DNA from: a virus | Virus record (IMG/VR): IMGVR_UViG_3300034121_001409 | Location: 1-64,000 of that record | Reading direction: 5' to 3' (one strand) | Length of the DNA stretch: 64,000 nt | In this document: piece by piece, positions 1 through 64,000 of the stretch | Numbering within the stretch: the stretch's first letter is position 1 | Layout: each line of letters opens with the position of its first letter | The notes under the pieces: model-generated | Seen by the model: the letters and a program-made list of their open reading frames with translations, nothing else | Databases searched by the model: none | Told to the model about the DNA's origin: nothing | Made by a program: the position numbers and the translations under genes

Positions 1-93
1 CAGTTTTTTAGGTTCGTGAATCATATCTTCTCTTTTACCTAATCTCCATTCCTGATGGTATTCAAGTATTTCTATTGCTGTTTGTAATTCCAT
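1..93 (-). CDS. Hypothetical phage protein, runs off the window edge
   Basis: ATG at 93 after an A-rich leader; open frame MELQTAIEILEYHQEWRLG... continues to position 1. Confidence 0.6.
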   Translation of the reverse strand, partial: MELQTAIEILEYHQEWRLGKREDMIHEPKKL

Positions 94-128
94 TTTCGTT
101 TATTTAATTGGTTAAAAAACGACCGCCT

Positions 129-145
129 ATCTGCAAACCGTTATG
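129..145 (-). repeat. 17-bp gene-end repeat, copy 1 (CATAACGGTTTGCAGAT)
   Basis: 16/17 identical to 911-927; contains the TAA stop of the upstream gene. Confidence 0.75.
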
Positions 146-335
146 CGAAATGTAAAACAGAACCACCGCTTGATATAGCTAAACTATTAGCAGTTGAATA
201 CTCCATTTTCCTCGCTTCATTTTTATCAAAAGTCCAATTAAACTTATATCCTTTTAATGTGCTATATCCATGTCCTTTCATAAACTTTTTATTTTTTTTA
301 ACCAAATACACTTCTAAAAAAATAAATTTTTCCAT
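141..335 (-). CDS. Small hypothetical protein
   Basis: Part of ORF 141..380; the ATG at 335 (MEKFIF...) lies just after the stop of the upstream gene. Confidence 0.55.
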   Translation of the reverse strand: MEKFIFLEVYLVKKNKKFMKGHGYSTLKGYKFNWTFDKNEARKMEYSTANSLAISSGGSVLHFA

Positions 336-336
336 A

Positions 337-714
337 TCATTTCTTTTTATAATTTTCAAACCATTTCTCAGTAAAATCACACATCATATCATTTCTTGTA
401 TATTCACCATATACTTTATTCCCAAACTTATTCAATAATCTTATAACTTCATCCTCATTATAACTATCTTTAGCATTATTCCAATTATCTTTAGTCTTTT
501 TATTTATAGCATCTGCAATGTAACTGCCTAATTCATCTTGAAATTTTTGTGCTTCACTTTGTTCTTCAAACATATTTTGAATAGCACCCCATCCACGTAC
601 TTCTGCAACAAGATTTAATGTATTATCAGGTTGTTTGCCAAATATAAAACCACTTCCTTCATCAAATTCAGCAGTACCAATATATTTTTCTATTTCTGTT
701 TTATACTTTTCCAT
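337..714 (-). CDS. Hypothetical phage protein
   Basis: Likely start at ATG 714 (MEKYKTE...), just after the stop of 716..895; C-terminal YNEDEV...WFENYKKK motif. Confidence 0.7.
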   Translation of the reverse strand: MEKYKTEIEKYIGTAEFDEGSGFIFGKQPDNTLNLVAEVRGWGAIQNMFEEQSEAQKFQDELGSYIADAINKKTKDNWNNAKDSYNEDEVIRLLNKFGNKVYGEYTRNDMMCDFTEKWFENYKKK

Positions 715-715
715 A

Positions 716-895
716 TTATTTTGTTTTAGTTTGTTCTCTATATCTAATACCAAATGCTCCATCTTCATCAACATAATCAAACTGATTTCTTTCAATTGCT
801 TTTGCTTGTTCAAAAATATCGAGTAAATCATTTCCAATAAAGTATTGATTTTTACTCATATAATCTAAGATAAATTCTACTGCTGTTTGTTTCAT
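716..895 (-). CDS. MKQTAVE-type small phage protein (59 aa, not in the ORF track)
   Basis: Hand translation MKQTAVEFILDY...EQAKAIE...; fills the gap between its neighbours. Confidence 0.7.
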   Translation of the reverse strand: MKQTAVEFILDYMSKNQYFIGNDLLDIFEQAKAIERNQFDYVDEDGAFGIRYREQTKTK

Positions 896-910
896 ATTAT
901 TTCTTTTTAA

Positions 911-927
911 ATCTGCAAATCGTTATG
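911..927 (-). repeat. 17-bp gene-end repeat, copy 2 (CATAACGATTTGCAGAT)
   Basis: 16/17 identical to 129-145; contains the TAA stop of the ParB-like gene. Confidence 0.75.
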
Positions 928-1777
928 ATTCATACAACACTTTAATATCTTTCTTCAACTCAGTCAATTCTTTTTTGTCATGCTGTGCATATCCTGACCA
1001 AGCTAATATCACCTTCTCAATCTCATCATAAGTAACCGGATTCTCAAACAGGTCTCTTGCTTTTTTTCTTGCAACAGCGATGTCAATATCTTTATTCTTA
1101 ACCTTCTTTCCTGATGCTTTCGATTTATCAATCACATCTTTTATTTCTTTAGATGACATCTTCTTTTTCTGTGCTTTCAATACAGAAGTCATGGTGATAT
1201 CGCCATCTAATATAGCCTGTTGGATATCCTTGTCAGTTCCTGCAATCTGAAGGTGGTCATTTACATAGAAAATACTTTTTCCGATTCGGTTTTTTATTTC
1301 TTCAGGTGTCCATCCCAACAAAACAAGACGCTTGAAAACTAAAGCCACTTCTATTGGCTGTAATTTCTTATTATCATTCGATGTGAAAATAGAAAAAATA
1401 CGGTCTTCTTCTTTTGTCTTGGCATTGTTAATAAAGAACTCTACATCTTTAACAGGATATCCATTGTTTTTCAGCCATTGGAACGCCAAATAACGTCTTT
1501 CTCCGTCTACGAGGTATACATAGCCATCCTTGTCCATATCGCCTAATAATGGCGTATTCTGACCGTTATTTAAAATAGACAACGCTAAGGATTCTATATC
1601 TCCATAGTCTAATCGGACATTAAAGTTTGGTCTTACCTGAATGTTCTCTAATGGAATCTTGTACGTCTGACGGTACGATATTGCGTTATCTCTTACTACG
1701 GCTCTGTTCGCCATACTCTCCGGTAGTGGCTCTGCTCCATTAATAATAGCCTTTGCTTTCTTGATTACTGATGACAT
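923..1777 (-). CDS. ParB/Srx-family protein
   Basis: NVR..YGDIESLALSI...G...P and LVDGERRYLA ParB box, followed by an HTH-like segment (WTPEEIKNRIGKS). Confidence 0.85.
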   Translation of the reverse strand: MSSVIKKAKAIINGAEPLPESMANRAVVRDNAISYRQTYKIPLENIQVRPNFNVRLDYGDIESLALSILNNGQNTPLLGDMDKDGYVYLVDGERRYLAFQWLKNNGYPVKDVEFFINNAKTKEEDRIFSIFTSNDNKKLQPIEVALVFKRLVLLGWTPEEIKNRIGKSIFYVNDHLQIAGTDKDIQQAILDGDITMTSVLKAQKKKMSSKEIKDVIDKSKASGKKVKNKDIDIAVARKKARDLFENPVTYDEIEKVILAWSGYAQHDKKELTELKKDIKVLYES

Positions 1778-1784
1778 GATTTTT

Positions 1785-2582
1785 TTATTTAATTGATGAT
1801 TGAATGATTTTTAAGTTCGCTGCATAGGTGTAATAATTCACGTACACATATCTGATATTTGATTGCAGTTCCACTATCTTGCGTGAAGGAATACTCTTTA
1901 TTATTTTCCCTAAATTCTTAACTTCTTTACTATCTACTAATACACCATAAGATTCGAAATCTATATTGTGAGGAATAATAAACTCATCTGAGACATACAC
2001 CGGAATCGCACCATATTGCAGACACTCCGCTATTCTAAACGATGTGATTCCATATCCTCTTGGACACAATCCAAATACTGAACGATGTAATAATTTACAG
2101 TATTCCTGTAATTTAAAACTACGTGCTGTCAGTATCCAATTTCTCTCCTTCAGTTTAAATATCTCTCTTCTTATTTCATGAGTAGGATTGCCAATAAATG
2201 AGCATGGTATATTTTTCCTATCCCTGAACTCAAAACTATGCCTTTGGCTTATCAACGGAAGTGGATAACCTATTTTCTTACCCATCCCGAAAACCTGACA
2301 ATCCAAATGAGAGATGTCACTCAGGATTCCATCATCATACTGACATACTGTAAAGAACTTTCCTTTCAAGGTGTTCAGGTAATCCTGCAACTGCTGCATC
2401 ATTACTTTGTTTCTGCCATAGTCTGCTTTCCGGTAATACGATGTCCATGTTACAGGCAGAAGTTTTCTGTCAGAAACACCGTTGTAATTCTCCTGAACGT
2501 AGTTCTCAAAATCCACTACATTGTCTGAGGGATACGGTCTACTGTCACGCATCACAAAATTTTGTCTTATAATTTTATCCAT
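1785..2582 (-). CDS. Exostosin-like glycosyltransferase (GT47)
   Basis: SVFGLCPRGYGITSFRIAECLQYGAIPVYVSD signature. Confidence 0.85.
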   Translation of the reverse strand: MDKIIRQNFVMRDSRPYPSDNVVDFENYVQENYNGVSDRKLLPVTWTSYYRKADYGRNKVMMQQLQDYLNTLKGKFFTVCQYDDGILSDISHLDCQVFGMGKKIGYPLPLISQRHSFEFRDRKNIPCSFIGNPTHEIRREIFKLKERNWILTARSFKLQEYCKLLHRSVFGLCPRGYGITSFRIAECLQYGAIPVYVSDEFIIPHNIDFESYGVLVDSKEVKNLGKIIKSIPSRKIVELQSNIRYVYVNYYTYAANLKIIQSSIK

Positions 2583-3289
2583 CTTTGAGGTATTATATCA
2601 TGCTCTTCTAAATGCTTATTTGTTTTCCCAAACCACTCCTTTGGTGCTATAACCTCTCCGTCTGCTATCCATGCAGCCCACCAACTATAGGTGCTGTTTG
2701 ATATGATATGAGCCTTGCATCCTGCCATCATGTAGAAATCTTCCATAGTAGTTCCATTCATGAAGTGGAATGTGCATCCGTCTTTTTTTATATTATTCTG
2801 ATTCCACTCAGGGTCATCACCGAACACTACAAAATTTCTTTCTCCTTTCTTGTAAAAATAATCCATACCTCTGTTAAAATAATCTACACCAAGTTGAATG
2901 TACTTATCCGGCATAAGAAGATAATCTCCTCTCCTCACATGGATAGCAACAGCGTTTGTTTTAATAGGCTTTATTCCTATAAGGTCTAATATCTCTGTCC
3001 TGTATTTTTTAAAATACTCCTCACACTGAAAATACCCATACAGTTCATTGTTGTGATATCTCTTGGGAGCCGGTAACTGTTGAAAGGAATGCTTCTTCTC
3101 CTGTATAATATTTCTCTTGAATTTAGGATTAAAATTCTTATCCATAAGATGATAAAAATAATCTCCTGCCGGTATATGAAACGGCTCTGTGTATCTTAGA
3201 GCATAAGCAATCGCTGTGGCAATCTGAAACAAGTGGTTCCCTAATCTGCCTTGTAATTTTACTGTTACCATTTTAATTTTATTTATCAC
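2567..3289 (-). CDS. Alpha-1,2-fucosyltransferase-like glycosyltransferase (GT11)
   Basis: GRLGNHLFQ, AIHVRRGDY and ISNSTYSWWAAW motifs. Confidence 0.92.
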   Translation of the reverse strand: MINKIKMVTVKLQGRLGNHLFQIATAIAYALRYTEPFHIPAGDYFYHLMDKNFNPKFKRNIIQEKKHSFQQLPAPKRYHNNELYGYFQCEEYFKKYRTEILDLIGIKPIKTNAVAIHVRRGDYLLMPDKYIQLGVDYFNRGMDYFYKKGERNFVVFGDDPEWNQNNIKKDGCTFHFMNGTTMEDFYMMAGCKAHIISNSTYSWWAAWIADGEVIAPKEWFGKTNKHLEEHDIIPQRWIKL

Positions 3290-3621
3290 TAATTAAGAAG
3301 CAGTGTCATCCAAGCCTCTTCTTCATTTTTATCTTCTTCTTCTCGAATAAACCCAAAAGTAGAATACCAATCCATGTGCCATGTTTTTGTACAAAATATC
3401 CTCACTTGCTCTGCGCCTAATTTCTTTGATTGATTAATGGCTTCTATTATCAACAACTTAGCAACACCTGTTCCTCTGTATTTATCATCAACATATAAAT
3501 CTGAGAACATAACTGTTTTAGGGTCTGAGTGATACCATGCTACCATTATTAACCCACTCCCTGAACTGTTAAATATATACAGTTTTGTAAAACCATCCCA
3601 TGTTGCCAAATGCGTAATCAT
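3289..3621 (-). CDS. GNAT-family acetyltransferase
   Basis: LYVDDKYRGTGVAKLL acetyl-CoA motif A; WYSTFGF motif B. Confidence 0.85.
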   Translation of the reverse strand: MITHLATWDGFTKLYIFNSSGSGLIMVAWYHSDPKTVMFSDLYVDDKYRGTGVAKLLIIEAINQSKKLGAEQVRIFCTKTWHMDWYSTFGFIREEEDKNEEEAWMTLLLN

Positions 3622-3622
3622 G

Positions 3623-4321
3623 CTATCTGTATGCCTTTATAATCTCTCTTAATTCTGCTGCCTTCTTCATATTGTAATCCATATCCTTCATAAATCCACT
3701 ACCCTTATGCACCCTGTGATAATACTCCATCTCCGGCACAATAAAAAATATCCCTCCGGCTTCCATATGTTGAATTGAATGCCAAACAACATCTGCTCCT
3801 TTCATATCCTCATTGCGCTTGAATGTCTTTAAAAAGAAATCTCTATTTACAACATAATTTGCTGTATTCATACAGATGTTAAACATCCCATCGGTGATAT
3901 TCTGAGCCACCTGTTGTTTATGATAATACAATCCGGCAAACTTCCTGAAATCAAACTGAGGATTCGCAGCCTGTGGCATATAGATACAGTTGTCTTGAAA
4001 CTTCGGTACGTGCTTAAATAATGCGTCTATATAATCACTCTTGATGATATTGTCTGAGTCAAATAAAATCACCCATTCATTCTTCGCTCTACCAACAGCA
4101 TTTCCCTTAATACGCTGCTGACCTATATTAACAGGGTTTAAGTATATATTAACCTTGCTGTAGTTTTTGAATTTATCTTCTATCCAATTCCTTGTGAAAT
4201 AATCACTATGGTCATCCACTATAACAATCTCATCTATGCGGTCATCATTCAATACATTTCTGAATGACTCATGCAGAAGAGCTGTGCGGTTATAATTTGT
4301 TATTACTAATGACAGTTTCAT
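3623..4321 (-). CDS. Glycosyltransferase family 2
   Basis: SLVITNYNR, IVIVDDHS and ILFDSD (DxD) motifs. Confidence 0.88.
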   Translation of the reverse strand: MKLSLVITNYNRTALLHESFRNVLNDDRIDEIVIVDDHSDYFTRNWIEDKFKNYSKVNIYLNPVNIGQQRIKGNAVGRAKNEWVILFDSDNIIKSDYIDALFKHVPKFQDNCIYMPQAANPQFDFRKFAGLYYHKQQVAQNITDGMFNICMNTANYVVNRDFFLKTFKRNEDMKGADVVWHSIQHMEAGGIFFIVPEMEYYHRVHKGSGFMKDMDYNMKKAAELREIIKAYR

Positions 4322-4608
4322 TGCTCAGTTGATTTAATGTACTCTTCTGCCACCTGTCCTCTTAGATACTCTCCGGTGTCTGCAATCACATAAGGCTCAT
4401 GGATTCCTTCGATAATACTCTCCGGCACAGGGTAGTTAAAGCCACTCCCTTCTATCCTGTAATGGATAGTGATATCCGGCTGCTCATCTGACTCTGTGTG
4501 CTGTTCGGCAAATGTTCTGCCGACTATCTTACCTGTGAAGTATTTCTTCTTATACTTGAAAATTACGATATCTCCTAACTGATACTTTGTTGTTACTTCT
4601 TTTCCCAT
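4318..4608 (-). CDS. Small SH3/KOW-like hypothetical protein
   Basis: TKYQLGDIV...GKI...Y pattern; similar N-terminus to 8531..8734. Confidence 0.6.
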   Translation of the reverse strand: MGKEVTTKYQLGDIVIFKYKKKYFTGKIVGRTFAEQHTESDEQPDITIHYRIEGSGFNYPVPESIIEGIHEPYVIADTGEYLRGQVAEEYIKSTEQ

Positions 4609-4610
4609 GA

Positions 4611-5741
4611 TTAATCTTGTTTTTGTTTTGCTAAATACAATTCGTAAGCCTTGTTGATAACATAAGGCAGCATGGTCTCTGTATCACCACGATACATAAG
4701 GTCTTGGTATTTCTTAATAACCTTACCACCATTACCAAATGCCTCCTTCAGAAGAGATTCACTGAAGCCTCTCTCAGATAACAACCCTTCCATCTCCTTC
4801 ACTTCATTTAAGGCTCGGATACCGGAATCAGGCAACTTGTAGCCCTCGTTCAATAATTCTATCAACTCCTCTGCGGCTCCATCAACTATTTCATCAGCCA
4901 CAACAACAGCATCCTGAATGTCCTTCTTCTTGTTCACATCCTTCATCTTATTTTCAGTTGCAGTAGTGGATGTCATCGGCTTAGTTTTAATTTCATTACC
5001 ATCATCCATAAATGTTGTATCCGTCTGAGCATTCGCATTATCATGCAGAGACATAACTGTTCCGATATCGTCATAGTTATCATTCTTAGGCATCATCTTC
5101 CACAGGTAACGGATAGCCGTCTTCTTAATCATCTCACCCCTGTTGTCTCCTTCCCATATAGTTGATGACCACTCTCCGGCATCCTTCTTCTTCTTGGCAA
5201 ATTTGTACGCTTCTGTGCCATTCATAATCTGATTCACACGCTCAATCGGAAGGTAAACATACTGATAGTAATCATCACCCCTTGCGGCTGCGGCAAACAC
5301 CCCTATCTCCTCTCCTTTGTCTTTTTTCAACACATGGTAAGGCACATATTTTGCTACCTTATTTCGGGCAAAATCAAACTCAAAATCATCACCTTCGTAA
5401 ATGACCTGAGCAAACGCTTCTTTCGCTGCTCCGTACTCCACCAATTTAGTTATCATTCCCTGATATCCTAAATCTAAACAACATTTATCCTTTCTTGGTA
5501 TCAGATAAGCCTGAGCCAAATTCGGATTCAATGTAAGCCCCAACAGAGCCACATTTTGAATGGATTCTTTTACAGAGTCAACTGTACACTTCTGTAGGTA
5601 TGGACTCTTCTTTATGGCATCTAATGCAAACATACACTGCGTTGCCATGTTTAATTTAAAAGAAGTAGACTGTTGTAGCTCCTTCTGAAACTCAGGACTC
5701 TTTAATGTTCCCTCTAACGTAATTAATTCACTTGATGTCAT
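4611..5741 (-). CDS. recT: RecT-family ssDNA annealing recombinase
   Basis: LQKCT..S, LGLTLNP..AYLIP, LGYQGMI, VIYEGDDF and EMIKKTAIR motifs. Confidence 0.9.
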   Translation of the reverse strand: MTSSELITLEGTLKSPEFQKELQQSTSFKLNMATQCMFALDAIKKSPYLQKCTVDSVKESIQNVALLGLTLNPNLAQAYLIPRKDKCCLDLGYQGMITKLVEYGAAKEAFAQVIYEGDDFEFDFARNKVAKYVPYHVLKKDKGEEIGVFAAAARGDDYYQYVYLPIERVNQIMNGTEAYKFAKKKKDAGEWSSTIWEGDNRGEMIKKTAIRYLWKMMPKNDNYDDIGTVMSLHDNANAQTDTTFMDDGNEIKTKPMTSTTATENKMKDVNKKKDIQDAVVVADEIVDGAAEELIELLNEGYKLPDSGIRALNEVKEMEGLLSERGFSESLLKEAFGNGGKVIKKYQDLMYRGDTETMLPYVINKAYELYLAKQKQD

Positions 5742-5766
5742 GTTATTGTTTTTATTGATTATAAAT

Positions 5767-6000
5767 CTACTCTTGCTCTAAAACTATAGTTATTATATGC
5801 GTTGTTACGGCAAGTGTCAATACCTTTACAGGCTCAAATCTATCCGGTATATCTTCGCTTATATCATGGTCAATGTATTTTATAATATATTCCTTCTTTC
5901 CAAAGGTTACTATATCTCCTTTTCTTGGAATAATATTAAGGCTGAACTCTTTAAAGGTTCCATCAGGCAATTTAAAATTTACCGTAGTTTTAATTTCCAT
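5767..6000 (-). CDS. Small hypothetical protein
   Basis: IPRKGDIV motif; start overlaps the upstream stop (TAATG). Confidence 0.6.
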   Translation of the reverse strand: MEIKTTVNFKLPDGTFKEFSLNIIPRKGDIVTFGKKEYIIKYIDHDISEDIPDRFEPVKVLTLAVTTHIITIVLEQE

Positions 6001-6587
6001 TATAATTCACTTTGATTTATTACTGTACTTGTTTGGGTTTTTCTGAAGTCTGACCGGAGCCATCTGTTCGCTGTAGCCTTCCAATCCTTTATATGAACAG
6101 AACCTCTCTTCCATCCTCTCTCCTGCCAATAGTCGTAGAACTCATTAGCCTCTTTTGCAATAACAGGAGTAGCGTACTCTGACTTAGTTATCATATAAGC
6201 CAATACCTCATCTACAGAGCTTGGTTTACCTTTACCGCTTAATACCGGAGCAGATGTCTTCTTTGATACAGCAGAAGGCTTCTTCTTGATGTGTGGCATA
6301 ACAATATAACTCTTATCCTTTATTTTGTTTATAACAATATAGCCGGATAACAGAGCATCTGATATTATATGCCTTGCCACTTTATCAAATAAATAATTGT
6401 CTGAATTTATATCCATATCACCGAAGTCACCAAATAAAATATCCTTACTGAAGTTGTAAATGATATCTCTCGATGTTTCCATCCTGAGACTTTTTGATGC
6501 AATGATTCGCATCTCTATTGACTGAATAATATACAACCCTAAGCAGCCGTATTTCTCTTTAATTACCTTTAACTTATCTTTCGCCAT
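6000..6587 (-). CDS. Phage replication-initiator-like protein
   Basis: C-terminal PSSVDEV..Y...FYDYWQERGW...IKDWKATANRW domain typical of phage replication organisers; likely start at Met 6587, downstream of the hairpin; ends in NQSEL. Confidence 0.65.
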   Translation of the reverse strand: MAKDKLKVIKEKYGCLGLYIIQSIEMRIIASKSLRMETSRDIIYNFSKDILFGDFGDMDINSDNYLFDKVARHIISDALLSGYIVINKIKDKSYIVMPHIKKKPSAVSKKTSAPVLSGKGKPSSVDEVLAYMITKSEYATPVIAKEANEFYDYWQERGWKRGSVHIKDWKATANRWLRSDFRKTQTSTVINQSEL

Positions 6588-6605
6588 TGTATAAAATTTC
6601 TTCTT

Positions 6606-6671
6606 AAAAAAGCCACGCAGAAGCGATAACACAAACATGAATAAAGGTTATCACCTCTGCTTGATGTGGCT
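6606..6671 (-). terminator. Long imperfect hairpin plus U-tract downstream of the tRNA
   Basis: agccac-gcaga-gataac pairs with gttatc-tctgc-gtggct; followed by T6 on the minus strand. Confidence 0.65.
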
Positions 6672-6685
6672 ACATAAAAACCCTG

Positions 6686-6758
6686 TAGCGGATACAGGAC
6701 TCGAACCTGTGACCTTTGGATTATGAGTCCAACGAGCTACCAACTGCTCCAATCCGCA
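6686..6758 (-). tRNA. tRNA-Met(CAU), initiator (fMet)-type; CCA not encoded
   Basis: 73-nt cloverleaf: acceptor GCGGAT/ATCCGC with a U1:U72 mismatch, D-stem GAGC/GCTC (A11-U24), anticodon arm TTGGA-CTCATAA-TCCAA, T-arm ACAGG-TTCGAGT-CCTGT. Confidence 0.95.
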
Positions 6759-6761
6759 ATG

Positions 6762-7169
6762 TTACTTATAAAGCAAACCCTTGTTGGAGTGATTCACTGC
6801 TTTTTTATATGGCTTGGTCTTGGCTTCCTTCTTCTTACGCTTCGCCTCTGCTACCTTCTCCTTACCTTCCTTTATTTCCAAAAAGGATAACCTTTCTTTT
6901 TTGTAAAGTTCATACTTTTTATTCTTAATAACAACAACTTTTTTCACAGAACCAAGACCATCCAATTTTGTATAATCCATCTTAGACTTTCCGGTTTCTG
7001 ATACACGCTGATAAATGTTTGCCACTTGTGTAGCGTGTTTCATCTTTAACTCTTCTGCCACCTGTGCTATAGTAGCCAACTCAACAGTCTCAATAGTACC
7101 ATCTTCGTTTTCTACCTCTCCAAACATTCTTTTTAATGATAAATACATCGTTTTAATTTGATGGTACAA
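6762..7169 (-). CDS. Hypothetical basic protein, possible HTH
   Basis: TIAQVAEELKM HTH-like segment and Lys-rich tail; start uncertain. Confidence 0.6.
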   Translation of the reverse strand: MYHQIKTMYLSLKRMFGEVENEDGTIETVELATIAQVAEELKMKHATQVANIYQRVSETGKSKMDYTKLDGLGSVKKVVVIKNKKYELYKKERLSFLEIKEGKEKVAEAKRKKKEAKTKPYKKAVNHSNKGLLYK

Positions 7170-7428
7170 ATATCTAATTTTAATACTTAACTTAAGTGTT
7201 AAACTTTGTTAAGTAATAAAATAAATAAAAAATCTGTTATAAGTGGGAAAGAAAACCACAAACATTCTTTTTAAAACTAAACATACTCACGCTATCGCAG
7301 CGTTAGATTGTTGACTATTTTCTACACAAATAGACATATTGTTGTTTTTATGCGTCATAATCGGTATTTTTCCGACTTAATGAACGGTTTTATACATCAT
7401 TTTGGATTCAATTCCAAAAATATTATAC

Positions 7429-7530
7429 TCATTTCGGTCTATACAACACCAAAAGAAACAACAAGAACGCAATACACACATACGCAATCGCTTCTAATAT
7501 CCGTACTATCGTTTTAATAGATTTTTCCAT
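7429..7530 (-). CDS. 33-aa single-pass membrane peptide (not in the ORF track)
   Basis: MEKSIKTIVRILEAIAYVCIAFLLFLLVLYRPK; start overlaps the end of 7514..8521. Confidence 0.45.
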   Translation of the reverse strand: MEKSIKTIVRILEAIAYVCIAFLLFLLVLYRPK

Positions 7531-8521
7531 TTATAATCTTGAAATTACGCACATGGTAATCTCCATTGTTTTCAGTTCTTATGTGTGCGAACCCATGCAT
7601 ATAATTATTAGCAAATGGTGAATAGTCAGGATTTAATTCACACAAACAACCCGTACTATAAGTAATAACAGCAGAACCATTTAAAGTTGTTTCCTGATGC
7701 TCTGAAACCTTATGTACGTGCCCTATTATGGTAGATTCTTTCGCTCTCATAAATACACCTCTCGCAGCGTTAACAGGTGCGAAAACACCTCTTAAAAGCA
7801 AATGTCCATGAGTTACATTTAGCTTCCCGATTTTAACCAATGTTTTATCATCTATTTTTTTTACTCTGTGATTTGCTAAATTCAATCTATCTTCAAGTAA
7901 ATAGTATTCATCAAAAAACAACATAGGTGCTTTTACCTTCAACCATTCTTCATACCTTACATCATGGTTTCCTAATAACCAATAGACATTAGCATTAGGT
8001 AGTTTATATCTTAGATACTCAAAGAACTGAATACAAGCGTTAAATTCATCTTTGGTGCATCGTTTTGTCGGGTCTGCCTGAAATCTGCTTTGATGGTGAA
8101 AATCTAACAAATCACCGTTTATAAAGACTGTATTTACCTTATGCTCTACACCGTAATTTATAGCAGCTTCAACAGCACTATTAACCTGATACGGAATATG
8201 CAAATCAGAAATCATTAAAATATTATTGTCAGCAACAGGCAATTTATATTTCTTTTGTTCCCCAGCAAAACTGTCAGGCATTTTAGGCATTGTACTTATT
8301 TTTTCTACTTTGCCATTTTGTTTAAAAAATACATTATGTTTTCTTGAATATTCCCCATGCTCTCCACGATATGTCCTAACTGTCGTTCTTGCATCTTCAG
8401 CATCTTTAAATAGTAGTGGGTTTTGTTTGTAGGCAATATCTGCTATTGTTTTTGTCGGGTGCTTGGGAAACTTCTTTATAAGTTCCATTACTACTGTTCC
8501 TTTCGGTGTTACTTTAGCCAT
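7514..8521 (-). CDS. Calcineurin-like metallophosphoesterase
   Basis: SDLH, GDLLD, GNHD, HGH and GHVH motifs in canonical order. Confidence 0.92.
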   Translation of the reverse strand: MAKVTPKGTVVMELIKKFPKHPTKTIADIAYKQNPLLFKDAEDARTTVRTYRGEHGEYSRKHNVFFKQNGKVEKISTMPKMPDSFAGEQKKYKLPVADNNILMISDLHIPYQVNSAVEAAINYGVEHKVNTVFINGDLLDFHHQSRFQADPTKRCTKDEFNACIQFFEYLRYKLPNANVYWLLGNHDVRYEEWLKVKAPMLFFDEYYLLEDRLNLANHRVKKIDDKTLVKIGKLNVTHGHLLLRGVFAPVNAARGVFMRAKESTIIGHVHKVSEHQETTLNGSAVITYSTGCLCELNPDYSPFANNYMHGFAHIRTENNGDYHVRNFKIINGKIY

Positions 8522-8530
8522 ATAGTTAGT

Positions 8531-8734
8531 TTAGTTAGAAGTTTTTTTCATTATATCTATCTTGTCTGAAATCTCAAATTCGTAATGGTCACTTGCTTCA
8601 ACTCCACACATTAAAGAGTACATAATAAGATTGTTTGGATGTATAGATATTGATACTATTACTCTTTCGTGCTGTTCCGAGTCTGTAACCAAATACACAC
8701 TGTCGCCTATATCGTATTTAGTAGTTAGCTTCAT
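8531..8734 (-). CDS. Small SH3/KOW-like hypothetical protein
   Basis: TKYDIGDSVYLV pattern; collinear with its neighbours. Confidence 0.65.
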   Translation of the reverse strand: MKLTTKYDIGDSVYLVTDSEQHERVIVSISIHPNNLIMYSLMCGVEASDHYEFEISDKIDIMKKTSN

Positions 8735-8751
8735 TTATTGGAGAGAATTAT

Positions 8752-9186
8752 TTATATCGTTTTCAATTGGAAATGCATACCATCCCAATTAGCCGGACTC
8801 CAATATCCACCCCAATCAAATCCTGCATCAGTGAAGCATTTAACAAATCCTGCGCTTAATGTTGGCTTCTTCTGCCACCCATTCCATGCAGCATTCACAT
8901 CTACTGCTACACCCCAAGAATGAAGACTCGCTGCTTTGCTTCCTTTTTTCTTTCGCACATTGAAACAACCATCCCATGTTTTCAGCTCATTCACAAAACC
9001 TCTATCTATAAGGTTTTTAAAAGCCTGTGTCAATGGTGCAATCATTGCTCTGTTGCAATATATTTTTTTAGGAATAATTCCTATTTCTAACTCAGCAGGA
9101 ACATCCCACATTGTCATATAAACTCCTTCTCCTTTCGGTGTTGTAGGGTCTCCCCATTTATCCCAACATTGTTTGCTTGATAACAT
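8752..9186 (-). CDS. Endolysin, peptidase M15 family (L-Ala-D-Glu peptidase type)
   Basis: FNVR, SLHSWGVAVD (SxHxxGxAxD), WGG.W and DGMHFQ motifs. Confidence 0.92.
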   Translation of the reverse strand: MLSSKQCWDKWGDPTTPKGEGVYMTMWDVPAELEIGIIPKKIYCNRAMIAPLTQAFKNLIDRGFVNELKTWDGCFNVRKKKGSKAASLHSWGVAVDVNAAWNGWQKKPTLSAGFVKCFTDAGFDWGGYWSPANWDGMHFQLKTI

Positions 9187-9196
9187 AATTATAGTT

Positions 9197-9421
9197 TTAA
9201 ATGACTATTTCTTTTTCTTTCTTTCCTGTCAGGTCAATAACAACAAGCGGATACTTGGCTTCATTGTTATACACCCCTGCTGTAGCTTTGATGTTTTTAA
9301 GCGCAGACGCTTTTGTTTTCACACACTCGCTGCTCTGAAGAACTTCTCCGTTCTTTGCATACACAGTCACAAAGAATTGACCGAGTGTTTTCTTTGCTGT
9401 TGATTTATTAATTGTAATCAT
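9197..9421 (-). CDS. DUF1508/YegP-like protein
   Basis: FFVTVYAKNGEVLQSSECVKTKASALKNI matches the F....A.NG......SE.Y.....A...I pattern. Confidence 0.8.
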   Translation of the reverse strand: MITINKSTAKKTLGQFFVTVYAKNGEVLQSSECVKTKASALKNIKATAGVYNNEAKYPLVVIDLTGKKEKEIVI

Positions 9422-9431
9422 CTTAATGTTT

Positions 9432-9893
9432 TTAAAATTTACTAATAACTACCCATGTCAATAAACCCATGACTGCTAAATTTAATCCTCCGGCTCCTAA
9501 ACTTATACCCAACTTCATTATGTTGTTTTTCCTGACCTGTTTAGTAAAAGCAGTTTCCATTTTATCTAATCGTGAGTTCGTGATATCGTTCAATTCTTTC
9601 ATGTTCGAATTAACCTTCTTAAAGTCTATACCGTTCTGCTTGTGCCACTCCAACTGCTTCTTCTGCTCTACGTTCACAGAATCCTGAACAACTATTTTTT
9701 CTTTCAATAATACGTTCTCTTCCCTACATTCATCTCTATCGTCTTTCCATCCGATATATTTAGACTGCTGCTCCGGAGTGGAGCATATAACAGTATCTGA
9801 GCCAATCTTTGCTTTAATTGGATAAATACTCTCGGCTCTTGTCAACAAGACCATCTGTAGTAAGATTGCTGTTGCTAATACGAATCTTTTCAT
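9432..9893 (-). CDS. Spanin-like lysis protein (signal peptide, coiled coil, C-terminal hydrophobic segment)
   Basis: Overlaps 9814..10179 by 80 nt and lies next to the endolysin. Confidence 0.5.
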   Translation of the reverse strand: MKRFVLATAILLQMVLLTRAESIYPIKAKIGSDTVICSTPEQQSKYIGWKDDRDECREENVLLKEKIVVQDSVNVEQKKQLEWHKQNGIDFKKVNSNMKELNDITNSRLDKMETAFTKQVRKNNIMKLGISLGAGGLNLAVMGLLTWVVISKF

Positions 9894-10179
9894 ACTTCTT
9901 TTTTAAATCAGAAATTTCTTTATCTGAGGCTCTTAATTTCTCTTCAAGTTTTAATACCTTTTGCTCACTCGCACCTATGCGCTCATATCGGGCTTCTACA
10001 GTGTCTAAGATGGTCTTATTTTCTTTTTCAATCATATCCTCCACCTTATCCAAGATATCGCTATAATCAGGAGCAGGAGCCTTTCTGAAGATAACAAATA
10101 AAACTAATACAGCTACCATAAATAGCAGTATAATAAATTTTACATTTCCCTTAATCCATTTTACAATCTGCTGTTTCAT
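9814..10179 (-). CDS. i-spanin-like protein (N-terminal TM plus coiled coil)
   Basis: FIILLFMVAVLVLFVIF TM followed by a heptad-rich helix; lysis context. Confidence 0.55.
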   Translation of the reverse strand: MKQQIVKWIKGNVKFIILLFMVAVLVLFVIFRKAPAPDYSDILDKVEDMIEKENKTILDTVEARYERIGASEQKVLKLEEKLRASDKEISDLKKKYEKIRISNSNLTTDGLVDKSREYLSN

Positions 10180-10180
10180 A

Positions 10181-10471
10181 TTAATCCATTTCTTTTTCTA
10201 ATTCACCTGATTGAATAGGCACATCATTGCTTGTTATTTGTTTCTCTTTAGATAATGTTTTACCTACAACCAATGCACCTGCTGCTGTTACAAATGCACC
10301 TGCACCCATAACACCTGCTTCAAACTTAGTAAAAATAGATATCAAAAGTCCTGCACAAGCAAAAACACCAAACCAAAAACCTAAAAATAAAGGCATAGAA
10401 GATTTACCGTTGCTACCATTGAACATCTGTACAAAACTAAATTCGTTTACGGATAGGTTATTCTTTTTCAT
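10181..10471 (-). CDS. Holin-like two-TM membrane protein
   Basis: Two hydrophobic helices, charged C-tail, upstream of spanin and endolysin genes. Confidence 0.55.
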   Translation of the reverse strand: MKKNNLSVNEFSFVQMFNGSNGKSSMPLFLGFWFGVFACAGLLISIFTKFEAGVMGAGAFVTAAGALVVGKTLSKEKQITSNDVPIQSGELEKEMD

Positions 10472-10526
10472 CCTATTTTTGTTTGCATTGTAGGTTTTTA
10501 CGCTATAATATGACTGACGAGTTTTT

Positions 10527-10796
10527 TTATAATAGTTTAATCAAAATCTGTGGTTGTATATTATTTGGATAACCAATTATTAGTTCACAATTTTCCTCTT
10601 TCTGTAACGATAACATAAAGGCATTTATCTTGTTATTAATCCTTAAATATTTTTCTTCCTGTTTTCTTCTGATAAAAGCTAACATTTCCTTTTCTTTTTC
10701 GGCTTCATTGTCCAATTCTTTTATGTTAGAATTTAATTTAGGATTTGCAGCCTTACTGATTATTGGTTTTAATTTTTTTGCCATTTTATTCTTCAT
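10527..10796 (-). CDS. Hypothetical protein
   Basis: Collinear ORF; start may be at MAKKLKP. Confidence 0.55.
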   Translation of the reverse strand: MKNKMAKKLKPIISKAANPKLNSNIKELDNEAEKEKEMLAFIRRKQEEKYLRINNKINAFMLSLQKEENCELIIGYPNNIQPQILIKLL

Positions 10797-11010
10797 TTAA
10801 TTGTGTTAAATAGCTATCAACAACAGCTTGTCTCTGTGCATCAACTTGAAATCCTGTCTGAGCATTATCGCTTTCAACTTCAAGGTGTTTTGTAAAGTTT
10901 GGAATCAAACCTTGATTATCTTTGATGGCAACAGAAATTATAACCTTATATTTATTTTCTGTTGTTTCCTGTTCTGCTGTTATGCTTTGTTCTATAATTT
11001 CGTATCTCAT
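10786..11010 (-). CDS. Small hypothetical protein, possible tail fibre chaperone
   Basis: Directly downstream of the tail fibre gene. Confidence 0.55.
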   Translation of the reverse strand: MRYEIIEQSITAEQETTENKYKVIISVAIKDNQGLIPNFTKHLEVESDNAQTGFQVDAQRQAVVDSYLTQLNEE

Positions 11011-11021
11011 ATTTATTCTAT

Positions 11022-12623
11022 TTACATATTTGAATGTGAAAACTTACGCCATGCTGTTCCATCGTAAAAACAAAGTTCATGCAATGTTGTATTATACACT
11101 ATTAACCCCTCCGCTGGAGATACTATGGCGTTTATTTCCGTTGTTGTCATTCGAGGTGGTAAAAAACCCATTGTAGTGCTGTTTATCTGTAACTTAGCAC
11201 TTGCAACTGGAGATGTCGTACCTATACCAACACTTCCTAATGCTGCCGTTGTACTTCCTTTTATAGTAAGAATTTCCGAAGGAGTAAAATTACCAAATCC
11301 ACCCGCTTGACCTGTATTTCCACAAAAATCCATTTGACCGTTTGCCGTTTTTATTACGTTTGAGTATGTTAACTCACCTCTGTAAGAACCGCTTATATAA
11401 TCGCCATTGAATACAATTGCATTAGTAGTTGATGAGGGCTTGGCAAAGGTCAAGTAATTACTTCCTGTGCTTGTAACTACACAGACTGGCGATGTGCTTG
11501 TACTAATCATTATATGTTGTGACGTTCCGGCTGAATATTGTAAGAATCCAGTTAAAGAACCTATCCATTGTGTATTAGATAAAAAGTTAACAAAAGAGCC
11601 CGATACCAACTGAATATTACCAGCCGTTATGTTAAGCGCATTATTAGTTGTCGCACCACTTGCCGTTAATTGTAATGCTATATTGGTGCTTGTTGTTCCT
11701 GTGTGTGTGTTGCTGAATATACCGGCTCTTGTTGTTTGTGCTGACGTTGCATTGGCACCGCTTAAAGCTACATTAAAAAGAGTTTGAGTATTTGATGCCG
11801 CTGCTGTAGAAGTAGAACTTATTTTGAATCCTATTCCGGAGGAAATACTGTTCCACTGCCAATCAACAGCATTTGCTGCTGAATTTATTGTTGCTGCTGT
11901 TGTTGCTGCTGTTATTGCATCTAATGTTGCACCACCCGATATAGTCCAGCTTCTATTGTCGCTTAAATCATAAGTTGTTCCATTAATAGTAAGTGTTCTT
12001 GCATTTGTTACCGGTGTATATCCCAATGCAGTTGTAATTTGAGTGCTATTTATAGATGTCAGATAACCACTATCATTTGTCCATTGGCTTATGTTTCCTG
12101 TTTTATTTGTAAAAGCCGTAGAGCTTGTTGCTGTTGCATATCCGGCTAATGCATGGTTTCCCCAACCATAGGCTGTATTCCAATTAGTTGAGTTATCTGT
12201 TATAGAAGCAGCCCAAGCTGTGCCTGTACTTATTGGTATTCCTGCACTTGGATAAACCACTGTACCCCCTGAAATAGATGGTATTATATTCCAACCGTCT
12301 TCTGAATAAGACAAACTATCTCCTGATTCTAAAGTGGCTTTTATTAGTATAACTTCTGTACCAAGTCCATTTATTTTAACAGTAATCTCAGAAGCTACTG
12401 TGTCTTGATTATAAATTGAAATAGCAACAATATCTCTTGAGGATTGGTCTGTAGGTGCTAATAAGGCTACCACAGGAGTTGTGTTGTTTGTATGCCCTAT
12501 AGTGGTGATATTTTTTTTATCTGCGTTATTGGTGTAAGTAACAGAATAACTAATTTGGTGTGTTGTCACAACCCCTGATAGAACCAACTCTAATCTTGAT
12601 AATATGTTAGTTAAAGCTATCAC
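11022..12623 (-). CDS. Tail fibre / receptor-binding protein
   Basis: Ser/Thr/Gly-rich; NWNTAYGWGNHA, TLTINGTTYDLS..RSW and C-terminal VGIGTTSP...GFLPPRMT...GLIVYNT motifs. Confidence 0.8.
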   Translation of the reverse strand: MIALTNILSRLELVLSGVVTTHQISYSVTYTNNADKKNITTIGHTNNTTPVVALLAPTDQSSRDIVAISIYNQDTVASEITVKINGLGTEVILIKATLESGDSLSYSEDGWNIIPSISGGTVVYPSAGIPISTGTAWAASITDNSTNWNTAYGWGNHALAGYATATSSTAFTNKTGNISQWTNDSGYLTSINSTQITTALGYTPVTNARTLTINGTTYDLSDNRSWTISGGATLDAITAATTAATINSAANAVDWQWNSISSGIGFKISSTSTAAASNTQTLFNVALSGANATSAQTTRAGIFSNTHTGTTSTNIALQLTASGATTNNALNITAGNIQLVSGSFVNFLSNTQWIGSLTGFLQYSAGTSQHIMISTSTSPVCVVTSTGSNYLTFAKPSSTTNAIVFNGDYISGSYRGELTYSNVIKTANGQMDFCGNTGQAGGFGNFTPSEILTIKGSTTAALGSVGIGTTSPVASAKLQINSTTMGFLPPRMTTTEINAIVSPAEGLIVYNTTLHELCFYDGTAWRKFSHSNM

Positions 12624-12625
12624 TA

Positions 12626-13213
12626 TTAGTCCATTTGTTTTTCATCTTGTGTTTTTCCTAAAAACTTTTCTACGTTTCCATCTTTGTTAAAGTTCTGCAT
12701 TCTCATCATCCACCATAAAGGAGGAAACTTCTTATCGCTAACATAGAAAATGTTATTAAATGCAGAAAGAGTAGGATATGTCATTATAAGTAACTTCCAA
12801 GTGAGAACAAAATAGTTTCTTGCATCAGGTGAGTTTATAAACTCCTGTGGACTTGAAAACGCTTGGAATATCTGAACAGCAACGTAACTTACTCCAAGTT
12901 TAGTAGCTAAACCTATAATCAAAAGAAGCATATTAAACCTACTTAGTTTGAATGACTTTAATACTCCCATAAACGCATCTGTTAAGCATAAGAAAATAAC
13001 AGTTTGAAAAAAGTATTTTTCAGGTATAAGAAAATCTCTTACAAAATCAGTTATGTATATTAACGGACTTAGCATTATAGTAAACATAATAGAGTATAGT
13101 ACTTTTACTTTAAATGATTTTATACCTATCGCATAGATAAGGTTCTCTATAAATCCATCTATAAATTCTTTTACCATTGTATGGCTTTTTATTTGGCTAC
13201 TTAATGAGTTCAT
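12626..13213 (-). CDS. Holin-like multi-TM membrane protein
   Basis: 3-4 TM helices; D..MG..K pattern of phage holin family 4-like proteins. Confidence 0.55.
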   Translation of the reverse strand: MNSLSSQIKSHTMVKEFIDGFIENLIYAIGIKSFKVKVLYSIMFTIMLSPLIYITDFVRDFLIPEKYFFQTVIFLCLTDAFMGVLKSFKLSRFNMLLLIIGLATKLGVSYVAVQIFQAFSSPQEFINSPDARNYFVLTWKLLIMTYPTLSAFNNIFYVSDKKFPPLWWMMRMQNFNKDGNVEKFLGKTQDEKQMD

Positions 13214-13392
13214 ACTCCTGCTTTAATCGCATTCTTTTCAATACCTGCAACTTTGACTATTTGCATTGTCTTGATGAATTTAAGATTGTCATTTGGCAAA
13301 GCATCAACATCTGCTTTTACTTTAGCATCAATAGCTTTGATTTGATTAATTTGTTCTTCTGTAAAAACATTTATCTGAAGTAAGTTACTCAT
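13210..13392 (-). CDS. Small hypothetical protein
   Basis: ATGA overlap with the downstream gene. Confidence 0.55.
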   Translation of the reverse strand: MSNLLQINVFTEEQINQIKAIDAKVKADVDALPNDNLKFIKTMQIVKVAGIEKNAIKAGV

Positions 13393-13420
13393 AGTTGTAT
13401 GTTTTAATTAAATGTTTTAA

Positions 13421-13525
13421 TTAAATAATTCCTTTATTGCTTAAAATTGAGAGTACGGTTGCTAATATTACTATAACAGCAAACCACGAAACCCAAAACG
13501 CTATTCTTTTCTTTGATATGCTCAT
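13421..13525 (-). CDS. 34-aa single-pass membrane peptide (not in the ORF track)
   Basis: MSISKKRIAFWVSWFAVIVILATVLSILSNKGII; ATGA overlap with the stop of 13522..13923. Confidence 0.55.
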   Translation of the reverse strand: MSISKKRIAFWVSWFAVIVILATVLSILSNKGII

Positions 13526-13923
13526 ATTCTATATTTTTTAGATGTGTAAAATAGATGAAAAGATACAGTCCTTACAAAATAGACAGACAGTAATTGAAAG
13601 CTATAATATGGTGTTACTTTGCCGGAAATAAAACCTACAAAAAAGCCTGACAGTATAAGACAGATTGTAAGCACTAATTGATACTTATGCCATCCATCTG
13701 TTTGTGCTACAAATAAGTTTCTCATTAGCCATACCTTTATTTTGCCTGTATATTTATTTTTGTTTTGACTACTTAAATGCTTATGCCAATATTCGTATGG
13801 TGTTTTATTCAGTTTGGATTCTTCTGATAAATCACATATCATTTTTGCATACCCTGAAAAATAGGCTGCAATGTGAGCGACTAAGCTAAAAACGACTGAT
13901 AATATAATTAATATTTTATCCAT
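13522..13923 (-). CDS. Membrane protein (TDGWH motif)
   Basis: Three hydrophobic segments; NK..Y...TDGWH motif. Confidence 0.65.
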   Translation of the reverse strand: MDKILIILSVVFSLVAHIAAYFSGYAKMICDLSEESKLNKTPYEYWHKHLSSQNKNKYTGKIKVWLMRNLFVAQTDGWHKYQLVLTICLILSGFFVGFISGKVTPYYSFQLLSVYFVRTVSFHLFYTSKKYRI

Positions 13924-13929
13924 TATTTA

Positions 13930-15993
13930 TTAAATAGGAAATTTTTTAATTAATGCTTTAATATTAACAGAACCTGTTGTTAAGTCTTGCGGATTTACTT
14001 CACTACCTCCTACATCAAAGTTTATAAACATTTCTAAATCATTAAACCCATTTGTGATATCATAGGTATCTGCAAAACTTGCAACTGTTACTGTTTTGCC
14101 GACTGTACCTAAATAAAGATTGCTACTTACTGTAGCCGACATAACTCCTGCAGAACCATATATAGTATCGAAAACCTCAGTAACATTCTGATAAATTTTA
14201 TCGACGTAGTAGCCGCTTGGAATCCCTTTTAATTCTACTTGAACCAGACTTGTGGCAGCCGCAACGTTAATGTCGTTATAAGTAACTGTACCTAACTCAA
14301 AAATGATTTCATCTTTAGGTTCAGTTATAAGTATTACCATATCATCAATACCACCAAATTCACTGGGAAATTGAACCTTTCTAAAAGTTAACGTTGAACC
14401 TTTTTCAATTATAGTTGGAACGGCTGTAAGTTCTGATACTACTCCATTAAAAGTAACATTTGTAACTTGACATAAACAATGAATAGTTATATCTGCACCA
14501 AGTAAATGTTTTTCCTTAATAATATTAAAAGTAATATTATCAACAGGTGATTGAATACCTTCACCAGCAGAACCTATAGCATTCCAACCATTTTTAACTT
14601 CAACTGTATCATTATCTTCTATAACGGTAAAACTTCCAAGTCCTTGTAAGCTATTAGTGAAATTTACATATTGGTCTGTATAACCTGTAATTGTTTCATT
14701 TACATCCACACTCCCAAAAATACCATCTTCACTTGCATTATATAGAACAACATCATTTAATTCATCTTTAAAAACATAGAAAGTTCTTATTTCAGCAAAA
14801 GTACTTGAACCACTTTCTCTTTGTGTATTTGGCTGTATAAAGTAGCTTTGGTAATGAGTTTGATAAACACCTCCATCAACAAAGTAAAATCTTATTTTAG
14901 GAATGTGAGTTTCAAAATCAAATACATATTCAGGAATATCTTCAGGTATTTTAACTTTAAAAGTGGGATATAGTTCTCTGTCTACATAGAATATTAAAAG
15001 TTTATCTAAATCATCTGCAACAATAGTGTAGTTTTCTTCAATATCTAAATCTGCACTTGTGATAAATTTCTGATTGAAAAATAGCTCATCATCAGAAGGA
15101 ATCATGTTATTACCACCTGTATTAAAAAGTTCCCAAACTGCTGCTCCCTCTGTTGCGTCGGTACAAATGTAAGTTGTGTTATCATCCAAACTCCATAAGC
15201 TACCAACGCTATACCCTTTTGTATCATCATCGTTTACGGTAGGTGTAGTGGTGAAATTATAAAGCGATTGTCTTATTGTATTACCATTACTGCCCATTAC
15301 ATACAACCGCCCAGCTTCCCATTTTAATTCGTAACCAACAGCACATATTTGAGCAATACCATTAGTACCGCCTAATCCTGCATCAATCGTTCCTTTTTTT
15401 AGCATGGAACTATTATCTAATATAATAGCATCGCCATCGGATAAGTTTATATTTTCACCATCTGTTGTATTGCCATTAACAAGAGTTTCTGCTAATGTTT
15501 GTGACCCACCACTGCCACCACCTGATTCCGCAGGAATATTCTCTATAGCATCCTTTATTTGAGCTTCATTTTCCGATACTAAATAATAATTAAAGTTTGA
15601 TGCGTTTTGTGTTTTTGACTCACTGTAAGTGGTTATAAGTGACTTAGAGCCTCTGCTCTCTATTTTGACTATTGTAAAAGGATTTAAGTATGTTAATCTT
15701 ACTTCAGATGTTTTCTCGTTTAGTGCCTCTGTATTTACTGCTAAAAGAGTTCCTAAAACATCTCCTGCTCCGCTTCCACTTGGGGTTATTATCTCTAAAT
15801 TTGTCACGTCTGAGTAACGAATAACGCCACCTTTGCTCTTATTTATACCTTTGGTGTTAATATAAAAAATTAAAACCCCTGATTTAGTTATAGAGCTTTC
15901 TATTAGGTACTCAGGTATAAATACAGTTTTAGGTGCTGAAAGCTGCTTAGAGCCTTCTATTCTGAAATCAAATTTATAAAATCTTAAGCCCAT
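13930..15993 (-). CDS. Second tail fibre / spike-like structural protein
   Basis: Gly linker followed by QTLAETLVNGNTT, TPTVNDD..KGYSVGSLW and YICTDATEGAAVW fibre-type motifs; beta-rich C-terminal half. Confidence 0.65.
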   Translation of the reverse strand: MGLRFYKFDFRIEGSKQLSAPKTVFIPEYLIESSITKSGVLIFYINTKGINKSKGGVIRYSDVTNLEIITPSGSGAGDVLGTLLAVNTEALNEKTSEVRLTYLNPFTIVKIESRGSKSLITTYSESKTQNASNFNYYLVSENEAQIKDAIENIPAESGGGSGGSQTLAETLVNGNTTDGENINLSDGDAIILDNSSMLKKGTIDAGLGGTNGIAQICAVGYELKWEAGRLYVMGSNGNTIRQSLYNFTTTPTVNDDDTKGYSVGSLWSLDDNTTYICTDATEGAAVWELFNTGGNNMIPSDDELFFNQKFITSADLDIEENYTIVADDLDKLLIFYVDRELYPTFKVKIPEDIPEYVFDFETHIPKIRFYFVDGGVYQTHYQSYFIQPNTQRESGSSTFAEIRTFYVFKDELNDVVLYNASEDGIFGSVDVNETITGYTDQYVNFTNSLQGLGSFTVIEDNDTVEVKNGWNAIGSAGEGIQSPVDNITFNIIKEKHLLGADITIHCLCQVTNVTFNGVVSELTAVPTIIEKGSTLTFRKVQFPSEFGGIDDMVILITEPKDEIIFELGTVTYNDINVAAATSLVQVELKGIPSGYYVDKIYQNVTEVFDTIYGSAGVMSATVSSNLYLGTVGKTVTVASFADTYDITNGFNDLEMFINFDVGGSEVNPQDLTTGSVNIKALIKKFPI

Positions 15994-16003
15994 GTTTTTT
16001 TTT

Positions 16004-16011
16004 CAAAATTA
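16004..16011 (-). promoter_or_regulatory. Bacteroidota -7 promoter box TAATTTTG
   Basis: TAnnTTTG consensus, intergenic, 10 nt upstream of ATG 15993. Confidence 0.6.
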
Positions 16012-16048
16012 AAACTTTATTGTATACAAAACAATAACCTGTATTATT

Positions 16049-16690
16049 TTACCTTATAGCACCAAAAAGAAACTTGGCGTTTTTCAACCTTCCGGCTGTT
16101 ACAACACTGCTTCCGGCTCCTTCTAAAAGCTCTCCTACGTTGTCTTTAGCGTAACAAACCTTCAGTCTTCCTGCTCTGTGCTTCTTGTTGATGTCAATAT
16201 CAATATGCTCAACCGGAGATATATTGTACAGGTCTATCATCTTAATCAGGCTGCTTTTTCTTATAGCGTAGCATACCGTAGACCACACGCATTCTTTTTC
16301 TTGCAGAAGATGATTAACGCTGCTTATTATCTTATGGTTTTTTGATGAAGCAAACGCTACCGGAAACACCATATCATACTGCTCCGGTGCAGAAGCCAAC
16401 ATCTCTTCTATTTTTTCTTTTGCATCCGAGTTTGCCTTCATATCATCCTCCATGAATACACACCAATCTGAATCATCACTCATGCTGTTCTGCCACATAA
16501 GCATATGGCTTACCCAACAACCCAACAACCCAAGCCTGTGTGATTTGTTTGTATTCCGGAGTTCTGTTTTATTGTTATTGAGACCATAAAAAACCTTTGG
16601 CTCTATACCGGCTTTATTCAATGTTACCAAAGTCCGTTGGAGCCTGTCCGGTGTTTCTTTCAGTGTGAGTATTGTATAAGATATTTTCAT
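16049..16690 (-). CDS. Glycosyltransferase family 25
   Basis: L....DR, GCWVSH..MW, FMEDD, YAI and HID motifs. Confidence 0.85.
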   Translation of the reverse strand: MKISYTILTLKETPDRLQRTLVTLNKAGIEPKVFYGLNNNKTELRNTNKSHRLGLLGCWVSHMLMWQNSMSDDSDWCVFMEDDMKANSDAKEKIEEMLASAPEQYDMVFPVAFASSKNHKIISSVNHLLQEKECVWSTVCYAIRKSSLIKMIDLYNISPVEHIDIDINKKHRAGRLKVCYAKDNVGELLEGAGSSVVTAGRLKNAKFLFGAIR

Positions 16691-19600
16691 TAGTTCTTTA
16701 TTCCAAATTCTTTACCAATATGCTTTATGATTTTATTACGAACCCTATCAACCTCTGCCTGTTTTTGCTCTAAAGTTTTCTTGGAGTTTTTATTGATGTC
16801 AGAAATTCCGGCTCCGTATTTTTTTGTCATTGACTCCCATACCATGTTTGATAATGCGTATTGCAAGTTTGGCTCAGAAGGCACTGATTTGCCATACTTC
16901 TTTTCATACATACTGATAACTTCTTTACGGATACCCTCATCCTTTAAAACTTTCTTAGCTACATCAGTTGATTTTCTCCAAATAGCCTCACTGTTAAGAT
17001 ATAAATTATTAGCCTGTACATAATCCCAATTCTTTTTGGCATCTTCACTCATGTTTACAAATCCGGCTATCATACGCAGGTTGTATAAACCACCCAATCC
17101 TAAGTCTTCTTCTTTGTACATCTGATTACCAAGAACATCAACCTTTGGTGGTCTGCTTCCAAGTTTAGCCATTACACTGTTATTCAAAACAAAGTTTTGG
17201 AATCCTGATAAATACTCAGAAGAACGTCTTTTTGTTTCCTGAGAGTTATCAAATAAGTTGCCTATATATTTATAGTAATTACTATTTGTTGGCAGAACCT
17301 GTGCCGGAGTCATCATCAGAGCAATAACTGCTTCTCTCTTTTTGTAATCATCGTTAGAGTTCAACGCATCCATAACCCTTTGGTATCCCACCATGTATCT
17401 TTGCTCTGCCATCCAATCTAAAGTTCCGGTCATCGCTGCACCGAATCCAACTTTGATTTTATCCTTAGATAATGCTTCAACTAATTCATTGTACTCATCG
17501 CTCTGTGTTGCATCTTTTCCTTTCTGTGCCTTTAGTTGCTGTTTTCTTGCAACCTTATTTGCTATATGACCAACAATAAACAAGTTAATACCAACAGGCA
17601 TATCTCGGTAATTAAATGAATGGTACTCTCCATCATCATCTTTATAAACAATAGATGTTGGATGATATGCGTCTCCTAAATTATCAGCAAGTTTTTTATC
17701 ATACCCACCCCAAATTTTAAATTTGTCATTATTGAACACAATACCCTTATCTTCATCGTCATCGTCATCATTTCCTTTAAACATCATACCCATCAATGTA
17801 GCGGTTAATGCCCATCCAATAGCTTGTCTTGCGAACCTATTGAAATGTTCATCGGAATCATAAACATACTCATCGCCCTGCGCTTTTTTAATCATCCCTT
17901 GTGCTGCAAAATCCATACCCTGAAACCCTAATCCTAAAATTGGATTATAATCTATCGCCATGCCTAATCCATGAGCAGGTATAGTTATTATAGGCATAAC
18001 TGTCATTCCTAAAAATTGACCTGCACTATAGAAAAATATCTGCGCTCTCTCAGATGTTGTTAATGTCGGCTTCTTAAGTATTTCATCTATTTGAGCTTGA
18101 CCAAAGTTTTTTAATTTACTTGAAGCAGAAATCATAATGTATGACAACAATCTATTGCTTCTGTGTAACAACATCGTCTCTGCTCTAAATGCAGCCAATC
18201 TACCCACATCTCCCAACTCCTCATACATTATCTCAGCCTTTCTTTTATTCTTGGTTAAATCACCTACAGTGACTCCGGTTGCTGCTAACGCTGCCATCTC
18301 TGCATCGAATCTATCTTGAACTCTTTTCTTAAACTCCGTTGTATTGCCAATCATCTCATCCAACTTATCCTTAAAGTCTACATCACTATGGTGAACACCT
18401 TGTTCTTTTAATGTTTTTAATGCAACCCTGTACACCTGATTGTGTGCAATCTTATCAGAGAAGAATCCATCCATAGCACCGAGTGAACGAGATGTTATTG
18501 TGTGACCCAACATGATATACTTCAATAAATTTCCAAGACCACCAAAATCCTTTTCAAATAAATGAGAATACAATCCTTTCTGCTGTCTGTATAGTTTTGA
18601 ATTTGTAGGCTCTGAAGATTTGATACTTTCCCATACAGTTTTTAATCTCTTGAAGAACCCATCTGACTCAATAGGATTTCCTTTCAATGATTCTTTTATA
18701 TTTATTCTTCCTTTTGCTGCATCCTGAAATCCCTGAAGCGTTATGCCTTCTAATGATGTTGCTGTAGCAGCAATGATATTTCTAAGCATAGTAGAAACAC
18801 TTCCGAGAATATGCGTATAAAACATCTCCTGTATAGTTGCAAAGAATGCCAAAGATTTTACGCCTTTATTTTTAGTAAGCAATGTGTTAAACTGAGCCAT
18901 TAAAACCTGTTTAACAGCACCCTGTGGTGTTGCCACTATAGCTTTAGCAAGATTCTGCAACTGAGTCATCAGTTGGCTGTTCATATGCGGTATACCCATT
19001 GCATCAAACACAGCAGAATACTTGGCTTTATTCTCCGGTGATAAATTACCAAACTTGAGAACATTATTTACCATTGCTTCTATTGGCGTAGTAGCTGCTG
19101 TAGGAATAATGCCGAGAATCTTCTCCTGTATCTTGCGCTCCTGATTTTTAAACACCTGCTCCGCTTTCTTTTCAACTCTTCTTTTTATATCCTTGAACAA
19201 TGCATCCGATATGGCTTTCGCTTCTGAATGAGTGAGACCTGTCTCTTTTATTATTCGCTGAACAAAATCAATAGCCTCTTTATTTACATCGCCAAAGTGA
19301 GATACTGCCAACTCTTTAATCTTCTCCTGTAATGCCTTTGGATTAGCTGCAAATCTTTCTCTCACAATACGTGATGCTTCACTATCTCTGAATGGTTTTC
19401 CTTTTGCAGAAGCTATGTATTCTTTCAGGTCTCTTTTCTTCTCATACTTTTCAGAGTCAGATAATGAACCATCATTATCAATCTGCTGCTCAACTACTGT
19501 GTATGCGTAATCCCACATACTGTCAGCCAAGTTATTGTTTCTTATTCTCCAAGCGATATCCTGTAGTAAGTTCTTACCATTAGGTTTTCTTGCCTTCTTG

Positions 19601-22600
19601 TTCTCTGATTTGTATTTGTCTATCAGAGCCTGAACCAACTTCTCCTCATTGGATTTTGCTTTTGGTGCAGAAGGATTCTCATGGTTTATAATTGCTTCAG
19701 CTAATCTGTCTTTTGGTGTAGCATCTTTCTTCGCCTCCGGCTCACTAAATTCTTTCGCCACAGTAGCTTCTACTTTAGCTTTGCCTCTGTCAGATAAATT
19801 TTGATACCAATCTGCTTCTCTCATTTTTTCCAATGCAGCAGCAAGACCATCTGCTATCTTTCCTGATATCTCTATTGCCTTAGCTCCTGCCTCTACAATA
19901 TCATCCCAAGATATTATTGCATTCTGAACAATATAGAACTGAATCTCATTTCCATTCTCATCAAATAACTTTGGTGGTTTTTTGCTTTTAAATTTCTTCC
20001 TGAATTTATCAGCCGTCTTCTTGGCTTCCTTCTCGTATGACTTCTTCTCCTTCTCTTTTTTGTCTGCCTTCTGAGAAGCCTCAGAATTGGCTTTTTTTGA
20101 CGTTTTATTTATAGCCGATGAAACATTGCTGTTCTTATCGTTAAACGCATCCTGAGCAGCCGCAGTAGCCTCGTTATTAATTTCTGACACAACCTCATCA
20201 AAGTTCTGCTCTGTAGTCTTGCCATTCTTCTCTGTGGAAGCCATTCTACTCTCCTGCTCTCTTGATACCTTATCAGTTAATCCTGTTAAAATACCTGCCA
20301 TTGGGTCGGTAGTTGCAGCAGCCATCTCAGTTCCTGATATTGTTAATCTTCCACTGTAAGCAGCCAACACTTTGTCTCTTAATTTACTGTTGCCTAAATT
20401 GTTTGCTAAAATCTGAAGCTTGTTTAATATTTTAATAGTCAGAAAACCTACAGGCTTCGCTCTCTCATCTCCTAACCTTGCAACCTCTTGTGCCACATTA
20501 CTTATATTGTCAAGTAAATCATTTACTGCTGCATATAAATCACCACCATTCTGAGCCATAGCTTCATTCACTATATCATTAGCCATCTTGTCTCCTTCCT
20601 CATGACTTACTACATCATTGAATACTTCTAAATCAGAAAACTCTGCAACATTAGCTCTTCTTGTGGTTCTACTTTGTGCTGTATCATTCGTTACCGGAAT
20701 TGTACTCCATCCAATAATATCGTACTTATCCTTTTCATTAACCGGAGGTGGTACATCTTCAAACATAGAGTCAATCTGCTCTTGAGAAAGACCTGCTTTT
20801 GATAGAGTATTCCTGATTGATTTCTCATCTATACCTTTATCCAACTGCAAGTCAACCCATATTTTAAATTTAGGGTCAACTCCTTGTGCAGAAAACTCAA
20901 CCTGCCTCATTTTTTTAAACGGAATACTATTAAGTTTTGCTGCTATTTTTTCAGGCAATCCTTTCTTTAAAATTTCCACTTCTTCTTTAGTTGGAATCTC
21001 ACTATATATACGGATTCTTTCTGCTATCTCGTATGCCTCATCAAATTTAGATTTGGATGATTTAAAGTTTGATATCTCTTCTGCAACAGAAGCTAATTTT
21101 TCTGCATTAAGAATTGCATCTTTCTCAGGATGTGGAATATTTTTAGTAGTAGCAGGTTTGCTTTTAACAGGAGCCATTTCAGGTTTCAAAGGAACGAGCG
21201 CATCTGCTCTTAATGCAGGAAGCTCAATCTTCTCTCCGGCTCTGCTATAATTCCATTCACCGATAGCCATCTCGTATCCATCCTTCTGTGCCAAACGAGC
21301 CATCTCCTTCTTTACCTTCTCATATCTAAACGGAGTGTACTCATCAACCTTCTTCTCTGCTCGTTGCTTATATCCATTAGGGTCTGTGTCCATTGGATAC
21401 ACCTTATCTTTTGGAACAACTACTTCGTATTTTTCACCTCCAACCATTTTTTCTCCATCGGTAGGTTTTGTATAGTAAGAAGCTACACCATACTGCAACC
21501 CCTTCTCATCTCTTGATGTTCTTGTTGAATTGAATTTTCTACTATCAATACCTTTCTGAATTGATTTCTCACTTGCATTGGATACATGGTAGAACACATA
21601 ACTTTTCCCATCTGCTGTTTGTGTAAGATGTGGTTCATAGTATGAATCCTTAATTAAGTTTCCTTGAGCCTGAAACTCTATCTCCTTAATACCCTTGCCC
21701 ATTGGTGCTACAACGGACTGCTTTGCAGACTCACTAAACTCCAAAGGCTTTTCGCCCTTTAATGTTTTTTTAGCGTTTAAAACCTCATACTTTTCTATGT
21801 ACTTTTGCTTTATATCACTTGTCATTAAATCATAAGCATTAATCTTCTTATCCGGAACGCCAACAACTTCTCCAAGTACGTCATAAGTGTATGTGCTATG
21901 CTTAGATTTACCACCAATGCCTGTGCTTTTTAAGACTATCATTATATCATTTAACCGGAAGTCGTTATCAGATAAAAACCCATCTCTAAGATTATTAATA
22001 TCTAATCCAAACCCCATCTGCCTTAGTAAATCAGCCTCCGGTGTAGTAAGTTTAGATTTTTCTATTAAGTGCAGAAGTATTAATTTTCTTTTTGAGTTAT
22101 CAGTTATAAATTCTCTAAAAGTGGTTGTGTTTTCAAAAATAAACTTTATATGACCCTTTGTGTATGACGAGTGTTTCTTAGGTTTACCATCTTTATCTAA
22201 ATCTTTCTTAGGGTCTTTTGCTTCTACATCTTTATTAAAATCAAGCCATGCATTTTTTAATTTATCAAAAGTAGATTTTCCTTTCAACTTTATTACTTCT
22301 TCATTTACTCCACCCTTGCCTGATTTGATAGTTAGCTCTTTTTTATTCCCTACTAATGCGTCTAATCTGTCATTAAACAACTCAGCGACTTGTTTATTAA
22401 ACAATTTACTATCAGATGGGCTTCCACTTATGATGAAAATATAATCCGAACCTTCTAATAACTTATTTAATTCCTTTAATTCAAGCCCTGATGCCCATAT
22501 AATTCCATTTTCTCTATTCTCAGGGTCTAATGCAAAACTTAATCCGGCATCTAAATAATGCTCACCATTCTTCACTTCATCGAAATACATTCCTCTTCCA

Positions 22601-25600
22601 AGTTGGTCTCCTACCCAAAAGAATACTTTCTGTTTATTTTCAGAAATTTCCTTTAACAAGGATTCAATATCTATGATATCTTCAGGTTTTACAAAAGACA
22701 ACTTATGACCCTCTTTTTTCACAACAACAGGAGTTGCTTTTTTTTCTTCCGAAGGAACCATAATATCAACAGGTGGAATTAAATTAAATTCTACATCCTG
22801 ATTAAATAAATCTTCAGGAGACTCAGCCATCATATCAATCCTATTACTCTCAGGGTCAAACGTTGTATTCGTTCCGTCTGCAAGTTTTATTTGGTTTGGC
22901 TCAAATACAACAAAGATATTACTTGATGGTGTTCTTAATACAGCAGAAGGGTCTAATGGGTCAATAAAATTATTAAACTGAATACCTTTGTTATCTTGCT
23001 TTCCTTCTTCAATCAAATCATCTACATAAGTATCGTTATCTAAATATGATTGTCCATCCATTTCTACAATGGTAGGGTTTCTTTCATTTAAGAACATCGG
23101 CAATATTTTATTACCGTATGTTTTTGCAACCTTTGGATTTGTTGTGAAATAAAAACCTTGATACCCGAATACTCTATTTTTAAACTCTGTAAAGTTTTCA
23201 TTCGTTCCATGATACACAACCAACGGTTCACCGTTTTCATCTACAACCTTACTTGCTTCTTTTGAAGTAATATTAGTAGTTGAAAGTTCCATGTATTTAT
23301 ATCCATTGTCATCTTCTGTAACTTTAAATCCAAATTTTGAAAAAAATACATCAGAGCCATTTCCTGTTTGTAGTCTTACTGTTGGTATATTAGATTCTTT
23401 TGCATCGTTAATTATTTTATTAATCAACTTTTTTCCATCACCCTTCTTCTTTGATTCAATATATCCTATTGACCAACTTTTATTATTCTTAGTTACATCT
23501 GCATAGCTATCTCCTAATGTGTATAAATCTTCTGTCCTGTCATTTAATTTCTCGCTTTCTATTTTTATGTCTTTAAATGCAGATACCGATTCCCAATCAC
23601 CAAACCAATTTTTAAACGCTTCTGTGCGTACAATACGCCACTGTGTTTCATCCAAGTTTGATTTCTTCCCATTAGGCGCAAGAAGGTTCCCTTCTTTATC
23701 TCTTACCAACTCAATACCTTTTGCCTGAAGATTCGCTTCCTGCATCACATTATCCACCTTGCTCTCCGGCATAAACTCACCCTTTCTTGCACTACCAAGA
23801 GTAGCAGAAACTAAATCAGCCATATTTAGCTTCATAATCTGCTCAGGTGTTAAACCCTTCAGTGATATACCAAACTTGTCAGCTATCCATCGTATTGCAG
23901 AAACTAAGGACTCTTTTAATTTCGCATAGAAATCAGGATTCAATTGCTCACTTCCGGCTCTTCCAACCATTGTTGTAATAGCCTCATCCATCATCCTTTT
24001 ATCGCTATACCCTTTGTAAGCAGGATTGTTTTTTACTTCATCCAAGAAGCCACCTTCTTTTGCTAATTGCTCTAATCTTTCTACAGCAGCCTTTGCCTGT
24101 GCATCGCCTTCCTGAGCCGCCATCTTCATCATATCAAGGAATGGATGGAAATGCTCATGTACTAAGCTCTCAGCGTTTAAAGTCTCTGAGTTGATATAAA
24201 TACTACCATCAGGGAAAACAGCTCCGTAAATGACTCCTTTTGGGGTTTGTATGTTTTTCGGATTACCAAACTCCTTCATCTTCTTATCGAAGGTCTCTCG
24301 GTCTGTAAATACCTTTCTTCCTTTGAATGCTTTGAAGCTACTCATAACTTCAACTAACCGATAGAACACATCTCTTGGTAAGATTTTAGAATTAGGTTTT
24401 TTACCTTCTAATGTTTCAGGTTTTTTTATTCCAACAAAATCCAACAGGTCATCTAACAGTGCATCTACTGTAGATTCTTTCTTTGGCTCCGGCTTAGGTT
24501 CCGGCTTTTTCTCAACCTTCATTGGCTCAGAAGGAATCAATGAAGCCTGTGGCTCTATTTGTTCTGATTTTAATTTGGCAGACTCCACAGCACCGTCATA
24601 ATCCTCTGTATACTCCCCTTGATATTTATCATACTTCTCAAACGTACCTGTTCTTTTTTCTATATCTTCCCTGCTTCCACCATCCCAATACATAACAACA
24701 ACATCCGGCTTGTCTTTTAATATTGAATTTTCCCAACCTTCTTCTGCCATGCTTTCATCAAACTTAATTCTTGCTATTGGCTTAAATCCAAATTTAGCAT
24801 AATAGGGTGGAAGGTATGTGTCGTAAGCATCTGTGTATCTCGCTCCAAGTTTTATAGCCATATTCAACAAAGGAGCCAATGTGTTCTGACCTTTAGGAAT
24901 ACTACTATGAGCAAATCCGCTTCCGCAATTTCCATCTGCTTCAACCATTATACCACTAAGACCATCTTTTGATACCAATAAATGCCCACCTTTTGCAATA
25001 ATGTCTGCATATTCTTTTACTGACTTAACATACACCTGTATTCCATCTTCACCTCTGCTTTCTTTTGCAGAACTTATTGCTTCATGAAATGCTTCAGCAT
25101 CATCAATCTCATACATTTCCTTGCCATCTAAAACAAATTTATTTACAGGCTTTACTTCTTTGCCGTTTATAGTAACAACATCTCCGTAACTATTATCCAT
25201 CGCCCAATCCGGAAGGAATCCTATTTTCTGCTCTGCAAATGGTCTTTTACTTGGCTCAAGATAACCTTCGTCACCCTTCTTTTTTATAGAGCCATCTTTA
25301 TTGCGCATATGATTGCCAAAGTTAACCCAAGAGTTCTGACCTCTTGTTGTTATAGTAAGGGCTTTCTGTGCCAATGGAGTGAACATACTCATATGCACCC
25401 TCCATGCATTCTCCTCTCCAATTGCACCAAACGCATTACCATATTCTGCATGACCAAATAAATCATGTACAGCTCTTATGAGTTCTACATTTGTCATTGG
25501 ATTGCCATTGATATCTTTATATCCGCTATCCTGTAGACCTATATTGCCTTCATCAAATTCCCTCGTTGTTCCAAATGATTCAGAAGATGGGTCAACCAAT

Positions 25601-28600
25601 ATTCTTTTATTGTTTTTAACATCCTCAATCATTTTCTTGCTATCACCATTATACCCCTCTCCTTCTTTTGCTAATTGGAATGAATAACCTGCTTTAATTA
25701 GTTCCTCTGCCTGTTTTTTTATTTCAGTTATTAACTCAGAAAACGCTTGTATAACCAATGGGTTATTAGGGTCATGTTTTGCTTCTTCATAAGCGTCAGC
25801 TATTCTTTTTGCGTCTTCTTCAGATACAGACAATATTAATCTCGGAGGATTATTTTTTATGTTGTTTAATTTCTTATACGCTCTACCTATTTTTGATATT
25901 ATAGAATTTACACCTCTTAGTATTTTATTTGGCTTTAAATTCTTTTTATCGTTTTCACTCTCGTCTTCTTTTTTATTTTTTTCTGAAGCCTTATATTTAT
26001 CAAGCATCTGCTTGTCCTGCATTTGAAAATACTTCGGGTCAAACTCACCATACCCATCATCTGTTCCTCTTTTCGTATCATACAATACTCCAACACCATC
26101 TACCATCTGTGGTACAGATTGTTGTTTTGTATCAGCAAGAAACTTCTCCATCTCAACATCCGTAAGTGGTCTTGATAACTCAATTGACAACGTAGGCTCT
26201 GCTCCTTCATAATCAGCCATCACTTCTGTAGAAGAGATAACCTTCACATCTTTTGGCAGCTTTGATAATATCTCTTCGTGAGACATTTTCTTCTGAGTTC
26301 TACCTTCCAATAAACCCACATTGATATGTGTTCCTTTTGGAGCCTTATCCACTTTTACCTCAACACCTTTAGATGATTTTTTATTTACATCGGCAGTGGC
26401 TCCTTCTGCCCCAACTTGTCCAACTCCATCAGTATCTTTTGGTACTGCTTTTTCAGCTCCTTGTTCTTTGGATTTGTCAGCAACCTCTGATACAGGCTTA
26501 TCAGTTTTTGTCTCAGTTCCTCTTGCATCTTTTTTCTCTTTTCGTTTTACCCTTTCGCTTTTTTGTCTTGGAATTTTTTCATCAGTTGCAACTGTTTCTT
26601 CTTTGGCAACTTCTTGAAGTTCTCCATCTTGTAAATCTTTTCTTGCTCCTTCATCTTCGTTGATGAACTGCTCGAACTCGTTTCTTGTGTCTTCATTTTC
26701 AAACTTTTTTAATTGTATCTGATAAGCCAAATCTTCGGCTGTATTTCCTCTGAATGTTCTTTTCTGCCCTTCCGGTGTATCAAGTGTTACTGAAACTATT
26801 TCTCCATTCTCATCGTAGTTTATTGCAGCAGAAGGGTCACTGTAGTTTTCAGCAGTGTACTCTTTCCCTCTTACTACAAAATTACCGGATTCATTTACAG
26901 TCACAACAGGCTCAATTGTTTCTATTCCATAAACACTCAACTCTTCAGCTCCAACTTCATCTATATTTCCAACCTCTCTTTCTAATCCGCTTTTTTCTAC
27001 AAACACAACCGTCTGACCATCTACTATCAATCTTCCTTCTTTCCCATCTAAACGTGCAGGTTTTTCAATTGCTTCATTTATTGTAACGTCAGGCACTTTC
27101 TCTTCAACAACAGGCTCCTCTGTTGGTTTTATTTCCGGCTCTTTATTTTTTACTTCTACCTGCTGAACGGATGGTTGTGCTATCTTATCAAGCTCGTTTT
27201 TAAATACACGCAAAACATCGCCTGTTTTATCATCTTTAATAATATACTCATCTCCGTCTTCTTCAAGAACACTGTAGCTGTTTCCTTTATAATCAACTTG
27301 AGTTCCAACCTTATTATCGTTTAATTTTTCTTGTTCATACAAAACAGTCTCTTCCGCTACAGGAACTCCCATTGATAAATCAGATAAAGTTTTGTTTATT
27401 TCTGTAAGCCTTGAGTTGTATTTTTCTTTTAACTCAGGTGCTTTTGACACCTTAGCTTCTATCGCTCCTTTTTCTTTAAGCAAACCTGCTAATATAGGAT
27501 GTAGTTTCTTTGGCACATCTGACTTCAGAGCTTTAAATTTTTCTTGAACTTTTTTCATTTGCTCTATCTCTGAATCATGTGTTTCTTCAGATATTATTCC
27601 AAGATTTTTCTTTTTTTCTAACCCCAACATCCATTCTAATGGGTTTTGTAATATCCCAAGTGTGGCGTTATTTGATTCTGAAGAACGCATTGTTTCTATG
27701 GCAGAAGGAAGAAAAACTGAACCTAATGTTATAATGGTACTCGCCAAGTTTTCTTTAGACAAAACATCCGTCTGTTCTAAATCTTCTCCATCTTTTGTTT
27801 TTGACTCCCCATAGGCATTAATTATATTCTGCAATATTGGCTCTGCAACATTTTCCTCTAATACTTCAGGGATTGCATTTGACGCTGTGTTTATTATTAG
27901 TTTTTTTGCTGCAAGATTTACTGATGTTTTATCTAATGCAGTAAAAGATTGTAGTGTTTTTTTTGAGAAACTTGTTATGTTTTTAAACATTTCTGCTTCC
28001 ATAGGGTTGGCAAGACTTATTAACGCCACCCCTGCGCTTGATATGGCTGCATATACTGCTGCATCATTCTTTGTGAAACCTTTATCAATTGCATCATCCA
28101 TTAATTCATTTTGCAATTGAGTCATAATAGCAAGTGATGTAAGTAACTTTTCGTTGTTTGCTAACTTTGTCAATTTAGATGCTTTTGTAATAGCACCCAA
28201 CCCTTTAAATGGTGCAGCTATAAGACCACCTTCTCCTATCATCACAAGCATATCTCCTACAACATTAGCTGTTTGATTAAACACCATTTCTCCGGACAAC
28301 CATTGTGTCTTTTTACTATACTCATCTTTTGCTGATGAATACTTCTTCGAAATAAAATCATACGCTATAGGATTATTAACAACATAATCATCTTTATCTC
28401 TTAAAGATATAGGATTGCCTTCTGAGTCTAAATAAAGTTTATACCCATCAATCTCTGTATAGCTTTGAGCCATTGACCTCTGCATATTGGTAGGTGTATT
28501 ATTCATAGCCTGAACCGCATCAACCCATTGGTCTGTGTTATTTGCCAATCTATCTGTCCAATTGTAATCCTGACTTCCGGCTAATCCACTCACAAATCTC

Positions 28601-29961
28601 GGCACTGACATTACATCATTCAAAAAACCCAATCCTACATGAGTAGAAATATTTTTAAACTTATTAAATTCATCACCAAATTTATACCACGTATCATTTT
28701 TAGCTGTTTCATCTATTTCTATTTGCCTTTTTGCAGCAGCAGCTAACTCCTCTTTTACTTCTTTATACTTAGGGTCATTTATCAAGTTTGTTGATTGGGT
28801 AAAATTATCGTTTAATGCACCGTAAGCAATTTGAAGATTTGCTATGTCAGCATCATCAGAAGGAATATTTTCTAAATTTACCTCCCAATCTTTTCCATAT
28901 TTTTGAACTACATTATCAAGAGACTCTTTGTATTTTTGTTTTAGTATATCTTGCTTTAAACCAAATCCACTCTGCTTCATTTTATACTCAGAAGTTGCAC
29001 TGTTATTTGCTGATTTAAGTTGGTAATCATACTGAACCATTCGGTCTTTTTCTCTTTCTGATGCATAATACAATTCATCAGGGGAAGAAATAGCAATCTC
29101 ATCTAAACTAACATAATTATGGAATGGAATATACGCAGTTGTTTTGTCAGGAACTGAAAACCTTTCTGTGATTGAAGCGTCTGTATAAATAGCCTCTTCT
29201 TTTCTCAACTCATCCTGAGCTATAGCATTATCAGTCAATGATTTTAATACAGCAGGATTTTTACTTTGCGTCTGCTTAAATTGAGCTGCTGCATCATTTA
29301 TCTTAAAAGGATTTTTTTTAGCTTTCTCTACTTCTTTTTTTACATCTTGCTGTTGTATAATAAATTGAGATGGAGATTGAGTATATGTATTATCAGTTGT
29401 AACTTTCTCTTTTTGGAAATCTAATATTTCTGCATAATTTTGATTTGACACATCACTCAATTCACTAACCTTGTCATAAGATAAATCCTTACCTGTTAGG
29501 GTTTGCAATGCTACTGTTTTTTTATCTTTAACCGGAGGCAATACTTGCTGCTCTGTATATGGAGACGGTGTTCCTGTTCCAAGTATTTTCTTTGCCTTAG
29601 CTATCGTTTCTGCGTTTTGTTTTTTTACTGTGATATCTAAACCAAAATAAGGAACACCTTGTATTTTATTCCCTTCCGGTTTTAATGGAGATACTAATGG
29701 AGATTTGGATTGGGAAATATCGTTTGTAACAACGCTTTGCTTTTGCGTAGAATTGCCTGAAGGCTGCTGAGTATTGTCTTTTTTTTTTACAGGTTCAATA
29801 TTTGTATCAAAATCAGTAACATCAATATATTTTTTAGATTCTTCTTTTATTGCATCACGATAAGATTTATCTTTTACATTTGCTGAAAACTCATCAAACG
29901 AACCAAGAGATAACTTATCTTGCATTTCATCATACACCGCCTGTAAATATTCATTCGCCAT
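16690..29961 (-). CDS. Giant (4423 aa) polyvalent virion ejection protein with zincin-like, GNAT-like and ADP-ribosyltransferase-like domains
   Basis: Located after the tail and ejection genes; RAVHDLFGH, HEHFH, LAPNGKKSNL..FKNWFGDW, VVDENGEPLVVYHGT..GFYFT and YYAKFGF motifs; helical C-terminus with an LPD38-like region. Confidence 0.8.
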   Translation of the reverse strand: MANEYLQAVYDEMQDKLSLGSFDEFSANVKDKSYRDAIKEESKKYIDVTDFDTNIEPVKKKDNTQQPSGNSTQKQSVVTNDISQSKSPLVSPLKPEGNKIQGVPYFGLDITVKKQNAETIAKAKKILGTGTPSPYTEQQVLPPVKDKKTVALQTLTGKDLSYDKVSELSDVSNQNYAEILDFQKEKVTTDNTYTQSPSQFIIQQQDVKKEVEKAKKNPFKINDAAAQFKQTQSKNPAVLKSLTDNAIAQDELRKEEAIYTDASITERFSVPDKTTAYIPFHNYVSLDEIAISSPDELYYASEREKDRMVQYDYQLKSANNSATSEYKMKQSGFGLKQDILKQKYKESLDNVVQKYGKDWEVNLENIPSDDADIANLQIAYGALNDNFTQSTNLINDPKYKEVKEELAAAAKRQIEIDETAKNDTWYKFGDEFNKFKNISTHVGLGFLNDVMSVPRFVSGLAGSQDYNWTDRLANNTDQWVDAVQAMNNTPTNMQRSMAQSYTEIDGYKLYLDSEGNPISLRDKDDYVVNNPIAYDFISKKYSSAKDEYSKKTQWLSGEMVFNQTANVVGDMLVMIGEGGLIAAPFKGLGAITKASKLTKLANNEKLLTSLAIMTQLQNELMDDAIDKGFTKNDAAVYAAISSAGVALISLANPMEAEMFKNITSFSKKTLQSFTALDKTSVNLAAKKLIINTASNAIPEVLEENVAEPILQNIINAYGESKTKDGEDLEQTDVLSKENLASTIITLGSVFLPSAIETMRSSESNNATLGILQNPLEWMLGLEKKKNLGIISEETHDSEIEQMKKVQEKFKALKSDVPKKLHPILAGLLKEKGAIEAKVSKAPELKEKYNSRLTEINKTLSDLSMGVPVAEETVLYEQEKLNDNKVGTQVDYKGNSYSVLEEDGDEYIIKDDKTGDVLRVFKNELDKIAQPSVQQVEVKNKEPEIKPTEEPVVEEKVPDVTINEAIEKPARLDGKEGRLIVDGQTVVFVEKSGLEREVGNIDEVGAEELSVYGIETIEPVVTVNESGNFVVRGKEYTAENYSDPSAAINYDENGEIVSVTLDTPEGQKRTFRGNTAEDLAYQIQLKKFENEDTRNEFEQFINEDEGARKDLQDGELQEVAKEETVATDEKIPRQKSERVKRKEKKDARGTETKTDKPVSEVADKSKEQGAEKAVPKDTDGVGQVGAEGATADVNKKSSKGVEVKVDKAPKGTHINVGLLEGRTQKKMSHEEILSKLPKDVKVISSTEVMADYEGAEPTLSIELSRPLTDVEMEKFLADTKQQSVPQMVDGVGVLYDTKRGTDDGYGEFDPKYFQMQDKQMLDKYKASEKNKKEDESENDKKNLKPNKILRGVNSIISKIGRAYKKLNNIKNNPPRLILSVSEEDAKRIADAYEEAKHDPNNPLVIQAFSELITEIKKQAEELIKAGYSFQLAKEGEGYNGDSKKMIEDVKNNKRILVDPSSESFGTTREFDEGNIGLQDSGYKDINGNPMTNVELIRAVHDLFGHAEYGNAFGAIGEENAWRVHMSMFTPLAQKALTITTRGQNSWVNFGNHMRNKDGSIKKKGDEGYLEPSKRPFAEQKIGFLPDWAMDNSYGDVVTINGKEVKPVNKFVLDGKEMYEIDDAEAFHEAISSAKESRGEDGIQVYVKSVKEYADIIAKGGHLLVSKDGLSGIMVEADGNCGSGFAHSSIPKGQNTLAPLLNMAIKLGARYTDAYDTYLPPYYAKFGFKPIARIKFDESMAEEGWENSILKDKPDVVVMYWDGGSREDIEKRTGTFEKYDKYQGEYTEDYDGAVESAKLKSEQIEPQASLIPSEPMKVEKKPEPKPEPKKESTVDALLDDLLDFVGIKKPETLEGKKPNSKILPRDVFYRLVEVMSSFKAFKGRKVFTDRETFDKKMKEFGNPKNIQTPKGVIYGAVFPDGSIYINSETLNAESLVHEHFHPFLDMMKMAAQEGDAQAKAAVERLEQLAKEGGFLDEVKNNPAYKGYSDKRMMDEAITTMVGRAGSEQLNPDFYAKLKESLVSAIRWIADKFGISLKGLTPEQIMKLNMADLVSATLGSARKGEFMPESKVDNVMQEANLQAKGIELVRDKEGNLLAPNGKKSNLDETQWRIVRTEAFKNWFGDWESVSAFKDIKIESEKLNDRTEDLYTLGDSYADVTKNNKSWSIGYIESKKKGDGKKLINKIINDAKESNIPTVRLQTGNGSDVFFSKFGFKVTEDDNGYKYMELSTTNITSKEASKVVDENGEPLVVYHGTNENFTEFKNRVFGYQGFYFTTNPKVAKTYGNKILPMFLNERNPTIVEMDGQSYLDNDTYVDDLIEEGKQDNKGIQFNNFIDPLDPSAVLRTPSSNIFVVFEPNQIKLADGTNTTFDPESNRIDMMAESPEDLFNQDVEFNLIPPVDIMVPSEEKKATPVVVKKEGHKLSFVKPEDIIDIESLLKEISENKQKVFFWVGDQLGRGMYFDEVKNGEHYLDAGLSFALDPENRENGIIWASGLELKELNKLLEGSDYIFIISGSPSDSKLFNKQVAELFNDRLDALVGNKKELTIKSGKGGVNEEVIKLKGKSTFDKLKNAWLDFNKDVEAKDPKKDLDKDGKPKKHSSYTKGHIKFIFENTTTFREFITDNSKRKLILLHLIEKSKLTTPEADLLRQMGFGLDINNLRDGFLSDNDFRLNDIMIVLKSTGIGGKSKHSTYTYDVLGEVVGVPDKKINAYDLMTSDIKQKYIEKYEVLNAKKTLKGEKPLEFSESAKQSVVAPMGKGIKEIEFQAQGNLIKDSYYEPHLTQTADGKSYVFYHVSNASEKSIQKGIDSRKFNSTRTSRDEKGLQYGVASYYTKPTDGEKMVGGEKYEVVVPKDKVYPMDTDPNGYKQRAEKKVDEYTPFRYEKVKKEMARLAQKDGYEMAIGEWNYSRAGEKIELPALRADALVPLKPEMAPVKSKPATTKNIPHPEKDAILNAEKLASVAEEISNFKSSKSKFDEAYEIAERIRIYSEIPTKEEVEILKKGLPEKIAAKLNSIPFKKMRQVEFSAQGVDPKFKIWVDLQLDKGIDEKSIRNTLSKAGLSQEQIDSMFEDVPPPVNEKDKYDIIGWSTIPVTNDTAQSRTTRRANVAEFSDLEVFNDVVSHEEGDKMANDIVNEAMAQNGGDLYAAVNDLLDNISNVAQEVARLGDERAKPVGFLTIKILNKLQILANNLGNSKLRDKVLAAYSGRLTISGTEMAAATTDPMAGILTGLTDKVSREQESRMASTEKNGKTTEQNFDEVVSEINNEATAAAQDAFNDKNSNVSSAINKTSKKANSEASQKADKKEKEKKSYEKEAKKTADKFRKKFKSKKPPKLFDENGNEIQFYIVQNAIISWDDIVEAGAKAIEISGKIADGLAAALEKMREADWYQNLSDRGKAKVEATVAKEFSEPEAKKDATPKDRLAEAIINHENPSAPKAKSNEEKLVQALIDKYKSENKKARKPNGKNLLQDIAWRIRNNNLADSMWDYAYTVVEQQIDNDGSLSDSEKYEKKRDLKEYIASAKGKPFRDSEASRIVRERFAANPKALQEKIKELAVSHFGDVNKEAIDFVQRIIKETGLTHSEAKAISDALFKDIKRRVEKKAEQVFKNQERKIQEKILGIIPTAATTPIEAMVNNVLKFGNLSPENKAKYSAVFDAMGIPHMNSQLMTQLQNLAKAIVATPQGAVKQVLMAQFNTLLTKNKGVKSLAFFATIQEMFYTHILGSVSTMLRNIIAATATSLEGITLQGFQDAAKGRINIKESLKGNPIESDGFFKRLKTVWESIKSSEPTNSKLYRQQKGLYSHLFEKDFGGLGNLLKYIMLGHTITSRSLGAMDGFFSDKIAHNQVYRVALKTLKEQGVHHSDVDFKDKLDEMIGNTTEFKKRVQDRFDAEMAALAATGVTVGDLTKNKRKAEIMYEELGDVGRLAAFRAETMLLHRSNRLLSYIMISASSKLKNFGQAQIDEILKKPTLTTSERAQIFFYSAGQFLGMTVMPIITIPAHGLGMAIDYNPILGLGFQGMDFAAQGMIKKAQGDEYVYDSDEHFNRFARQAIGWALTATLMGMMFKGNDDDDDEDKGIVFNNDKFKIWGGYDKKLADNLGDAYHPTSIVYKDDDGEYHSFNYRDMPVGINLFIVGHIANKVARKQQLKAQKGKDATQSDEYNELVEALSKDKIKVGFGAAMTGTLDWMAEQRYMVGYQRVMDALNSNDDYKKREAVIALMMTPAQVLPTNSNYYKYIGNLFDNSQETKRRSSEYLSGFQNFVLNNSVMAKLGSRPPKVDVLGNQMYKEEDLGLGGLYNLRMIAGFVNMSEDAKKNWDYVQANNLYLNSEAIWRKSTDVAKKVLKDEGIRKEVISMYEKKYGKSVPSEPNLQYALSNMVWESMTKKYGAGISDINKNSKKTLEQKQAEVDRVRNKIIKHIGKEFGIKN

Positions 29962-31385
29962 TATTCAAATTTTTTAGTTACTGGATTCCATTTTTTCTGT
30001 TTCTTCACTACAGACGAGGAAGAACTTCCACTTGAGCTGCTTTGTGTTCCTAAGCTCTTATCGCTTCCCCAAAGTGTTTCATTTTTATTTGCATTAAACC
30101 CTTCCTCAAATGCATTACCCAATACACCTTCTGATACACCTTTAATATATTCGGCTGTATTTGCCCCTTTTCTTACTATTATACTTTTTGAACCATTAGG
30201 AAGCTCAGCGTTAAAATCAATCTTTAAATACTCGATATTAGGGTCAGGCATATTTCCTGTGTTAGCATCCCTTAGATTATCAATTTCACTTCCTTTTACT
30301 GTCGCTACTTTTGTTGGTTGGGTATACTCAGGTTTCCCTGTTTGAGAATCATAGCTTACAACAAAAGGCATATTTGATAATCTTTCTATAGCTGATGCAT
30401 CTCCATTAACTAAAGCTGCAACCCACTCTGTTTTGTTTTTCTGAACCTTTTCTGTTTTACCAAAATTAGAACGCTCTTTTCTGCCTTCCTCTTGCTTGTA
30501 ACCTAAAGCTATTTTTTCTTTTCTCGCTGCTATAGCCTCTGCTAATTTAGCATCATTCTGAGCAAATGCCTTCGCTTTAGCGGCATCGTAATATGTGTTT
30601 TTTATTTGGTCTGACAAACTCTGTAAATAAACCTCTCTCGCTGCTTCAGGGTCATCGGTTGCATCAAACTCAGCTATATTTAAACTTAATCTTTTCTTAC
30701 CATTATCAATAATAGACTGAGCATATTCATCTGCAACTTCATTCATCTTGTCCAAGTCCTCAATCTTCTCAGGATAATATAATGTTGGAAGAGTTTTATT
30801 AAAATTGGTAACAATAGTTTCCTTTTTGAACTGCTCCGGCAATACTTCTCTTAGTTGTGTCTCCGGCATACCGCCTACAAACTTTTCAATATCCGCAGGG
30901 AAATCTTTAGCTCCGGCAAAATACTCATCCATTTTTCTTTGACTTTCTTTTGTGTACTTTTGTTTATCTGCTTCTTTTTGATTAACCCAAGCCTCTGCAT
31001 AAGAGCCAAATTTTTTACTTAAATCCGCTTGTCTTGCTAAATCGTATTGCTCTTTCTGCCACTCAGCTACTCTTGGGTCTCTTACATTGTTCAAGTCTAC
31101 ACCATCTGCTAATAAATCAATACCCTTATCGTGTAACTCCTGAACCTTTCCTTGAAAATACTTGGTATGTCCTAAGTGATAATCTACAGGTAAATCCTGT
31201 AACGCTTTTACTTGGTCTGCTTTCTTTTTTTGTGCGGCTGCCTTTTCTTCTTTTTTATCAGCAGAAATTTTATTTAACGCTCTCTCAAAATATGCAGGTG
31301 CATCTCCTTTATCTAAAAGAAATGCCTCTCCTTCTCCTCTTGCAAATGGCGAACCTAAGTATGTTAAATTTCTTGACTGTGACAT
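29961..31385 (-). CDS. Probable ejection / internal virion protein
   Basis: Helical and charged; lies between the pilot-like gene and the giant gene; TAATG coupling. Confidence 0.55.
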   Translation of the reverse strand: MSQSRNLTYLGSPFARGEGEAFLLDKGDAPAYFERALNKISADKKEEKAAAQKKKADQVKALQDLPVDYHLGHTKYFQGKVQELHDKGIDLLADGVDLNNVRDPRVAEWQKEQYDLARQADLSKKFGSYAEAWVNQKEADKQKYTKESQRKMDEYFAGAKDFPADIEKFVGGMPETQLREVLPEQFKKETIVTNFNKTLPTLYYPEKIEDLDKMNEVADEYAQSIIDNGKKRLSLNIAEFDATDDPEAAREVYLQSLSDQIKNTYYDAAKAKAFAQNDAKLAEAIAARKEKIALGYKQEEGRKERSNFGKTEKVQKNKTEWVAALVNGDASAIERLSNMPFVVSYDSQTGKPEYTQPTKVATVKGSEIDNLRDANTGNMPDPNIEYLKIDFNAELPNGSKSIIVRKGANTAEYIKGVSEGVLGNAFEEGFNANKNETLWGSDKSLGTQSSSSGSSSSSVVKKQKKWNPVTKKFE

Positions 31386-31390
31386 CTTTA

Positions 31391-32140
31391 TTAATTGAAT
31401 AATTTAGGCTGAAATAAACCAAGTCCTAATTTTTGTGAGTTTGACATAAAAGAACCAAAATTAACCTTGCTGCTTGGTGAGCTGCTACTAAAAAGACTTT
31501 TGCTTCCCTGAAGGGCATTATTTAAACCACTACCTCCACCTCCGGTTGCTGCCGGAGCTGCTGCTTCTCCTCCCTTCCCAAACATACCACTACCCATCAT
31601 AGATGCACCCATGCTTCCCATAGTATTTAATCCGGTATTAATATTCTGCTCTCCTGCTGCAATCTTTGACATCGCAGATTTTCTGTCTTCTTGGTAAGGT
31701 ATATTTTGATTGTAATCAAATTCCTTATCTGTATAATCAGCCATCGTATTTAATGCATTTAACCTCTGTGCCTCTGAAGCTAATCTTTGTTGTGCAGCCT
31801 GAATGCCGATTCCTGCCATTGCATTATTCTCGTTAATCTGAGCTTTGTAAATATCATTACTGCTTCCAAAATCTTTAGCTGCATTTAATGCAGAAGCTGT
31901 TGATTGACCAACAGACTCCTCCATCTGTCTCTGCCCTGCTAATTCAGGGTTAGCAGCACGTAAAGCTGTCATTCTGTTTAATTGGTCAATCTCTTCAGGT
32001 CTTTGATAATTAGGGCGTACAAGACCTTTCATCTCCTTACGACCTTCCTTAGCCTGTTTAGCTCCTTTAACCATTTGGGCAATAGAACTTGCTAATCCCA
32101 TTGCCGCACCTATTCCTCCTGATATTGGGTCTGCTCCCAT
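31391..32140 (-). CDS. Probable DNA pilot / ejection protein
   Basis: Gly/Ala-rich hydrophobic N-terminus (DPISGGIGAAMGLASSI), Gln/Ala-rich coiled coil, Gly-rich C-terminus. Confidence 0.65.
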   Translation of the reverse strand: MGADPISGGIGAAMGLASSIAQMVKGAKQAKEGRKEMKGLVRPNYQRPEEIDQLNRMTALRAANPELAGQRQMEESVGQSTASALNAAKDFGSSNDIYKAQINENNAMAGIGIQAAQQRLASEAQRLNALNTMADYTDKEFDYNQNIPYQEDRKSAMSKIAAGEQNINTGLNTMGSMGASMMGSGMFGKGGEAAAPAATGGGGSGLNNALQGSKSLFSSSSPSSKVNFGSFMSNSQKLGLGLFQPKLFN

Positions 32141-32146
32141 GATAAT

Positions 32147-35100
32147 TTATTTAGTTGTTTGAGAATCGGTTAATTCAACGTTTATTGAATACAATATTAC
32201 TTCTTTTTGTTCAAAATTCCTAAGCCTTATTAACATTGTATTTCCTTTAAGGATTTCACCTCTCAGTAAGGCTGTAGTTTCTCTTTGCTGAACGTCTGCA
32301 ATATCACTAAAGTTCCGGTCATTCATATTACGCAGAAAGTCTGCTCTCCAATCCCCTTCTTCCTGTACAAAATGAGCTGCATTTAATTGGCTGTACTGTA
32401 ATATACTGCCCTCCTGACCGGATACAACAATACCCTTATCAGGTGCAATAAACAGTGCATTACCAATTTCTCTTATATGCATAAAATCTTTCTTGCTTGT
32501 TGGTGAAATATTAACCACTGCATCTATACCACAAGGATTTAATGCGCCATAGAAAGACCCTCTATTTGGATTCTTATCATGCACCCATAAAGCTCCATCC
32601 CTGAACGAAACAAAAGAGCGATGAACAGGAGACATGGTGTCCGGAATGTATGAATAAAAAGTCATCCATCTATTTTTTCTCATCTCACCCCTGAAGGTGT
32701 TATTAAATGATATTGTCTCAGTAAGAGCAGGTATGGTTACTATCATTTCATCATTGGCTCTATCATAAGAAGCTATAACTCTTTTATCGGCAGAAGAAGC
32801 CAATTGTTTTGCTACAGAAGACCAATATGTATTTGCATCGTAATCAGAAATATCAAAAATTCCTGAGTATTGGTATCTCCAATAAACTCCTTTCGAAACA
32901 TCCCAAGCATACAGCTCTCCGTTTTCAATAACTACTGATTCCGGATTCTGTGTTCCCCTGTCTTCTTTTATTGGCAATGCAAGATTCGCTATCCGGCTGC
33001 TCTTCATTAATGTGCTTCCGCTTCCATCCACCTCATAAGTCTGTGTTGCATTAATATAAATTGGAACTGTTTTAAATTTACATACTGCTAATAAAACATT
33101 GGCTGTATAACCTAAGAACATTACATACCCAAATGTTTTATCTATCTCTGTTCCGTTTGCATCTTTTACATAATCAGAAGACATAAATCTATTCAGCTCA
33201 TTAATATTAGTCTGAGCAATATACCTACCGGAGAATCTTGTTCTGTTGTAAACAGCTTGTTTATAATCTTTATCTTCCACATCAAATCTCCCGATAGACT
33301 GAACCCTACTGTCTGCATTATTCTCATGCATATACTCAGATTCATAAATACCACTCAATGTCTCTTTGGTATCTATTGGTGGAGGCTCCGGTGGTGTGCT
33401 TTCATCGTACACAACTATTGGCATCTTTCTGTTCACAAAATAACTATCACCAAACTTTAATACACCCTTAGCAGGTTGTGAGTCCGTCTGTGTTTGACCA
33501 TTATATCCTGCGCCATGTTTACCATTCACAATTGGATAACACTCTGTAATCTCATAAAAGATATCCTGTGTTGACTCACTCTTCGGATTCCACGCTTCTA
33601 TGGTTACGCCCTTCTGTAGTTTAGGCAATGTAGAGTCATTTTTTATGACAAGATATGTGGAGTCAAACAATGTATCAGTTCTGTCATTTTCTACACGAAC
33701 ATCATAATATTTATCAAACCACACTCCTTTTTCATCTTTCATTAACGTTACCCTGTCTTCTTTCTGAAACTCCCATGTTAACACACTTGAGCTGTTATCT
33801 TTTCCGTAATCAACCAAAGATTGAAGTGAAATATAAATCTCTGTTGCATCTCCTCCTTCAAATGAAGTCTCTTGTATTGCAGCACCTCCTGTTCCGAATG
33901 ATTTTATATAACGAGCTTCATTAATTATAAACTGCTGATATTTGTTGTATATAGGATTTTTAATTCTTACAATCTGATACATAACCGCCATTGGTGGTGG
34001 TAGGTGATTTATCTCCCAAGAAACAACAGGAAGACCTTTATTCCCATTATCCTCAGTCCAAAATGGGATATAAGTTTTTAACGAATCGGAGGTTTGCACT
34101 TTTGTGCTTTTTGCATAATCCTCATAATATTTTATTCCAAGATGAACATTGTTTCTGTGCTTCCATATAGCTCCCTTTGGAGTATTTATTATTCCTTCAA
34201 AAACCCTATTAATCACAAATGGATTCTCTGCATTGTATTTGCCAACACCTTCTCCGAATTGGTTTATTATATAAACTGTAAGGTTTGAAAAAAACTTCGG
34301 GCAACAATCATCTTTAGAGATAAGCATCACTATATCACCCCTGTATAGACTTGAATCTATAGTATAAACCATCAATCTAAAAACACCAAACCTATCTGTG
34401 TATGCAATTCTTCCACACCTACTGCTAACCACACCTATTCCGGTTAGTGGGTCTCCATTTTGGTCAACAATTGTGCCTTGTATAAATGTTCTTCTAAAAT
34501 CTGATACAGATGGAGTGCGGTTGTACACTATGAAATCATCTATACTTCCTGATGATAATTCTGCTGTAATTACTGAAGACAATGAGCCTGAATATAGCGC
34601 ACCTAAGTTTCCTTTATAAAAAGCCTCATCAGACCATTTAATTGATTTTCCACCTGTAGTTACTCTGAATTTTGCATCGAGAGCATTAGCTAAACCTACA
34701 TCCCCAATTGAATAGAAATAAAATCCATTATGGTCTGCCTTATTGTTTGGTGAACTAACTAAACTTTTGGCTCCAATAACTCCACTATCATTAAAATTCC
34801 TAACAACTACATCTGCACACTCAATAGATTGACCTGATTTTAAATCTTCAATATCCCCATTGTGTGATGTCACTGCATCTATCACATATAATGCTGCCCC
34901 AAAATCATTTCCAATGGCATTCGTAGTGAAATCCATTATCTCTAAAAAATCAGGAACCTCTATCACACCATTCACTGCTGTTCCGGTATTTATTTGAACT
35001 TCGGTTATATCTTGCTCTGCCATTCTGTTCAAGTAAGAAGACGTTCGTTGCCAAGCTATACCATTATTTATATTGTAGATTGAACCGTACCTGTCATCCG

Positions 35101-36937
35101 GTGCTATCAAATGGCTTCCAACACGAAGCATAAAAGTTTTACCCTTTGGTACATTCTTTATTTCAAATGTACTGTATACTTTTTTATCGTTAGCTGCATC
35201 AAGCCATTGTTGGTGAGAGTCTTTATCGTTTATTTTATAGACATTTGTCTCAGAACCGGCTATTGTATCCATAGCGGCTTGTTGTATAGAAATATCATAA
35301 TATTCTGTACCAGCTAAATAAACAGTAAAACCACCCATCGGGATAACCTGTTTATGTGCCTTACAAGAATCTTTATCATACCTGTTTCCTATATCCCTAT
35401 TGCAAGAGCCAAAATAAAACTCCTCTCCATTGTCAGACCACACAGGCTGATAGTTAAATTTTGTACTATCACCTGAAACTTGGATTCTTTGTTTATGAAA
35501 ATTTCTGATTCTTATCTTTCCTTTGATTGTAACCGTCTCTTTTATGCACTCAACTATAGGTTCATAGCTCACATTAACCTTAGCATCCACACAGTCGATA
35601 TTATTATAATTCTCTAAGCAGGTTGCTGTGTAATTCCTGTCATCGACTACGGTTTCACATAATGCTTTTATTGGAACATAATTATGTGGTCTGTATGCAT
35701 CATCGTCATCTATAACAGGATAAGAACCGTCATTTTTAAACACAAATTTCTGAGCAGGAAACGTAAGGTCACAAACCTCTATCTTCTCTATGCTTTTAAA
35801 TTTACCTGAATTACCCTCCCTGAACAGTATTTCAACGTATTTGATATCAGACAGGTATTTCTCTGTCTGTAAAATTGAGTCGCTAAAATCTATCTCTATG
35901 GCGTTTGAAGAAAAGATATTCTGACCACATTTTTGTGGTTGTGCCACTACAGCAGAAAACGGACTTGTTGTTGTCTTCTGTGAATCCCAATAAATATACC
36001 GAACAGAAAATTGAAAATACTTACCCTGTATGTAATTAAACTCAAAATCCGGTGCTGCTTTTAATACTGCATTAGGAGCGTATAAAGGTGGTCTCTTCTC
36101 AAGGTTTATTGCAAATTCATCCCAATTCTTGTGATACCTGTTTGCCGGTAAATTAAAAAATGTTTCACCATTCGTTGCTGTAATTTCTATCCACTTATCT
36201 CCTTCTTCGTAGAACTCTATTTCTAATTTACAACCACCACAATCATCTGCCTTTAAATAACTCGCCAATACTGCATTGTTATTTATTGCATTTTCTAATC
36301 TGAGATATAAATTTTGTTTATCGTTTATTTTCCTGTCTAAATCAAGCGGCAGCAATGTTTGTGTTGTCACCTGTACTCCATTATTATAAACCTTAACCGT
36401 ATAATAAGTTCCTGCTTTATTAAAATCAGCAGAAGAAGCTATGATATTAAACGACACTTTTTTATTAAACAGGTACGCTCTTTTTTTATCAATATACCTG
36501 AGTGGATTTCCCACTATCGTATCACCACTTTCTTTTCCATCTGTCCACTGAAGTATAACACCGTCAATTAATGACGGATGTGTTATCATCCAATCCTTGT
36601 TGAATTTAAAATCCCCAACCAATAACTCTACGATATCATTCTGCTCTGAACGATATGTCAATATCCGGTGTTTACCCAAACTGTTCCAAACAAAAAAATC
36701 TACACTCTTATTTACTTTATCTTCGATTCTTCCTATCGTGATATTATCACCCTGTGGAAGCTGATAAGGAACTAAAACATTTCCCATTACATTAACAGCA
36801 CCACCCCAATTCCCATTAGTAGTTCTTGTGTTGCGCATATTCAATGCATACCGGTAATCACCTTCCGGTATATCATTCAAATGGGTATCAAAATTGACAC
36901 CCCCTGAGAAAATTATATTTTGATTTACTCTTGGCAT
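32147..36937 (-). CDS. Tail nozzle / tubular protein B-like (stabilization) protein
   Basis: N-terminal F.GG.N.D....IPEGDYRYALNMR and C-terminal GTQNPES, W.TFYSYIP motifs typical of podovirus nozzles. Confidence 0.75.
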   Translation of the reverse strand: MPRVNQNIIFSGGVNFDTHLNDIPEGDYRYALNMRNTRTTNGNWGGAVNVMGNVLVPYQLPQGDNITIGRIEDKVNKSVDFFVWNSLGKHRILTYRSEQNDIVELLVGDFKFNKDWMITHPSLIDGVILQWTDGKESGDTIVGNPLRYIDKKRAYLFNKKVSFNIIASSADFNKAGTYYTVKVYNNGVQVTTQTLLPLDLDRKINDKQNLYLRLENAINNNAVLASYLKADDCGGCKLEIEFYEEGDKWIEITATNGETFFNLPANRYHKNWDEFAINLEKRPPLYAPNAVLKAAPDFEFNYIQGKYFQFSVRYIYWDSQKTTTSPFSAVVAQPQKCGQNIFSSNAIEIDFSDSILQTEKYLSDIKYVEILFREGNSGKFKSIEKIEVCDLTFPAQKFVFKNDGSYPVIDDDDAYRPHNYVPIKALCETVVDDRNYTATCLENYNNIDCVDAKVNVSYEPIVECIKETVTIKGKIRIRNFHKQRIQVSGDSTKFNYQPVWSDNGEEFYFGSCNRDIGNRYDKDSCKAHKQVIPMGGFTVYLAGTEYYDISIQQAAMDTIAGSETNVYKINDKDSHQQWLDAANDKKVYSTFEIKNVPKGKTFMLRVGSHLIAPDDRYGSIYNINNGIAWQRTSSYLNRMAEQDITEVQINTGTAVNGVIEVPDFLEIMDFTTNAIGNDFGAALYVIDAVTSHNGDIEDLKSGQSIECADVVVRNFNDSGVIGAKSLVSSPNNKADHNGFYFYSIGDVGLANALDAKFRVTTGGKSIKWSDEAFYKGNLGALYSGSLSSVITAELSSGSIDDFIVYNRTPSVSDFRRTFIQGTIVDQNGDPLTGIGVVSSRCGRIAYTDRFGVFRLMVYTIDSSLYRGDIVMLISKDDCCPKFFSNLTVYIINQFGEGVGKYNAENPFVINRVFEGIINTPKGAIWKHRNNVHLGIKYYEDYAKSTKVQTSDSLKTYIPFWTEDNGNKGLPVVSWEINHLPPPMAVMYQIVRIKNPIYNKYQQFIINEARYIKSFGTGGAAIQETSFEGGDATEIYISLQSLVDYGKDNSSSVLTWEFQKEDRVTLMKDEKGVWFDKYYDVRVENDRTDTLFDSTYLVIKNDSTLPKLQKGVTIEAWNPKSESTQDIFYEITECYPIVNGKHGAGYNGQTQTDSQPAKGVLKFGDSYFVNRKMPIVVYDESTPPEPPPIDTKETLSGIYESEYMHENNADSRVQSIGRFDVEDKDYKQAVYNRTRFSGRYIAQTNINELNRFMSSDYVKDANGTEIDKTFGYVMFLGYTANVLLAVCKFKTVPIYINATQTYEVDGSGSTLMKSSRIANLALPIKEDRGTQNPESVVIENGELYAWDVSKGVYWRYQYSGIFDISDYDANTYWSSVAKQLASSADKRVIASYDRANDEMIVTIPALTETISFNNTFRGEMRKNRWMTFYSYIPDTMSPVHRSFVSFRDGALWVHDKNPNRGSFYGALNPCGIDAVVNISPTSKKDFMHIREIGNALFIAPDKGIVVSGQEGSILQYSQLNAAHFVQEEGDWRADFLRNMNDRNFSDIADVQQRETTALLRGEILKGNTMLIRLRNFEQKEVILYSINVELTDSQTTK

Positions 36938-36938
36938 A

Positions 36939-37715
36939 TTACCTCTTAATTCCTAAATGCTTGTATCCTGATATTGCAGCCTCCCATTCTTCCGGTGTCA
37001 TTTTATTATACAGCCGGACTAAAGCCTGTTCTTCTGATTCTGATTTCGATGTGTTCCACTGTTTCAATCTTGCATCACCAAACTTTGCCTGTACTGCATA
37101 ATCCAACATCTCCCAGCACTCAAGCGGAACAACGATGCCTCCATTAATTTTCTGCATAGAAGATTTGTATGTCAATACAATCTCGCTATCCGGTTCAATG
37201 TTTGATTTTGGGTCAAACACTATCCTATCTTTATCATACTCAAACTTAAACCATCCTACTCTTGTTTGGTATGGTCTTGATGTGTAATTCGTGTACTCTA
37301 ACGGTTGCTGATTGTTTCCATAATAATTAGGGAAGCTACAGAACGAACAGGAAGAATATCCGGTAGAAGGATTGCCAAAGTCCACAGAATGCTCTGTAGG
37401 TGCTTCAGGAGGGCAAGAACAGGCTGCATCGGCACTTGGTGTACATAATTCATCATTGTAATAAAAAGCCGCTATATGACCATTTATACACACTCCGACC
37501 TTTATTGGTTTCACGCAATCATTCGGAAGCATTGCTGTATAGTTATTAGACACCCTTAAATTTGTAGAACGGTAATAAGGGCTGTCATGGAAAATATTAA
37601 ATCTCTCCAATTTTTTGACAACAACTTTCATCACATCAACATATCTTTTATGTTGGTGGTCACCTATAGATTCACAAAGGTCATTAACGGTTATATCTAA
37701 AGCCCTGTATCTCAT
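36939..37715 (-). CDS. Tail ring / adaptor protein
   Basis: LPNDCV...KVG motif; lies just before the nozzle gene. Confidence 0.6.
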   Translation of the reverse strand: MRYRALDITVNDLCESIGDHQHKRYVDVMKVVVKKLERFNIFHDSPYYRSTNLRVSNNYTAMLPNDCVKPIKVGVCINGHIAAFYYNDELCTPSADAACSCPPEAPTEHSVDFGNPSTGYSSCSFCSFPNYYGNNQQPLEYTNYTSRPYQTRVGWFKFEYDKDRIVFDPKSNIEPDSEIVLTYKSSMQKINGGIVVPLECWEMLDYAVQAKFGDARLKQWNTSKSESEEQALVRLYNKMTPEEWEAAISGYKHLGIKR

Positions 37716-38347
37716 TGTTGATTTTTATCTTTACTAAAATCTACTAATTTATCGTCTGTTTTTAAATCCTGCCCTGCAAACCAATTGTATGTATTGGCAA
37801 TAACCTTCTCTTCAAAACCTAAAGGAACCGGAACTTCATCTTCATCACTCAGGTCTGTAAATGATGATATCATCATAACCAAAACAGAAGTTACAACAGG
37901 AGATAAATTTTTAAAATAAGCCTTGTATCCTTCTATCCAATAAAATGTTGTTCTTCCAATAATATCATCATACCCACGTAATTTCATTCTATTGTTTGTG
38001 TAGTAAAACTCCACATCATCACCCTGCATTGGAAGTATTCCATTAACTCCCATACTCTCTAATAAACTTATAGGCTTAGCCGGAAAATCAATGTACTTTA
38101 AATTTCTGTTTACATTTCTCTTTACTTCCACATCTTCATACGTTGATATGAATTGGTCAGGAAGTAGTGATGAAATATTCAACATATCTTTTACAGAAAG
38201 GTTGGTGAAATAATTCTCCCTGATGGTTGTATTAATAGCAGCTGGAAGGTAAGCTCTTATGTCTACCCTTTTGACATCACGCTCCAATCCCAAGCGACCT
38301 GCGAGGATTTTCTGATATACCAATTCTACTATTACACCTACTTTCAT
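37712..38347 (-). CDS. Tail ring / adaptor protein
   Basis: One of three similar-sized genes between capsid and nozzle; D.EVPVP motif. Confidence 0.55.
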   Translation of the reverse strand: MKVGVIVELVYQKILAGRLGLERDVKRVDIRAYLPAAINTTIRENYFTNLSVKDMLNISSLLPDQFISTYEDVEVKRNVNRNLKYIDFPAKPISLLESMGVNGILPMQGDDVEFYYTNNRMKLRGYDDIIGRTTFYWIEGYKAYFKNLSPVVTSVLVMMISSFTDLSDEDEVPVPLGFEEKVIANTYNWFAGQDLKTDDKLVDFSKDKNQQ

Positions 38348-39024
38348 TATTTGCTAATTTGCATTTTTTGCATTGCGAAATTCAACAACTCACTATCTCT
38401 TATACTCACACCTTTGTGAAATAAAACAAGGTCAATAATATCTGTTGTTTCTTGCTCGTTCCACATTAAATCTACTGAAGATGGGTCATAAACTTCTACT
38501 TGATTATTAAAATCTATAGTTGTTTTATATTCACCGTAAGTCGGGTTAATCAGATATTTAAAAAGAACGCTTCCTGTTAAGGTATTAGGTCTGATTCTTA
38601 TTCTGTCAGACAACTGAGTCCAATATAATAATCCATTCTCTAATGACGGCTTTCTGATAGCAGAAACCATAGTATCCCTCTCCTCATTTGTTTGCAGTTT
38701 ATCCATTAATATTTCAGCAGATATAGGTTCCTTGCACTCGGGTGATGATTTGGTGTACTTATACACCATCTCTAATGGATGTCTGTACTTTAATGGATAC
38801 TGAATAAACCCATCAAATATAGGAAGCTCAACCTCTCTGACGAATGGATTTAATGCATCAGAAATCTTTTGAGTCTCCTCAAATTTTTTATACAGAAATT
38901 CCATGAACATATTTTCACTGTCCTTTAAATCTCCGTTAAAATCCTCTGTGGTAGAATATCCGGCTTGATTCTTTCTTGACAGGGTTTTATTAACCCTATC
39001 GTGTATGTATTTTACTAATACCAT
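38347..39024 (-). CDS. Tail ring / adaptor protein
   Basis: KNQAGYST.EDFN N-terminal motif; L.PF, YP..Y and Y...P pattern. Confidence 0.6.
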   Translation of the reverse strand: MVLVKYIHDRVNKTLSRKNQAGYSTTEDFNGDLKDSENMFMEFLYKKFEETQKISDALNPFVREVELPIFDGFIQYPLKYRHPLEMVYKYTKSSPECKEPISAEILMDKLQTNEERDTMVSAIRKPSLENGLLYWTQLSDRIRIRPNTLTGSVLFKYLINPTYGEYKTTIDFNNQVEVYDPSSVDLMWNEQETTDIIDLVLFHKGVSIRDSELLNFAMQKMQISK

Positions 39025-41636
39025 TATATCTCATCAATTGTGAATGTAGTGGCTAATCCTGTTTGTGAACCCGAAGCTGCGTTAATTGGTCTTGGTATAT
39101 TACCTGTTATATTTGCAAGGTGTATATTTCCAAGAGCATCTTCAAATGATATCGTAAATGTTATTGTTCTAACCGGTGTCGGGTTTGAATCATCTAATGC
39201 ATCTATCATACTACCAGCAACAACACCGCCTAACAACTGATTATAATACAACACTTCCTCAAATCGTGCAGGTGAATAATTCACAAACAACATTCTGTTA
39301 GCAGGTGCTGCATCTTCTACATATATACTAACTGATACAATTCTTGGGTCTACAATATCTGCACCATAAGTCTCAAGATGTAACATCCAAAACAACTTAG
39401 TTCCGTCTGCTATATCCATAAAATCCCATGTGGTTCCTGCGAAATCTGCATCAAGAACAACCGGAGTACAACAAGCGTCAACTCTGTCTGTTAAGTTTGA
39501 AATCAATGTATTTTGTGTTGTGTTCTGTGACAACAAATAAGCAACATTGTTTGCCAACTCAGTAAGACCTAAAGCATTGAACTCACAAACCTTATCTAAC
39601 AACCACTGTACAACATCAGACTCTACAGGGTCAGGAGGTAAATCATCTGCGGCACAAGAGGTATCAATGCCTCCCATGAATCCTTCATTTGCATTTGTAT
39701 CCAATCTAAGGTTAGTGTCAGGTTCATATACCTCAATAGCACAAGCCTCTCCTGTAGATGTTTCAGAATAAACCCACATTACAACTCTTATTGTAAACTC
39801 TACTCCTGTATACTCATAAGGAATAGTAACAACAGTAGGTGGTGTTGGTGAGTTTTCTCCGGCAACAGGAGACATTGACAGCAAAGTGTTTCCATCAGCG
39901 TCAAGGATAGATATATAATAAGAAACAGATGTTGGTACATTTGTTCCATAATTGGTTTGATTTGCAAGTGAAATAACCGGATTGTTTTCATCGTTTATGT
40001 AACCTGACATTGTGTACAATGCATTAACAATACCACAAGCCACAGGAGTTATTGGATTTACAATAATAGTTACTGTTGCTGTGGATGTCTGACCATAAGC
40101 ATCTTCTAATGTATACTCTATAATTTCTGTACCATTCCAACCCTCGTTTGGTGTGTAAGTTAAAATACCACCGGCTTCCACATTAGCATTTCCATTTGTC
40201 GGTGCGCCTGTTATTGTTACAGTTGTAGCCGAAGGCTGTACATCATTTTGGAAAATATCGTAAATTAATTGTGTATCCTGATTTATAGAAGAGTAATCAT
40301 TTCTCGCTAATGGTGGAGGTGGTACTTCACAGGCATTGTTTATCAACTCCTGTATAACATCTTTTGCAGTTACTATACCTGAACCAAGACCCAAGCAACT
40401 TAAATCTAAACCTTCGAATGCTTCGTTTAATATTTCGTCTGCATTAGCTGCTAATACATAGGTTGTAATATTAGGGGAAGAAGTTACCGCAGTAACTGTA
40501 ATTGTTCCATCGTTGTTTGCCACCCTAACATCACGAAGCGCATTTAATAAATCTAAGAAATTTTGTGATAAAGATACAGTATATGTTGTATTATCTCCAT
40601 CTACCGCAGGAGTTACAACAATAGGATAAGAACCTGATATTGCTACATTATTTCCGGTAGGTGCTATTGCTTCTATCAACACAGGACTATCTGTGCTTCC
40701 ACATCCACAATCACAATCCAACATATCCTTTAGTACGTTATAATGTTTCACAACATTAGTTTTATTGCCACAAGAACGTGCAACTTCCATAGATATATAC
40801 TCAGTTTGAATAAGCTCTATCCGGTCAAGTAAATCTATATTATTTGACAATCCACCTTGTCTGCTTCCTTGTTTTTTAATTTGGTCGAACTCCTTTGTAA
40901 TGCATTTATATAAAGAACATAAATTCACATCACAAGTAGCTTCAGCAGTTGTATATACATACACATATTCAACTATAGTAAAATTCATATCGCCTTCTAT
41001 CACCGGATGTTCCACCACAGCAGATAATGTAGCCTCCCAAACTCCTGTCCATAATGCATCAGAGATTATAGCTGAAGATAATACTGTTTTATAATTTGAT
41101 GCTGCGGTTCCATTGCTATATCTTGAACCCAATGGAGGTCTTAATGTTATTTCTCTGTCTAAAACACTTCCACTTGCATATTTTGTTGTATCTTTTGCTA
41201 CAGCTAATGCAGAATCACAATTGATTTCTAATTTTAAAGAACCTTCGGTTTTGCAATCACAATTACTATCACAAACTAATACAGAAACTTCTATACTTTC
41301 ATAAATTATACCTGTGTCATCATTTTTTACATGGTACGATATTTTATATATACCGTTAAGTATTGCTCCCAAGCTATCCAATGGGATATTTAATTCATCA
41401 AACTCCAATGATGTACTTTGAACAATATCAGGAGTACCAAAATTTCCCTGATGCAAAACAACACCTGTAGGTGATTTCACAATAAAATAACCCGACATAT
41501 CTGCTAATGTATATCCGGTATAATCTACTTCATCTTTTAGTGTAATTGTTCTAAAATTCGTGTTAGGTGTACCATCTACATTTTTGTGTGCAAGGTCAAA
41601 GACACCACTGAATTTTATATTATTATTAGTGAGCAT
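39024..41636 (-). CDS. Cys-rich structural protein with a bacterial Ig-like (Big_9/cadherin-like) domain
   Basis: PLARND...ND...P.NG...LTYTPNEGWNGTE.IEYTLED..G.TSTATVTIIV; CDCGCG motif. Confidence 0.7.
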   Translation of the reverse strand: MLTNNNIKFSGVFDLAHKNVDGTPNTNFRTITLKDEVDYTGYTLADMSGYFIVKSPTGVVLHQGNFGTPDIVQSTSLEFDELNIPLDSLGAILNGIYKISYHVKNDDTGIIYESIEVSVLVCDSNCDCKTEGSLKLEINCDSALAVAKDTTKYASGSVLDREITLRPPLGSRYSNGTAASNYKTVLSSAIISDALWTGVWEATLSAVVEHPVIEGDMNFTIVEYVYVYTTAEATCDVNLCSLYKCITKEFDQIKKQGSRQGGLSNNIDLLDRIELIQTEYISMEVARSCGNKTNVVKHYNVLKDMLDCDCGCGSTDSPVLIEAIAPTGNNVAISGSYPIVVTPAVDGDNTTYTVSLSQNFLDLLNALRDVRVANNDGTITVTAVTSSPNITTYVLAANADEILNEAFEGLDLSCLGLGSGIVTAKDVIQELINNACEVPPPPLARNDYSSINQDTQLIYDIFQNDVQPSATTVTITGAPTNGNANVEAGGILTYTPNEGWNGTEIIEYTLEDAYGQTSTATVTIIVNPITPVACGIVNALYTMSGYINDENNPVISLANQTNYGTNVPTSVSYYISILDADGNTLLSMSPVAGENSPTPPTVVTIPYEYTGVEFTIRVVMWVYSETSTGEACAIEVYEPDTNLRLDTNANEGFMGGIDTSCAADDLPPDPVESDVVQWLLDKVCEFNALGLTELANNVAYLLSQNTTQNTLISNLTDRVDACCTPVVLDADFAGTTWDFMDIADGTKLFWMLHLETYGADIVDPRIVSVSIYVEDAAPANRMLFVNYSPARFEEVLYYNQLLGGVVAGSMIDALDDSNPTPVRTITFTISFEDALGNIHLANITGNIPRPINAASGSQTGLATTFTIDEI

Positions 41637-41652
41637 TTTTTGTAATTTGAAA

Positions 41653-41660
41653 CAAAGTTA
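41653..41660 (-). promoter_or_regulatory. -7 promoter box TAACTTTG
   Basis: Consensus match between the terminator and ATG 41636. Confidence 0.65.
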
Positions 41661-41692
41661 AATAAAAAGAGCCTATAATAAAATAGGCTCTT
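41661..41692 (-). terminator. Intrinsic terminator
   Basis: aagagcctat/ataggctctt 10-bp stem followed by a T-rich tail on the minus strand. Confidence 0.75.
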
Positions 41693-41716
41693 GCAATTAT
41701 ACTACTAACTGTTTAT

Positions 41717-42898
41717 TTATAGTTTGCTCAATATCTCCGGATTTGATTCGATTGCTTCTTTTGCAAGTGCAACCCAATCTTCTTTTGTCGCTTCAACAAG
41801 GTCTCCTCCGTTGTCTTTGGATATTTTCTTACCATCTTTATACAACTCCACAATACCTCTCATTGGGTTAAAACGGATAGATTTGTTGTTTATAAACTCT
41901 TCCACTTTCGCTTCGATTCCAACAGGTGTCAATGGCGTATTCGCTTCTTCCTTACCCTCTTCTTGCGGCTCTAATGTTTGTTTCTTTTTAGCAGAAACCT
42001 GTCCGGCAGTAATCGAGTTCTTGTTGTTATATTCGTTCTTTAAGAAATCATACGTTGATGGGCTTGATTTTAATGCAGAAGTTAACGCTGCTAAATCATC
42101 CTGACCTCTTCCGATATCAGCTACAGGGTCTCCCTTCTTGTCACCAAAGTTTATTCTCCACTCCCTTCTGCCTGAGAACTCCTTTACCTCTACCAATTTG
42201 GCTTCAACAAATTTCTGTGAATCTGCTTTTACATTTACATCTGAAGAGCTAAACTCAGCTACGAATTTATCTACATCCTCACGCACCCTTTTAGCCACCT
42301 CTGAGCGAACAATAGACTCGCTTAATACAAACGCCTGTTTTCTTCCTTTAGATTGCAAATAAGCCTGTAATTTCTCCAATGGTGCTTCTCTTAATACATG
42401 GGTCTCCCATTTATTAATCTTCAACATTGAATCCATATCTGAGTTTGCTATATTCTGTGGATTGAATAATTTATATCTTGGCGATGTTGTTTTATACAAA
42501 GAGTCTGCACAATCCGGATACATCAATAAATATGCAGCTAAATCAAGTTTGTTTTTTGGAACCAACTTGTTGCTTTTAATGAAAATTAATTCTTTGTTTT
42601 TTACAGGGCTGATATCCTGCTCCTGAAACCCACCACGATTAAATGATTTAATTTGAGTACAATAAGCATATGTTATTGTTGACTCCGGTGTGTTTACAGT
42701 AAACTTTGTTTCTAAAATCGTCTTATTTCTAAAGACTACCTTTTTTTGGAAGTGGTCTTTTTGACCATTCATTTTAAAGTCAAACCCACTACTGTGATGT
42801 TTGCTTATTGGGAAACCTAATGCTTTCTCGATTATGTCTTTTACTTCCGTTCCGGAAACTTCTTCCCAATTTCCAATACCTACTTTCTTAACTAACAT
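41717..42898 (-). CDS. Hypothetical protein downstream of the major capsid gene
   Basis: 393-aa ORF in the structural block. Confidence 0.6.
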   Translation of the reverse strand: MLVKKVGIGNWEEVSGTEVKDIIEKALGFPISKHHSSGFDFKMNGQKDHFQKKVVFRNKTILETKFTVNTPESTITYAYCTQIKSFNRGGFQEQDISPVKNKELIFIKSNKLVPKNKLDLAAYLLMYPDCADSLYKTTSPRYKLFNPQNIANSDMDSMLKINKWETHVLREAPLEKLQAYLQSKGRKQAFVLSESIVRSEVAKRVREDVDKFVAEFSSSDVNVKADSQKFVEAKLVEVKEFSGRREWRINFGDKKGDPVADIGRGQDDLAALTSALKSSPSTYDFLKNEYNNKNSITAGQVSAKKKQTLEPQEEGKEEANTPLTPVGIEAKVEEFINNKSIRFNPMRGIVELYKDGKKISKDNGGDLVEATKEDWVALAKEAIESNPEILSKL

Positions 42899-42918
42899 GA
42901 TTTTTAATTTATTTTCTT

Positions 42919-42959
42919 AAAAAATAAAAAGGCAGGGTAACACTTGCTACCCTGCTTTT
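42919..42959 (-). terminator. Intrinsic terminator after the major capsid gene
   Basis: gcagggta/taccctgc stem with T-tracts on both strands. Confidence 0.8.
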
Positions 42960-42972
42960 GTTTATTATTATA

Positions 42973-44583
42973 CTATACTGAAGAACTTGAAGTTTCAATA
43001 GCCGGATGTCCGAGAACGAACAAGTTGGCTGATGCAGCCCATCCTCCGAACTCACCTCTGAAGTGGATTCGTGATACGTCAAAGTCATCAGTTGGTTTTT
43101 TAACCAGCTGCTCTCCGGCACTACCTGTAGAGAAGATTTCCACCTCTCTTGTGTAAGAGCCTTTCTTAGCGTACACATATCCCCAATATGGCATCTCTGC
43201 TCCGTTGTATTCTGCTCCGAATTGCTCATTCATAGAGGCTGTAGTAGCCTGATTCTTGAACGTTCCGATTGGCATCAACAGGTACATATTTCTGTATGTA
43301 TAAGAAGCACCGCCTAACATTTCAGGGTCATCGAAAGAAGTCACATATTTAAAGTGATACTTTCTTGGAGATGGCATCAATGATACTGATTGGAAACCTA
43401 CAGCAACAGCTAATGCATTAGACTCATCCGGTGTTAAATTACCGTAGAGTTCGCCTGATACATATTTGTTTTCAGAATCAGTTCCTACATAATCTTTCAA
43501 CACTTCTCTCAGTTCCTGACCGAATGGCGCACCATATGTCCACGCATAGTTGTATGGAGCATTTTCTGCATCCAACAGGTCATTGGTTTGGTCAAAATCT
43601 GACATTCCAAATGCACCTACAGTGTATGGGTTAGTGTTACCGTTCTGAGCAACAAATGGATACAATCCCTGAGTTGTACGAACCGCAATGCCTTCTAAAT
43701 CCGGCTCTACTACAGAAGCATCGTTTTCGAAGTAGTTATCATTCAGAGTACCGAATGCAATCGCACCATCTCTTGACAGCTTCAATCTGCGTTCTGCTTC
43801 TTCTGCGCCTAACACTTCATAAGATACCATTTTTTGTCCATCGAACTCAAATGGGAACTCCTGAATCTGATATGCACGAACATAAGAAGAACCTGTCTTG
43901 CTGTCATCATCTTTAATGATTTGTAATTGATTCTTGTAGGTAGCCCATCTTGAGTTGATACCTCGTCTTTGCTTACTTCCTTCAGCATTGGCATTTGAGA
44001 TAACAGCTATAGTGTTTCCGGCTCCCTGTCCGACTCCACCTAACAAACTTATTAAATCCACACTTGCATCATTTGGCACACAAGTAATTTCCAATGTTCC
44101 CATTGGAGCCTGTGAGATACCTGTTACCCAAGCATTCACGAATGTTGTGTGATTAATTTGGAAGTGTAAAATATCCTTTGTACGAGCATAAGATGATTTG
44201 ATACCATTGCTTCCTGTATAAACAGTAGATGGGTCTAATTGGAAAGTGATAGCTGCGCCATCTCCACCTGCACCTGCGTATCCATCTTCTGATACAACCA
44301 ATGCCTGTACGGTACGGTCTTTTTCAAAGTGACCATACTCACCATTTTCTCCGGCTACTACCGGAATTTGAAAACCTAAATATTTGATTAAGTCAGCGAA
44401 GAAGAACTTATCTGTTCTTGGATGACGATTTACCGCATTTGGTAAATATACAGGTTTGAACATTTCTCTGTCGAAAGAAGAAATTAGCTGTGTGTTCCAC
44501 ACACCTGCGGATATTGCCGAAGGTTTTAAGTTAATTGGGGCTACTACCGGAGTGTCACCAATTTTGTATACGCTTACTGCCAT
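42973..44583 (-). CDS. Major capsid protein
   Basis: Follows portal and scaffold; N.LQIIK, E....LK...D.A..FG and TTQGL motifs; strongly biased codons; terminator downstream. Confidence 0.8.
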   Translation of the reverse strand: MAVSVYKIGDTPVVAPINLKPSAISAGVWNTQLISSFDREMFKPVYLPNAVNRHPRTDKFFFADLIKYLGFQIPVVAGENGEYGHFEKDRTVQALVVSEDGYAGAGGDGAAITFQLDPSTVYTGSNGIKSSYARTKDILHFQINHTTFVNAWVTGISQAPMGTLEITCVPNDASVDLISLLGGVGQGAGNTIAVISNANAEGSKQRRGINSRWATYKNQLQIIKDDDSKTGSSYVRAYQIQEFPFEFDGQKMVSYEVLGAEEAERRLKLSRDGAIAFGTLNDNYFENDASVVEPDLEGIAVRTTQGLYPFVAQNGNTNPYTVGAFGMSDFDQTNDLLDAENAPYNYAWTYGAPFGQELREVLKDYVGTDSENKYVSGELYGNLTPDESNALAVAVGFQSVSLMPSPRKYHFKYVTSFDDPEMLGGASYTYRNMYLLMPIGTFKNQATTASMNEQFGAEYNGAEMPYWGYVYAKKGSYTREVEIFSTGSAGEQLVKKPTDDFDVSRIHFRGEFGGWAASANLFVLGHPAIETSSSSV

Positions 44584-44614
44584 GTTGTTTGTTTTTTATG
44601 TTGTTTTTAATTTT

Positions 44615-45637
44615 TTAACGATAAAAAGATAAATTTTCCTTCTTTTGTTCTCCTTCATCGTTTCCTTTTAGTTTCCCATCACCTTCTATTTCTTCAATTT
44701 CGCCTTTTAATGCTTTGGATTTTACATCAACCACAATCGAAGAAATAATATTGTCAAAATTTCTTGTTATGTAGTCATTTTTCAACAAATCTACAATCTT
44801 GTCAATATTTTCCTTACTTGAAGTTATTCTGTTTTGTACAGCGTAAGCCTCAGCATTTTCTATCATTGATTTGATTTCCTGTTCCGGTACAGGATGCACA
44901 TAAGTATATTTAAAGTCTTTTTGCTCTGCCTTGATTTCAATTGTTTTCAGCTTATCTACAGTCATTGAAAGCTCTCTGTTTCCAACCCAATTCTTTTGTA
45001 GTTCTTGGATTTGTGCCTGAGCTTTTTCCTGCTTAGATTCGTTGGTTTCAACTCCATCAAAAATACCCTTCTTTTTTTCTGCCAAAAACTCTCTCGATTT
45101 TTTAGCTTCTTTCTCGATTTTTATTTCAAGAAGTGCGTATTCTCTTTTTGCTTTATTAAGCTCATCAGTGTCAGATAAATCGTAACCTTTCTGTTCGGCA
45201 AAAAATTCCATACTTGGAAAATCATTGTCAACTAAAAGTTGTGCTTTAGATAATGGTAACCCATCCTCTATAGCAACTCTTTTTACGATTGCCTCCCTGT
45301 CTGAAACCTCATCAACATTTGTCATAGATAAATCAACAAATAACTTTATGGTATCTTGCGATGCTCCATTGGCTACAAGCTGATTCATTTCTTTAGTGAA
45401 TGAATTAGCATACGCTTTGTCGGGTGCAATAAAACCTTCATATTCCTTTAGCTTGTCTGCCGGAACATAACGTTCATCGAAATTTGCAAAGAACTCTGTT
45501 GTTTCCTCAGCCGTCTTGAATCTTCCACCTGTCGTGCTTTCAATTAACTGAGGTATATCTAATGGCGGTTTTGGTTCCTCTGAGCCTCCACCACTTCCTG
45601 TTTCATCATTATAATGAATACCTAAATTTCGTTTCAT
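44615..45637 (-). CDS. Capsid scaffolding protein (probable)
   Basis: Acidic helical protein between portal and capsid genes. Confidence 0.6.
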   Translation of the reverse strand: MKRNLGIHYNDETGSGGGSEEPKPPLDIPQLIESTTGGRFKTAEETTEFFANFDERYVPADKLKEYEGFIAPDKAYANSFTKEMNQLVANGASQDTIKLFVDLSMTNVDEVSDREAIVKRVAIEDGLPLSKAQLLVDNDFPSMEFFAEQKGYDLSDTDELNKAKREYALLEIKIEKEAKKSREFLAEKKKGIFDGVETNESKQEKAQAQIQELQKNWVGNRELSMTVDKLKTIEIKAEQKDFKYTYVHPVPEQEIKSMIENAEAYAVQNRITSSKENIDKIVDLLKNDYITRNFDNIISSIVVDVKSKALKGEIEEIEGDGKLKGNDEGEQKKENLSFYR

Positions 45638-45724
45638 TGTCTTAAATTTTTATCTTAAAAAATACTATGGTGCAAAATAAGTTCGTTTTTTTATATAAAA
45701 CAATAGGGTCAGTATTTTTTTTTA

Positions 45725-48127
45725 CTAAGCCTGTTGTTGCGGTTGCTCCATAGCTGTGTTTAAATATTTCATCAACTCATCCATACTCGGTTTTATACCT
45801 TGAGATATAAGTCCTACCTGCTGACGGAGTGCTTCGTTTTCTAATACTCCATCTTCTAAATCTGCCTCTATAGCCTTAAGGTTTGCATCGTATACGAATT
45901 GATTGTGAGCCAAACTCATATCCATAGCAGCCTTTGTAACAATAGTTTTTCGTGCCTCTTCCTGTGCAAGTTGAGCAGACATTCTTTGTTGCTCACCGTT
46001 AGCCTGTATATCTTGCTGTTTTCTCTCTTGGTCTTTTACTTCCTGCTCTTTAACAGATTTTCCCAACATCAATTGAGCCAATGGAATATTACCTGCCATG
46101 ATAACTCTATATAGTCCTATGTAAACATCTTCAGTAATTCCACCATAACCAAACTTAGCTCTTTGTTGAGTCAGACCAATTAACTGCTGTAATAAGAATT
46201 GTTTTTCTTGGTAATTAGAAGAAAGGGTAACCTTCAGGTTGAACTTTATACCTGCAATATCTTCTGTGAGTTTTATTATCTCGATATCGTCTTCATGCAG
46301 TGGGTGGTATTCAATATCAATCTCACCATCCTTGCATATTTGTTGCCATCTCAACATAGATGAAGTATAAGCAGCCTCTGATAACTCTCGCATTGCAGCG
46401 TATTCCGGCTGTATTGAATTGTTTGCTGCTTCTAATTTCGCCTCCCCTTGAACCTTTAGCATTCTTTCTGAATCTGTACTACCATTGGCAACATCATTCA
46501 TTCCGGTATTGATACTTATATTATTTCTATGTTCATTTATTCCGTCAGAAAATATTTTAAACTGCTCAAATGCATTTGATTGTATAGGGGCAACAAGGGA
46601 GTGTATGTTTGCTATTGGGTTACCATGAGAATCGACAGTATCCAAACTCATGATACCTTTCTCTAATAGCATATTCATTAAATCTGTAGGAGTTTTTATC
46701 TCTCCATCAAGTTCTGTGTTTTCAAGTGCTGATTTATTAAATATCATAGCAGGTGGAGCCGGTATAGCGGCTATAGCATTTCTTCTTTTGTAGGTCAAAA
46801 TATTTATCATATCAATATCCGGAACCATTCTTTCTACCTTAGATGTAACTCCTGTTGTTGCTACATGATAAGATAATATTCCTTTTTTATATCCGGTCTT
46901 GCCTTGTCTTGGTGTGTTGTCATTTTTATCACAACCAAAAGCAAAATCAGTTCCTATAATCCATTTGCACTCATACTGATACTGCACTCTTTTTTCTATC
47001 AACTTAGCACCTCTTGCTTCTTCGCTTTTATCAAGTTTGTAGTCGTATGGTTTTTCGCTGAAATCAAGAGTTCCGTATTTCTCAATATTTTTTTCTCTGA
47101 ATTTTCTAACGTCTGAGCTTAACCAACATCCATCCAACACCCAAACTTTTATATGGTCATAAGGATAATACCCATTCTCATTATAACATTGTGTGTGCTG
47201 AACACTTGCGAATGCATTATTGAATCCGTATTCCTTAGCAATCATCATTAAGTGCTTCTCCTGTAGTTTACTTTCATTTCTTATTTCCGCTATAGTCATC
47301 TGTCTGATTTCTGCCGCCATTGTTATATCTCTGAAATCAAGATATTTTGAACATGGCAGAAGCAGCATATCAGGGTCTACATACCTCAATATCGGAGTGT
47401 TTATAGAATGGTCAATATAATCCTTTACAGCAACTATACCGATATCAAAAAGGTCTGCAAATAACATATACTTTAACATCCTCCATTTGGATTCAGTATT
47501 GGTTACATTTAATGCTTTCTGAAGTTTAATTTCTTCTTGGAGTTTTAAGCCTCCTGTCTTCACAAACAAATCAACATCCTGCTCAGATTCAAATTGTTGC
47601 TCCGGTTGTTTAAAATCAACACCTAATGAGCCGATGAAATTTTTAAATGTTTGATTCTGCCATATTTTTAACGCAGCTATTTCTTTTTTTCTTTTATATT
47701 GCGATGCAGGGTCTACAGCTCTTACTGCAACATCATAATCCATCTTGTCGTATATTCCCAATATTTGGTCTCTTAGGTTAACATGACCTCTGTCTTGTTC
47801 CCAAGATATATTCATGTACGATTTTTTTCTTTGGTTACCCTTGCTGTCTTTTCCAAGTAACTGCTCTTTATATTTATCGGTGTTGGTTTGTCCTTTTGCA
47901 TAAGAGCGCAAAGTTGAATACTTTGAGTTACCTCCGTTTATAATTCCATTGAGTAATCCTCCGGTGTGAAGCATACCGTTTGCTCCTAAAGTAAAAAGGT
48001 GCTTCATTACTGAAACATAGTACGACATCTCTTCCTTTTTCTTAGGGTCGATGTCGTGGTGCGGCATACGGTTGGATATTATATTATCCTGACCTTTATG
48101 TGTTTCGACTAATTTATTTAGATTCAT
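45725..48127 (-). CDS. Portal protein
   Basis: LRSYAKG.....KYK, MNISW, V.AVDP.S, LRYVDP and TGMND..NG motifs; directly after the terminase. Confidence 0.85.
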   Translation of the reverse strand: MNLNKLVETHKGQDNIISNRMPHHDIDPKKKEEMSYYVSVMKHLFTLGANGMLHTGGLLNGIINGGNSKYSTLRSYAKGQTNTDKYKEQLLGKDSKGNQRKKSYMNISWEQDRGHVNLRDQILGIYDKMDYDVAVRAVDPASQYKRKKEIAALKIWQNQTFKNFIGSLGVDFKQPEQQFESEQDVDLFVKTGGLKLQEEIKLQKALNVTNTESKWRMLKYMLFADLFDIGIVAVKDYIDHSINTPILRYVDPDMLLLPCSKYLDFRDITMAAEIRQMTIAEIRNESKLQEKHLMMIAKEYGFNNAFASVQHTQCYNENGYYPYDHIKVWVLDGCWLSSDVRKFREKNIEKYGTLDFSEKPYDYKLDKSEEARGAKLIEKRVQYQYECKWIIGTDFAFGCDKNDNTPRQGKTGYKKGILSYHVATTGVTSKVERMVPDIDMINILTYKRRNAIAAIPAPPAMIFNKSALENTELDGEIKTPTDLMNMLLEKGIMSLDTVDSHGNPIANIHSLVAPIQSNAFEQFKIFSDGINEHRNNISINTGMNDVANGSTDSERMLKVQGEAKLEAANNSIQPEYAAMRELSEAAYTSSMLRWQQICKDGEIDIEYHPLHEDDIEIIKLTEDIAGIKFNLKVTLSSNYQEKQFLLQQLIGLTQQRAKFGYGGITEDVYIGLYRVIMAGNIPLAQLMLGKSVKEQEVKDQERKQQDIQANGEQQRMSAQLAQEEARKTIVTKAAMDMSLAHNQFVYDANLKAIEADLEDGVLENEALRQQVGLISQGIKPSMDELMKYLNTAMEQPQQQA

Positions 48128-48131
48128 GTAG

Positions 48132-48139
48132 CAAAATTA
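48132..48139 (-). promoter_or_regulatory. -7 promoter box TAATTTTG, 4 nt before the portal ATG
   Basis: Consensus match in a 29-nt intergenic gap. Confidence 0.55.
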
Positions 48140-48156
48140 CACTTCCTTTTCTTTAA

Positions 48157-50316
48157 TTACAATATAGTATTCTCTTCAAAATACTGCCTGTTTCTATCCT
48201 TCCTCAATTCATCTCTCTTCTTGTTGCGCTGCTTTTCAGCTTCAACCAAATGCATACTTAATGAATTTCCGTATAATGCATAAGCACAGGCTGAGAACAA
48301 GTCATAGTCAGTCATCTTATCATAAGTAACAGAAAGGCATTCATCAAGAAACTCATTATGAAACTCGTAATCACACGATGAGAGTATATGCTCCTGCACA
48401 ACCATAAACAATGCATCCTTTGTTAAATCATTCGTTACATCACCTGAGTTATCTTTTAACTTCTGCTTCTTTTCGTCATACTTATGCATTAAGTATCCAA
48501 CATATTTTCTCTTCTTAAATCCATCCTGTATGTGTGGATGGTTCATCTCAGGAAACATTTGACATCCGTAAAAAACACACATCTTTATCATGTCATCAAT
48601 GTACTCCTCTTTTGAAGGTGGTCTAAAATTATAGGTGCAAACAAATCTTTTTGTTTTATACCTAAACCACATATCATTCTTCTGCTTATCTGTCAACCCT
48701 TCAGGCATATCTGAAAGCGGAGACTCCATTACCGGATTGAATCTCATAAACACTGCTCCACCACCATTAGAACCCTCTCCTTCGGTAACATCAAAATTAA
48801 ATGTGTCACCTCCTGCCACAAACAGATGACCGTTTGCAGGAACCTTAATACCACCTCTTATGGTACTCTTGTTTCTTAAACTTTCGCTTGGTAAATATGA
48901 AACCCTGAATCTTCCTTTTGGGTTGTCAATAAATTCAACCTCTGTATTTTTTTCTCCGTTTTTCCATACAAAATCTCCAACCCTGATATAATCATTTCCA
49001 TTAAAGAAAAACATTGACCTCTTGTAAAGTTTGTCTTTATCGAATGGACACTTGGCTGCATTGATAGTAAAACACTCTCTTGTTGTGTATGGAAATTTTC
49101 TTATGTTCTCGTAATAAGAGCCGGAGCCTTCTTTAAGTGAGCTTCTTTCAATATCTAATTTCTCTTTTGATTCTCTGAGTTTACTCATTCCAAAATCATC
49201 AATCATCTCTCCGTCATACGCAGGGAAAAATATTCTCCATAATCCGGTTTCTGTTCTATTTAATGCATTTCTTTTATGGTAATCTGAACCATCCCATATT
49301 GCCTTAAATGGCTTGAATCCTTCTCTTCCAACTTCCTCAACCGTTGTGGTGTGATGAGAGAATCCTGTCTTCTGACCAAACGGATTAAACATGGCAGGTT
49401 TTACAACATCCCATCTCTGCATAGCATTTACAGTTTCAAGTTTACCTTCCTCATCTGATATATAATATCCGAGATATGTTGAGTCATATGCAGAAGCCTT
49501 AGCTGACCTGAAATCACAGAAGCTACCTAAATCAATCTGTTCAATTTGCTCACCTTCTCCGGTTGTAAATTTTAACTCAGAAGCCGGAGCTGATAATAAA
49601 TGGCTATGTATTGGTTGAAAAAAGAACGGCATACCTTTCCAACCAAGAACAACCTTATCGAAAAGGTCACTCGCATCTTTATCATTTTTTGATTGTATTC
49701 CGCAATGCCTGTTTATCATTCTCGTCATTTCTTCATACAAGCTCATTGCTGCTCTTACGGATTTACCTGTCTTACGTCTCGTCATTTCAACGATTCCTAT
49801 GCAATCCTTATCATTAACTGCTTCTGTAAGAAAATGGAAAAAACGCCTGTCTCTGTCCATATACACAATCTCAGATTCTGTAACTGACCAATAGTTCATC
49901 CAATAGTACATCTTTCCGGTGATGTATGTACGAACACCATTATTGAAGAACCAAACACCATATAACCTTCTTCTCCACTCCTCAAGTATAAACCTCCAAA
50001 TATCATCGTACTTGTCTTTGCTTTTACGAAGCTCCTTGTGCATCTCATCAGCAAATATCTTCCGGTCTGCTTTCATTCTTGTTCGACCATTATGCTCATC
50101 TACTTCCTTGCTTATTCTTTTCATTAAAGCAGTAAGACGTTCAGGGTATTTTACACGATAAAATTTCTGTAAATGCTGTGGCATTCCATAATTTAAAATA
50201 TCCCTGTCATTAGGGATATCAGGGCATGGAAACACAATTTCTTTTAAGTCATCGTCTAAATCATTGACTATAACAACCTGTTCCTGCGGCTTATATTTGT
50301 GGTCAAGAATTATCAA
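48157..50316 (-). CDS. terL: Terminase large subunit
   Basis: G.WF.NNG..TYITG, Walker A RRKTGKS, Walker B YYISDEEG, coupling TTT, RuvC-like GGD...E.N...D.F. Confidence 0.92.
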   Translation of the reverse strand: MIILDHKYKPQEQVVIVNDLDDDLKEIVFPCPDIPNDRDILNYGMPQHLQKFYRVKYPERLTALMKRISKEVDEHNGRTRMKADRKIFADEMHKELRKSKDKYDDIWRFILEEWRRRLYGVWFFNNGVRTYITGKMYYWMNYWSVTESEIVYMDRDRRFFHFLTEAVNDKDCIGIVEMTRRKTGKSVRAAMSLYEEMTRMINRHCGIQSKNDKDASDLFDKVVLGWKGMPFFFQPIHSHLLSAPASELKFTTGEGEQIEQIDLGSFCDFRSAKASAYDSTYLGYYISDEEGKLETVNAMQRWDVVKPAMFNPFGQKTGFSHHTTTVEEVGREGFKPFKAIWDGSDYHKRNALNRTETGLWRIFFPAYDGEMIDDFGMSKLRESKEKLDIERSSLKEGSGSYYENIRKFPYTTRECFTINAAKCPFDKDKLYKRSMFFFNGNDYIRVGDFVWKNGEKNTEVEFIDNPKGRFRVSYLPSESLRNKSTIRGGIKVPANGHLFVAGGDTFNFDVTEGEGSNGGGAVFMRFNPVMESPLSDMPEGLTDKQKNDMWFRYKTKRFVCTYNFRPPSKEEYIDDMIKMCVFYGCQMFPEMNHPHIQDGFKKRKYVGYLMHKYDEKKQKLKDNSGDVTNDLTKDALFMVVQEHILSSCDYEFHNEFLDECLSVTYDKMTDYDLFSACAYALYGNSLSMHLVEAEKQRNKKRDELRKDRNRQYFEENTIL

Positions 50317-50939
50317 GGCTTAGGTATTTTTATTTTCTTACGGACAACAAGCTCTGTGAAGCCTTCAACCCTTGCATGAGAAAGGAAATCATCATCCGCT
50401 TCCGATTCTAAGTTTTTATCTGACATAAATATCTGACGCTTCATCTCAGATATCCTCTTCAACATATCATGTAATTGCTTCTGTGTTTTTTCGGTTACAG
50501 CAACAGCTTCAACAACATCCTCATTTTCTGAGTCCTGCTGCATCTTAAACAACATCCTGTCATAAGATATTGATGAAACCATAAGAAGCGAATACTCCTG
50601 ACTTTGCTGAAGTGTGCAAAATCTTATAGCCATCCTGTTGGCAGAAGAATTTTTACCGTCAATTATACTAATAACATCATCGTTAAAATCCTTGCTATTT
50701 TTAGACAGCAGTATCTCCATCGCTTTAACCTTTCTGTCTTTTATGTTCTCGAAATCTTTCACCATAACAGATTGCTTATGGTAAACCATCTCCATGTAAT
50801 TAAAGAATAAATCTTCATTCACCGGAAGAGGCTCTTGGAACTCTTTGTACAGGTTTAATGTATTCCAAAGTTTTCGAACACCTTTAGGGTTCCCATGTGG
50901 GTTCCAAAATAAATTTTCAAAATCTTCTTTGTTGTACAT
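50313..50939 (-). CDS. Hypothetical protein, possible terminase small subunit
   Basis: Helical 208-aa ORF overlapping the terL start. Confidence 0.5.
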   Translation of the reverse strand: MYNKEDFENLFWNPHGNPKGVRKLWNTLNLYKEFQEPLPVNEDLFFNYMEMVYHKQSVMVKDFENIKDRKVKAMEILLSKNSKDFNDDVISIIDGKNSSANRMAIRFCTLQQSQEYSLLMVSSISYDRMLFKMQQDSENEDVVEAVAVTEKTQKQLHDMLKRISEMKRQIFMSDKNLESEADDDFLSHARVEGFTELVVRKKIKIPKP

Positions 50940-50940
50940 C

Positions 50941-51198
50941 TTACTCTACTAAATAAACATCAGATTGACGAAGAACTTTATGCACCTCGCCTTTATATTT
51001 AAAATCAAAACCTACAGAGCTTTGGTAATATACGATATCACCTTCCTTAAGCTCCATAGGTTCATTTGGTTTACCTTTCCCTGTTGACACAACAGTTCCC
51101 CTGCTTGGCTTTTCTTTCGCAGATTCAGGCAATATAAGCCCTGTATTGTTTTCTTCCGGTATTGGAAGAACAAGTACCTTATCAAATAGTAATGTCAT
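50941..51198 (-). CDS. groS: Co-chaperonin GroES (Cpn10)
   Basis: L.DKVLV, mobile loop TGLILPESAKEKP, GTVVSTGKG, LKEGDIV and LRQSDV motifs. Confidence 0.93.
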   Translation of the reverse strand: MTLLFDKVLVLPIPEENNTGLILPESAKEKPSRGTVVSTGKGKPNEPMELKEGDIVYYQSSVGFDFKYKGEVHKVLRQSDVYLVE

Positions 51199-51202
51199 TG
51201 TA

Positions 51203-52804
51203 TTAGTTTATTGATTCTAAATCTTCAGAAATAACGCACTCAGTAGTCAGGTATAAACATCCAACAGAAGCTGCATTCTCCAATGCAACCCTGATAACTT
51301 TTATTGGGTCTATAATACCAACCTTCAACAAGTCGGAGTATTTCTTGTTTTTAATATCGTATCCTTCTCCCTCTAACAACATAGACACATCGTGCTTTGA
51401 TGGGTCTACGCCTCCATTTTTTAAAATCTGATTATACGGTTCATTTATTGAATCCAATACAACATTGTATCCCAATGAAAAACCAAAAGAAAGGTGTTCG
51501 AATTTCTTACTTCTTAATTTTGCAGAAATCTTCGTAAGCGTAGCTCCACCTCCGGCAACAAAACCTTCATCAATAGCAGAACGAACTGCACATAAGGCAT
51601 CGTCAACCCTGTCTCTTTTTTCTACAACTTCTGTTTCTGTAAATCCACCGATTTTAATAACAGCTATTCCATTTTTAATTTTCGCCAATCTTCTCTTTGC
51701 AAAATCTCTTTCGAAGTCTGTTATACCATCAGAGGATATCATATCCTTTAATTCTGATATTCGAAGATTGATTGCTTCGAAATCACCACCACCTTTAGCT
51801 ATAATTGTTCTGTGTTTATCCACTGTGATTTTTTCTGCTTTACCAAAATGAACAAGGGATGCATCCTTCAGTAAGATACCTGCATCATCACTGATTATTG
51901 TTGCCCCTGTCACAGTTGCAATATCATCCAAAAACAAATTTCTTTCTTCTCCAAAAGAAGGAGCCTTTATTACACAAACACCTTTTGGTATACCGCCTTG
52001 TTTTAGGTTCATTAAAAGAAACGACATCGCCTCTCCTATAACATCTTCTGCTATAATTAAAAGCGGCTTGTTTACCTTGACGGCATCCTGCACTAACTTC
52101 AGGATATCCTGAGTATAAACTATAGTTTTATTTACAATAACAACCACCGGATTATCCATCTCTGCACTCATCTTGCTTTTATTGGTTACAAAACCAACAT
52201 TAATATAACCCCTGTCTATAAGCAATCCGTCTACCGTCAGTAAACTGTTCTCATTACTATTGCTGTTCTCAGCAGTAACTATTCCATCTATACCAACTTT
52301 TTCATAGGCATCATAAATAAGGCTTCCAATAACAGAATCATTGTTTGCAGATATCGCTGCAATATCATTTATTACCGAGAAGTTTTCGTCTGTAATATTC
52401 ACAGACCTTGATTTAAGTTCACCTACCACATCTCTTACAGCAGTTTCAATTCCATCTTTTATTTCTAATGGAGCATCTTCTGCTTCTAATGCTTCGTCAA
52501 TTTTACCAACTATGGATTGAAATAAAACTGTAGCTGTAGTGGTTCCATCTCCGGCTACCTCTACTGTTTTCTGAGCTACATCCTTAACCATGAGCGCACC
52601 CATGTTTTCAGCAGGGTCTTTAAGCATAATGCTTTTTACCACTGTTACGCCATCTTTTGTGTTGTGCGGTATGGCTCCATATTTTGTGATTGCTACATTT
52701 CTTCCTTTTGCACCAAGTGTTAACTTTACAGCATTTGCAATCTTGTCTATTCCGGCTCTTAATTGTTTTCGGGCTTCTGCACCGAATGTTAAATTCTTAA
52801 TCAT
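51203..52804 (-). CDS. groL: Chaperonin GroEL (Cpn60)
   Basis: AVKLTLGAKGRNV, TKDGVTV, AGDGTTTAT, DRGY, KAPSFG, DRVDDAL and GIIDP.KV.R.AL.NA.S motifs; no GGM tail. Confidence 0.97.
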   Translation of the reverse strand: MIKNLTFGAEARKQLRAGIDKIANAVKLTLGAKGRNVAITKYGAIPHNTKDGVTVVKSIMLKDPAENMGALMVKDVAQKTVEVAGDGTTTATVLFQSIVGKIDEALEAEDAPLEIKDGIETAVRDVVGELKSRSVNITDENFSVINDIAAISANNDSVIGSLIYDAYEKVGIDGIVTAENSNSNENSLLTVDGLLIDRGYINVGFVTNKSKMSAEMDNPVVVIVNKTIVYTQDILKLVQDAVKVNKPLLIIAEDVIGEAMSFLLMNLKQGGIPKGVCVIKAPSFGEERNLFLDDIATVTGATIISDDAGILLKDASLVHFGKAEKITVDKHRTIIAKGGGDFEAINLRISELKDMISSDGITDFERDFAKRRLAKIKNGIAVIKIGGFTETEVVEKRDRVDDALCAVRSAIDEGFVAGGGATLTKISAKLRSKKFEHLSFGFSLGYNVVLDSINEPYNQILKNGGVDPSKHDVSMLLEGEGYDIKNKKYSDLLKVGIIDPIKVIRVALENAASVGCLYLTTECVISEDLESIN

Positions 52805-52818
52805 TGTACTATTTTTAA

Positions 52819-53811
52819 TTAGATGATAAAATTAATGTCTTTTTTTTGAATTAAGTGTATATTTTTAAGTTTTTCGTTTTTTATTAGTATATCGTTCCCA
52901 ATCTTCATTCGCTTTGTGTGTTGAAAATTTACAACATCACCGACTTTAGCCTCAGCATTTTCCTCGTCAAAGTCATAGGTTATATACGACTTGTTTGGTG
53001 TTGATATAAAAACCAATGTTCCTAAACCCCATCTCTTGTCTCCCTTCTCATTAAGGTTAAAAATATTCACACTTGTCTCTGTCTCTACAGTTGTTGGTAT
53101 ATTTTCTATATCGACACCACAGTATCCGTTTATAAAAACAATATCCTCTCCTCTCTCAAAAGCGTAACATAAGTCATACCTGATTAGGTAATACTTTTTA
53201 GATGTGCTTTCGTCTTCAATTATTAAACCAAGAACTTCTGCATTCTCTATTGACAAATAATGGAAATGAACGATGTCATCTTTTTTAACAAGAACCCCAT
53301 CAGGATTATCCCACTTTATTGTCATGTTTGTCATCTTGGCTATAGTGCTATCTGCATACAACTCTCTCTGAGATATCTCTTTTCCAAAAAACATAAGATT
53401 GTCCGGTGCTGCAATCACCTTTCCATAGGTCGATGCAAACCTTTCCTTTTGAAATGATTTATCAATAATAAAATTCGTATTACTCTCTGCCGTTCCTTCC
53501 AACTTCTCAACCAAAACATAATTGTATGGAATCTTATATTCTCCATCAACTATCAAACAAACAACCTCTGATTGGTTTATCACTTCGTGTGTTGAATCAT
53601 TATACTCTATATCAATTCCTGAGTACCTGTCATAAACAACAACATCACCAACAGAGCAGCAGTCAAATTCACTTTTACTTTCTGACACAGCAACAACCAA
53701 ACCCCTGCTTGTTATTCTTTTAAAATAATGATGCATTTTTAAGGTTAACCTTTCTAATTCAGGGTCGTGCTTAAATGGCTTGATTATTATATTTCCTTTT
53801 GTTGGTTTCAT
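52819..53811 (-). CDS. Triple tandem GroES-like protein
   Basis: Three repeats of the Cpn10 pattern (aa ~1-88, ~91-220, ~223-330): P...(V/I)(L/I)(V/I), G.(V/L)(V/I), V/KxGD.V.(Y/F), (L/V)I...(D/E). Confidence 0.72.
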   Translation of the reverse strand: MKPTKGNIIIKPFKHDPELERLTLKMHHYFKRITSRGLVVAVSESKSEFDCCSVGDVVVYDRYSGIDIEYNDSTHEVINQSEVVCLIVDGEYKIPYNYVLVEKLEGTAESNTNFIIDKSFQKERFASTYGKVIAAPDNLMFFGKEISQRELYADSTIAKMTNMTIKWDNPDGVLVKKDDIVHFHYLSIENAEVLGLIIEDESTSKKYYLIRYDLCYAFERGEDIVFINGYCGVDIENIPTTVETETSVNIFNLNEKGDKRWGLGTLVFISTPNKSYITYDFDEENAEAKVGDVVNFQHTKRMKIGNDILIKNEKLKNIHLIQKKDINFII

Positions 53812-54446
53812 AATTCAGATTGGTTGAAAGTCGAGCCGGAGCTAAACTTTTCTTTTGTTGGTTTTTCTTTTGTAGAAGTCAACTTGTTATAAAAATGTTC
53901 CTTAAACTTATCATACGTAAGGTTTTTTGTTTTTAATGATGAATGATACTCTTTTACCTCTGATAATGATTTATCTATTTTGTATGATGAATACTGTAAT
54001 TTTAATCCATCCATTATCTCATCCCATTTTAACTGCAAAGAAAATTTTTCAATTTTTTCTTTATATTTATTATTAGATAAGTCTTTTATTAAATCAGTAT
54101 TTAATTGTGTGCGTTTTACCGTTGACGGTTTTACCGTTGACGGCTTTTCAGTAAACGGTGATTCGAAAAACGTATATTCATTCTCAGAAAACTTTCCGGA
54201 TTCCCCTCTCACTTTTGCTATAGAGCAATATCCTTTTTCAATCAATTCTTTTATTGTGTTTTTAACAGCATCTCTTCCTTCTGTGGTGATAGCCAATAAT
54301 CCATTTACAGATAATTGCCATCCAACAGGAAAGGATAATACTAATGTAAATAACCCTTTTGCTCTTAAAGATAAGTTTGGGTCTTTTAAATAAACATTCG
54401 AAACTACTGTGTAATTTGTTTCCCTTTTGACTCTTATTATTTCCAT
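53808..54446 (-). CDS. Phage replication initiator (N-terminal HTH) containing iterons
   Basis: NYTVVSN..LKD..LSLRAKGL..L.LS.P..W...EG..AV...IKEL...GY motif; internal 15-bp repeats; ends in NQSEL. Confidence 0.8.
   Translation of the reverse strand: MEIIRVKRETNYTVVSNVYLKDPNLSLRAKGLFTLVLSFPVGWQLSVNGLLAITTEGRDAVKNTIKELIEKGYCSIAKVRGESGKFSENEYTFFESPFTEKPSTVKPSTVKRTQLNTDLIKDLSNNKYKEKIEKFSLQLKWDEIMDGLKLQYSSYKIDKSLSEVKEYHSSLKTKNLTYDKFKEHFYNKLTSTKEKPTKEKFSSGSTFNQSEL
54114..54158. repeat. Three tandem 15-bp iteron-like repeats (probable origin)
   Basis: TTTTACCGTTGACGG twice exact, plus CTTTTCAGTAAACGG; AT-rich tract adjacent at ~54040-54105. Confidence 0.75.
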
Positions 54447-54558
54447 ATTTTATTTTAAAACAATACCGCCCAAGACTACTCGGATATTACAGGTATCCTC
54501 ATTGAAAAGGGCGATAGATTTTTTATATTTTTTAGTATCCTGTAAATACATAACTCTG

Positions 54559-54566
54559 CAAATATA
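54559..54566 (-). promoter_or_regulatory. -7 promoter box TATATTTG for the initiator gene
   Basis: Consensus match about 110 nt upstream of ATG 54446. Confidence 0.65.
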
Positions 54567-54583
54567 CACTTTATTTTCAAAAA

Positions 54584-54829
54584 TCAATGCTCCGGCAAAA
54601 CTCTTACCTTTGCACCGACAGCCTGAGCCACTCTCACAAGGGTATCCATATTCGGGTTACTATGCATATTAAACAGCAAACTTAAGGAGACTTCAGATAT
54701 CCCTGTCATCTTATTCAGCTTTCTCTGATTAATTTTTTTTGCCTTCATTATGGTCTTTATGTCGCTCAAAATCACAAACTTATCATCCTGAGTGTCGGGT
54801 TTTTTAATTTTATTTATAAATTTTTCCAT
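54584..54829 (-). CDS. XRE-family HTH transcriptional regulator
   Basis: IK..MK.KKINQRKL...TGIS...LS......NPNMDTL.RVA.A.G. Confidence 0.88.
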   Translation of the reverse strand: MEKFINKIKKPDTQDDKFVILSDIKTIMKAKKINQRKLNKMTGISEVSLSLLFNMHSNPNMDTLVRVAQAVGAKVRVLPEH

Positions 54830-54858
54830 TTTTTTTATACTACTAATTAAAATTCTGT

Positions 54859-54876
54859 TTACATTTGCAAACGTAA
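54859..54876. promoter_or_regulatory. Palindrome made of two abutting, oppositely oriented -7 boxes (TACATTTG|CAAACGTA)
   Basis: TACATTTG on the plus strand (54860-54867) and TACGTTTG on the minus strand (54868-54875), in the divergence gap. Confidence 0.7.
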
Positions 54877-54899
54877 TACTTATCCTTTAATAAAACAAT

Positions 54900-55862
54900 A
54901 TGCATACTGAAATTATTCCTGAATCAAAAACTACAGCAAAGGTTATCTATCTTGACGCTGTTCCAAAGAGAAGACAATACCTATTAGAAAAAGCTACAAC
55001 ATTCTGTGAATGGAAGCAGGTTAAGTCTACCACAAGAGCAAACTACATTTCAATTATCACAGGATTTTTATCGAGAACAACTGAGCCGCTTAATTGGCTT
55101 ATGGTTCAGGATTACCTAAATATTCTTAGTGAAGAAAAATCCAAATCTACAGCTTGGATACAATCCAATGTGATAAAATCTTTTTTAGAATATTTGGAAG
55201 TTCAGTGTGATATTCAAAACGATGGTTGGAGAAAGGTTAACATAAAGAAATTTAATTACACCGGAGGCAACAAGGAATTTATAGAAGACAAATACTTTAA
55301 GGAGGTGTACAAGATGTTTGACTTTTCTAATATGTCTGATATTCGTGATTATACTGTCTTGAAAGTTTTGCAATCAACAGGCATGAGATTATCTGAGCCT
55401 TACAACATCCGGATTAAAGATATAAAAAAAATACACGACAGCAATGCGAATCCTGTGTATGTTGTTGACTCCATTCAGAAGGGTGGTCATCGCATGGTTG
55501 TGAAACTTCAGGCAGGAACTTTGGATGCGATAAAATTTTATCTGTCACTCAGAGGAACTTATGATAAGGATGATTATTTATTTATAGAGCATAAGTTTAA
55601 ATTTAGAAAACTATACAGACCATTAAACTCATCTGTCTTCTATAAAAAAATAACACAGATGTTTAAGGATGCCGGATGCGAGAATTTTACCACTCATGCT
55701 ATCCGTTATACAGCCGCTATAAAAACACTTGAAATAACCGGAGACGAAGCGATGGCTTCCCGAAAGCTGAATCATATATCCCCTAAGACTATTCAGTATT
55801 ACACAAAAGGGTATCGTGAGAATATAAATGCAATCAATGACATTAACATCGAAATAAATTAG
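54900..55862 (+). CDS. Tyrosine recombinase / integrase (XerC/D-like)
   Basis: SAM-like N-terminus; TGMRLSE (R), KGG (K), HAIR (HxxR), LNH and IQYY (Y) catalytic set. Confidence 0.92.
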   Translation: MHTEIIPESKTTAKVIYLDAVPKRRQYLLEKATTFCEWKQVKSTTRANYISIITGFLSRTTEPLNWLMVQDYLNILSEEKSKSTAWIQSNVIKSFLEYLEVQCDIQNDGWRKVNIKKFNYTGGNKEFIEDKYFKEVYKMFDFSNMSDIRDYTVLKVLQSTGMRLSEPYNIRIKDIKKIHDSNANPVYVVDSIQKGGHRMVVKLQAGTLDAIKFYLSLRGTYDKDDYLFIEHKFKFRKLYRPLNSSVFYKKITQMFKDAGCENFTTHAIRYTAAIKTLEITGDEAMASRKLNHISPKTIQYYTKGYRENINAINDINIEIN

Positions 55863-55863
55863 T

Positions 55864-57267
55864 ATGGCAAACAATCAATTCTTAGAACACTCCATATTGG
55901 GTACTATGCTCAATAACACATCTGCAATGATTATAGGATTGCAGAAAATTAATACACATGAAATTTTCAGCGATGATGTTTCTCAGTTGTGCTACAAAAA
56001 TATACAGGAGATGTTTTTATCTCAGGTGGAGGTAGACGCATTCTCGTTCAAGGAATACCTTACTAAGAAGAAAATGTTTTCGAGAGTAGGTGACGTTACT
56101 TACAAATCAATTTTTGCGCATAACCTTACGATGCCTAATTTCGAACAGAAGCTGCGCTCTCTGAGAGATAATTACATCTACAGGGTTCAGGTACAGACAG
56201 CGAATGATATCTTATCAAAAGCAGCTACAGGTTCTATTCCTCCGGCAGAACTTGCGTTGGAAGCTATCTCTGCTATTGAGGCTACTTTATCAGCAGATAA
56301 ATCAGACAGCACACAAGCTATAGGGTCTCTTTTGTTTCAACTGAATAAGCAAATGAAGAATCCTTCTGCAAAGAAAAATTATGTAACAACAGGCTATTCT
56401 GAGCTTGACGAGTTTGTGAAGTTTCAGGAAGGAGACTTGGTTGTTCTTGCTGCCCGACCATCTATGGGAAAAACAGCATTGCTTCTTGAGATAGCGAGAA
56501 GGCAGTCATTTTTAAACAACATTCCGGTAGCCATATTTTCATTAGAGATGGATGCAATGAGATACACTAAGCGTATAGCTGCTCGTTCTTTAAAGGTTAA
56601 CTCTTCTGTTTTCGATGAAGATTTTAAAGACAAAACCATTGAGAATGAATACAACTCATTAGTAACTAAATTTGCAAACTCTCCATTCTACATAGAGGAT
56701 GACCCTTCTATTACTGTAAATGCTTTATTTGCAAAAATCATAGTTCTTGCTGTATCAAAAAAAATCAGAACATTTGCTATTGACCACATGGGTCTTGTTA
56801 AGTTATTGTTTGATAAGAACAAAAACAAAACCGATGCTATTGGAGAGCTTACAAGTGGATTAAAAATGTTGGCAAGGAAACTTAGGGTCACTATAGTGGT
56901 TCTGAGCCAATTAAACCGAGCAGTAGAACAAAGACCTGTGCCAAGACCTATGCTTTCAGACCTTCGTGACTCCGGCTCTATTGAACAGGATGCGGATATT
57001 GTTATGTTTTTATACCGTACCGATTACTATCCTCAGACAAAATTTGAAGCTAAATCTACAGAGAAGCAGTTTGAGCATTTTAATGGCAAGTATGCGCTTC
57101 GTCATTATACAGAACATGGAGAGCTTCGTGTGGTTGATGTTTCAGGAACCTGTGAGGTTATTGTTGCCAAAAACCGAGATGGCAAAACAGGTAAATTATA
57201 TTTTGATTTCAAGAAGACCTTTGGTGGTTTTTATTACAACGAATCTATTTCATCACTTTTAAAATAA
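55864..57267 (+). CDS. dnaB: Replicative DNA helicase DnaB
   Basis: AARPSMGKT, FSLEM, IDH, LSQLNR, DLRDSGSIEQDAD and AKNRDG motifs. Confidence 0.96.
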   Translation: MANNQFLEHSILGTMLNNTSAMIIGLQKINTHEIFSDDVSQLCYKNIQEMFLSQVEVDAFSFKEYLTKKKMFSRVGDVTYKSIFAHNLTMPNFEQKLRSLRDNYIYRVQVQTANDILSKAATGSIPPAELALEAISAIEATLSADKSDSTQAIGSLLFQLNKQMKNPSAKKNYVTTGYSELDEFVKFQEGDLVVLAARPSMGKTALLLEIARRQSFLNNIPVAIFSLEMDAMRYTKRIAARSLKVNSSVFDEDFKDKTIENEYNSLVTKFANSPFYIEDDPSITVNALFAKIIVLAVSKKIRTFAIDHMGLVKLLFDKNKNKTDAIGELTSGLKMLARKLRVTIVVLSQLNRAVEQRPVPRPMLSDLRDSGSIEQDADIVMFLYRTDYYPQTKFEAKSTEKQFEHFNGKYALRHYTEHGELRVVDVSGTCEVIVAKNRDGKTGKLYFDFKKTFGGFYYNESISSLLK

Positions 57268-57272
57268 CAACA

Positions 57273-58439
57273 ATGAATTTCGAAAAGGAAGTTTACAACA
57301 AGGAGCGTGGTGTGTTCGTAGAACGCATTCCGGAGCATTCAGATGCTTGGCACGACAGAAGGATAAAAGGAATCGGTGCATCAGACATCGGTAGAATTTT
57401 AGGTCTTAATGATTACGAAGGCGGTAGCTGTATAGAAATCTTCCAAGAGAAGATTGGATTACGCCCTGCTTTCAGAGAGGGCAACAAGTTTACATTTTGG
57501 GGTCACAAACAGGAGCAGCTTATTGCGGATGCTTGGAAGTTTTACGATGGCACAGAAGATGGTTACATTAAAAATGAAGCGGAAGATAAAAAACAACGTG
57601 ATTGCAGAAATGTGTCAGGATTCTTCTCCAATGCCAAGTATCCACATTTGTTCACAAATCTTGACCGGATGATAAACAAGGGTGGCTTCAGGCTTGATGA
57701 CGGTAGTATCCTTTCTGACAATGCTATATTGGAAGTAAAGACAGCTTCATTTAATGTTGCAAAAAAATGGGAGGGCGGTATAGACCCTGCTTACGTTATG
57801 CAGGTGCAGCAGCAGATGATGATAATGGGTCTTGAATATGCGGAGATTGCTTTATTGGAATTAGACCGCAGAAACTTAAAGGTTTTCCCTATGGCTTTAT
57901 CTCCAAACTTGGTAAATCAGATTGAAGAGGAGTCTTATACCTTTTGGTACAAGATGGTTGAACCTGCTAAGGCATTGGCGCAGGAATATTTATTGGAAAA
58001 CGAAAGAGGTAATTTTGATAAGACTCAGAAAATTATGGCAGAGATTCAAAAACTTGAGCCTTCTGCTGACGCATCTGAGAGATACAAAGATTTCATGAAC
58101 GAAAGATGGTTATCTGAACCTAATATCCTAAAGGCTTCACCGGAGATTATTCAAAATATTATTGAGCTTAAATACTTCAAAGAAGTTGAAGCGGCAATAA
58201 AACCTGAATCGACACTTCGTGAGAACAGGATACGTGAGTTTTTTGGTGATGCAGTTTCTGAGTTATCAGGTAGAACACCGGATACCTTAGATTGCGAAGA
58301 GTATGGCAAGGTAACTTGGAAGACTCAGGGTGCAGAAGGCAAAACTAAAGTTCTGCGTACACAGGGTTTTAAAGCGGATGTTTCCGAGCTTGTAGAATCT
58401 GTAAAAAATACAGTAATCGCTAAATCACCACAGGTATGA
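57273..58439 (+). CDS. YqaJ-like viral recombinase exonuclease
   Basis: WH..R..GIGASD, WGH..E, NLDR, LEVKT and Y..QVQQQM motifs. Confidence 0.92.
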   Translation: MNFEKEVYNKERGVFVERIPEHSDAWHDRRIKGIGASDIGRILGLNDYEGGSCIEIFQEKIGLRPAFREGNKFTFWGHKQEQLIADAWKFYDGTEDGYIKNEAEDKKQRDCRNVSGFFSNAKYPHLFTNLDRMINKGGFRLDDGSILSDNAILEVKTASFNVAKKWEGGIDPAYVMQVQQQMMIMGLEYAEIALLELDRRNLKVFPMALSPNLVNQIEEESYTFWYKMVEPAKALAQEYLLENERGNFDKTQKIMAEIQKLEPSADASERYKDFMNERWLSEPNILKASPEIIQNIIELKYFKEVEAAIKPESTLRENRIREFFGDAVSELSGRTPDTLDCEEYGKVTWKTQGAEGKTKVLRTQGFKADVSELVESVKNTVIAKSPQV

Positions 58440-59143
58440 AAGGAGTGATATATCTTGATATAGAGACTGCTCCAAAGGTTCAGTTCTATGCAGATGCAGA
58501 CGATTACACAAAGGAATATTTTGAGAAGAAATTTTCAGAGTCTAATCTTACAGAAAAAATGACGGTTGCTGAGTTTTACGAAAAGAAGGTTTCATTGTAC
58601 GCTGAATTTTCAAAGATTGTATGCTTGGTTCTTGCCACACATATAGCAGACAATACTTTTAAATTTAAGGTGCTGTATTCAGACAAAGACAATGCAGTTT
58701 TTTCTGAGACAACTTTACTTACAGCTTTCGCTGAGATTCTGAAAAAATCATCCGGTGTTCTTTGCGGTCACAACATTAAAGGTTTTGACATACCGTTCCT
58801 ATGTAAAAGATTTTTAGCAAATGGTCTTGAAGTACCTTCTGCATTAAATCCATACGGAAAGAAGCAGTGGGATATAAACCACATTGACACAATGGAGGCA
58901 GCTAAATTTGGCAATTTTCAGGGTGCAACAACTTTGGATAACCTATGTCATCTTCTTGGTATAAAATCTCCAAAGGGTGATATGGATGGCTCTATGGTTT
59001 CACAGGTGTATCACAACTCCGGTGAGGATGGATTAAACAAGATAGCCAATTACTGTGTAAAAGATGTGGAGGCTGCTGTATTGGTTGCAGACAGGCTTGT
59101 TGGAGGAAATAAATTAAATAACAAAATTAAAATCACATTCTAA
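58436..59143 (+). CDS. PolB-like 3'-5' exonuclease (DEDDy)
   Basis: LDIET, GHNIKGFDIPFL, IDTM and YCVKDV motifs. Confidence 0.9.
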   Translation: MKGVIYLDIETAPKVQFYADADDYTKEYFEKKFSESNLTEKMTVAEFYEKKVSLYAEFSKIVCLVLATHIADNTFKFKVLYSDKDNAVFSETTLLTAFAEILKKSSGVLCGHNIKGFDIPFLCKRFLANGLEVPSALNPYGKKQWDINHIDTMEAAKFGNFQGATTLDNLCHLLGIKSPKGDMDGSMVSQVYHNSGEDGLNKIANYCVKDVEAAVLVADRLVGGNKLNNKIKITF

Positions 59144-59688
59144 TGGAACAGGAAAAAAAATATATCGGAATTGATGTAGGGAAAAACGGTTCAATTGTTG
59201 TTATAAATGCTGACAACTCAATAAATTGTTTTCCAATACCATTGATAGGAAAAACAAAACCAACGATTGATTTACATAGCATGAGGGAGCTATTTAAGAG
59301 TTTTAGTTATTATAAATCGCATATTGTGATAGAAGATGTTCACGCTCTATTTGGCAGTGCTGCATCCGCTACTTTCTCCTTTGGTTTCGTTGCCGGAGTT
59401 ATAGAAACTTTCTGTGTGGCAAATAGTTTGTCATACACAAAAGTAGCTCCTAAGAAATGGCAGGAAGAAATGTTCGCAGGTGTGCCTGTGCAGTACAAGC
59501 CATTAAAGAAGAGTGACAAGCCGAACTATAAACCTAAGTTAATGAAGGATACAAAAGCTATGGCTCTTATGGCGGTAAAAAGATTGTTCCCTAATCAGAA
59601 ATTAACCTTTGGTGAACGAGCAACAGTTCCTCACGATGGATTGGTGGATGCATTACTTATGGCAGAATACTCACGAAGAAATTATTAA
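59143..59688 (+). CDS. RuvC-like Holliday junction resolvase
   Basis: YIGIDVG, VIEDV, FSFG, V.P.KW and DGLVDALLMA motifs. Confidence 0.88.
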   Translation: MEQEKKYIGIDVGKNGSIVVINADNSINCFPIPLIGKTKPTIDLHSMRELFKSFSYYKSHIVIEDVHALFGSAASATFSFGFVAGVIETFCVANSLSYTKVAPKKWQEEMFAGVPVQYKPLKKSDKPNYKPKLMKDTKAMALMAVKRLFPNQKLTFGERATVPHDGLVDALLMAEYSRRNY

Positions 59689-59704
59689 CAAGTAAAATAC
59701 GAAA

Positions 59705-59953
59705 ATGGAAAACGAAGAAAAAGAAAAAAGACATCAGGACTTTGCTCAGGGTGTAAGGGTTAAAACGATAAAAGGAAAGCATGGGGATTTCCAACTACTG
59801 AAGATTGATGTAGAAGATTTTACTGCATGGGCAGAGAAGAATAAAAACGAGTTTGGGAATGTCAGCATAGCTCTGTACAAAAGGAGGGTTGTTGATGAAT
59901 ATCTGAACTCACACAATCCGGTTAAATTCATTGAAAAAACAATAACACCATAA
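59705..59953 (+). CDS. Small protein, possibly ssDNA-binding; paralog of 62286..62519
   Basis: Shared QG...K....G...F......K.E.GN..I...K......(S/T)H pattern. Confidence 0.55.
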   Translation: MENEEKEKRHQDFAQGVRVKTIKGKHGDFQLLKIDVEDFTAWAEKNKNEFGNVSIALYKRRVVDEYLNSHNPVKFIEKTITP

Positions 59954-59955
59954 TT

Positions 59956-61665
59956 ATGCGAATATCTAAGGATACAATACAGAGTGCTTCTCAGGTTAAC
60001 ATCTACGATGCCCTGAGTCCTGTTCTTCCATTGAAGAAGATGGGTAATTTATATAAATGCAGATGTCCTTTCCATAATGAGAAATCAGCATCCTTTACCG
60101 TTAATCCGGAGCGCAACATTTACAAATGCTTCGGATGCGGAAAGGGAGGCGATGCCATCACATTCTTTATGGAACATGAGGGGTTTACCTTTCCTGAGTC
60201 CGTAAAGTATGTGTGTGAGCAGAACAAGATTCCTTTCGTAACAGACACCGATGGCGATGAGCAAGATGCTGTACAACAGAGAACATCAAAGATTCTTGAA
60301 ATAAACAGGGTAACCTTAGATTTCTTTAAATCTTTAATGAAGGGCAGCAAGTCTTACACTCAAGCAACAGGCAGGGGTTATTCGGATGAAACCATAACCA
60401 AGTGGGAGCTTGGTCACAGCTCTGCTCTGTTTACAAAACTTTACAAACATTTACAGGGCTTAAACTACAGCGATAGCGATATCTTTCTCTCCGGTGTAGT
60501 AAAACAGAAGGAAGATGGTGGTGCTTATGATGCATTCAGAGACAGGTGGATATTTCCGATACACAACGTATTCGGTAAGATTATTGGCTTTAGCGGCAGA
60601 AGGCTTCTTGAGACAACAAATCCAAAATACATCAACAGCTCAGAGACCGCAGTGTTCAAAAAATCAAATGAACTATTCGGGTTGTTCTTTGCCAAGAAGA
60701 GCATTATAGAGCATGACAACGCTATATTGGTAGAAGGAGCCACAGATGTTATTTCTATGCACCAAGCAGGTATATGCAACACCGTTGCAACTTTAGGTAC
60801 AGCATTTTCTGCGTCTCATGCTAAAATCATCAAGCGGTACACAGACAATGTTACCTCTCTTTTCGATGGAGACCAAGCCGGATTGAAGGCTACCTTTAAA
60901 TCATGCGAGGAGCTACTGAAGGAAGGTCTTATGGTTTACATCTGTCCACTTCCGGAAGGTAAAGACCCTGACCAATGTATCAGGGAAATGGGTGATGCAG
61001 AATTTAAGGATTACATTTCTGCCAACAGAAAGGAGTTTATAGAATACAGAACTTCACTTTTAAGTGAATCTGTAAACGAGAAAGCAAAGGTGGCAAAGGA
61101 ATTGTACCGGATGATAAACCTGCATCCTGACCGGATAGTGCGCAACGTTCTGCTTTCTGATTACAACAAGAAGTTCGGCTTTAAATTGGAATCCTACACA
61201 GCTACTAAAACTCAGGAGGAGTCAGAATCTCTTCCTATGGAATTTCACATCCTCAGAGTGATGCTGCTTTATGGTCAGGAGTATGACGTTCATTCTTATT
61301 TTAAACACACAGAGCAGAGAAATTATGTGTACTATTTTAAGAACATGGACTACCTTAAGTTATTCACCTTTATGATGGATAATCAGAATCTCAGTATAAC
61401 AGAAATTCTGCACAATGAAGACCAAGAGATAGCAGATACAGCCTCCGGAATCCTGAACACAAAATTTGATGTATCAGACAATCCGGTGTACGATATAATG
61501 AGCTGTTTTTTTGAAGCAGACAGACAGGTAATAGAAAAACTTGAGCAGGAGCTTTGGGAAAAAGGTTTAAATAAAAACTTTAAAAGCACCATGTCCTTAA
61601 TTGCTCTGCATAAGGAAGATATTCAAAATAATATTATGAACAATATAAATAAAGCAACATCATGA
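59956..61665 (+). CDS. dnaG: DNA primase DnaG
   Basis: CPFH.EK..SF...CFGC zinc finger; FRDR.IFPI, PKYINS, VEG..D, FDGD.AG and GKDPD motifs. Confidence 0.96.
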   Translation: MRISKDTIQSASQVNIYDALSPVLPLKKMGNLYKCRCPFHNEKSASFTVNPERNIYKCFGCGKGGDAITFFMEHEGFTFPESVKYVCEQNKIPFVTDTDGDEQDAVQQRTSKILEINRVTLDFFKSLMKGSKSYTQATGRGYSDETITKWELGHSSALFTKLYKHLQGLNYSDSDIFLSGVVKQKEDGGAYDAFRDRWIFPIHNVFGKIIGFSGRRLLETTNPKYINSSETAVFKKSNELFGLFFAKKSIIEHDNAILVEGATDVISMHQAGICNTVATLGTAFSASHAKIIKRYTDNVTSLFDGDQAGLKATFKSCEELLKEGLMVYICPLPEGKDPDQCIREMGDAEFKDYISANRKEFIEYRTSLLSESVNEKAKVAKELYRMINLHPDRIVRNVLLSDYNKKFGFKLESYTATKTQEESESLPMEFHILRVMLLYGQEYDVHSYFKHTEQRNYVYYFKNMDYLKLFTFMMDNQNLSITEILHNEDQEIADTASGILNTKFDVSDNPVYDIMSCFFEADRQVIEKLEQELWEKGLNKNFKSTMSLIALHKEDIQNNIMNNINKATS

Positions 61666-62045
61666 CACCAAAACAATTATCAGTATTCGGAGATGAGCAG
61701 GAATTTATTCCTGAAAACTTAAAACCGTACCCTCCTACATTCTACAACACCATCCATCTCGAAGGAGAAGAAAAGGAAAAGGTGGAGGCGAAATTCAGCA
61801 AACAGGAATTGGAAATAATTTCTGTATTCAAAAGGGTTAAAACAATCCTAACGCCATTCGATGTGCAAAAGCACTATGAAGAGAATAATCCGGCTGTGCC
61901 AATCACAAGCATCCGAAGAGCCATGACTAATCTTACTGAAAAAGGCATACTTGAGAAGATGCCAAAAGAGCATGGGATGAAAGACGGCTTGTACGGAAAG
62001 CCAAACCATTATTGGAAACTTATTGTAAACAACCAAATCAAATGA
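61662..62045 (+). CDS. Winged-helix DNA-binding protein
   Basis: LTPFDV...ITSIRRAMTNLT.KG.LEK pattern. Confidence 0.65.
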   Translation: MTPKQLSVFGDEQEFIPENLKPYPPTFYNTIHLEGEEKEKVEAKFSKQELEIISVFKRVKTILTPFDVQKHYEENNPAVPITSIRRAMTNLTEKGILEKMPKEHGMKDGLYGKPNHYWKLIVNNQIK

Positions 62046-62284
62046 CTAATCAACACATCTTTATGGGCGTACTGATTTTTATAACAGTATTCCTGACTCT
62101 CGGATTCATCGAGAAAACGGTATTCGGCATAATAGCCGAGTACATGAACCGGACAGAAATCAACGGCAGCAGATTGATTTTTAAGAAGGTAGAACAGCAC
62201 GAAAAAGGTCGTTTATACCTGACCTTTTTAGTACCTTTGCTGTGGACAATAATTTATTTTTATCACCAATATCTAAATCGCTAA
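62012..62284 (+). CDS. Small two-TM membrane protein
   Basis: Two hydrophobic helices; true start probably MTNQ at 62042. Confidence 0.55.
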   Translation: METYCKQPNQMTNQHIFMGVLIFITVFLTLGFIEKTVFGIIAEYMNRTEINGSRLIFKKVEQHEKGRLYLTFLVPLLWTIIYFYHQYLNR

Positions 62285-62285
62285 A

Positions 62286-62519
62286 ATGGCAGAAGACAAC
62301 AATCTCGTACAAGGATTATATATCCGAGAGAAACAAACCAAGTACAGCCCAATCATGAACGTGGGTGTATCCAAACAGTTTATTGAATACTACAATGAAC
62401 ACAAGGATGAAAACGGTAACCTCAACATTGACTTCAAGAAGATGAAAGAGGCAAAAGCAACCGGCATCACGCACTATGCCGAGAAGAATACATGGAAGAA
62501 GGAAGAAAATCCACTGTAA
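62286..62519 (+). CDS. Small protein, possibly ssDNA-binding; paralog of 59705..59953
   Basis: G.THY...NTWK C-terminal motif; similarity to 59705..59953. Confidence 0.6.
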   Translation: MAEDNNLVQGLYIREKQTKYSPIMNVGVSKQFIEYYNEHKDENGNLNIDFKKMKEAKATGITHYAEKNTWKKEENPL

Positions 62520-62523
62520 TCGT

Positions 62524-62531
62524 TATCTTTG
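62524..62531 (+). promoter_or_regulatory. -7 promoter box TATCTTTG
   Basis: Consensus match immediately after stop 62519, with no downstream ORF. Confidence 0.4.
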
Positions 62532-62565
62532 ACCCAACAGAGAGTGTTGGGCATTCTTAAAATGG

Positions 62566-62597
62566 GAAAGGCTGTCTATTAAACGACAGCCTTTCTT
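62566..62597. terminator. Terminator hairpin between convergent units
   Basis: gaaaggctgtc/gacagcctttc perfect 11-bp stem. Confidence 0.75.
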
Positions 62598-63223
62598 AAT
62601 TTCCACTTTGCCGGATAAACTGTAGCTCCCTCCGGATGAGTCTTAAACTCTCTGCCACTAAAAACAAGGGGTTGTTCTGATTCAAGACCTCTATCCTTGA
62701 AGAACCCAAGATACTCACCTGCTGCTGTAGGCTGACCTGTTCTCCATCGGTTAGTATAATTGCTGTATACGGCTCCAAACACAGCCGCTATTGAATTTTT
62801 TGGTTTAAAAGTTCCTGTCTGAAGGGTAAGATATCCAAGCAGCTCCTGATAGGTTAAATCGTGCATCCCCAAACCACACGCAAATACCCCTGCCATCAGT
62901 GGCGCAACCCCATCGAGCATATTATCTACAAACACAATATTCTTCCCAAGAAGGTACTGAGATTCTGCCGCCTCTAACCCCTGAAGGATAGCCTCCTTAT
63001 TCACCCGATTAACATCTGTAGCATTCAGCACATTGAGGGCGCAATAATCCTGACGCATCGCAATATTGTACTCTGTATCTCCCCAAGCCGGACAGCAATT
63101 CTTATAGCCTACCGCCTCCTTATGGAACGGAACCTTAGCGCAATAAACCACAAATTTACCGGAACCCAGCACTCCAACATCTCTTGGTAGTGATACATAA
63201 ATCTTATCTGCTATCTTTATCAT
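62579..63223 (-). CDS. Dual-specificity phosphatase-like protein with a degenerate active site
   Basis: MIKIADKIYV, CAK.PFHKEAVGY, EY..A.R....LN and GKNIVFV pattern; P-loop reads VDNMLDGVAP instead of HCxxGxSRS; start 63223 follows a promoter box. Confidence 0.6.
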   Translation of the reverse strand: MIKIADKIYVSLPRDVGVLGSGKFVVYCAKVPFHKEAVGYKNCCPAWGDTEYNIAMRQDYCALNVLNATDVNRVNKEAILQGLEAAESQYLLGKNIVFVDNMLDGVAPLMAGVFACGLGMHDLTYQELLGYLTLQTGTFKPKNSIAAVFGAVYSNYTNRWRTGQPTAAGEYLGFFKDRGLESEQPLVFSGREFKTHPEGATVYPAKWKLRKAVV

Positions 63224-63226
63224 ACA

Positions 63227-63234
63227 CAAATATA
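63227..63234 (-). promoter_or_regulatory. -7 promoter box TATATTTG, 3 nt before ATG 63223
   Basis: Consensus match just downstream of a terminator. Confidence 0.55.
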
Positions 63235-63248
63235 GAAACTTCTGCCCC

Positions 63249-63281
63249 AAAAAAAACACCCGAACTGTAAAGCTCAGGTGT
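63249..63281 (-). terminator. Intrinsic terminator
   Basis: ACACCTGAGCT-TTAC-AGTTCGGGTGT stem (two G-U pairs) plus T-run. Confidence 0.8.
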
Positions 63282-63300
63282 AAGACAAAAGTGAACAAGT

Positions 63301-63319
63301 CAAAGGTATCGCAAATATA
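63301..63319 (-). promoter_or_regulatory. Tandem -7 boxes TATATTTG and TACCTTTG
   Basis: Two consensus matches 11 nt apart, 20-30 nt upstream of a terminator. Confidence 0.45.
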
Positions 63320-63347
63320 TGTCCGTTTTTTTTAACAAACAACACCC

Positions 63348-63863
63348 CTAATACTTTATCTTAACCCTCCCATGCATATCAATAACCATTCCGAACTTCT
63401 GCACCTCTCTATCCATCACCTCCGGAAGATTCCTAAACATCTCTCTTAAATTCACCCCAATACTCCTCTCAGAGATATCCAACACCGCAGACATATAACA
63501 AGCCATAACTAATCTGCCTTCTGCACTGATAATATACCTGTCTCCAATCTCCGCAAATCCCTTCTTGTACACATGAGTATGAACCAGCAATCCTCTCCCC
63601 ACCAAAGGCATCACAAATGACAACTTAAACTTGTCAGCCGGACTCCCTCCAATAAACGCCATGATATCATCACTCCCTATAACCCTGTCATACACAAAGG
63701 CTCCCAACAGAACCTGTATACACCTCCAATTTAACCCCAATAAAGCTCCCAATGCCGTCATGGCAGCCAATGAAGTCATAGCATACATCCCTGTAGCTCT
63801 TTCCTTCCCTGCATCAAAAGGTATTCCCTGTACTTCAAACTCTGAATCTTCCATATTATCCAT
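63348..63863 (-). CDS. Hypothetical protein, possibly winged-helix
   Basis: 171-aa ORF with an upstream promoter box; LVGRGLL...YIISAEG pattern. Confidence 0.6.
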   Translation of the reverse strand: MDNMEDSEFEVQGIPFDAGKERATGMYAMTSLAAMTALGALLGLNWRCIQVLLGAFVYDRVIGSDDIMAFIGGSPADKFKLSFVMPLVGRGLLVHTHVYKKGFAEIGDRYIISAEGRLVMACYMSAVLDISERSIGVNLREMFRNLPEVMDREVQKFGMVIDMHGRVKIKY

Positions 63864-63871
63864 TTTTATGA

Positions 63872-63879
63872 CAAAGTTA
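63872..63879 (-). promoter_or_regulatory. -7 promoter box TAACTTTG
   Basis: Consensus match 8 nt upstream of ATG 63863. Confidence 0.6.
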
Positions 63880-63936
63880 AATAAAACCTCGACATTCTTT
63901 AATTCGGGTATAGTTTTTTTAATGATGAAAATAACC

Positions 63937-63986
63937 CTGATTCTACTAATTTATCCTTTATCTTAATGGTAAATTCGTAGAATCAG
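63937..63986. repeat. Imperfect ~19-bp inverted repeat
   Basis: ctgattctactaatttatcc / ggtaaattcgtagaatcag. Confidence 0.65.
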
Positions 63987-64000
63987 ACCACAAAACACCA

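Follow-up and report, generated by a model that had tools for sequence, protein, structure and literature searches.

A C-terminal NQSEL tip shared by two replication-initiator-type proteins of a phage, a possible docking peptide

Introduction

The closest described systems are bacterial replication adaptors with C-terminal tails. In Bacillus subtilis, the end of the DnaD tail (residues 225-232, the last eight, including W229) docks on the C-terminal domain of DnaB, and the tail of DnaB (residues 449-472) docks on the AAA+ domain of DnaI, the loader (PMC13326638). In Escherichia coli, DnaT has a C-terminal three-helix bundle that binds ssDNA and continues into a flexible tail, about 20 residues long (PMC5778457, PMC4132743). 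How DnaT recruits DnaB/DnaC is unsettled; its N-terminal domain is currently proposed to be responsible, and a role for its own tail is not established (PMC13377028).

Beyond E. coli and Bacillus, little is understood of the way in which phage initiators that have no recognisable loader bring a helicase to DNA, and in phages of Bacteroidota-type hosts the question is essentially unstudied. A common C-terminal address to a hub is found in the SSB tip (D-D-D-I/L-P-F), in the acidic tails of T7 gp2.5 and gp4 and in the clamp-binding tails of several T4 proteins. Here, we describe two replication-initiator-type proteins of one phage that end with the same five residues, and we discuss whether this tip may serve as a docking peptide.

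Results

Two proteins of the phage share the NQSEL end

The window is a DNA stretch of 64,000 nucleotides and represents part of the phage genome, a 75,194-bp IMG/VR virus record that carries a terminal repeat of 41 bp. Two of its genes, hereafter protein 1 and protein 2, are relevant here.

6000..6587, minus strand: protein 1 gene, 195 aa from M18; replisome-organiser type, with a winged helix and a C-terminal module
6003..6017, minus strand: NQSEL tip of protein 1; stop codon at 6000..6002
53808..54446, minus strand: protein 2 gene, 212 aa; HTH_36-type phage replication initiator
53811..53825, minus strand: NQSEL tip of protein 2; stop codon at 53808..53810

The ORF of protein 1 (6000..6638, minus strand) ends with ...FRKTQTSTVINQSEL (last residues TSTVINQSEL) and that of protein 2 (53808..54446, minus strand) with ...KFSSGSTFNQSEL (last residues GSTFNQSEL). 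The codons of the tip and the stop are AAT CAA AGT GAA TTA TAA in protein 1 and AAC CAA TCT GAA TTA TGA in protein 2. Thus, 12 of the 15 nucleotides that encode NQSEL are identical and every difference, in the Asn and Ser codons, is synonymous, the two Ser codons belonging to different codon families. The stop codon of each gene overlaps the next ATG (TAATG for protein 1, ATGA for protein 2), with different offsets. Besides proteins 1 and 2, no ORF ending with NQSEL, QSEL or SEL was found in the whole 75,194-bp genome. BLASTP comparison of the two proteins revealed no similarity beyond the tail, and the best local alignment of the DNA flanking the two tails lies within shuffled controls.

The original prediction had noticed the identical ends of 6000..6587 and 53808..54446, both on the minus strand, as well as their differing codons. 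Both observations are confirmed, the codon differences being the synonymous Asn and Ser ones. Its argument against a DNA duplication also holds: the flanks resemble shuffled controls, a 16-nt motif is not enriched and the start regions are unremarkable.

Among 85 putative genes, 0.003-0.005 pairs with a common five-residue tail are expected, and simulation gives P = 0.006 for any such tail. In a single genome this is unlikely and of moderate weight; because very many windows were scanned, however, a P of about 0.006 per genome is not negligible, so that the weight of the argument rests on conservation in relatives.

Protein 1 and its surroundings

An upstream ATG at 6638 would give a protein 1 of 212 aa. 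Homologues begin at the MAKDK position, which corresponds to M18 (6587), and this is probably the true start, judging from the alignment. The domains of protein 1, as delineated in the AlphaFold2 (AF2) model (mean pLDDT 85.6), and the genes that follow are listed below.

6300..6587, minus strand: winged-helix DNA-binding domain of protein 1, residues 1-96 (AF2 pLDDT about 90-97)
6054..6215, minus strand: C-terminal helical domain of protein 1, residues 125-178 (pLDDT 92-97)
6003..6053, minus strand: flexible tail of protein 1, residues 179-195 (AF2 pLDDT 53-63)
5767..6000, minus strand: 77-aa ORF, located between protein 1 and RecT, its ATG overlapping the protein 1 stop
4611..5741, minus strand: RecT recombinase (Pfam RecT 2.1e-26)

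An exhaustive HMMER search retrieved 314 relatives of protein 1. A few of them are full-length (P0001, P0015-P0018, P0021, P0024 and others) and most share only the C-terminal module. In protein 1 itself, Pfam Lin1244_N (PF14297) scores 22.7 bits for a cut-off of 25, and the same family matches 11 of 58 aligned relatives (best E = 1.6e-19). Pfam DnaT (PF17948) scores 17.1-17.3 bits (cut-off 25; E = 0.004) and matches one of the 58 relatives at E < 0.01. Sequence searches of the PDB with the protein 1 family profile found neither DnaT nor DnaD, and tblastn of protein 1 against GenBank phages gave no match. The best fold matches are the winged-helix domains of ORC/Cdc6 (Z 7.6-8.7 over 82-87 aligned residues), and Foldseek relates the winged helix to forkhead/BlaI-type domains; these fold searches were taken up by matches to the N-terminal domain, and their results concern that domain only.

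The C-terminal domain is predicted by AF2 to contain three helices (125-135, 140-156 and 169-178). It carries the weakly DnaT-like pattern 'FYDYW...KDWKAT..RW', the module common to most relatives reading 'FYDYW..GW..KDWKAT..RNW'. Among the 58 aligned relatives, this module is located behind Lin1244_N (11), DUF6291 (9), HTH_36 (5), DUF1376 (4) or DnaD_N (2). Since it sits behind several types of N-terminal domain, the module is portable.

The gene of protein 1 lies two genes upstream of RecT and, as inferred from the position of an indel joint, adjoins it directly in a sister phage described below. By this gene arrangement, RecT and protein 1 form a module. At the N-terminus of RecT, MTSSEL, the codons AGT GAA TTA of the protein 1 tail recur, which makes an exact 10-nt repeat (5724-5733 and 6003-6012). 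Repeats of 10-11 nt are common in the genome and this likeness was judged to be a chance one.

Protein 2 and its surroundings

Protein 2 matches phrog_4707, 'replication initiation protein' (E = 4.8e-21, residues 3-115), and phrog_186, 'DnaD-like helicase loader' (E = 1e-8). Pfam HTH_36 (PF13730) alone scores 16.9 bits, below the cut-off of 25. According to tblastn, the N-terminal domain is 40-46% identical to replication proteins of Bacteroides and Parabacteroides phages. In the AF2 model, the winged helix (residues 1-95) is followed by a disordered linker (100-125) and, with low confidence, by three helices (126-151, 154-174 and 178-193). A word-based search with the C-terminal half alone found no relatives. 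A search of the ESM Atlas gave leads only, such as DUF7833.

53868..54071, minus strand: C-terminal helical region of protein 2, residues 126-193 (AF2 pLDDT 43-59, low confidence)
53811..53867, minus strand: disordered tail of protein 2, residues 194-212 (AF2 pLDDT 33-43 over 192-212, about 34 in the tail)
54114..54158, strand not given: three 15-nt units in tandem, each with a CCGT..ACGG core, in the part of the protein 2 gene that encodes the linker
55864..57267, plus strand: phage DnaB-type replicative helicase (Pfam DnaB_C 1.1e-68, DnaB N-domain 3.7e-8, phrog_19 8.4e-71)

The tandem units consist of two perfect copies of CCGTCAACGGTAAAA and one degenerate copy, CCGTTTACTGAAAAG, and encode the peptide KPSTVKPSTVK. 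Repeated peptides are found at the same linker position in relatives of protein 2. By analogy with phages that have their origin inside the initiator gene, the array at 54114..54158 is a candidate origin iteron array. The protein 2 gene is located at a strand switch. The operon on the other side encodes a tyrosine recombinase, DnaB, a YqaJ exonuclease, a 3'-5' exonuclease, RuvC and, at 59956..61665, the DnaG primase. The phage DnaB helicase is one candidate partner of the shared tail.

Downstream of protein 2, a 330-aa Cpn10-like fusion protein (52819-53811) contains VINQSEVV in its first Cpn10 unit. The VINQSE stretch common to this protein and to the protein 1 tail was judged to be due to chance, since it lies at the position of the GroES C-terminal strand; six-residue matches are common in the genome.

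Among the genes tested, neither a helicase loader (DnaC/IstB, lambda P or G39P types) nor an SSB was detected, and no DNA polymerase gene was recognised in the genome. The initial remark that no helicase loader is visible thus agrees with the present search, in which none of the genes tested matches a known loader. In the absence of a recognised polymerase or SSB gene, the phage probably relies on host enzymes. The start regions of the genome show no Shine-Dalgarno signal; instead, like those of Bacteroidota, they are rich in A at -3 and around -12 to -9. The runs that contain the phage are lake and other freshwater metagenomes, plus one fish-gut run at a small share, and the nearest phage relatives infect Bacteroidales. 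The lack of Shine-Dalgarno signals, the freshwater runs and these relatives together make a Bacteroidota-type host likely.

Common architecture of the two proteins

In the AF2 models, each protein is composed of a winged helix, a linker, a helical domain and a tail of low pLDDT, with about 19 residues between the last helix and the C-terminus. Thus, as modeled, proteins 1 and 2 share the same plan though their sequences do not align. With hhalign, the C-terminal halves of the two families gave no match and the winged helices only a 3% probability. The HMM of the protein 1 C-terminal domain marginally matches Eubacteriales relatives of protein 2 (7-9 bits), the match involving their 'KNHLATIRNWARRE' helix; at this score, it may be read as a hint of a link between the C-terminal halves.

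These results bear on three points of the original prediction. The assignment of both proteins to replication-organiser or initiator types is borne out by Pfam, phrog and HMMER relatives, and the view of the tail as a short C-terminal docking motif fits its position on a predicted flexible extension in both models. The statement that the proteins have no other similarity stands as far as BLASTP is concerned. It was nevertheless overstated, since both share the plan of winged helix, linker, helical domain and tail of about 19 residues, and since the C-module of protein 1 is also found fused to HTH_36, the N-terminal domain type of protein 2.

The tip is kept in a sister phage

A sister phage (68,850-bp contig, run X7) encodes two proteins, P0167 and P0169, that both end with NQSEL. 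So far, the exact NQSEL end is found only in the present phage and in this close sister. The sister protein 1 is 92% identical to protein 1, and residues 198-207 (numbering of the 212-aa form), directly before the tip, account for 8 of the 16 substitutions. The linker preceding NQSEL changes from RKTQTSTVI to RQAKTDVST; 8 of the 10 preceding residues differ. At the nucleotide level, about 14 of the 32 differences in the gene are located within 6018..6048. The sister phage also has no 77-aa ORF: positions 5754..5998 are skipped and replaced by TATTG, the indel joint being one base past the protein 1 stop codon. The end of the protein 1 gene thus coincides with a module boundary. The five NQSEL codons and the stop show at most one nucleotide change; this is an upper limit, since differences within about 30 nt of the joint are not listed by the comparison.

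With a scrambled linker on one side and a lost gene on the other, the tip was held while both flanks changed. Taken by itself, and with at most one change in the NQSEL codons, the sister comparison would fit selection on the protein or conservation of the DNA alike. As a separate observation, the density of differences in the linker codons 6018-6048 (about 14 in 31 nt) compares with about 3% elsewhere in the protein 1 gene, and points to local hypervariability or to a patch introduced by recombination.

Tails of wider relatives

Nine distinct close relatives of protein 1 (25-92% identity) have the tails NQSEL (twice), NAIEL, GGNFI, KINSL, KRNTI, GGSYL, MSSYL and SQNVI; NAIEL is the tail of P0015, encoded on a 45,311-bp contig. 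All nine end with L or I, versus 16% in a background of 141 distant relatives, and eight of the nine have S or N at position -3, versus 10% in the background. Each of the two preferences has P of about 8e-8 if the sequences are taken as independent, which they are not fully, although their linkers are unalignable.

In 125 wider relatives of protein 1, the last eight residues are more hydrophobic than the preceding linker (0.29 versus 0.18, p = 4e-10) and poorer in K/R. The hydrophobic, K/R-poor tip behind a polar linker thus characterises the family of protein 1. The wider-relative tips are lineage-specific, as illustrated by DDLPY, IFLDLLD, EELPDLW and IDELFPD.

The only full-length relatives of protein 2 belong to one close clade of Eubacteriales (33-35% identity by BLASTP). 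They end with ..YEFKEGESL, which aligns as STFNQSE-L with YEFKEGESL, and their E-S-L tip departs from the [SN]-x-[LI] pattern seen in protein 1 and its family. Conservation of NQSEL in homologues of both genes, named at the outset as a way to check the idea, was thus found to be exact in the sister phage and to take a recognisable form in wider relatives.

Scans of viral contigs with protein 1 or protein 2 found no close relatives, and a scan with the family alignment retrieved only distant relatives of the C-terminal domain. A scan of metagenome contigs gave no match.

Among 71 family proteins encoded in 8-kb viral loci, three share at least their last three residues with a neighbouring ORF, versus about 0.4 expected. 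In one IMG/VR phage locus (L025:2090-3912), a relative of the C-module ends with ..DPMGFLPF and is encoded beside a true SSB (PF00436) that ends with ..DPDDLPF. From its sequence, the organiser at this locus appears to copy the SSB tip.

Two other loci deserve mention in their own right. At L034:3140-4965, three consecutive genes end with ESEEK, EREEK and ESEEK; their products are an HNH-containing protein with a C-module, a DUF7446 protein and a 137-aa ORF. In Oribacterium sp. (L088:9992-11517), the gene of a protein 2 relative ending with ..EFKEGESL has a stop that overlaps the start of a loader gene. This loader is a DnaC/IstB-like AAA+ protein ending with ..KEVLEL and is followed by a ParB-like gene and a serine recombinase, which gives the locus the look of an integrated element.

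Discussion

A docking peptide and its alternatives

We hold, with slightly better than even confidence, that NQSEL is a short docking peptide with which both initiators recruit one partner. NQSEL would lie at the end of a flexible C-terminal extension, about 19 residues long, on two modular replication adaptors. Protein 2 would most likely be the origin binder, with its HTH_36 domain, the iteron-like repeats in its own gene and its position beside the DnaB operon. Protein 1, encoded with RecT, would be a second organiser, possibly acting in recombination-dependent or restart loading. Each N-terminal domain would bind DNA, and the C-terminal domain of protein 1 may bind ssDNA. The exposed tip would then act as a short linear docking motif through which both proteins bring the same partner to DNA, and we propose from its identity in the two that both are tuned to one binding pocket. 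Of the features that mark docking motifs, disorder is seen in the AF2 models and conservation relative to the flanks in the sequences. The docking itself and the identity of the partner are what we infer from this, with the phage's DnaB helicase or primase, or a replication factor of the host, as candidates.

A bolder version, which we find doubtful, takes [SN]-x-[LI]-COOH as a phage-specific address tag that directly binds the phage DnaB, or a host loader-less helicase system, and with which the two adaptors would load one helicase with no dedicated loader. Protein 2 would act specifically at the origin through the iterons, and protein 1 would be coupled to the recombination intermediates made by RecT. 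If true, this would provide a minimal plug-in logic for the switch between origin-dependent and recombination-dependent replication.

The exact identity of the two tips may also be a coincidence, produced by chance and by loose constraints on a polar tail ending with Leu, in proteins with no common partner. With many windows scanned, a per-genome P of about 0.006 arises often, and the loose constraints of the family (terminal L/I, S/N at -3, E-x-L) raise the odds of a chance match. The C-terminal halves show no other similarity by BLASTP or hhalign, and unrelated six-residue matches such as VINQSE, between protein 1 and the Cpn10-like protein, do exist in the genome. Against this stand the location of the match at the extreme C-terminus of both proteins, the equal tail length, the same architecture and the same functional class, as well as the sister phage, which keeps the tip next to a scrambled linker and a changed downstream gene; we therefore regard coincidence as rather unlikely. 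Selection on the tip could, on the other hand, have a cause other than docking, the tail being a degron for a common protease or an autoinhibitory element that folds onto its own C-terminal domain. Initiators are often under proteolytic control, and the exposed, flexible C-terminus of the AF2 models suits recognition by a protease. For autoinhibition, a self-interaction between the C-terminal domain and the tail is predicted in B. subtilis DnaB (PMC13326638). Such roles seem improbable in view of the tips of the broad family, which are hydrophobic or acidic, some of them copying the SSB tip, and which point to recruitment. Moreover, to our knowledge, NQSEL and [SN]-x-[LI] are unlike the known classes of C-terminal degrons, such as the ssrA-like LAA-COOH.

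Two further explanations concern the nucleic acid. A signal for translation coupling or for the start of the next gene, or a junction for module exchange, would account for the fact that both tails abut overlapping stop and start codons (TAATG and ATGA), and for the sister phage, where the indel joint directly follows the stop and hardly any change has touched the NQSEL codons. However, the offset of the ATG differs between the two loci, Shine-Dalgarno signals are absent from the genome and neither upstream stretch stands apart from the other 79. The 16-nt motif, allowing up to two mismatches, has 4 matches versus 4.4 expected. All differences between the copies are synonymous, including the switch of Ser codon family, the tip stays in the sister phage though the downstream gene is gone, and distant relatives keep residue classes rather than DNA. 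Such an element is thus very improbable. A recent copy or gene conversion that transferred the 3' end between the two genes would explain the identity of 12 of 15 nucleotides; it is extremely improbable, given that the similarity ends at five codons, that the flanks lie within shuffled controls and that the Ser codons come from different families.

Comparison with known systems

The original prediction called the docking peptide 'undescribed'. This does not hold for the mode of action, since B. subtilis DnaD and DnaB are established cases of docking through the distal end of such a tail (PMC13326638). The likeness of proteins 1 and 2 to these proteins is one of architecture and of the presumed use of the tail: small adaptors, an oligomerising or DNA-binding N-terminal domain, a helical C-terminal domain and an unstructured tail. 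The two B. subtilis tails differ and form a relay, whereas here one tip is found on two proteins. Unlike the relay, the same tip on proteins 1 and 2 would imply one shared target. The DnaD tip depends on W229 and the NQSEL sequence is unrelated to it. Also, no AAA+ loader is encoded near proteins 1 and 2, in contrast with B. subtilis and its DnaI. Pfam DnaB_2/DDBH2, with the YxxxIxxxW motif, matches neither protein 1, protein 2 nor any of the 58 relatives; DnaD_N is found in two of the relatives.

Protein 1 resembles DnaT in having a small helical C-terminal domain (F..YW / K..R..W pattern) and, behind it, a flexible tail of 17-19 residues, and the association of protein 1 with a recombinase gene fits a restart-like role. 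The N-terminal domain of protein 1 is, however, a winged helix rather than the DnaT N-terminal domain, and the Pfam score is 17 bits for a cut-off of 25. Because of this sub-threshold DnaT score and of the absence of a DDBH2 match, protein 1 is placed in neither family.

With the SSB-type, T7 and T4 tails, the likeness lies in a flexible tail whose short terminal peptide gives several unrelated proteins of one replisome access to one hub. NQSEL differs from the SSB tip in having one acidic residue and no aromatic end, and it shows no acidic run followed by [IL]-P-F-COOH. The beta-clamp motif (QL[SD]LF or QxxLxF) was considered and rejected: NQSEL has only the Q and an L three residues later, with nothing beyond. 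Among close relatives of protein 1, the tails NAIEL, GGNFI, KINSL, KRNTI, GGSYL and MSSYL are without the Q of this motif, SQNVI being grouped with them. The lambda O/P modules provide a further parallel, with an origin-binding initiator, repeats in its own gene and a C-terminal part directed to the helicase-loading machinery. The family of the N-terminal domain and the tip differ, and the present phage encodes a DnaB and a primase of its own.

The shared five-residue tip offers a small, easily testable handle by which the hub protein might be found, and it may reveal whether replication in its origin-dependent and recombination-dependent forms makes use of a common docking site. More broadly, the combination of a portable 'KDWKA..RNW' module, a polar linker and a lineage-specific hydrophobic tip, in some cases like that of SSB, suggests a general rule for reading the partner specificity of phage replication modules from sequence. 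Read as a docking peptide, NQSEL is of a known kind, that of the C-terminal docking tips of replication adaptors, in a variant where the same tip is carried by two proteins.

What the first reader, a model, noticed from the sequence alone, without database searches (positions are those of the whole stretch)
50941..53811. Three-gene phage chaperonin system: GroEL, GroES and a triple-GroES fusion (possible 3+3+1 heptameric lid)
Seen: directly upstream of the terminase-portal-capsid genes lie a 330-aa protein made of three consecutive Cpn10-like units, a full GroEL with intact ATPase motifs but no GGM tail, and a canonical single GroES. The three units have divergent mobile-loop regions, and unit 2 has a ~35-aa insertion at about the roof-hairpin position. 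Known: GroES lids have 7 domains; chloroplast Cpn20 (two fused domains) reaches 7 by mixing with Cpn10; T4 gp31 is a modified GroES that enlarges the cage for the capsid protein; characterised phage GroELs (EL, OBP) work without a co-chaperonin. Inference: two triple subunits plus one single GroES give exactly 7 domains, an asymmetric lid specialised for large virion clients (536-aa capsid, 800-aa portal). I know of no characterised three-domain co-chaperonin.
Basis: partly seen in the sequence, partly recalled or inferred. Interest (0 to 1): 0.85.

Follow-up and report, generated by a model that had tools for sequence, protein, structure and literature searches.

The report
Phage triple-GroES with GroEL and GroES
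A 75-kb marine phage encodes a real three-domain GroES-like lid protein beside its own GroEL and a normal GroES; it is a rare three-domain form of a widespread, unstudied family of two-domain phage GroES proteins, and how these build a seven-fold chaperonin lid is still open.

Summary
The 330-aa protein (52819-53811, minus strand) has three Cpn10 units. Unit 1 passes Pfam. Units 2 and 3 match a GroES profile at 93% and 98% probability. With a deep alignment the AlphaFold model reaches pLDDT 92, and its best PDB matches are the two-domain Chlamydomonas Cpn20 and Cpn23. A canonical GroEL without a GGM tail and an 85-aa GroES follow, then a 208-aa protein, terminase and portal.

Units 2 and 3 together form a "double GroES" module. 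It is encoded just upstream of the terminase in a large lineage of 60-77 kb podophages of Flavobacteriia. Cultured members (Cellulophaga phi38:1, Elemovirus, Maribacter Panino) carry it annotated simply as GroES. None of 15 metagenomic double-GroES genomes encodes GroEL, so the module normally must use host GroEL. One clade has a separate single GroES in 6 of 7 genomes; another has none in 7 of 7.

Three-domain forms arose in two domain orders. One relative has a triple with no GroEL or GroES beside it.

The 3+3+1 lid is plausible but unproven; complex modelling gave only weak support. This is a new variant of a known kind (tandem co-chaperonins such as Cpn20).

The parts
52819..53811 (-). Triple-Cpn10 protein, 330 aa (P0001), architecture S-A-B: a canonical GroES-type unit fused in front of the phage double-GroES module.
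   Evidence: ORF. Pfam and PHROG Cpn10 on unit 1. Family search. hhalign of units 2 and 3. AF2 pLDDT 91.8, pTM 0.89. Foldseek top hits Cpn20 and Cpn23. Domain architecture scan.
53539..53811 (-). Unit 1 (residues 1-91), a canonical Cpn10 domain. In this phage the mobile loop is degenerate (ERLTLKM), whereas most homologues have S/A-G-I/L-I/L-I/L-P.
   Evidence: Pfam 4.6e-10 over residues 3-86. PDB profile hits cover only 1-87. VIA Z 10-11 to GroES structures. Loop comparison.
53140..53538 (-). Unit 2 (residues 92-224), a divergent Cpn10 domain ('A' unit). Its loop carries a derived motif (hydrophobic-x-I/V-D-T/K-S-F/Y).
   Evidence: hhalign against the single-GroES profile: 93.3%, E 2.7e-7, covering template positions 2-84 of 85. 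VIA alignment of Cpn20 over model residues 1-220. Loop comparison.
53296..53403 (-). Insertion of about 30-35 aa in unit 2 (about residues 137-172) at the roof-hairpin position. It is predicted to be partly helical.
   Evidence: Gap in the hhalign alignment to GroES. AF2 helices at 143-147 and 154-163.
52822..53139 (-). Unit 3 (residues 225-330), a Cpn10 domain ('B' unit). Its loop is TSVNIF here; most homologues have S/A-G-L/I-I/V-x-V.
   Evidence: hhalign 98.4%, E 1e-14, template positions 3-85 of 85. Loop comparison.
51203..52804 (-). Group I chaperonin GroEL, 533 aa (P0002). It is canonical and has no C-terminal GGM repeats.
   Evidence: Pfam Cpn60_TCP1 3.7e-56, phrog_5725 1.6e-136. PDB: ancestral FCB-group chaperonin 1.3e-130, E. 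coli GroEL 8.8e-115. Sequence.
50941..51198 (-). Single-domain GroES, 85 aa (P0003), with a canonical mobile loop (TGLILP).
   Evidence: Pfam Cpn10 1.8e-16. Sequence. Groups with the single GroES of L002 and with the single GroES next to the double in L022/G008 (support 94/82).
50313..50939 (-). Conserved 208-aa protein of unknown family (p208), lying between the GroES genes and the terminase. It is a small-terminase candidate by position only.
   Evidence: No Pfam or PHROG family. Homologues sit in the same position in most related loci. The Atlas search gave no usable hit.
48157..50316 (-). Terminase large subunit, 719 aa.
   Evidence: phrog_6681 5.1e-47. tblastn to TerL of Elemovirus, Cellulophaga and Tenacibaculum phages.
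45725..48127 (-). Portal protein candidate, 800 aa.
   Evidence: Homologues follow TerL in all related loci. The gene in this position is annotated as portal in Elemovirus, phi38:1 and Panino. No PHROG hit of its own.
42973..44583 (-). Major capsid or virion structural protein candidate, 536 aa. It is a likely chaperonin client (inference).
   Evidence: phrog_13704 'virion structural protein' 1.6e-11. Conserved downstream of the portal in relatives.
53808..54446 (-). Replication-initiator-like protein, 212 aa. Its stop overlaps the start of the triple-GroES gene by 4 nt.
   Evidence: phrog_4707 4.8e-21. Coordinates.

Best explanation
The 330-aa protein is a co-chaperonin subunit made of three Cpn10 domains joined head to tail by short linkers.

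It arose when a GroES-type domain was fused to the N-terminus of a two-domain GroES (the A-B module). Podophages of Flavobacteriia encode that module at the head of their packaging and structural genes.

The module's normal job (inferred) is to cap GroEL during late gene expression so that large virion proteins can fold, as T4 gp31 does. In most relatives the GroEL must be the host's. This phage also carries its own Bacteroidota-type GroEL and a canonical GroES.

The lid I think most likely has seven positions. Two triple subunits fill six, and one single GroES domain fills the seventh. That single domain is the phage's 85-aa GroES here, and host GroES in relatives that lack one. Such a lid would be asymmetric, with two helical roof insertions and mobile loops of three kinds.

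Shown: the three folds, the family, the synteny and the co-occurrence pattern. Inferred: GroEL binding, the clients and the stoichiometry.
For: - Three Cpn10 units.
- Short inter-unit linkers and pTM 0.89, which indicate a fixed arrangement. Cpn20, solved as part of a seven-domain ring, superposes on units 1-2 (176 residues, Z 10.1, rmsd 4.9 A).
- The architecture is conserved in 14 S-A-B proteins.
- Most S-A-B homologues keep GroES-like loop motifs in units 1 and 3.
- The order rep, triple, GroEL, GroES, p208, TerL, portal is conserved in loci L001-L003, whose triple is 45% identical.
- No minus-strand terminator-like site lies between the genes.
- Single-type domains are fused to A-B in both orders: 14 S-A-B and 5 A-B-S among the proteins tallied. 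L021 and L102 are further A-B-S forms.
- 6 of 7 clade-A double-GroES genomes also encode a separate single GroES.
- All five GroEL-carrying lineages examined have a single GroES plus a multi-domain one: the window, L002, Elemovirus, phi38:1 and Panino.
- Precedent: in PDB entry 7ekq the chain counts Cpn11 x1, Cpn20 x2, Cpn23 x1 sum to seven domains. The review PMC5780408 states that native chloroplast lids are most likely seven-domain hetero-oligomers.
- Complex model of two triples plus one single: weak support. ipSAE 0.53 against a best control of 0.00. That mark was reached by 58 of 80 solved complexes and 2 of 110 mismatched pairs, but at 0.60 or under by only 7 of those 80 and by both mismatches that passed. 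The runs agree in at least 63% of contacts and the partner's pLDDT is at least 74. GroES rings are solved structures, so the pass may come from memory.
Against: - There is no experimental or structural evidence of binding or stoichiometry.
- 7 of 7 clade-B genomes have a double GroES only, with no single GroES and no GroEL.
- L092 (TerL 51% identical to the window's) has an S-A-B triple directly followed by p208 and TerL, with no GroEL or GroES at that position. The contig is only 5.7 kb.
- L021 has an A-B-S triple and no other Cpn10 match, in a record estimated 82% complete.
- In this phage the loops of units 1 and 3 have lost the usual Gly-hydrophobic motif.
- The complex score is in the range the tool calls more often wrong than right unless the guess was likely beforehand.
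Confidence: 0.4

Rival explanations
1. There are two independent lids. The triple forms its own homo-oligomer, for example a dimer with six domains. It serves mainly host GroEL, as the double does in relatives. The GroEL-GroES pair is a separate cassette inserted between the triple and p208, with its own ordinary GroES7 lid. The adjacency of the three genes is then incidental.
For: - 0 of 15 metagenomic double-GroES genomes encode GroEL.
- Clade B has no single GroES.
- L092 has the triple directly before p208 and TerL, without the cassette.
- In Elemovirus, phi38:1 and Panino the GroEL and GroES genes lie far from the double GroES.
- Six- and eight-domain concatamers function, according to the review PMC5780408.
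- P0003 groups with a single GroES of a GroEL-less relative, not with unit 1.
Against: - Repeated fusion of a single-type domain to the A-B module, in both orders, argues that the two kinds of domain work in one ring.
- Double and single GroES co-occur in 6 of 7 clade-A genomes that have no phage GroEL. This is hard to explain if each makes its own lid for the same host GroEL.
- The complex model gives weak support for contact between the single GroES and the triple: 0.53 against control 0.00, with the caveats given.
Confidence: 0.3
2. The multi-domain GroES-like protein is not a chaperonin lid. It is a GroES-fold assembly or packaging factor. Examples would be a ring that docks on another virion-assembly machine, or a stand-in for the small terminase, given its fixed place just upstream of the large terminase.
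For: - In phi38:1, Elemovirus and Panino the double-GroES gene directly abuts TerL, the usual place of a small terminase.
- The family persists in genomes with no phage GroEL.
- Unit A has a derived loop motif and a large roof insertion.
- In PDB entry 7ekq a Cpn11/20/23 ring sits on ClpP, so GroES-type rings can dock on other machines.
Against: - Homology to Cpn10 is clear in every unit, and GroES-like mobile loops are retained in unit B and in unit 1 of most homologues.
- Canonical GroES domains are repeatedly fused to the module.
- In the window's lineage a separate conserved 208-aa gene occupies the small-terminase position.
- T4 gp31 is a precedent for a phage lid protein that uses host GroEL (own knowledge; gp31 appears among the fold matches).
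Confidence: 0.08
3. The 330-aa reading frame is an assembly or frame artefact that joins a GroES gene to a neighbouring gene.
For: None was found. It was considered only because units 2 and 3 have no direct Pfam hit in this protein.
Against: - The same S-A-B architecture occurs in 14 proteins from independent samples, down to about 25% identity.
- It also occurs in four independent contigs.
- The three-domain model is confident.
Confidence: 0.01

Closest known systems
Chloroplast tandem co-chaperonins Cpn20/Cpn21/Cpn23, with Cpn10/Cpn11
   Same: Several Cpn10 domains are joined head to tail in one chain. They are the best structural matches to the model (7ekq_R E 2.7e-7, 7ekq_Q E 5.5e-5; Z 10.1 over 176 residues). 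A single-domain partner is encoded alongside. A seven-domain hetero-oligomer is the favoured native form.
   Different: Here there are three domains, not two, and the protein is viral, not plastid. Unit 2 carries an insertion of about 30 aa at the roof position. Sequence identity is only 13-15%, so independent origin is likely; that was not tested by phylogeny. No biochemistry exists for the phage proteins.
Phage 'double GroES' proteins encoded upstream of the terminase: phrog_13932, Cellulophaga phage phi38:1 gp089, Elemovirus gp30, Maribacter phage Panino CDS0088
   Same: Units 2 and 3 of the window's protein belong to this family. Elemovirus gp30 matches the double profile at 87% and phrog_13932 at 4.9e-15. 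The genomic position, upstream of TerL and portal, is the same. These phages also carry GroEL and a single GroES. BFVD structural hits include the 200-aa 'Chaperonin cpn10' of Cellulophaga phage phi18:3.
   Different: Those proteins have two domains (180-260 aa) and are annotated simply as GroES or cpn10. I found no paper discussing their tandem nature. The window's protein has an extra canonical unit at the N-terminus, and its GroEL and GroES lie directly beside it.
T4 gp31 (and RB49 CocO)
   Same: A phage-encoded GroES-fold lid dedicated to folding the major capsid protein with GroEL (own knowledge; Marine et al. 2017, PMC5649160). It appears among the fold matches (1g31_A, VIA Z 8.4).
   Different: gp31 has a single domain, forms a homo-heptamer and lacks the roof hairpin. 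Here the chain has three domains, and unit 2 has an enlarged roof element rather than a deleted one.
Viral GroEL>GroES operons of marine virioplankton (Marine et al. 2017, ISME J, PMC5649160)
   Same: The gene order GroEL then GroES is the same. A conserved phage ORF follows, and the structural genes resemble those of Cellulophaga podophages. This matches the window's GroEL, GroES, p208, TerL order.
   Different: In the passages I searched, that paper treats co-chaperonins as single cpn10 domains and does not mention a multi-domain GroES upstream.
Co-chaperonin-independent phage chaperonins (phage EL gp146, OBP, AR9)
   Same: They are phage-encoded GroEL-like proteins (PMC7185714 and PMC9598537, listed).
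   Different: The window's GroEL is close to cellular GroELs (E. coli 8.8e-115) and sits next to co-chaperonin genes. It is therefore expected to need a lid. I made no direct comparison with the EL protein.

Membership tests
Cpn10/GroES (PF00166) | Cpn10 beta-barrel domain detectable by sequence profile | tested here: met
   Unit 1: Pfam 4.6e-10, above the curated cut-off. Unit 2: hhalign 93.3%, E 2.7e-7. Unit 3: 98.4%, E 1e-14. Among standalone relatives of units 2 and 3, 26 of 35 hit PF00166.
Cpn10/GroES (PF00166) | GroES fold in three dimensions | tested here: met
   AF2 pLDDT 91.8. Unit 1 aligns to GroES structures at Z 10-11. Cpn20's two domains align over model residues 1-220. Cpn20 and Cpn23 are the top Foldseek hits, with 221-241 aligned columns. 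Unit 3 was not searched on its own.
Cpn10/GroES (PF00166) | Flexible mobile loop with a Gly plus hydrophobic tripeptide that binds the GroEL apical domain | tested here: inconclusive
   pLDDT drops at the three loop regions. Most S-A-B homologues keep S/A-G-I/L-I/L-type motifs in units 1 and 3. The window's protein instead has RLTLKM and TSVNIF, and unit 2 has a derived motif. The single GroES has the canonical TGLILP.
Cpn10/GroES (PF00166) | Assembly into a seven-position ring that caps GroEL in an ATP-dependent way | not testable with these tools
   There is only a model of two triples plus one single: weak support, ipSAE 0.53 against best control 0.00, with the calibration caveats given. 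A full GroEL7-lid model exceeds the size limit.
Cpn20-type tandem co-chaperonin | Two or more Cpn10 domains head to tail in one polypeptide with short linkers | tested here: met
   Three units lie at residues 1-91, 92-224 and 225-330, with linkers of a few residues.
Cpn20-type tandem co-chaperonin | Common descent with plastid Cpn20 | not tested
   Identity is only 13-15% in the structural alignments. No phylogeny was attempted. Independent fusion in phages is likely, since fusions in two different orders are seen within the phage family itself.
Cpn20-type tandem co-chaperonin | Works as a hetero-oligomer with a single-domain Cpn10 to give seven domains | not testable with these tools
   Co-occurrence is mixed: 6 of 7 clade-A genomes have a single GroES and 0 of 7 clade-B genomes do.
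Phage double-GroES family (phrog_13932 and its metagenomic relatives) | A-B two-unit module detectable by profile | tested here: met
   The profile of the double family scores 3e-67 on the window's protein. More than 100 standalone proteins match only positions of about 93-330 of the triple profile. The direct phrog_13932 hit is weak (6.6e-4).
Phage double-GroES family (phrog_13932 and its metagenomic relatives) | Encoded just upstream of (p208 and) the large terminase and portal | tested here: met
   This holds in the window, in the 52 viral loci and in most of the 51 metagenome loci long enough to show it, and in cultured phages. In the window, GroEL and GroES are inserted between.
Group I chaperonin GroEL (PF00118), for the 533-aa protein | Full-length Cpn60 with the nucleotide-binding motif | tested here: met
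   Pfam 3.7e-56 over residues 22-527. The PDB matches cover residues 3-527. GDGTTTATVL and the DALxAxRxAxxEG motifs can be read in the sequence.
Group I chaperonin GroEL (PF00118), for the 533-aa protein | C-terminal Gly-Gly-Met repeat tail typical of many bacterial GroELs | tested here: not met
   The C-terminus reads ...CVISEDLESIN. The tail varies among GroELs, so its absence does not exclude membership.
T4 gp31-type phage co-chaperonin | Single Cpn10-fold domain with the roof hairpin deleted and a lengthened mobile loop | tested here: not met
   The protein has three domains, and unit 2 has an enlarged roof element, not a deleted one. The fold similarity to gp31 is only general (1g31_A Foldseek E 0.028; VIA Z 8.4).

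The most novel reading that the evidence does not exclude
Flavobacteriia podophages may build chaperonin lids combinatorially from one-, two- and three-domain GroES subunits so that the domains sum to seven: 3+3+1 in this phage, and 2+2+2+1 in relatives, with the phage's or the host's GroES as the odd one. The result would be a deliberately asymmetric lid. Its two or three helical roof insertions and non-equivalent mobile loops would tune the GroEL cage for capsid proteins. This would be a viral reinvention of the chloroplast Cpn20/Cpn10 solution, extended to a three-domain subunit.
Probability: 0.3. Interest if true: 0.75.

Novelty: new variant of a known kind. Interest (0 to 1): 0.6.

Why it matters
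Tandem co-chaperonins pose a symmetry problem: how do even-numbered subunits cap a seven-fold GroEL ring? So far this has been studied only in plastids.

This phage lineage offers a natural series. It has single, double and two kinds of triple GroES, each with and without a phage GroEL. Cultured phage-host pairs that carry the double form also exist (Cellulophaga phi38:1, Flavobacterium Elemovirus, Maribacter Panino). The stoichiometry question is therefore directly testable.

The finding also shows that "co-chaperonin GroES" annotations upstream of terminase genes in these phages hide multi-domain proteins. It suggests that takeover of host GroEL for capsid folding, known from T4 gp31, is common among marine Bacteroidota phages.

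Tried and rejected
- Direct BLAST between the three units and GroES: only unit 1 against GroES was significant.
- AF2 with a 4-sequence alignment gave an unusable model, pLDDT 40. It was repeated with 117 sequences.
- tblastn of the triple, and of one double (P0037), against GenBank phages found nothing. A canonical tandem GroES (P0105) only hit single GroES genes twice over.
The genomic contexts of the other S-A-B proteins (P0006-P0015, P0042, P0085) could therefore not be fetched.
- Locus searches with broad alignments failed for lack of a conserved stretch.
- Searches with P0019, with GroEL and with alignment A9 found no relatives.
- Alignment A7 found only doubles in IMG/VR, and one triple (L092) among metagenome contigs.
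- The tree of single-type domains did not resolve where unit 1 came from.
- p208 has no family, and the Atlas gave no usable match.
- The genome-contig scan found only a 70.5-kb contig binned as a Saccharimonadales MAG, which says nothing reliable about the host.
- The scan's earlier notes held only this same stretch.
- Model coordinates were not readable by scripts, so the angle between successive domains could not be measured.
- The hypothesis that the frame is an artefact was rejected.
- No sigma-70-type promoter signal stood out above the shuffles. Bacteroidota promoters are not covered by that scan.

Full report
**What is there.** On the minus strand, seven genes run head to tail with gaps or overlaps of a few bases:
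- a replication-initiator-like gene (53808-54446)
- a 330-aa ORF (52819-53811)
- a 533-aa ORF (51203-52804)
- an 85-aa ORF (50941-51198)
- a 208-aa ORF (50313-50939)
- the large terminase (48157-50316)
- an 800-aa portal candidate (45725-48127)

No terminator-like site on that strand separates them. The window belongs to a 75,194-bp virus record with direct terminal repeats.

**GroEL and the single GroES.** The 533-aa protein is a canonical group I chaperonin:
- Pfam Cpn60 3.7e-56 and phrog_5725 1.6e-136.
- The best solved relative is an ancestral Fibrobacteres-Chlorobi-Bacteroidetes (FCB) chaperonin at 1.3e-130. E. coli GroEL scores 8.8e-115.
- The nucleotide-binding motif GDGTTTATVL is present. 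The C-terminus has no GGM repeats.

The 85-aa protein is an ordinary GroES (Pfam 1.8e-16) with the loop TGLILP.

**The 330-aa protein has three Cpn10 units.** Direct searches see only unit 1 (Pfam 4.6e-10 over residues 3-86; PDB profile hits confined to 1-87). The three parts do not match each other by BLAST.

An exhaustive profile search changed the picture. About ten full-length relatives appeared. So did more than a hundred standalone proteins of 210-260 aa that match only positions of about 93-330. Of 35 such proteins, 26 hit Pfam Cpn10, several with two stretches.

Splitting their alignment at the unit boundary and comparing each half with a single-GroES profile gave:
- Unit 2: 93.3% probability, E 2.7e-7, covering the whole GroES length with an insertion of about 30 residues at the roof-hairpin position.
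- Unit 3: 98.4%, E 1e-14.
- Unit 2 against unit 3: 95.8%.

AlphaFold2 with four sequences failed (pLDDT 40). With 117 sequences it gave pLDDT 91.8 and pTM 0.89, with confidence dips at three loop regions.

The top Foldseek PDB hits are the two-domain Chlamydomonas co-chaperonins Cpn20 and Cpn23 (7ekq_R E 2.7e-7, 221 columns; 7ekq_Q, 241 columns), followed by GroES structures and T4 gp31. VIA-align gives Z 10-11 for unit 1 against GroES. It gives Z 10.1 (176 residues, rmsd 4.9 A) for Cpn20 over model residues 1-220.

**The family it belongs to.** I call the units S (canonical single type), A (unit 2 type, with the roof insertion) and B (unit 3 type). Among the proteins tallied, mostly the 150 best hits of the profile search, the architectures are:

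| Architecture | Count |
|---|---|
| A-B | 111 |
| S-A-B (the window's type) | 14 |
| A-B-S | 5 |
| S-S | 7 |
| At least four S-type units (571 aa) | 1 |

A GroES-type domain has thus been fused to the A-B module at least twice, once at each end.

Fifty-two IMG/VR loci and about fifty metagenome loci carry the A-B gene. Where the contig is long enough, it sits just upstream of homologues of p208, the terminase, the portal and the capsid protein of the window.

The terminase places the lineage near cultured podophages of Flavobacteriia (Elemovirus, Cellulophaga phages and Tenacibaculum phage Gundel_1). In Elemovirus, Cellulophaga phi38:1 and Maribacter phage Panino, a 180-194 aa gene annotated "co-chaperonin GroES" or "chaperonin cpn10" directly precedes the terminase. 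The Elemovirus protein belongs to phrog_13932 (4.9e-15) and aligns across both units of the double profile (87%). BFVD structural hits tell the same story and include a 304-aa viral protein that may be another triple.

**Who has GroEL and a single GroES.**

| Group | Multi-domain GroES | Single GroES | Phage GroEL |
|---|---|---|---|
| Window (75-kb DTR record) | S-A-B | 1 | yes |
| L001-L003 (triple 45% identical) | S-A-B | 1, same synteny | yes |
| Elemovirus, phi38:1, Panino | A-B | 1 each, distant from A-B | yes |
| Clade A (TerL about 750 aa, 65-77 kb) | A-B | 6 of 7 genomes | 0 of 7 |
| Clade B (TerL 669 aa, 62-66 kb) | A-B | 0 of 7 genomes | 0 of 7 |
| L021 (82% complete) | A-B-S | none detected | no |
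| L092 (5.7-kb fragment, TerL 51% identical) | S-A-B | none beside it | none beside it |

In all, 0 of 15 metagenomic A-B or A-B-S genomes have a GroEL, and most of them are complete or nearly so. Marine et al. 2017 (PMC5649160) already noted that phi38:1 has GroES and GroEL. In L092 the triple is followed directly by p208, TerL and portal.

The single GroES of the window groups with that of L002 and with the single GroES lying right after the double in L022 (support 94/82). The origin of unit 1 is unresolved.

**Reading.** The A-B module is an old, conserved part of this phage lineage. It usually operates without a phage GroEL. By homology and by analogy with T4 gp31, it most likely caps host GroEL when virion proteins are made (inference).

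The window's sub-lineage differs in two ways. It added a canonical unit in front of the A-B module. It also carries a Bacteroidota-type GroEL and a single GroES wedged between the triple and p208.

The repeated S fusions argue that S-type and A-B-type domains sit side by side in one ring. This makes mixed lids credible: 2+2+2+1 in clade A and 3+3+1 here. The chloroplast system is a precedent. In 7ekq the chain counts Cpn11 x1, Cpn20 x2 and Cpn23 x1 sum to seven domains. The review PMC5780408 states that native lids are most likely seven-domain hetero-oligomers.

A model of two triples plus one single GroES gave only weak support:
- ipSAE 0.53 against a best control of 0.00.
- That mark was reached by 58 of 80 solved complexes and 2 of 110 mismatched pairs, but at 0.60 or under by only 7 of the 80 and by both mismatches that passed.
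- The runs agree in at least 63% of contacts, and the partner's pLDDT is at least 74.
- The pass may reflect memory of solved GroES rings.

Three things count against an obligatory 3+3+1:
- Clade B manages with doubles alone.
- L092 has the triple without the cassette at that position.
- The same review reports that six- and eight-domain concatamers function.

Host GroES could supply the odd domain wherever a phage single GroES is missing. Absence of a phage single GroES therefore does not refute mixing.

In the window's own protein the loops of units 1 and 3 have lost the Gly-hydrophobic motif that most homologues keep. This may mean that fewer than seven loops engage GroEL, or that the triple co-evolved with the phage GroEL. 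Either is speculation.

**Verdict.**
- The three-gene chaperonin set is real and conserved in a relative whose triple is 45% identical.
- The lid stoichiometry is open. I put 3+3+1 at about 0.3-0.4, independent lids at about 0.3, and a role unrelated to chaperonins at under 0.1.
- I found no paper on natural three-domain co-chaperonins or on the tandem nature of the phage proteins. Absence from the searched library is not proof.
- The class (tandem Cpn10) is known from plastids, and two-domain phage members already sit in GenBank under plain GroES names. This is therefore a new variant of a known kind.
- It is interesting mainly because it opens a tractable natural series for the lid-symmetry question.

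Noticed in passing
window 16690-29961 (-) and 32147-36937 (-): Two giant ORFs of 4423 aa and 1596 aa lie in the structural region. Together they take up about a quarter of the 75-kb genome.
   Followed up: no
window 54900-55862 (+), with 55864-61665 (+): An integrase-like gene (phrog_1, 6e-18) opens a divergent replication module: DnaB-like helicase, RecE-like exonuclease, 3'-5' exonuclease and primase. The record has direct terminal repeats. Whether the phage is temperate is unclear.
   Followed up: no
L085-L089 and L091 (single GroES genes of clade-A genomes G001-G003 and G006-G008): The distal single GroES proteins of clade A lack the roof hairpin. Most carry two cysteines there (CGPGC, CGDGC, CGPRC), which could be a disulfide or metal site.
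   Followed up: partly
P0066 (571 aa): This protein has at least four Cpn10-type units in one chain. It is an even longer natural GroES concatamer. Its source and context are unknown.
   Followed up: partly
L017:11816-15334 and L130:1910-4957: The large-terminase homologues here are 1172 and 1015 aa, against about 670-750 aa in relatives. This suggests an inserted element such as an intein.
   Followed up: no
L146 (JBFIJM010000002.1, 70,548 bp): The only hit in the bacterial and archaeal genome collection is a 70.5-kb contig binned as a Candidatus Saccharimonadales MAG. It carries a double GroES 40% identical to the query. The contig has the size of a whole phage genome, so it is probably a mis-binned phage.
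   Followed up: no
window 50313-50939 (-): p208 is conserved between the multi-domain GroES gene and the terminase across the metagenomic lineage, but it has no known family. It is a small-terminase candidate by position only. No annotated gene lies between the double GroES and TerL in Elemovirus, phi38:1 or Panino.
   Followed up: partly
BFVD entry A0A516L046 (304 aa): This viral protein aligns to the triple model over 379 columns (TM 0.53/0.57). It may be another three-domain GroES already present in UniProt.
   Followed up: no
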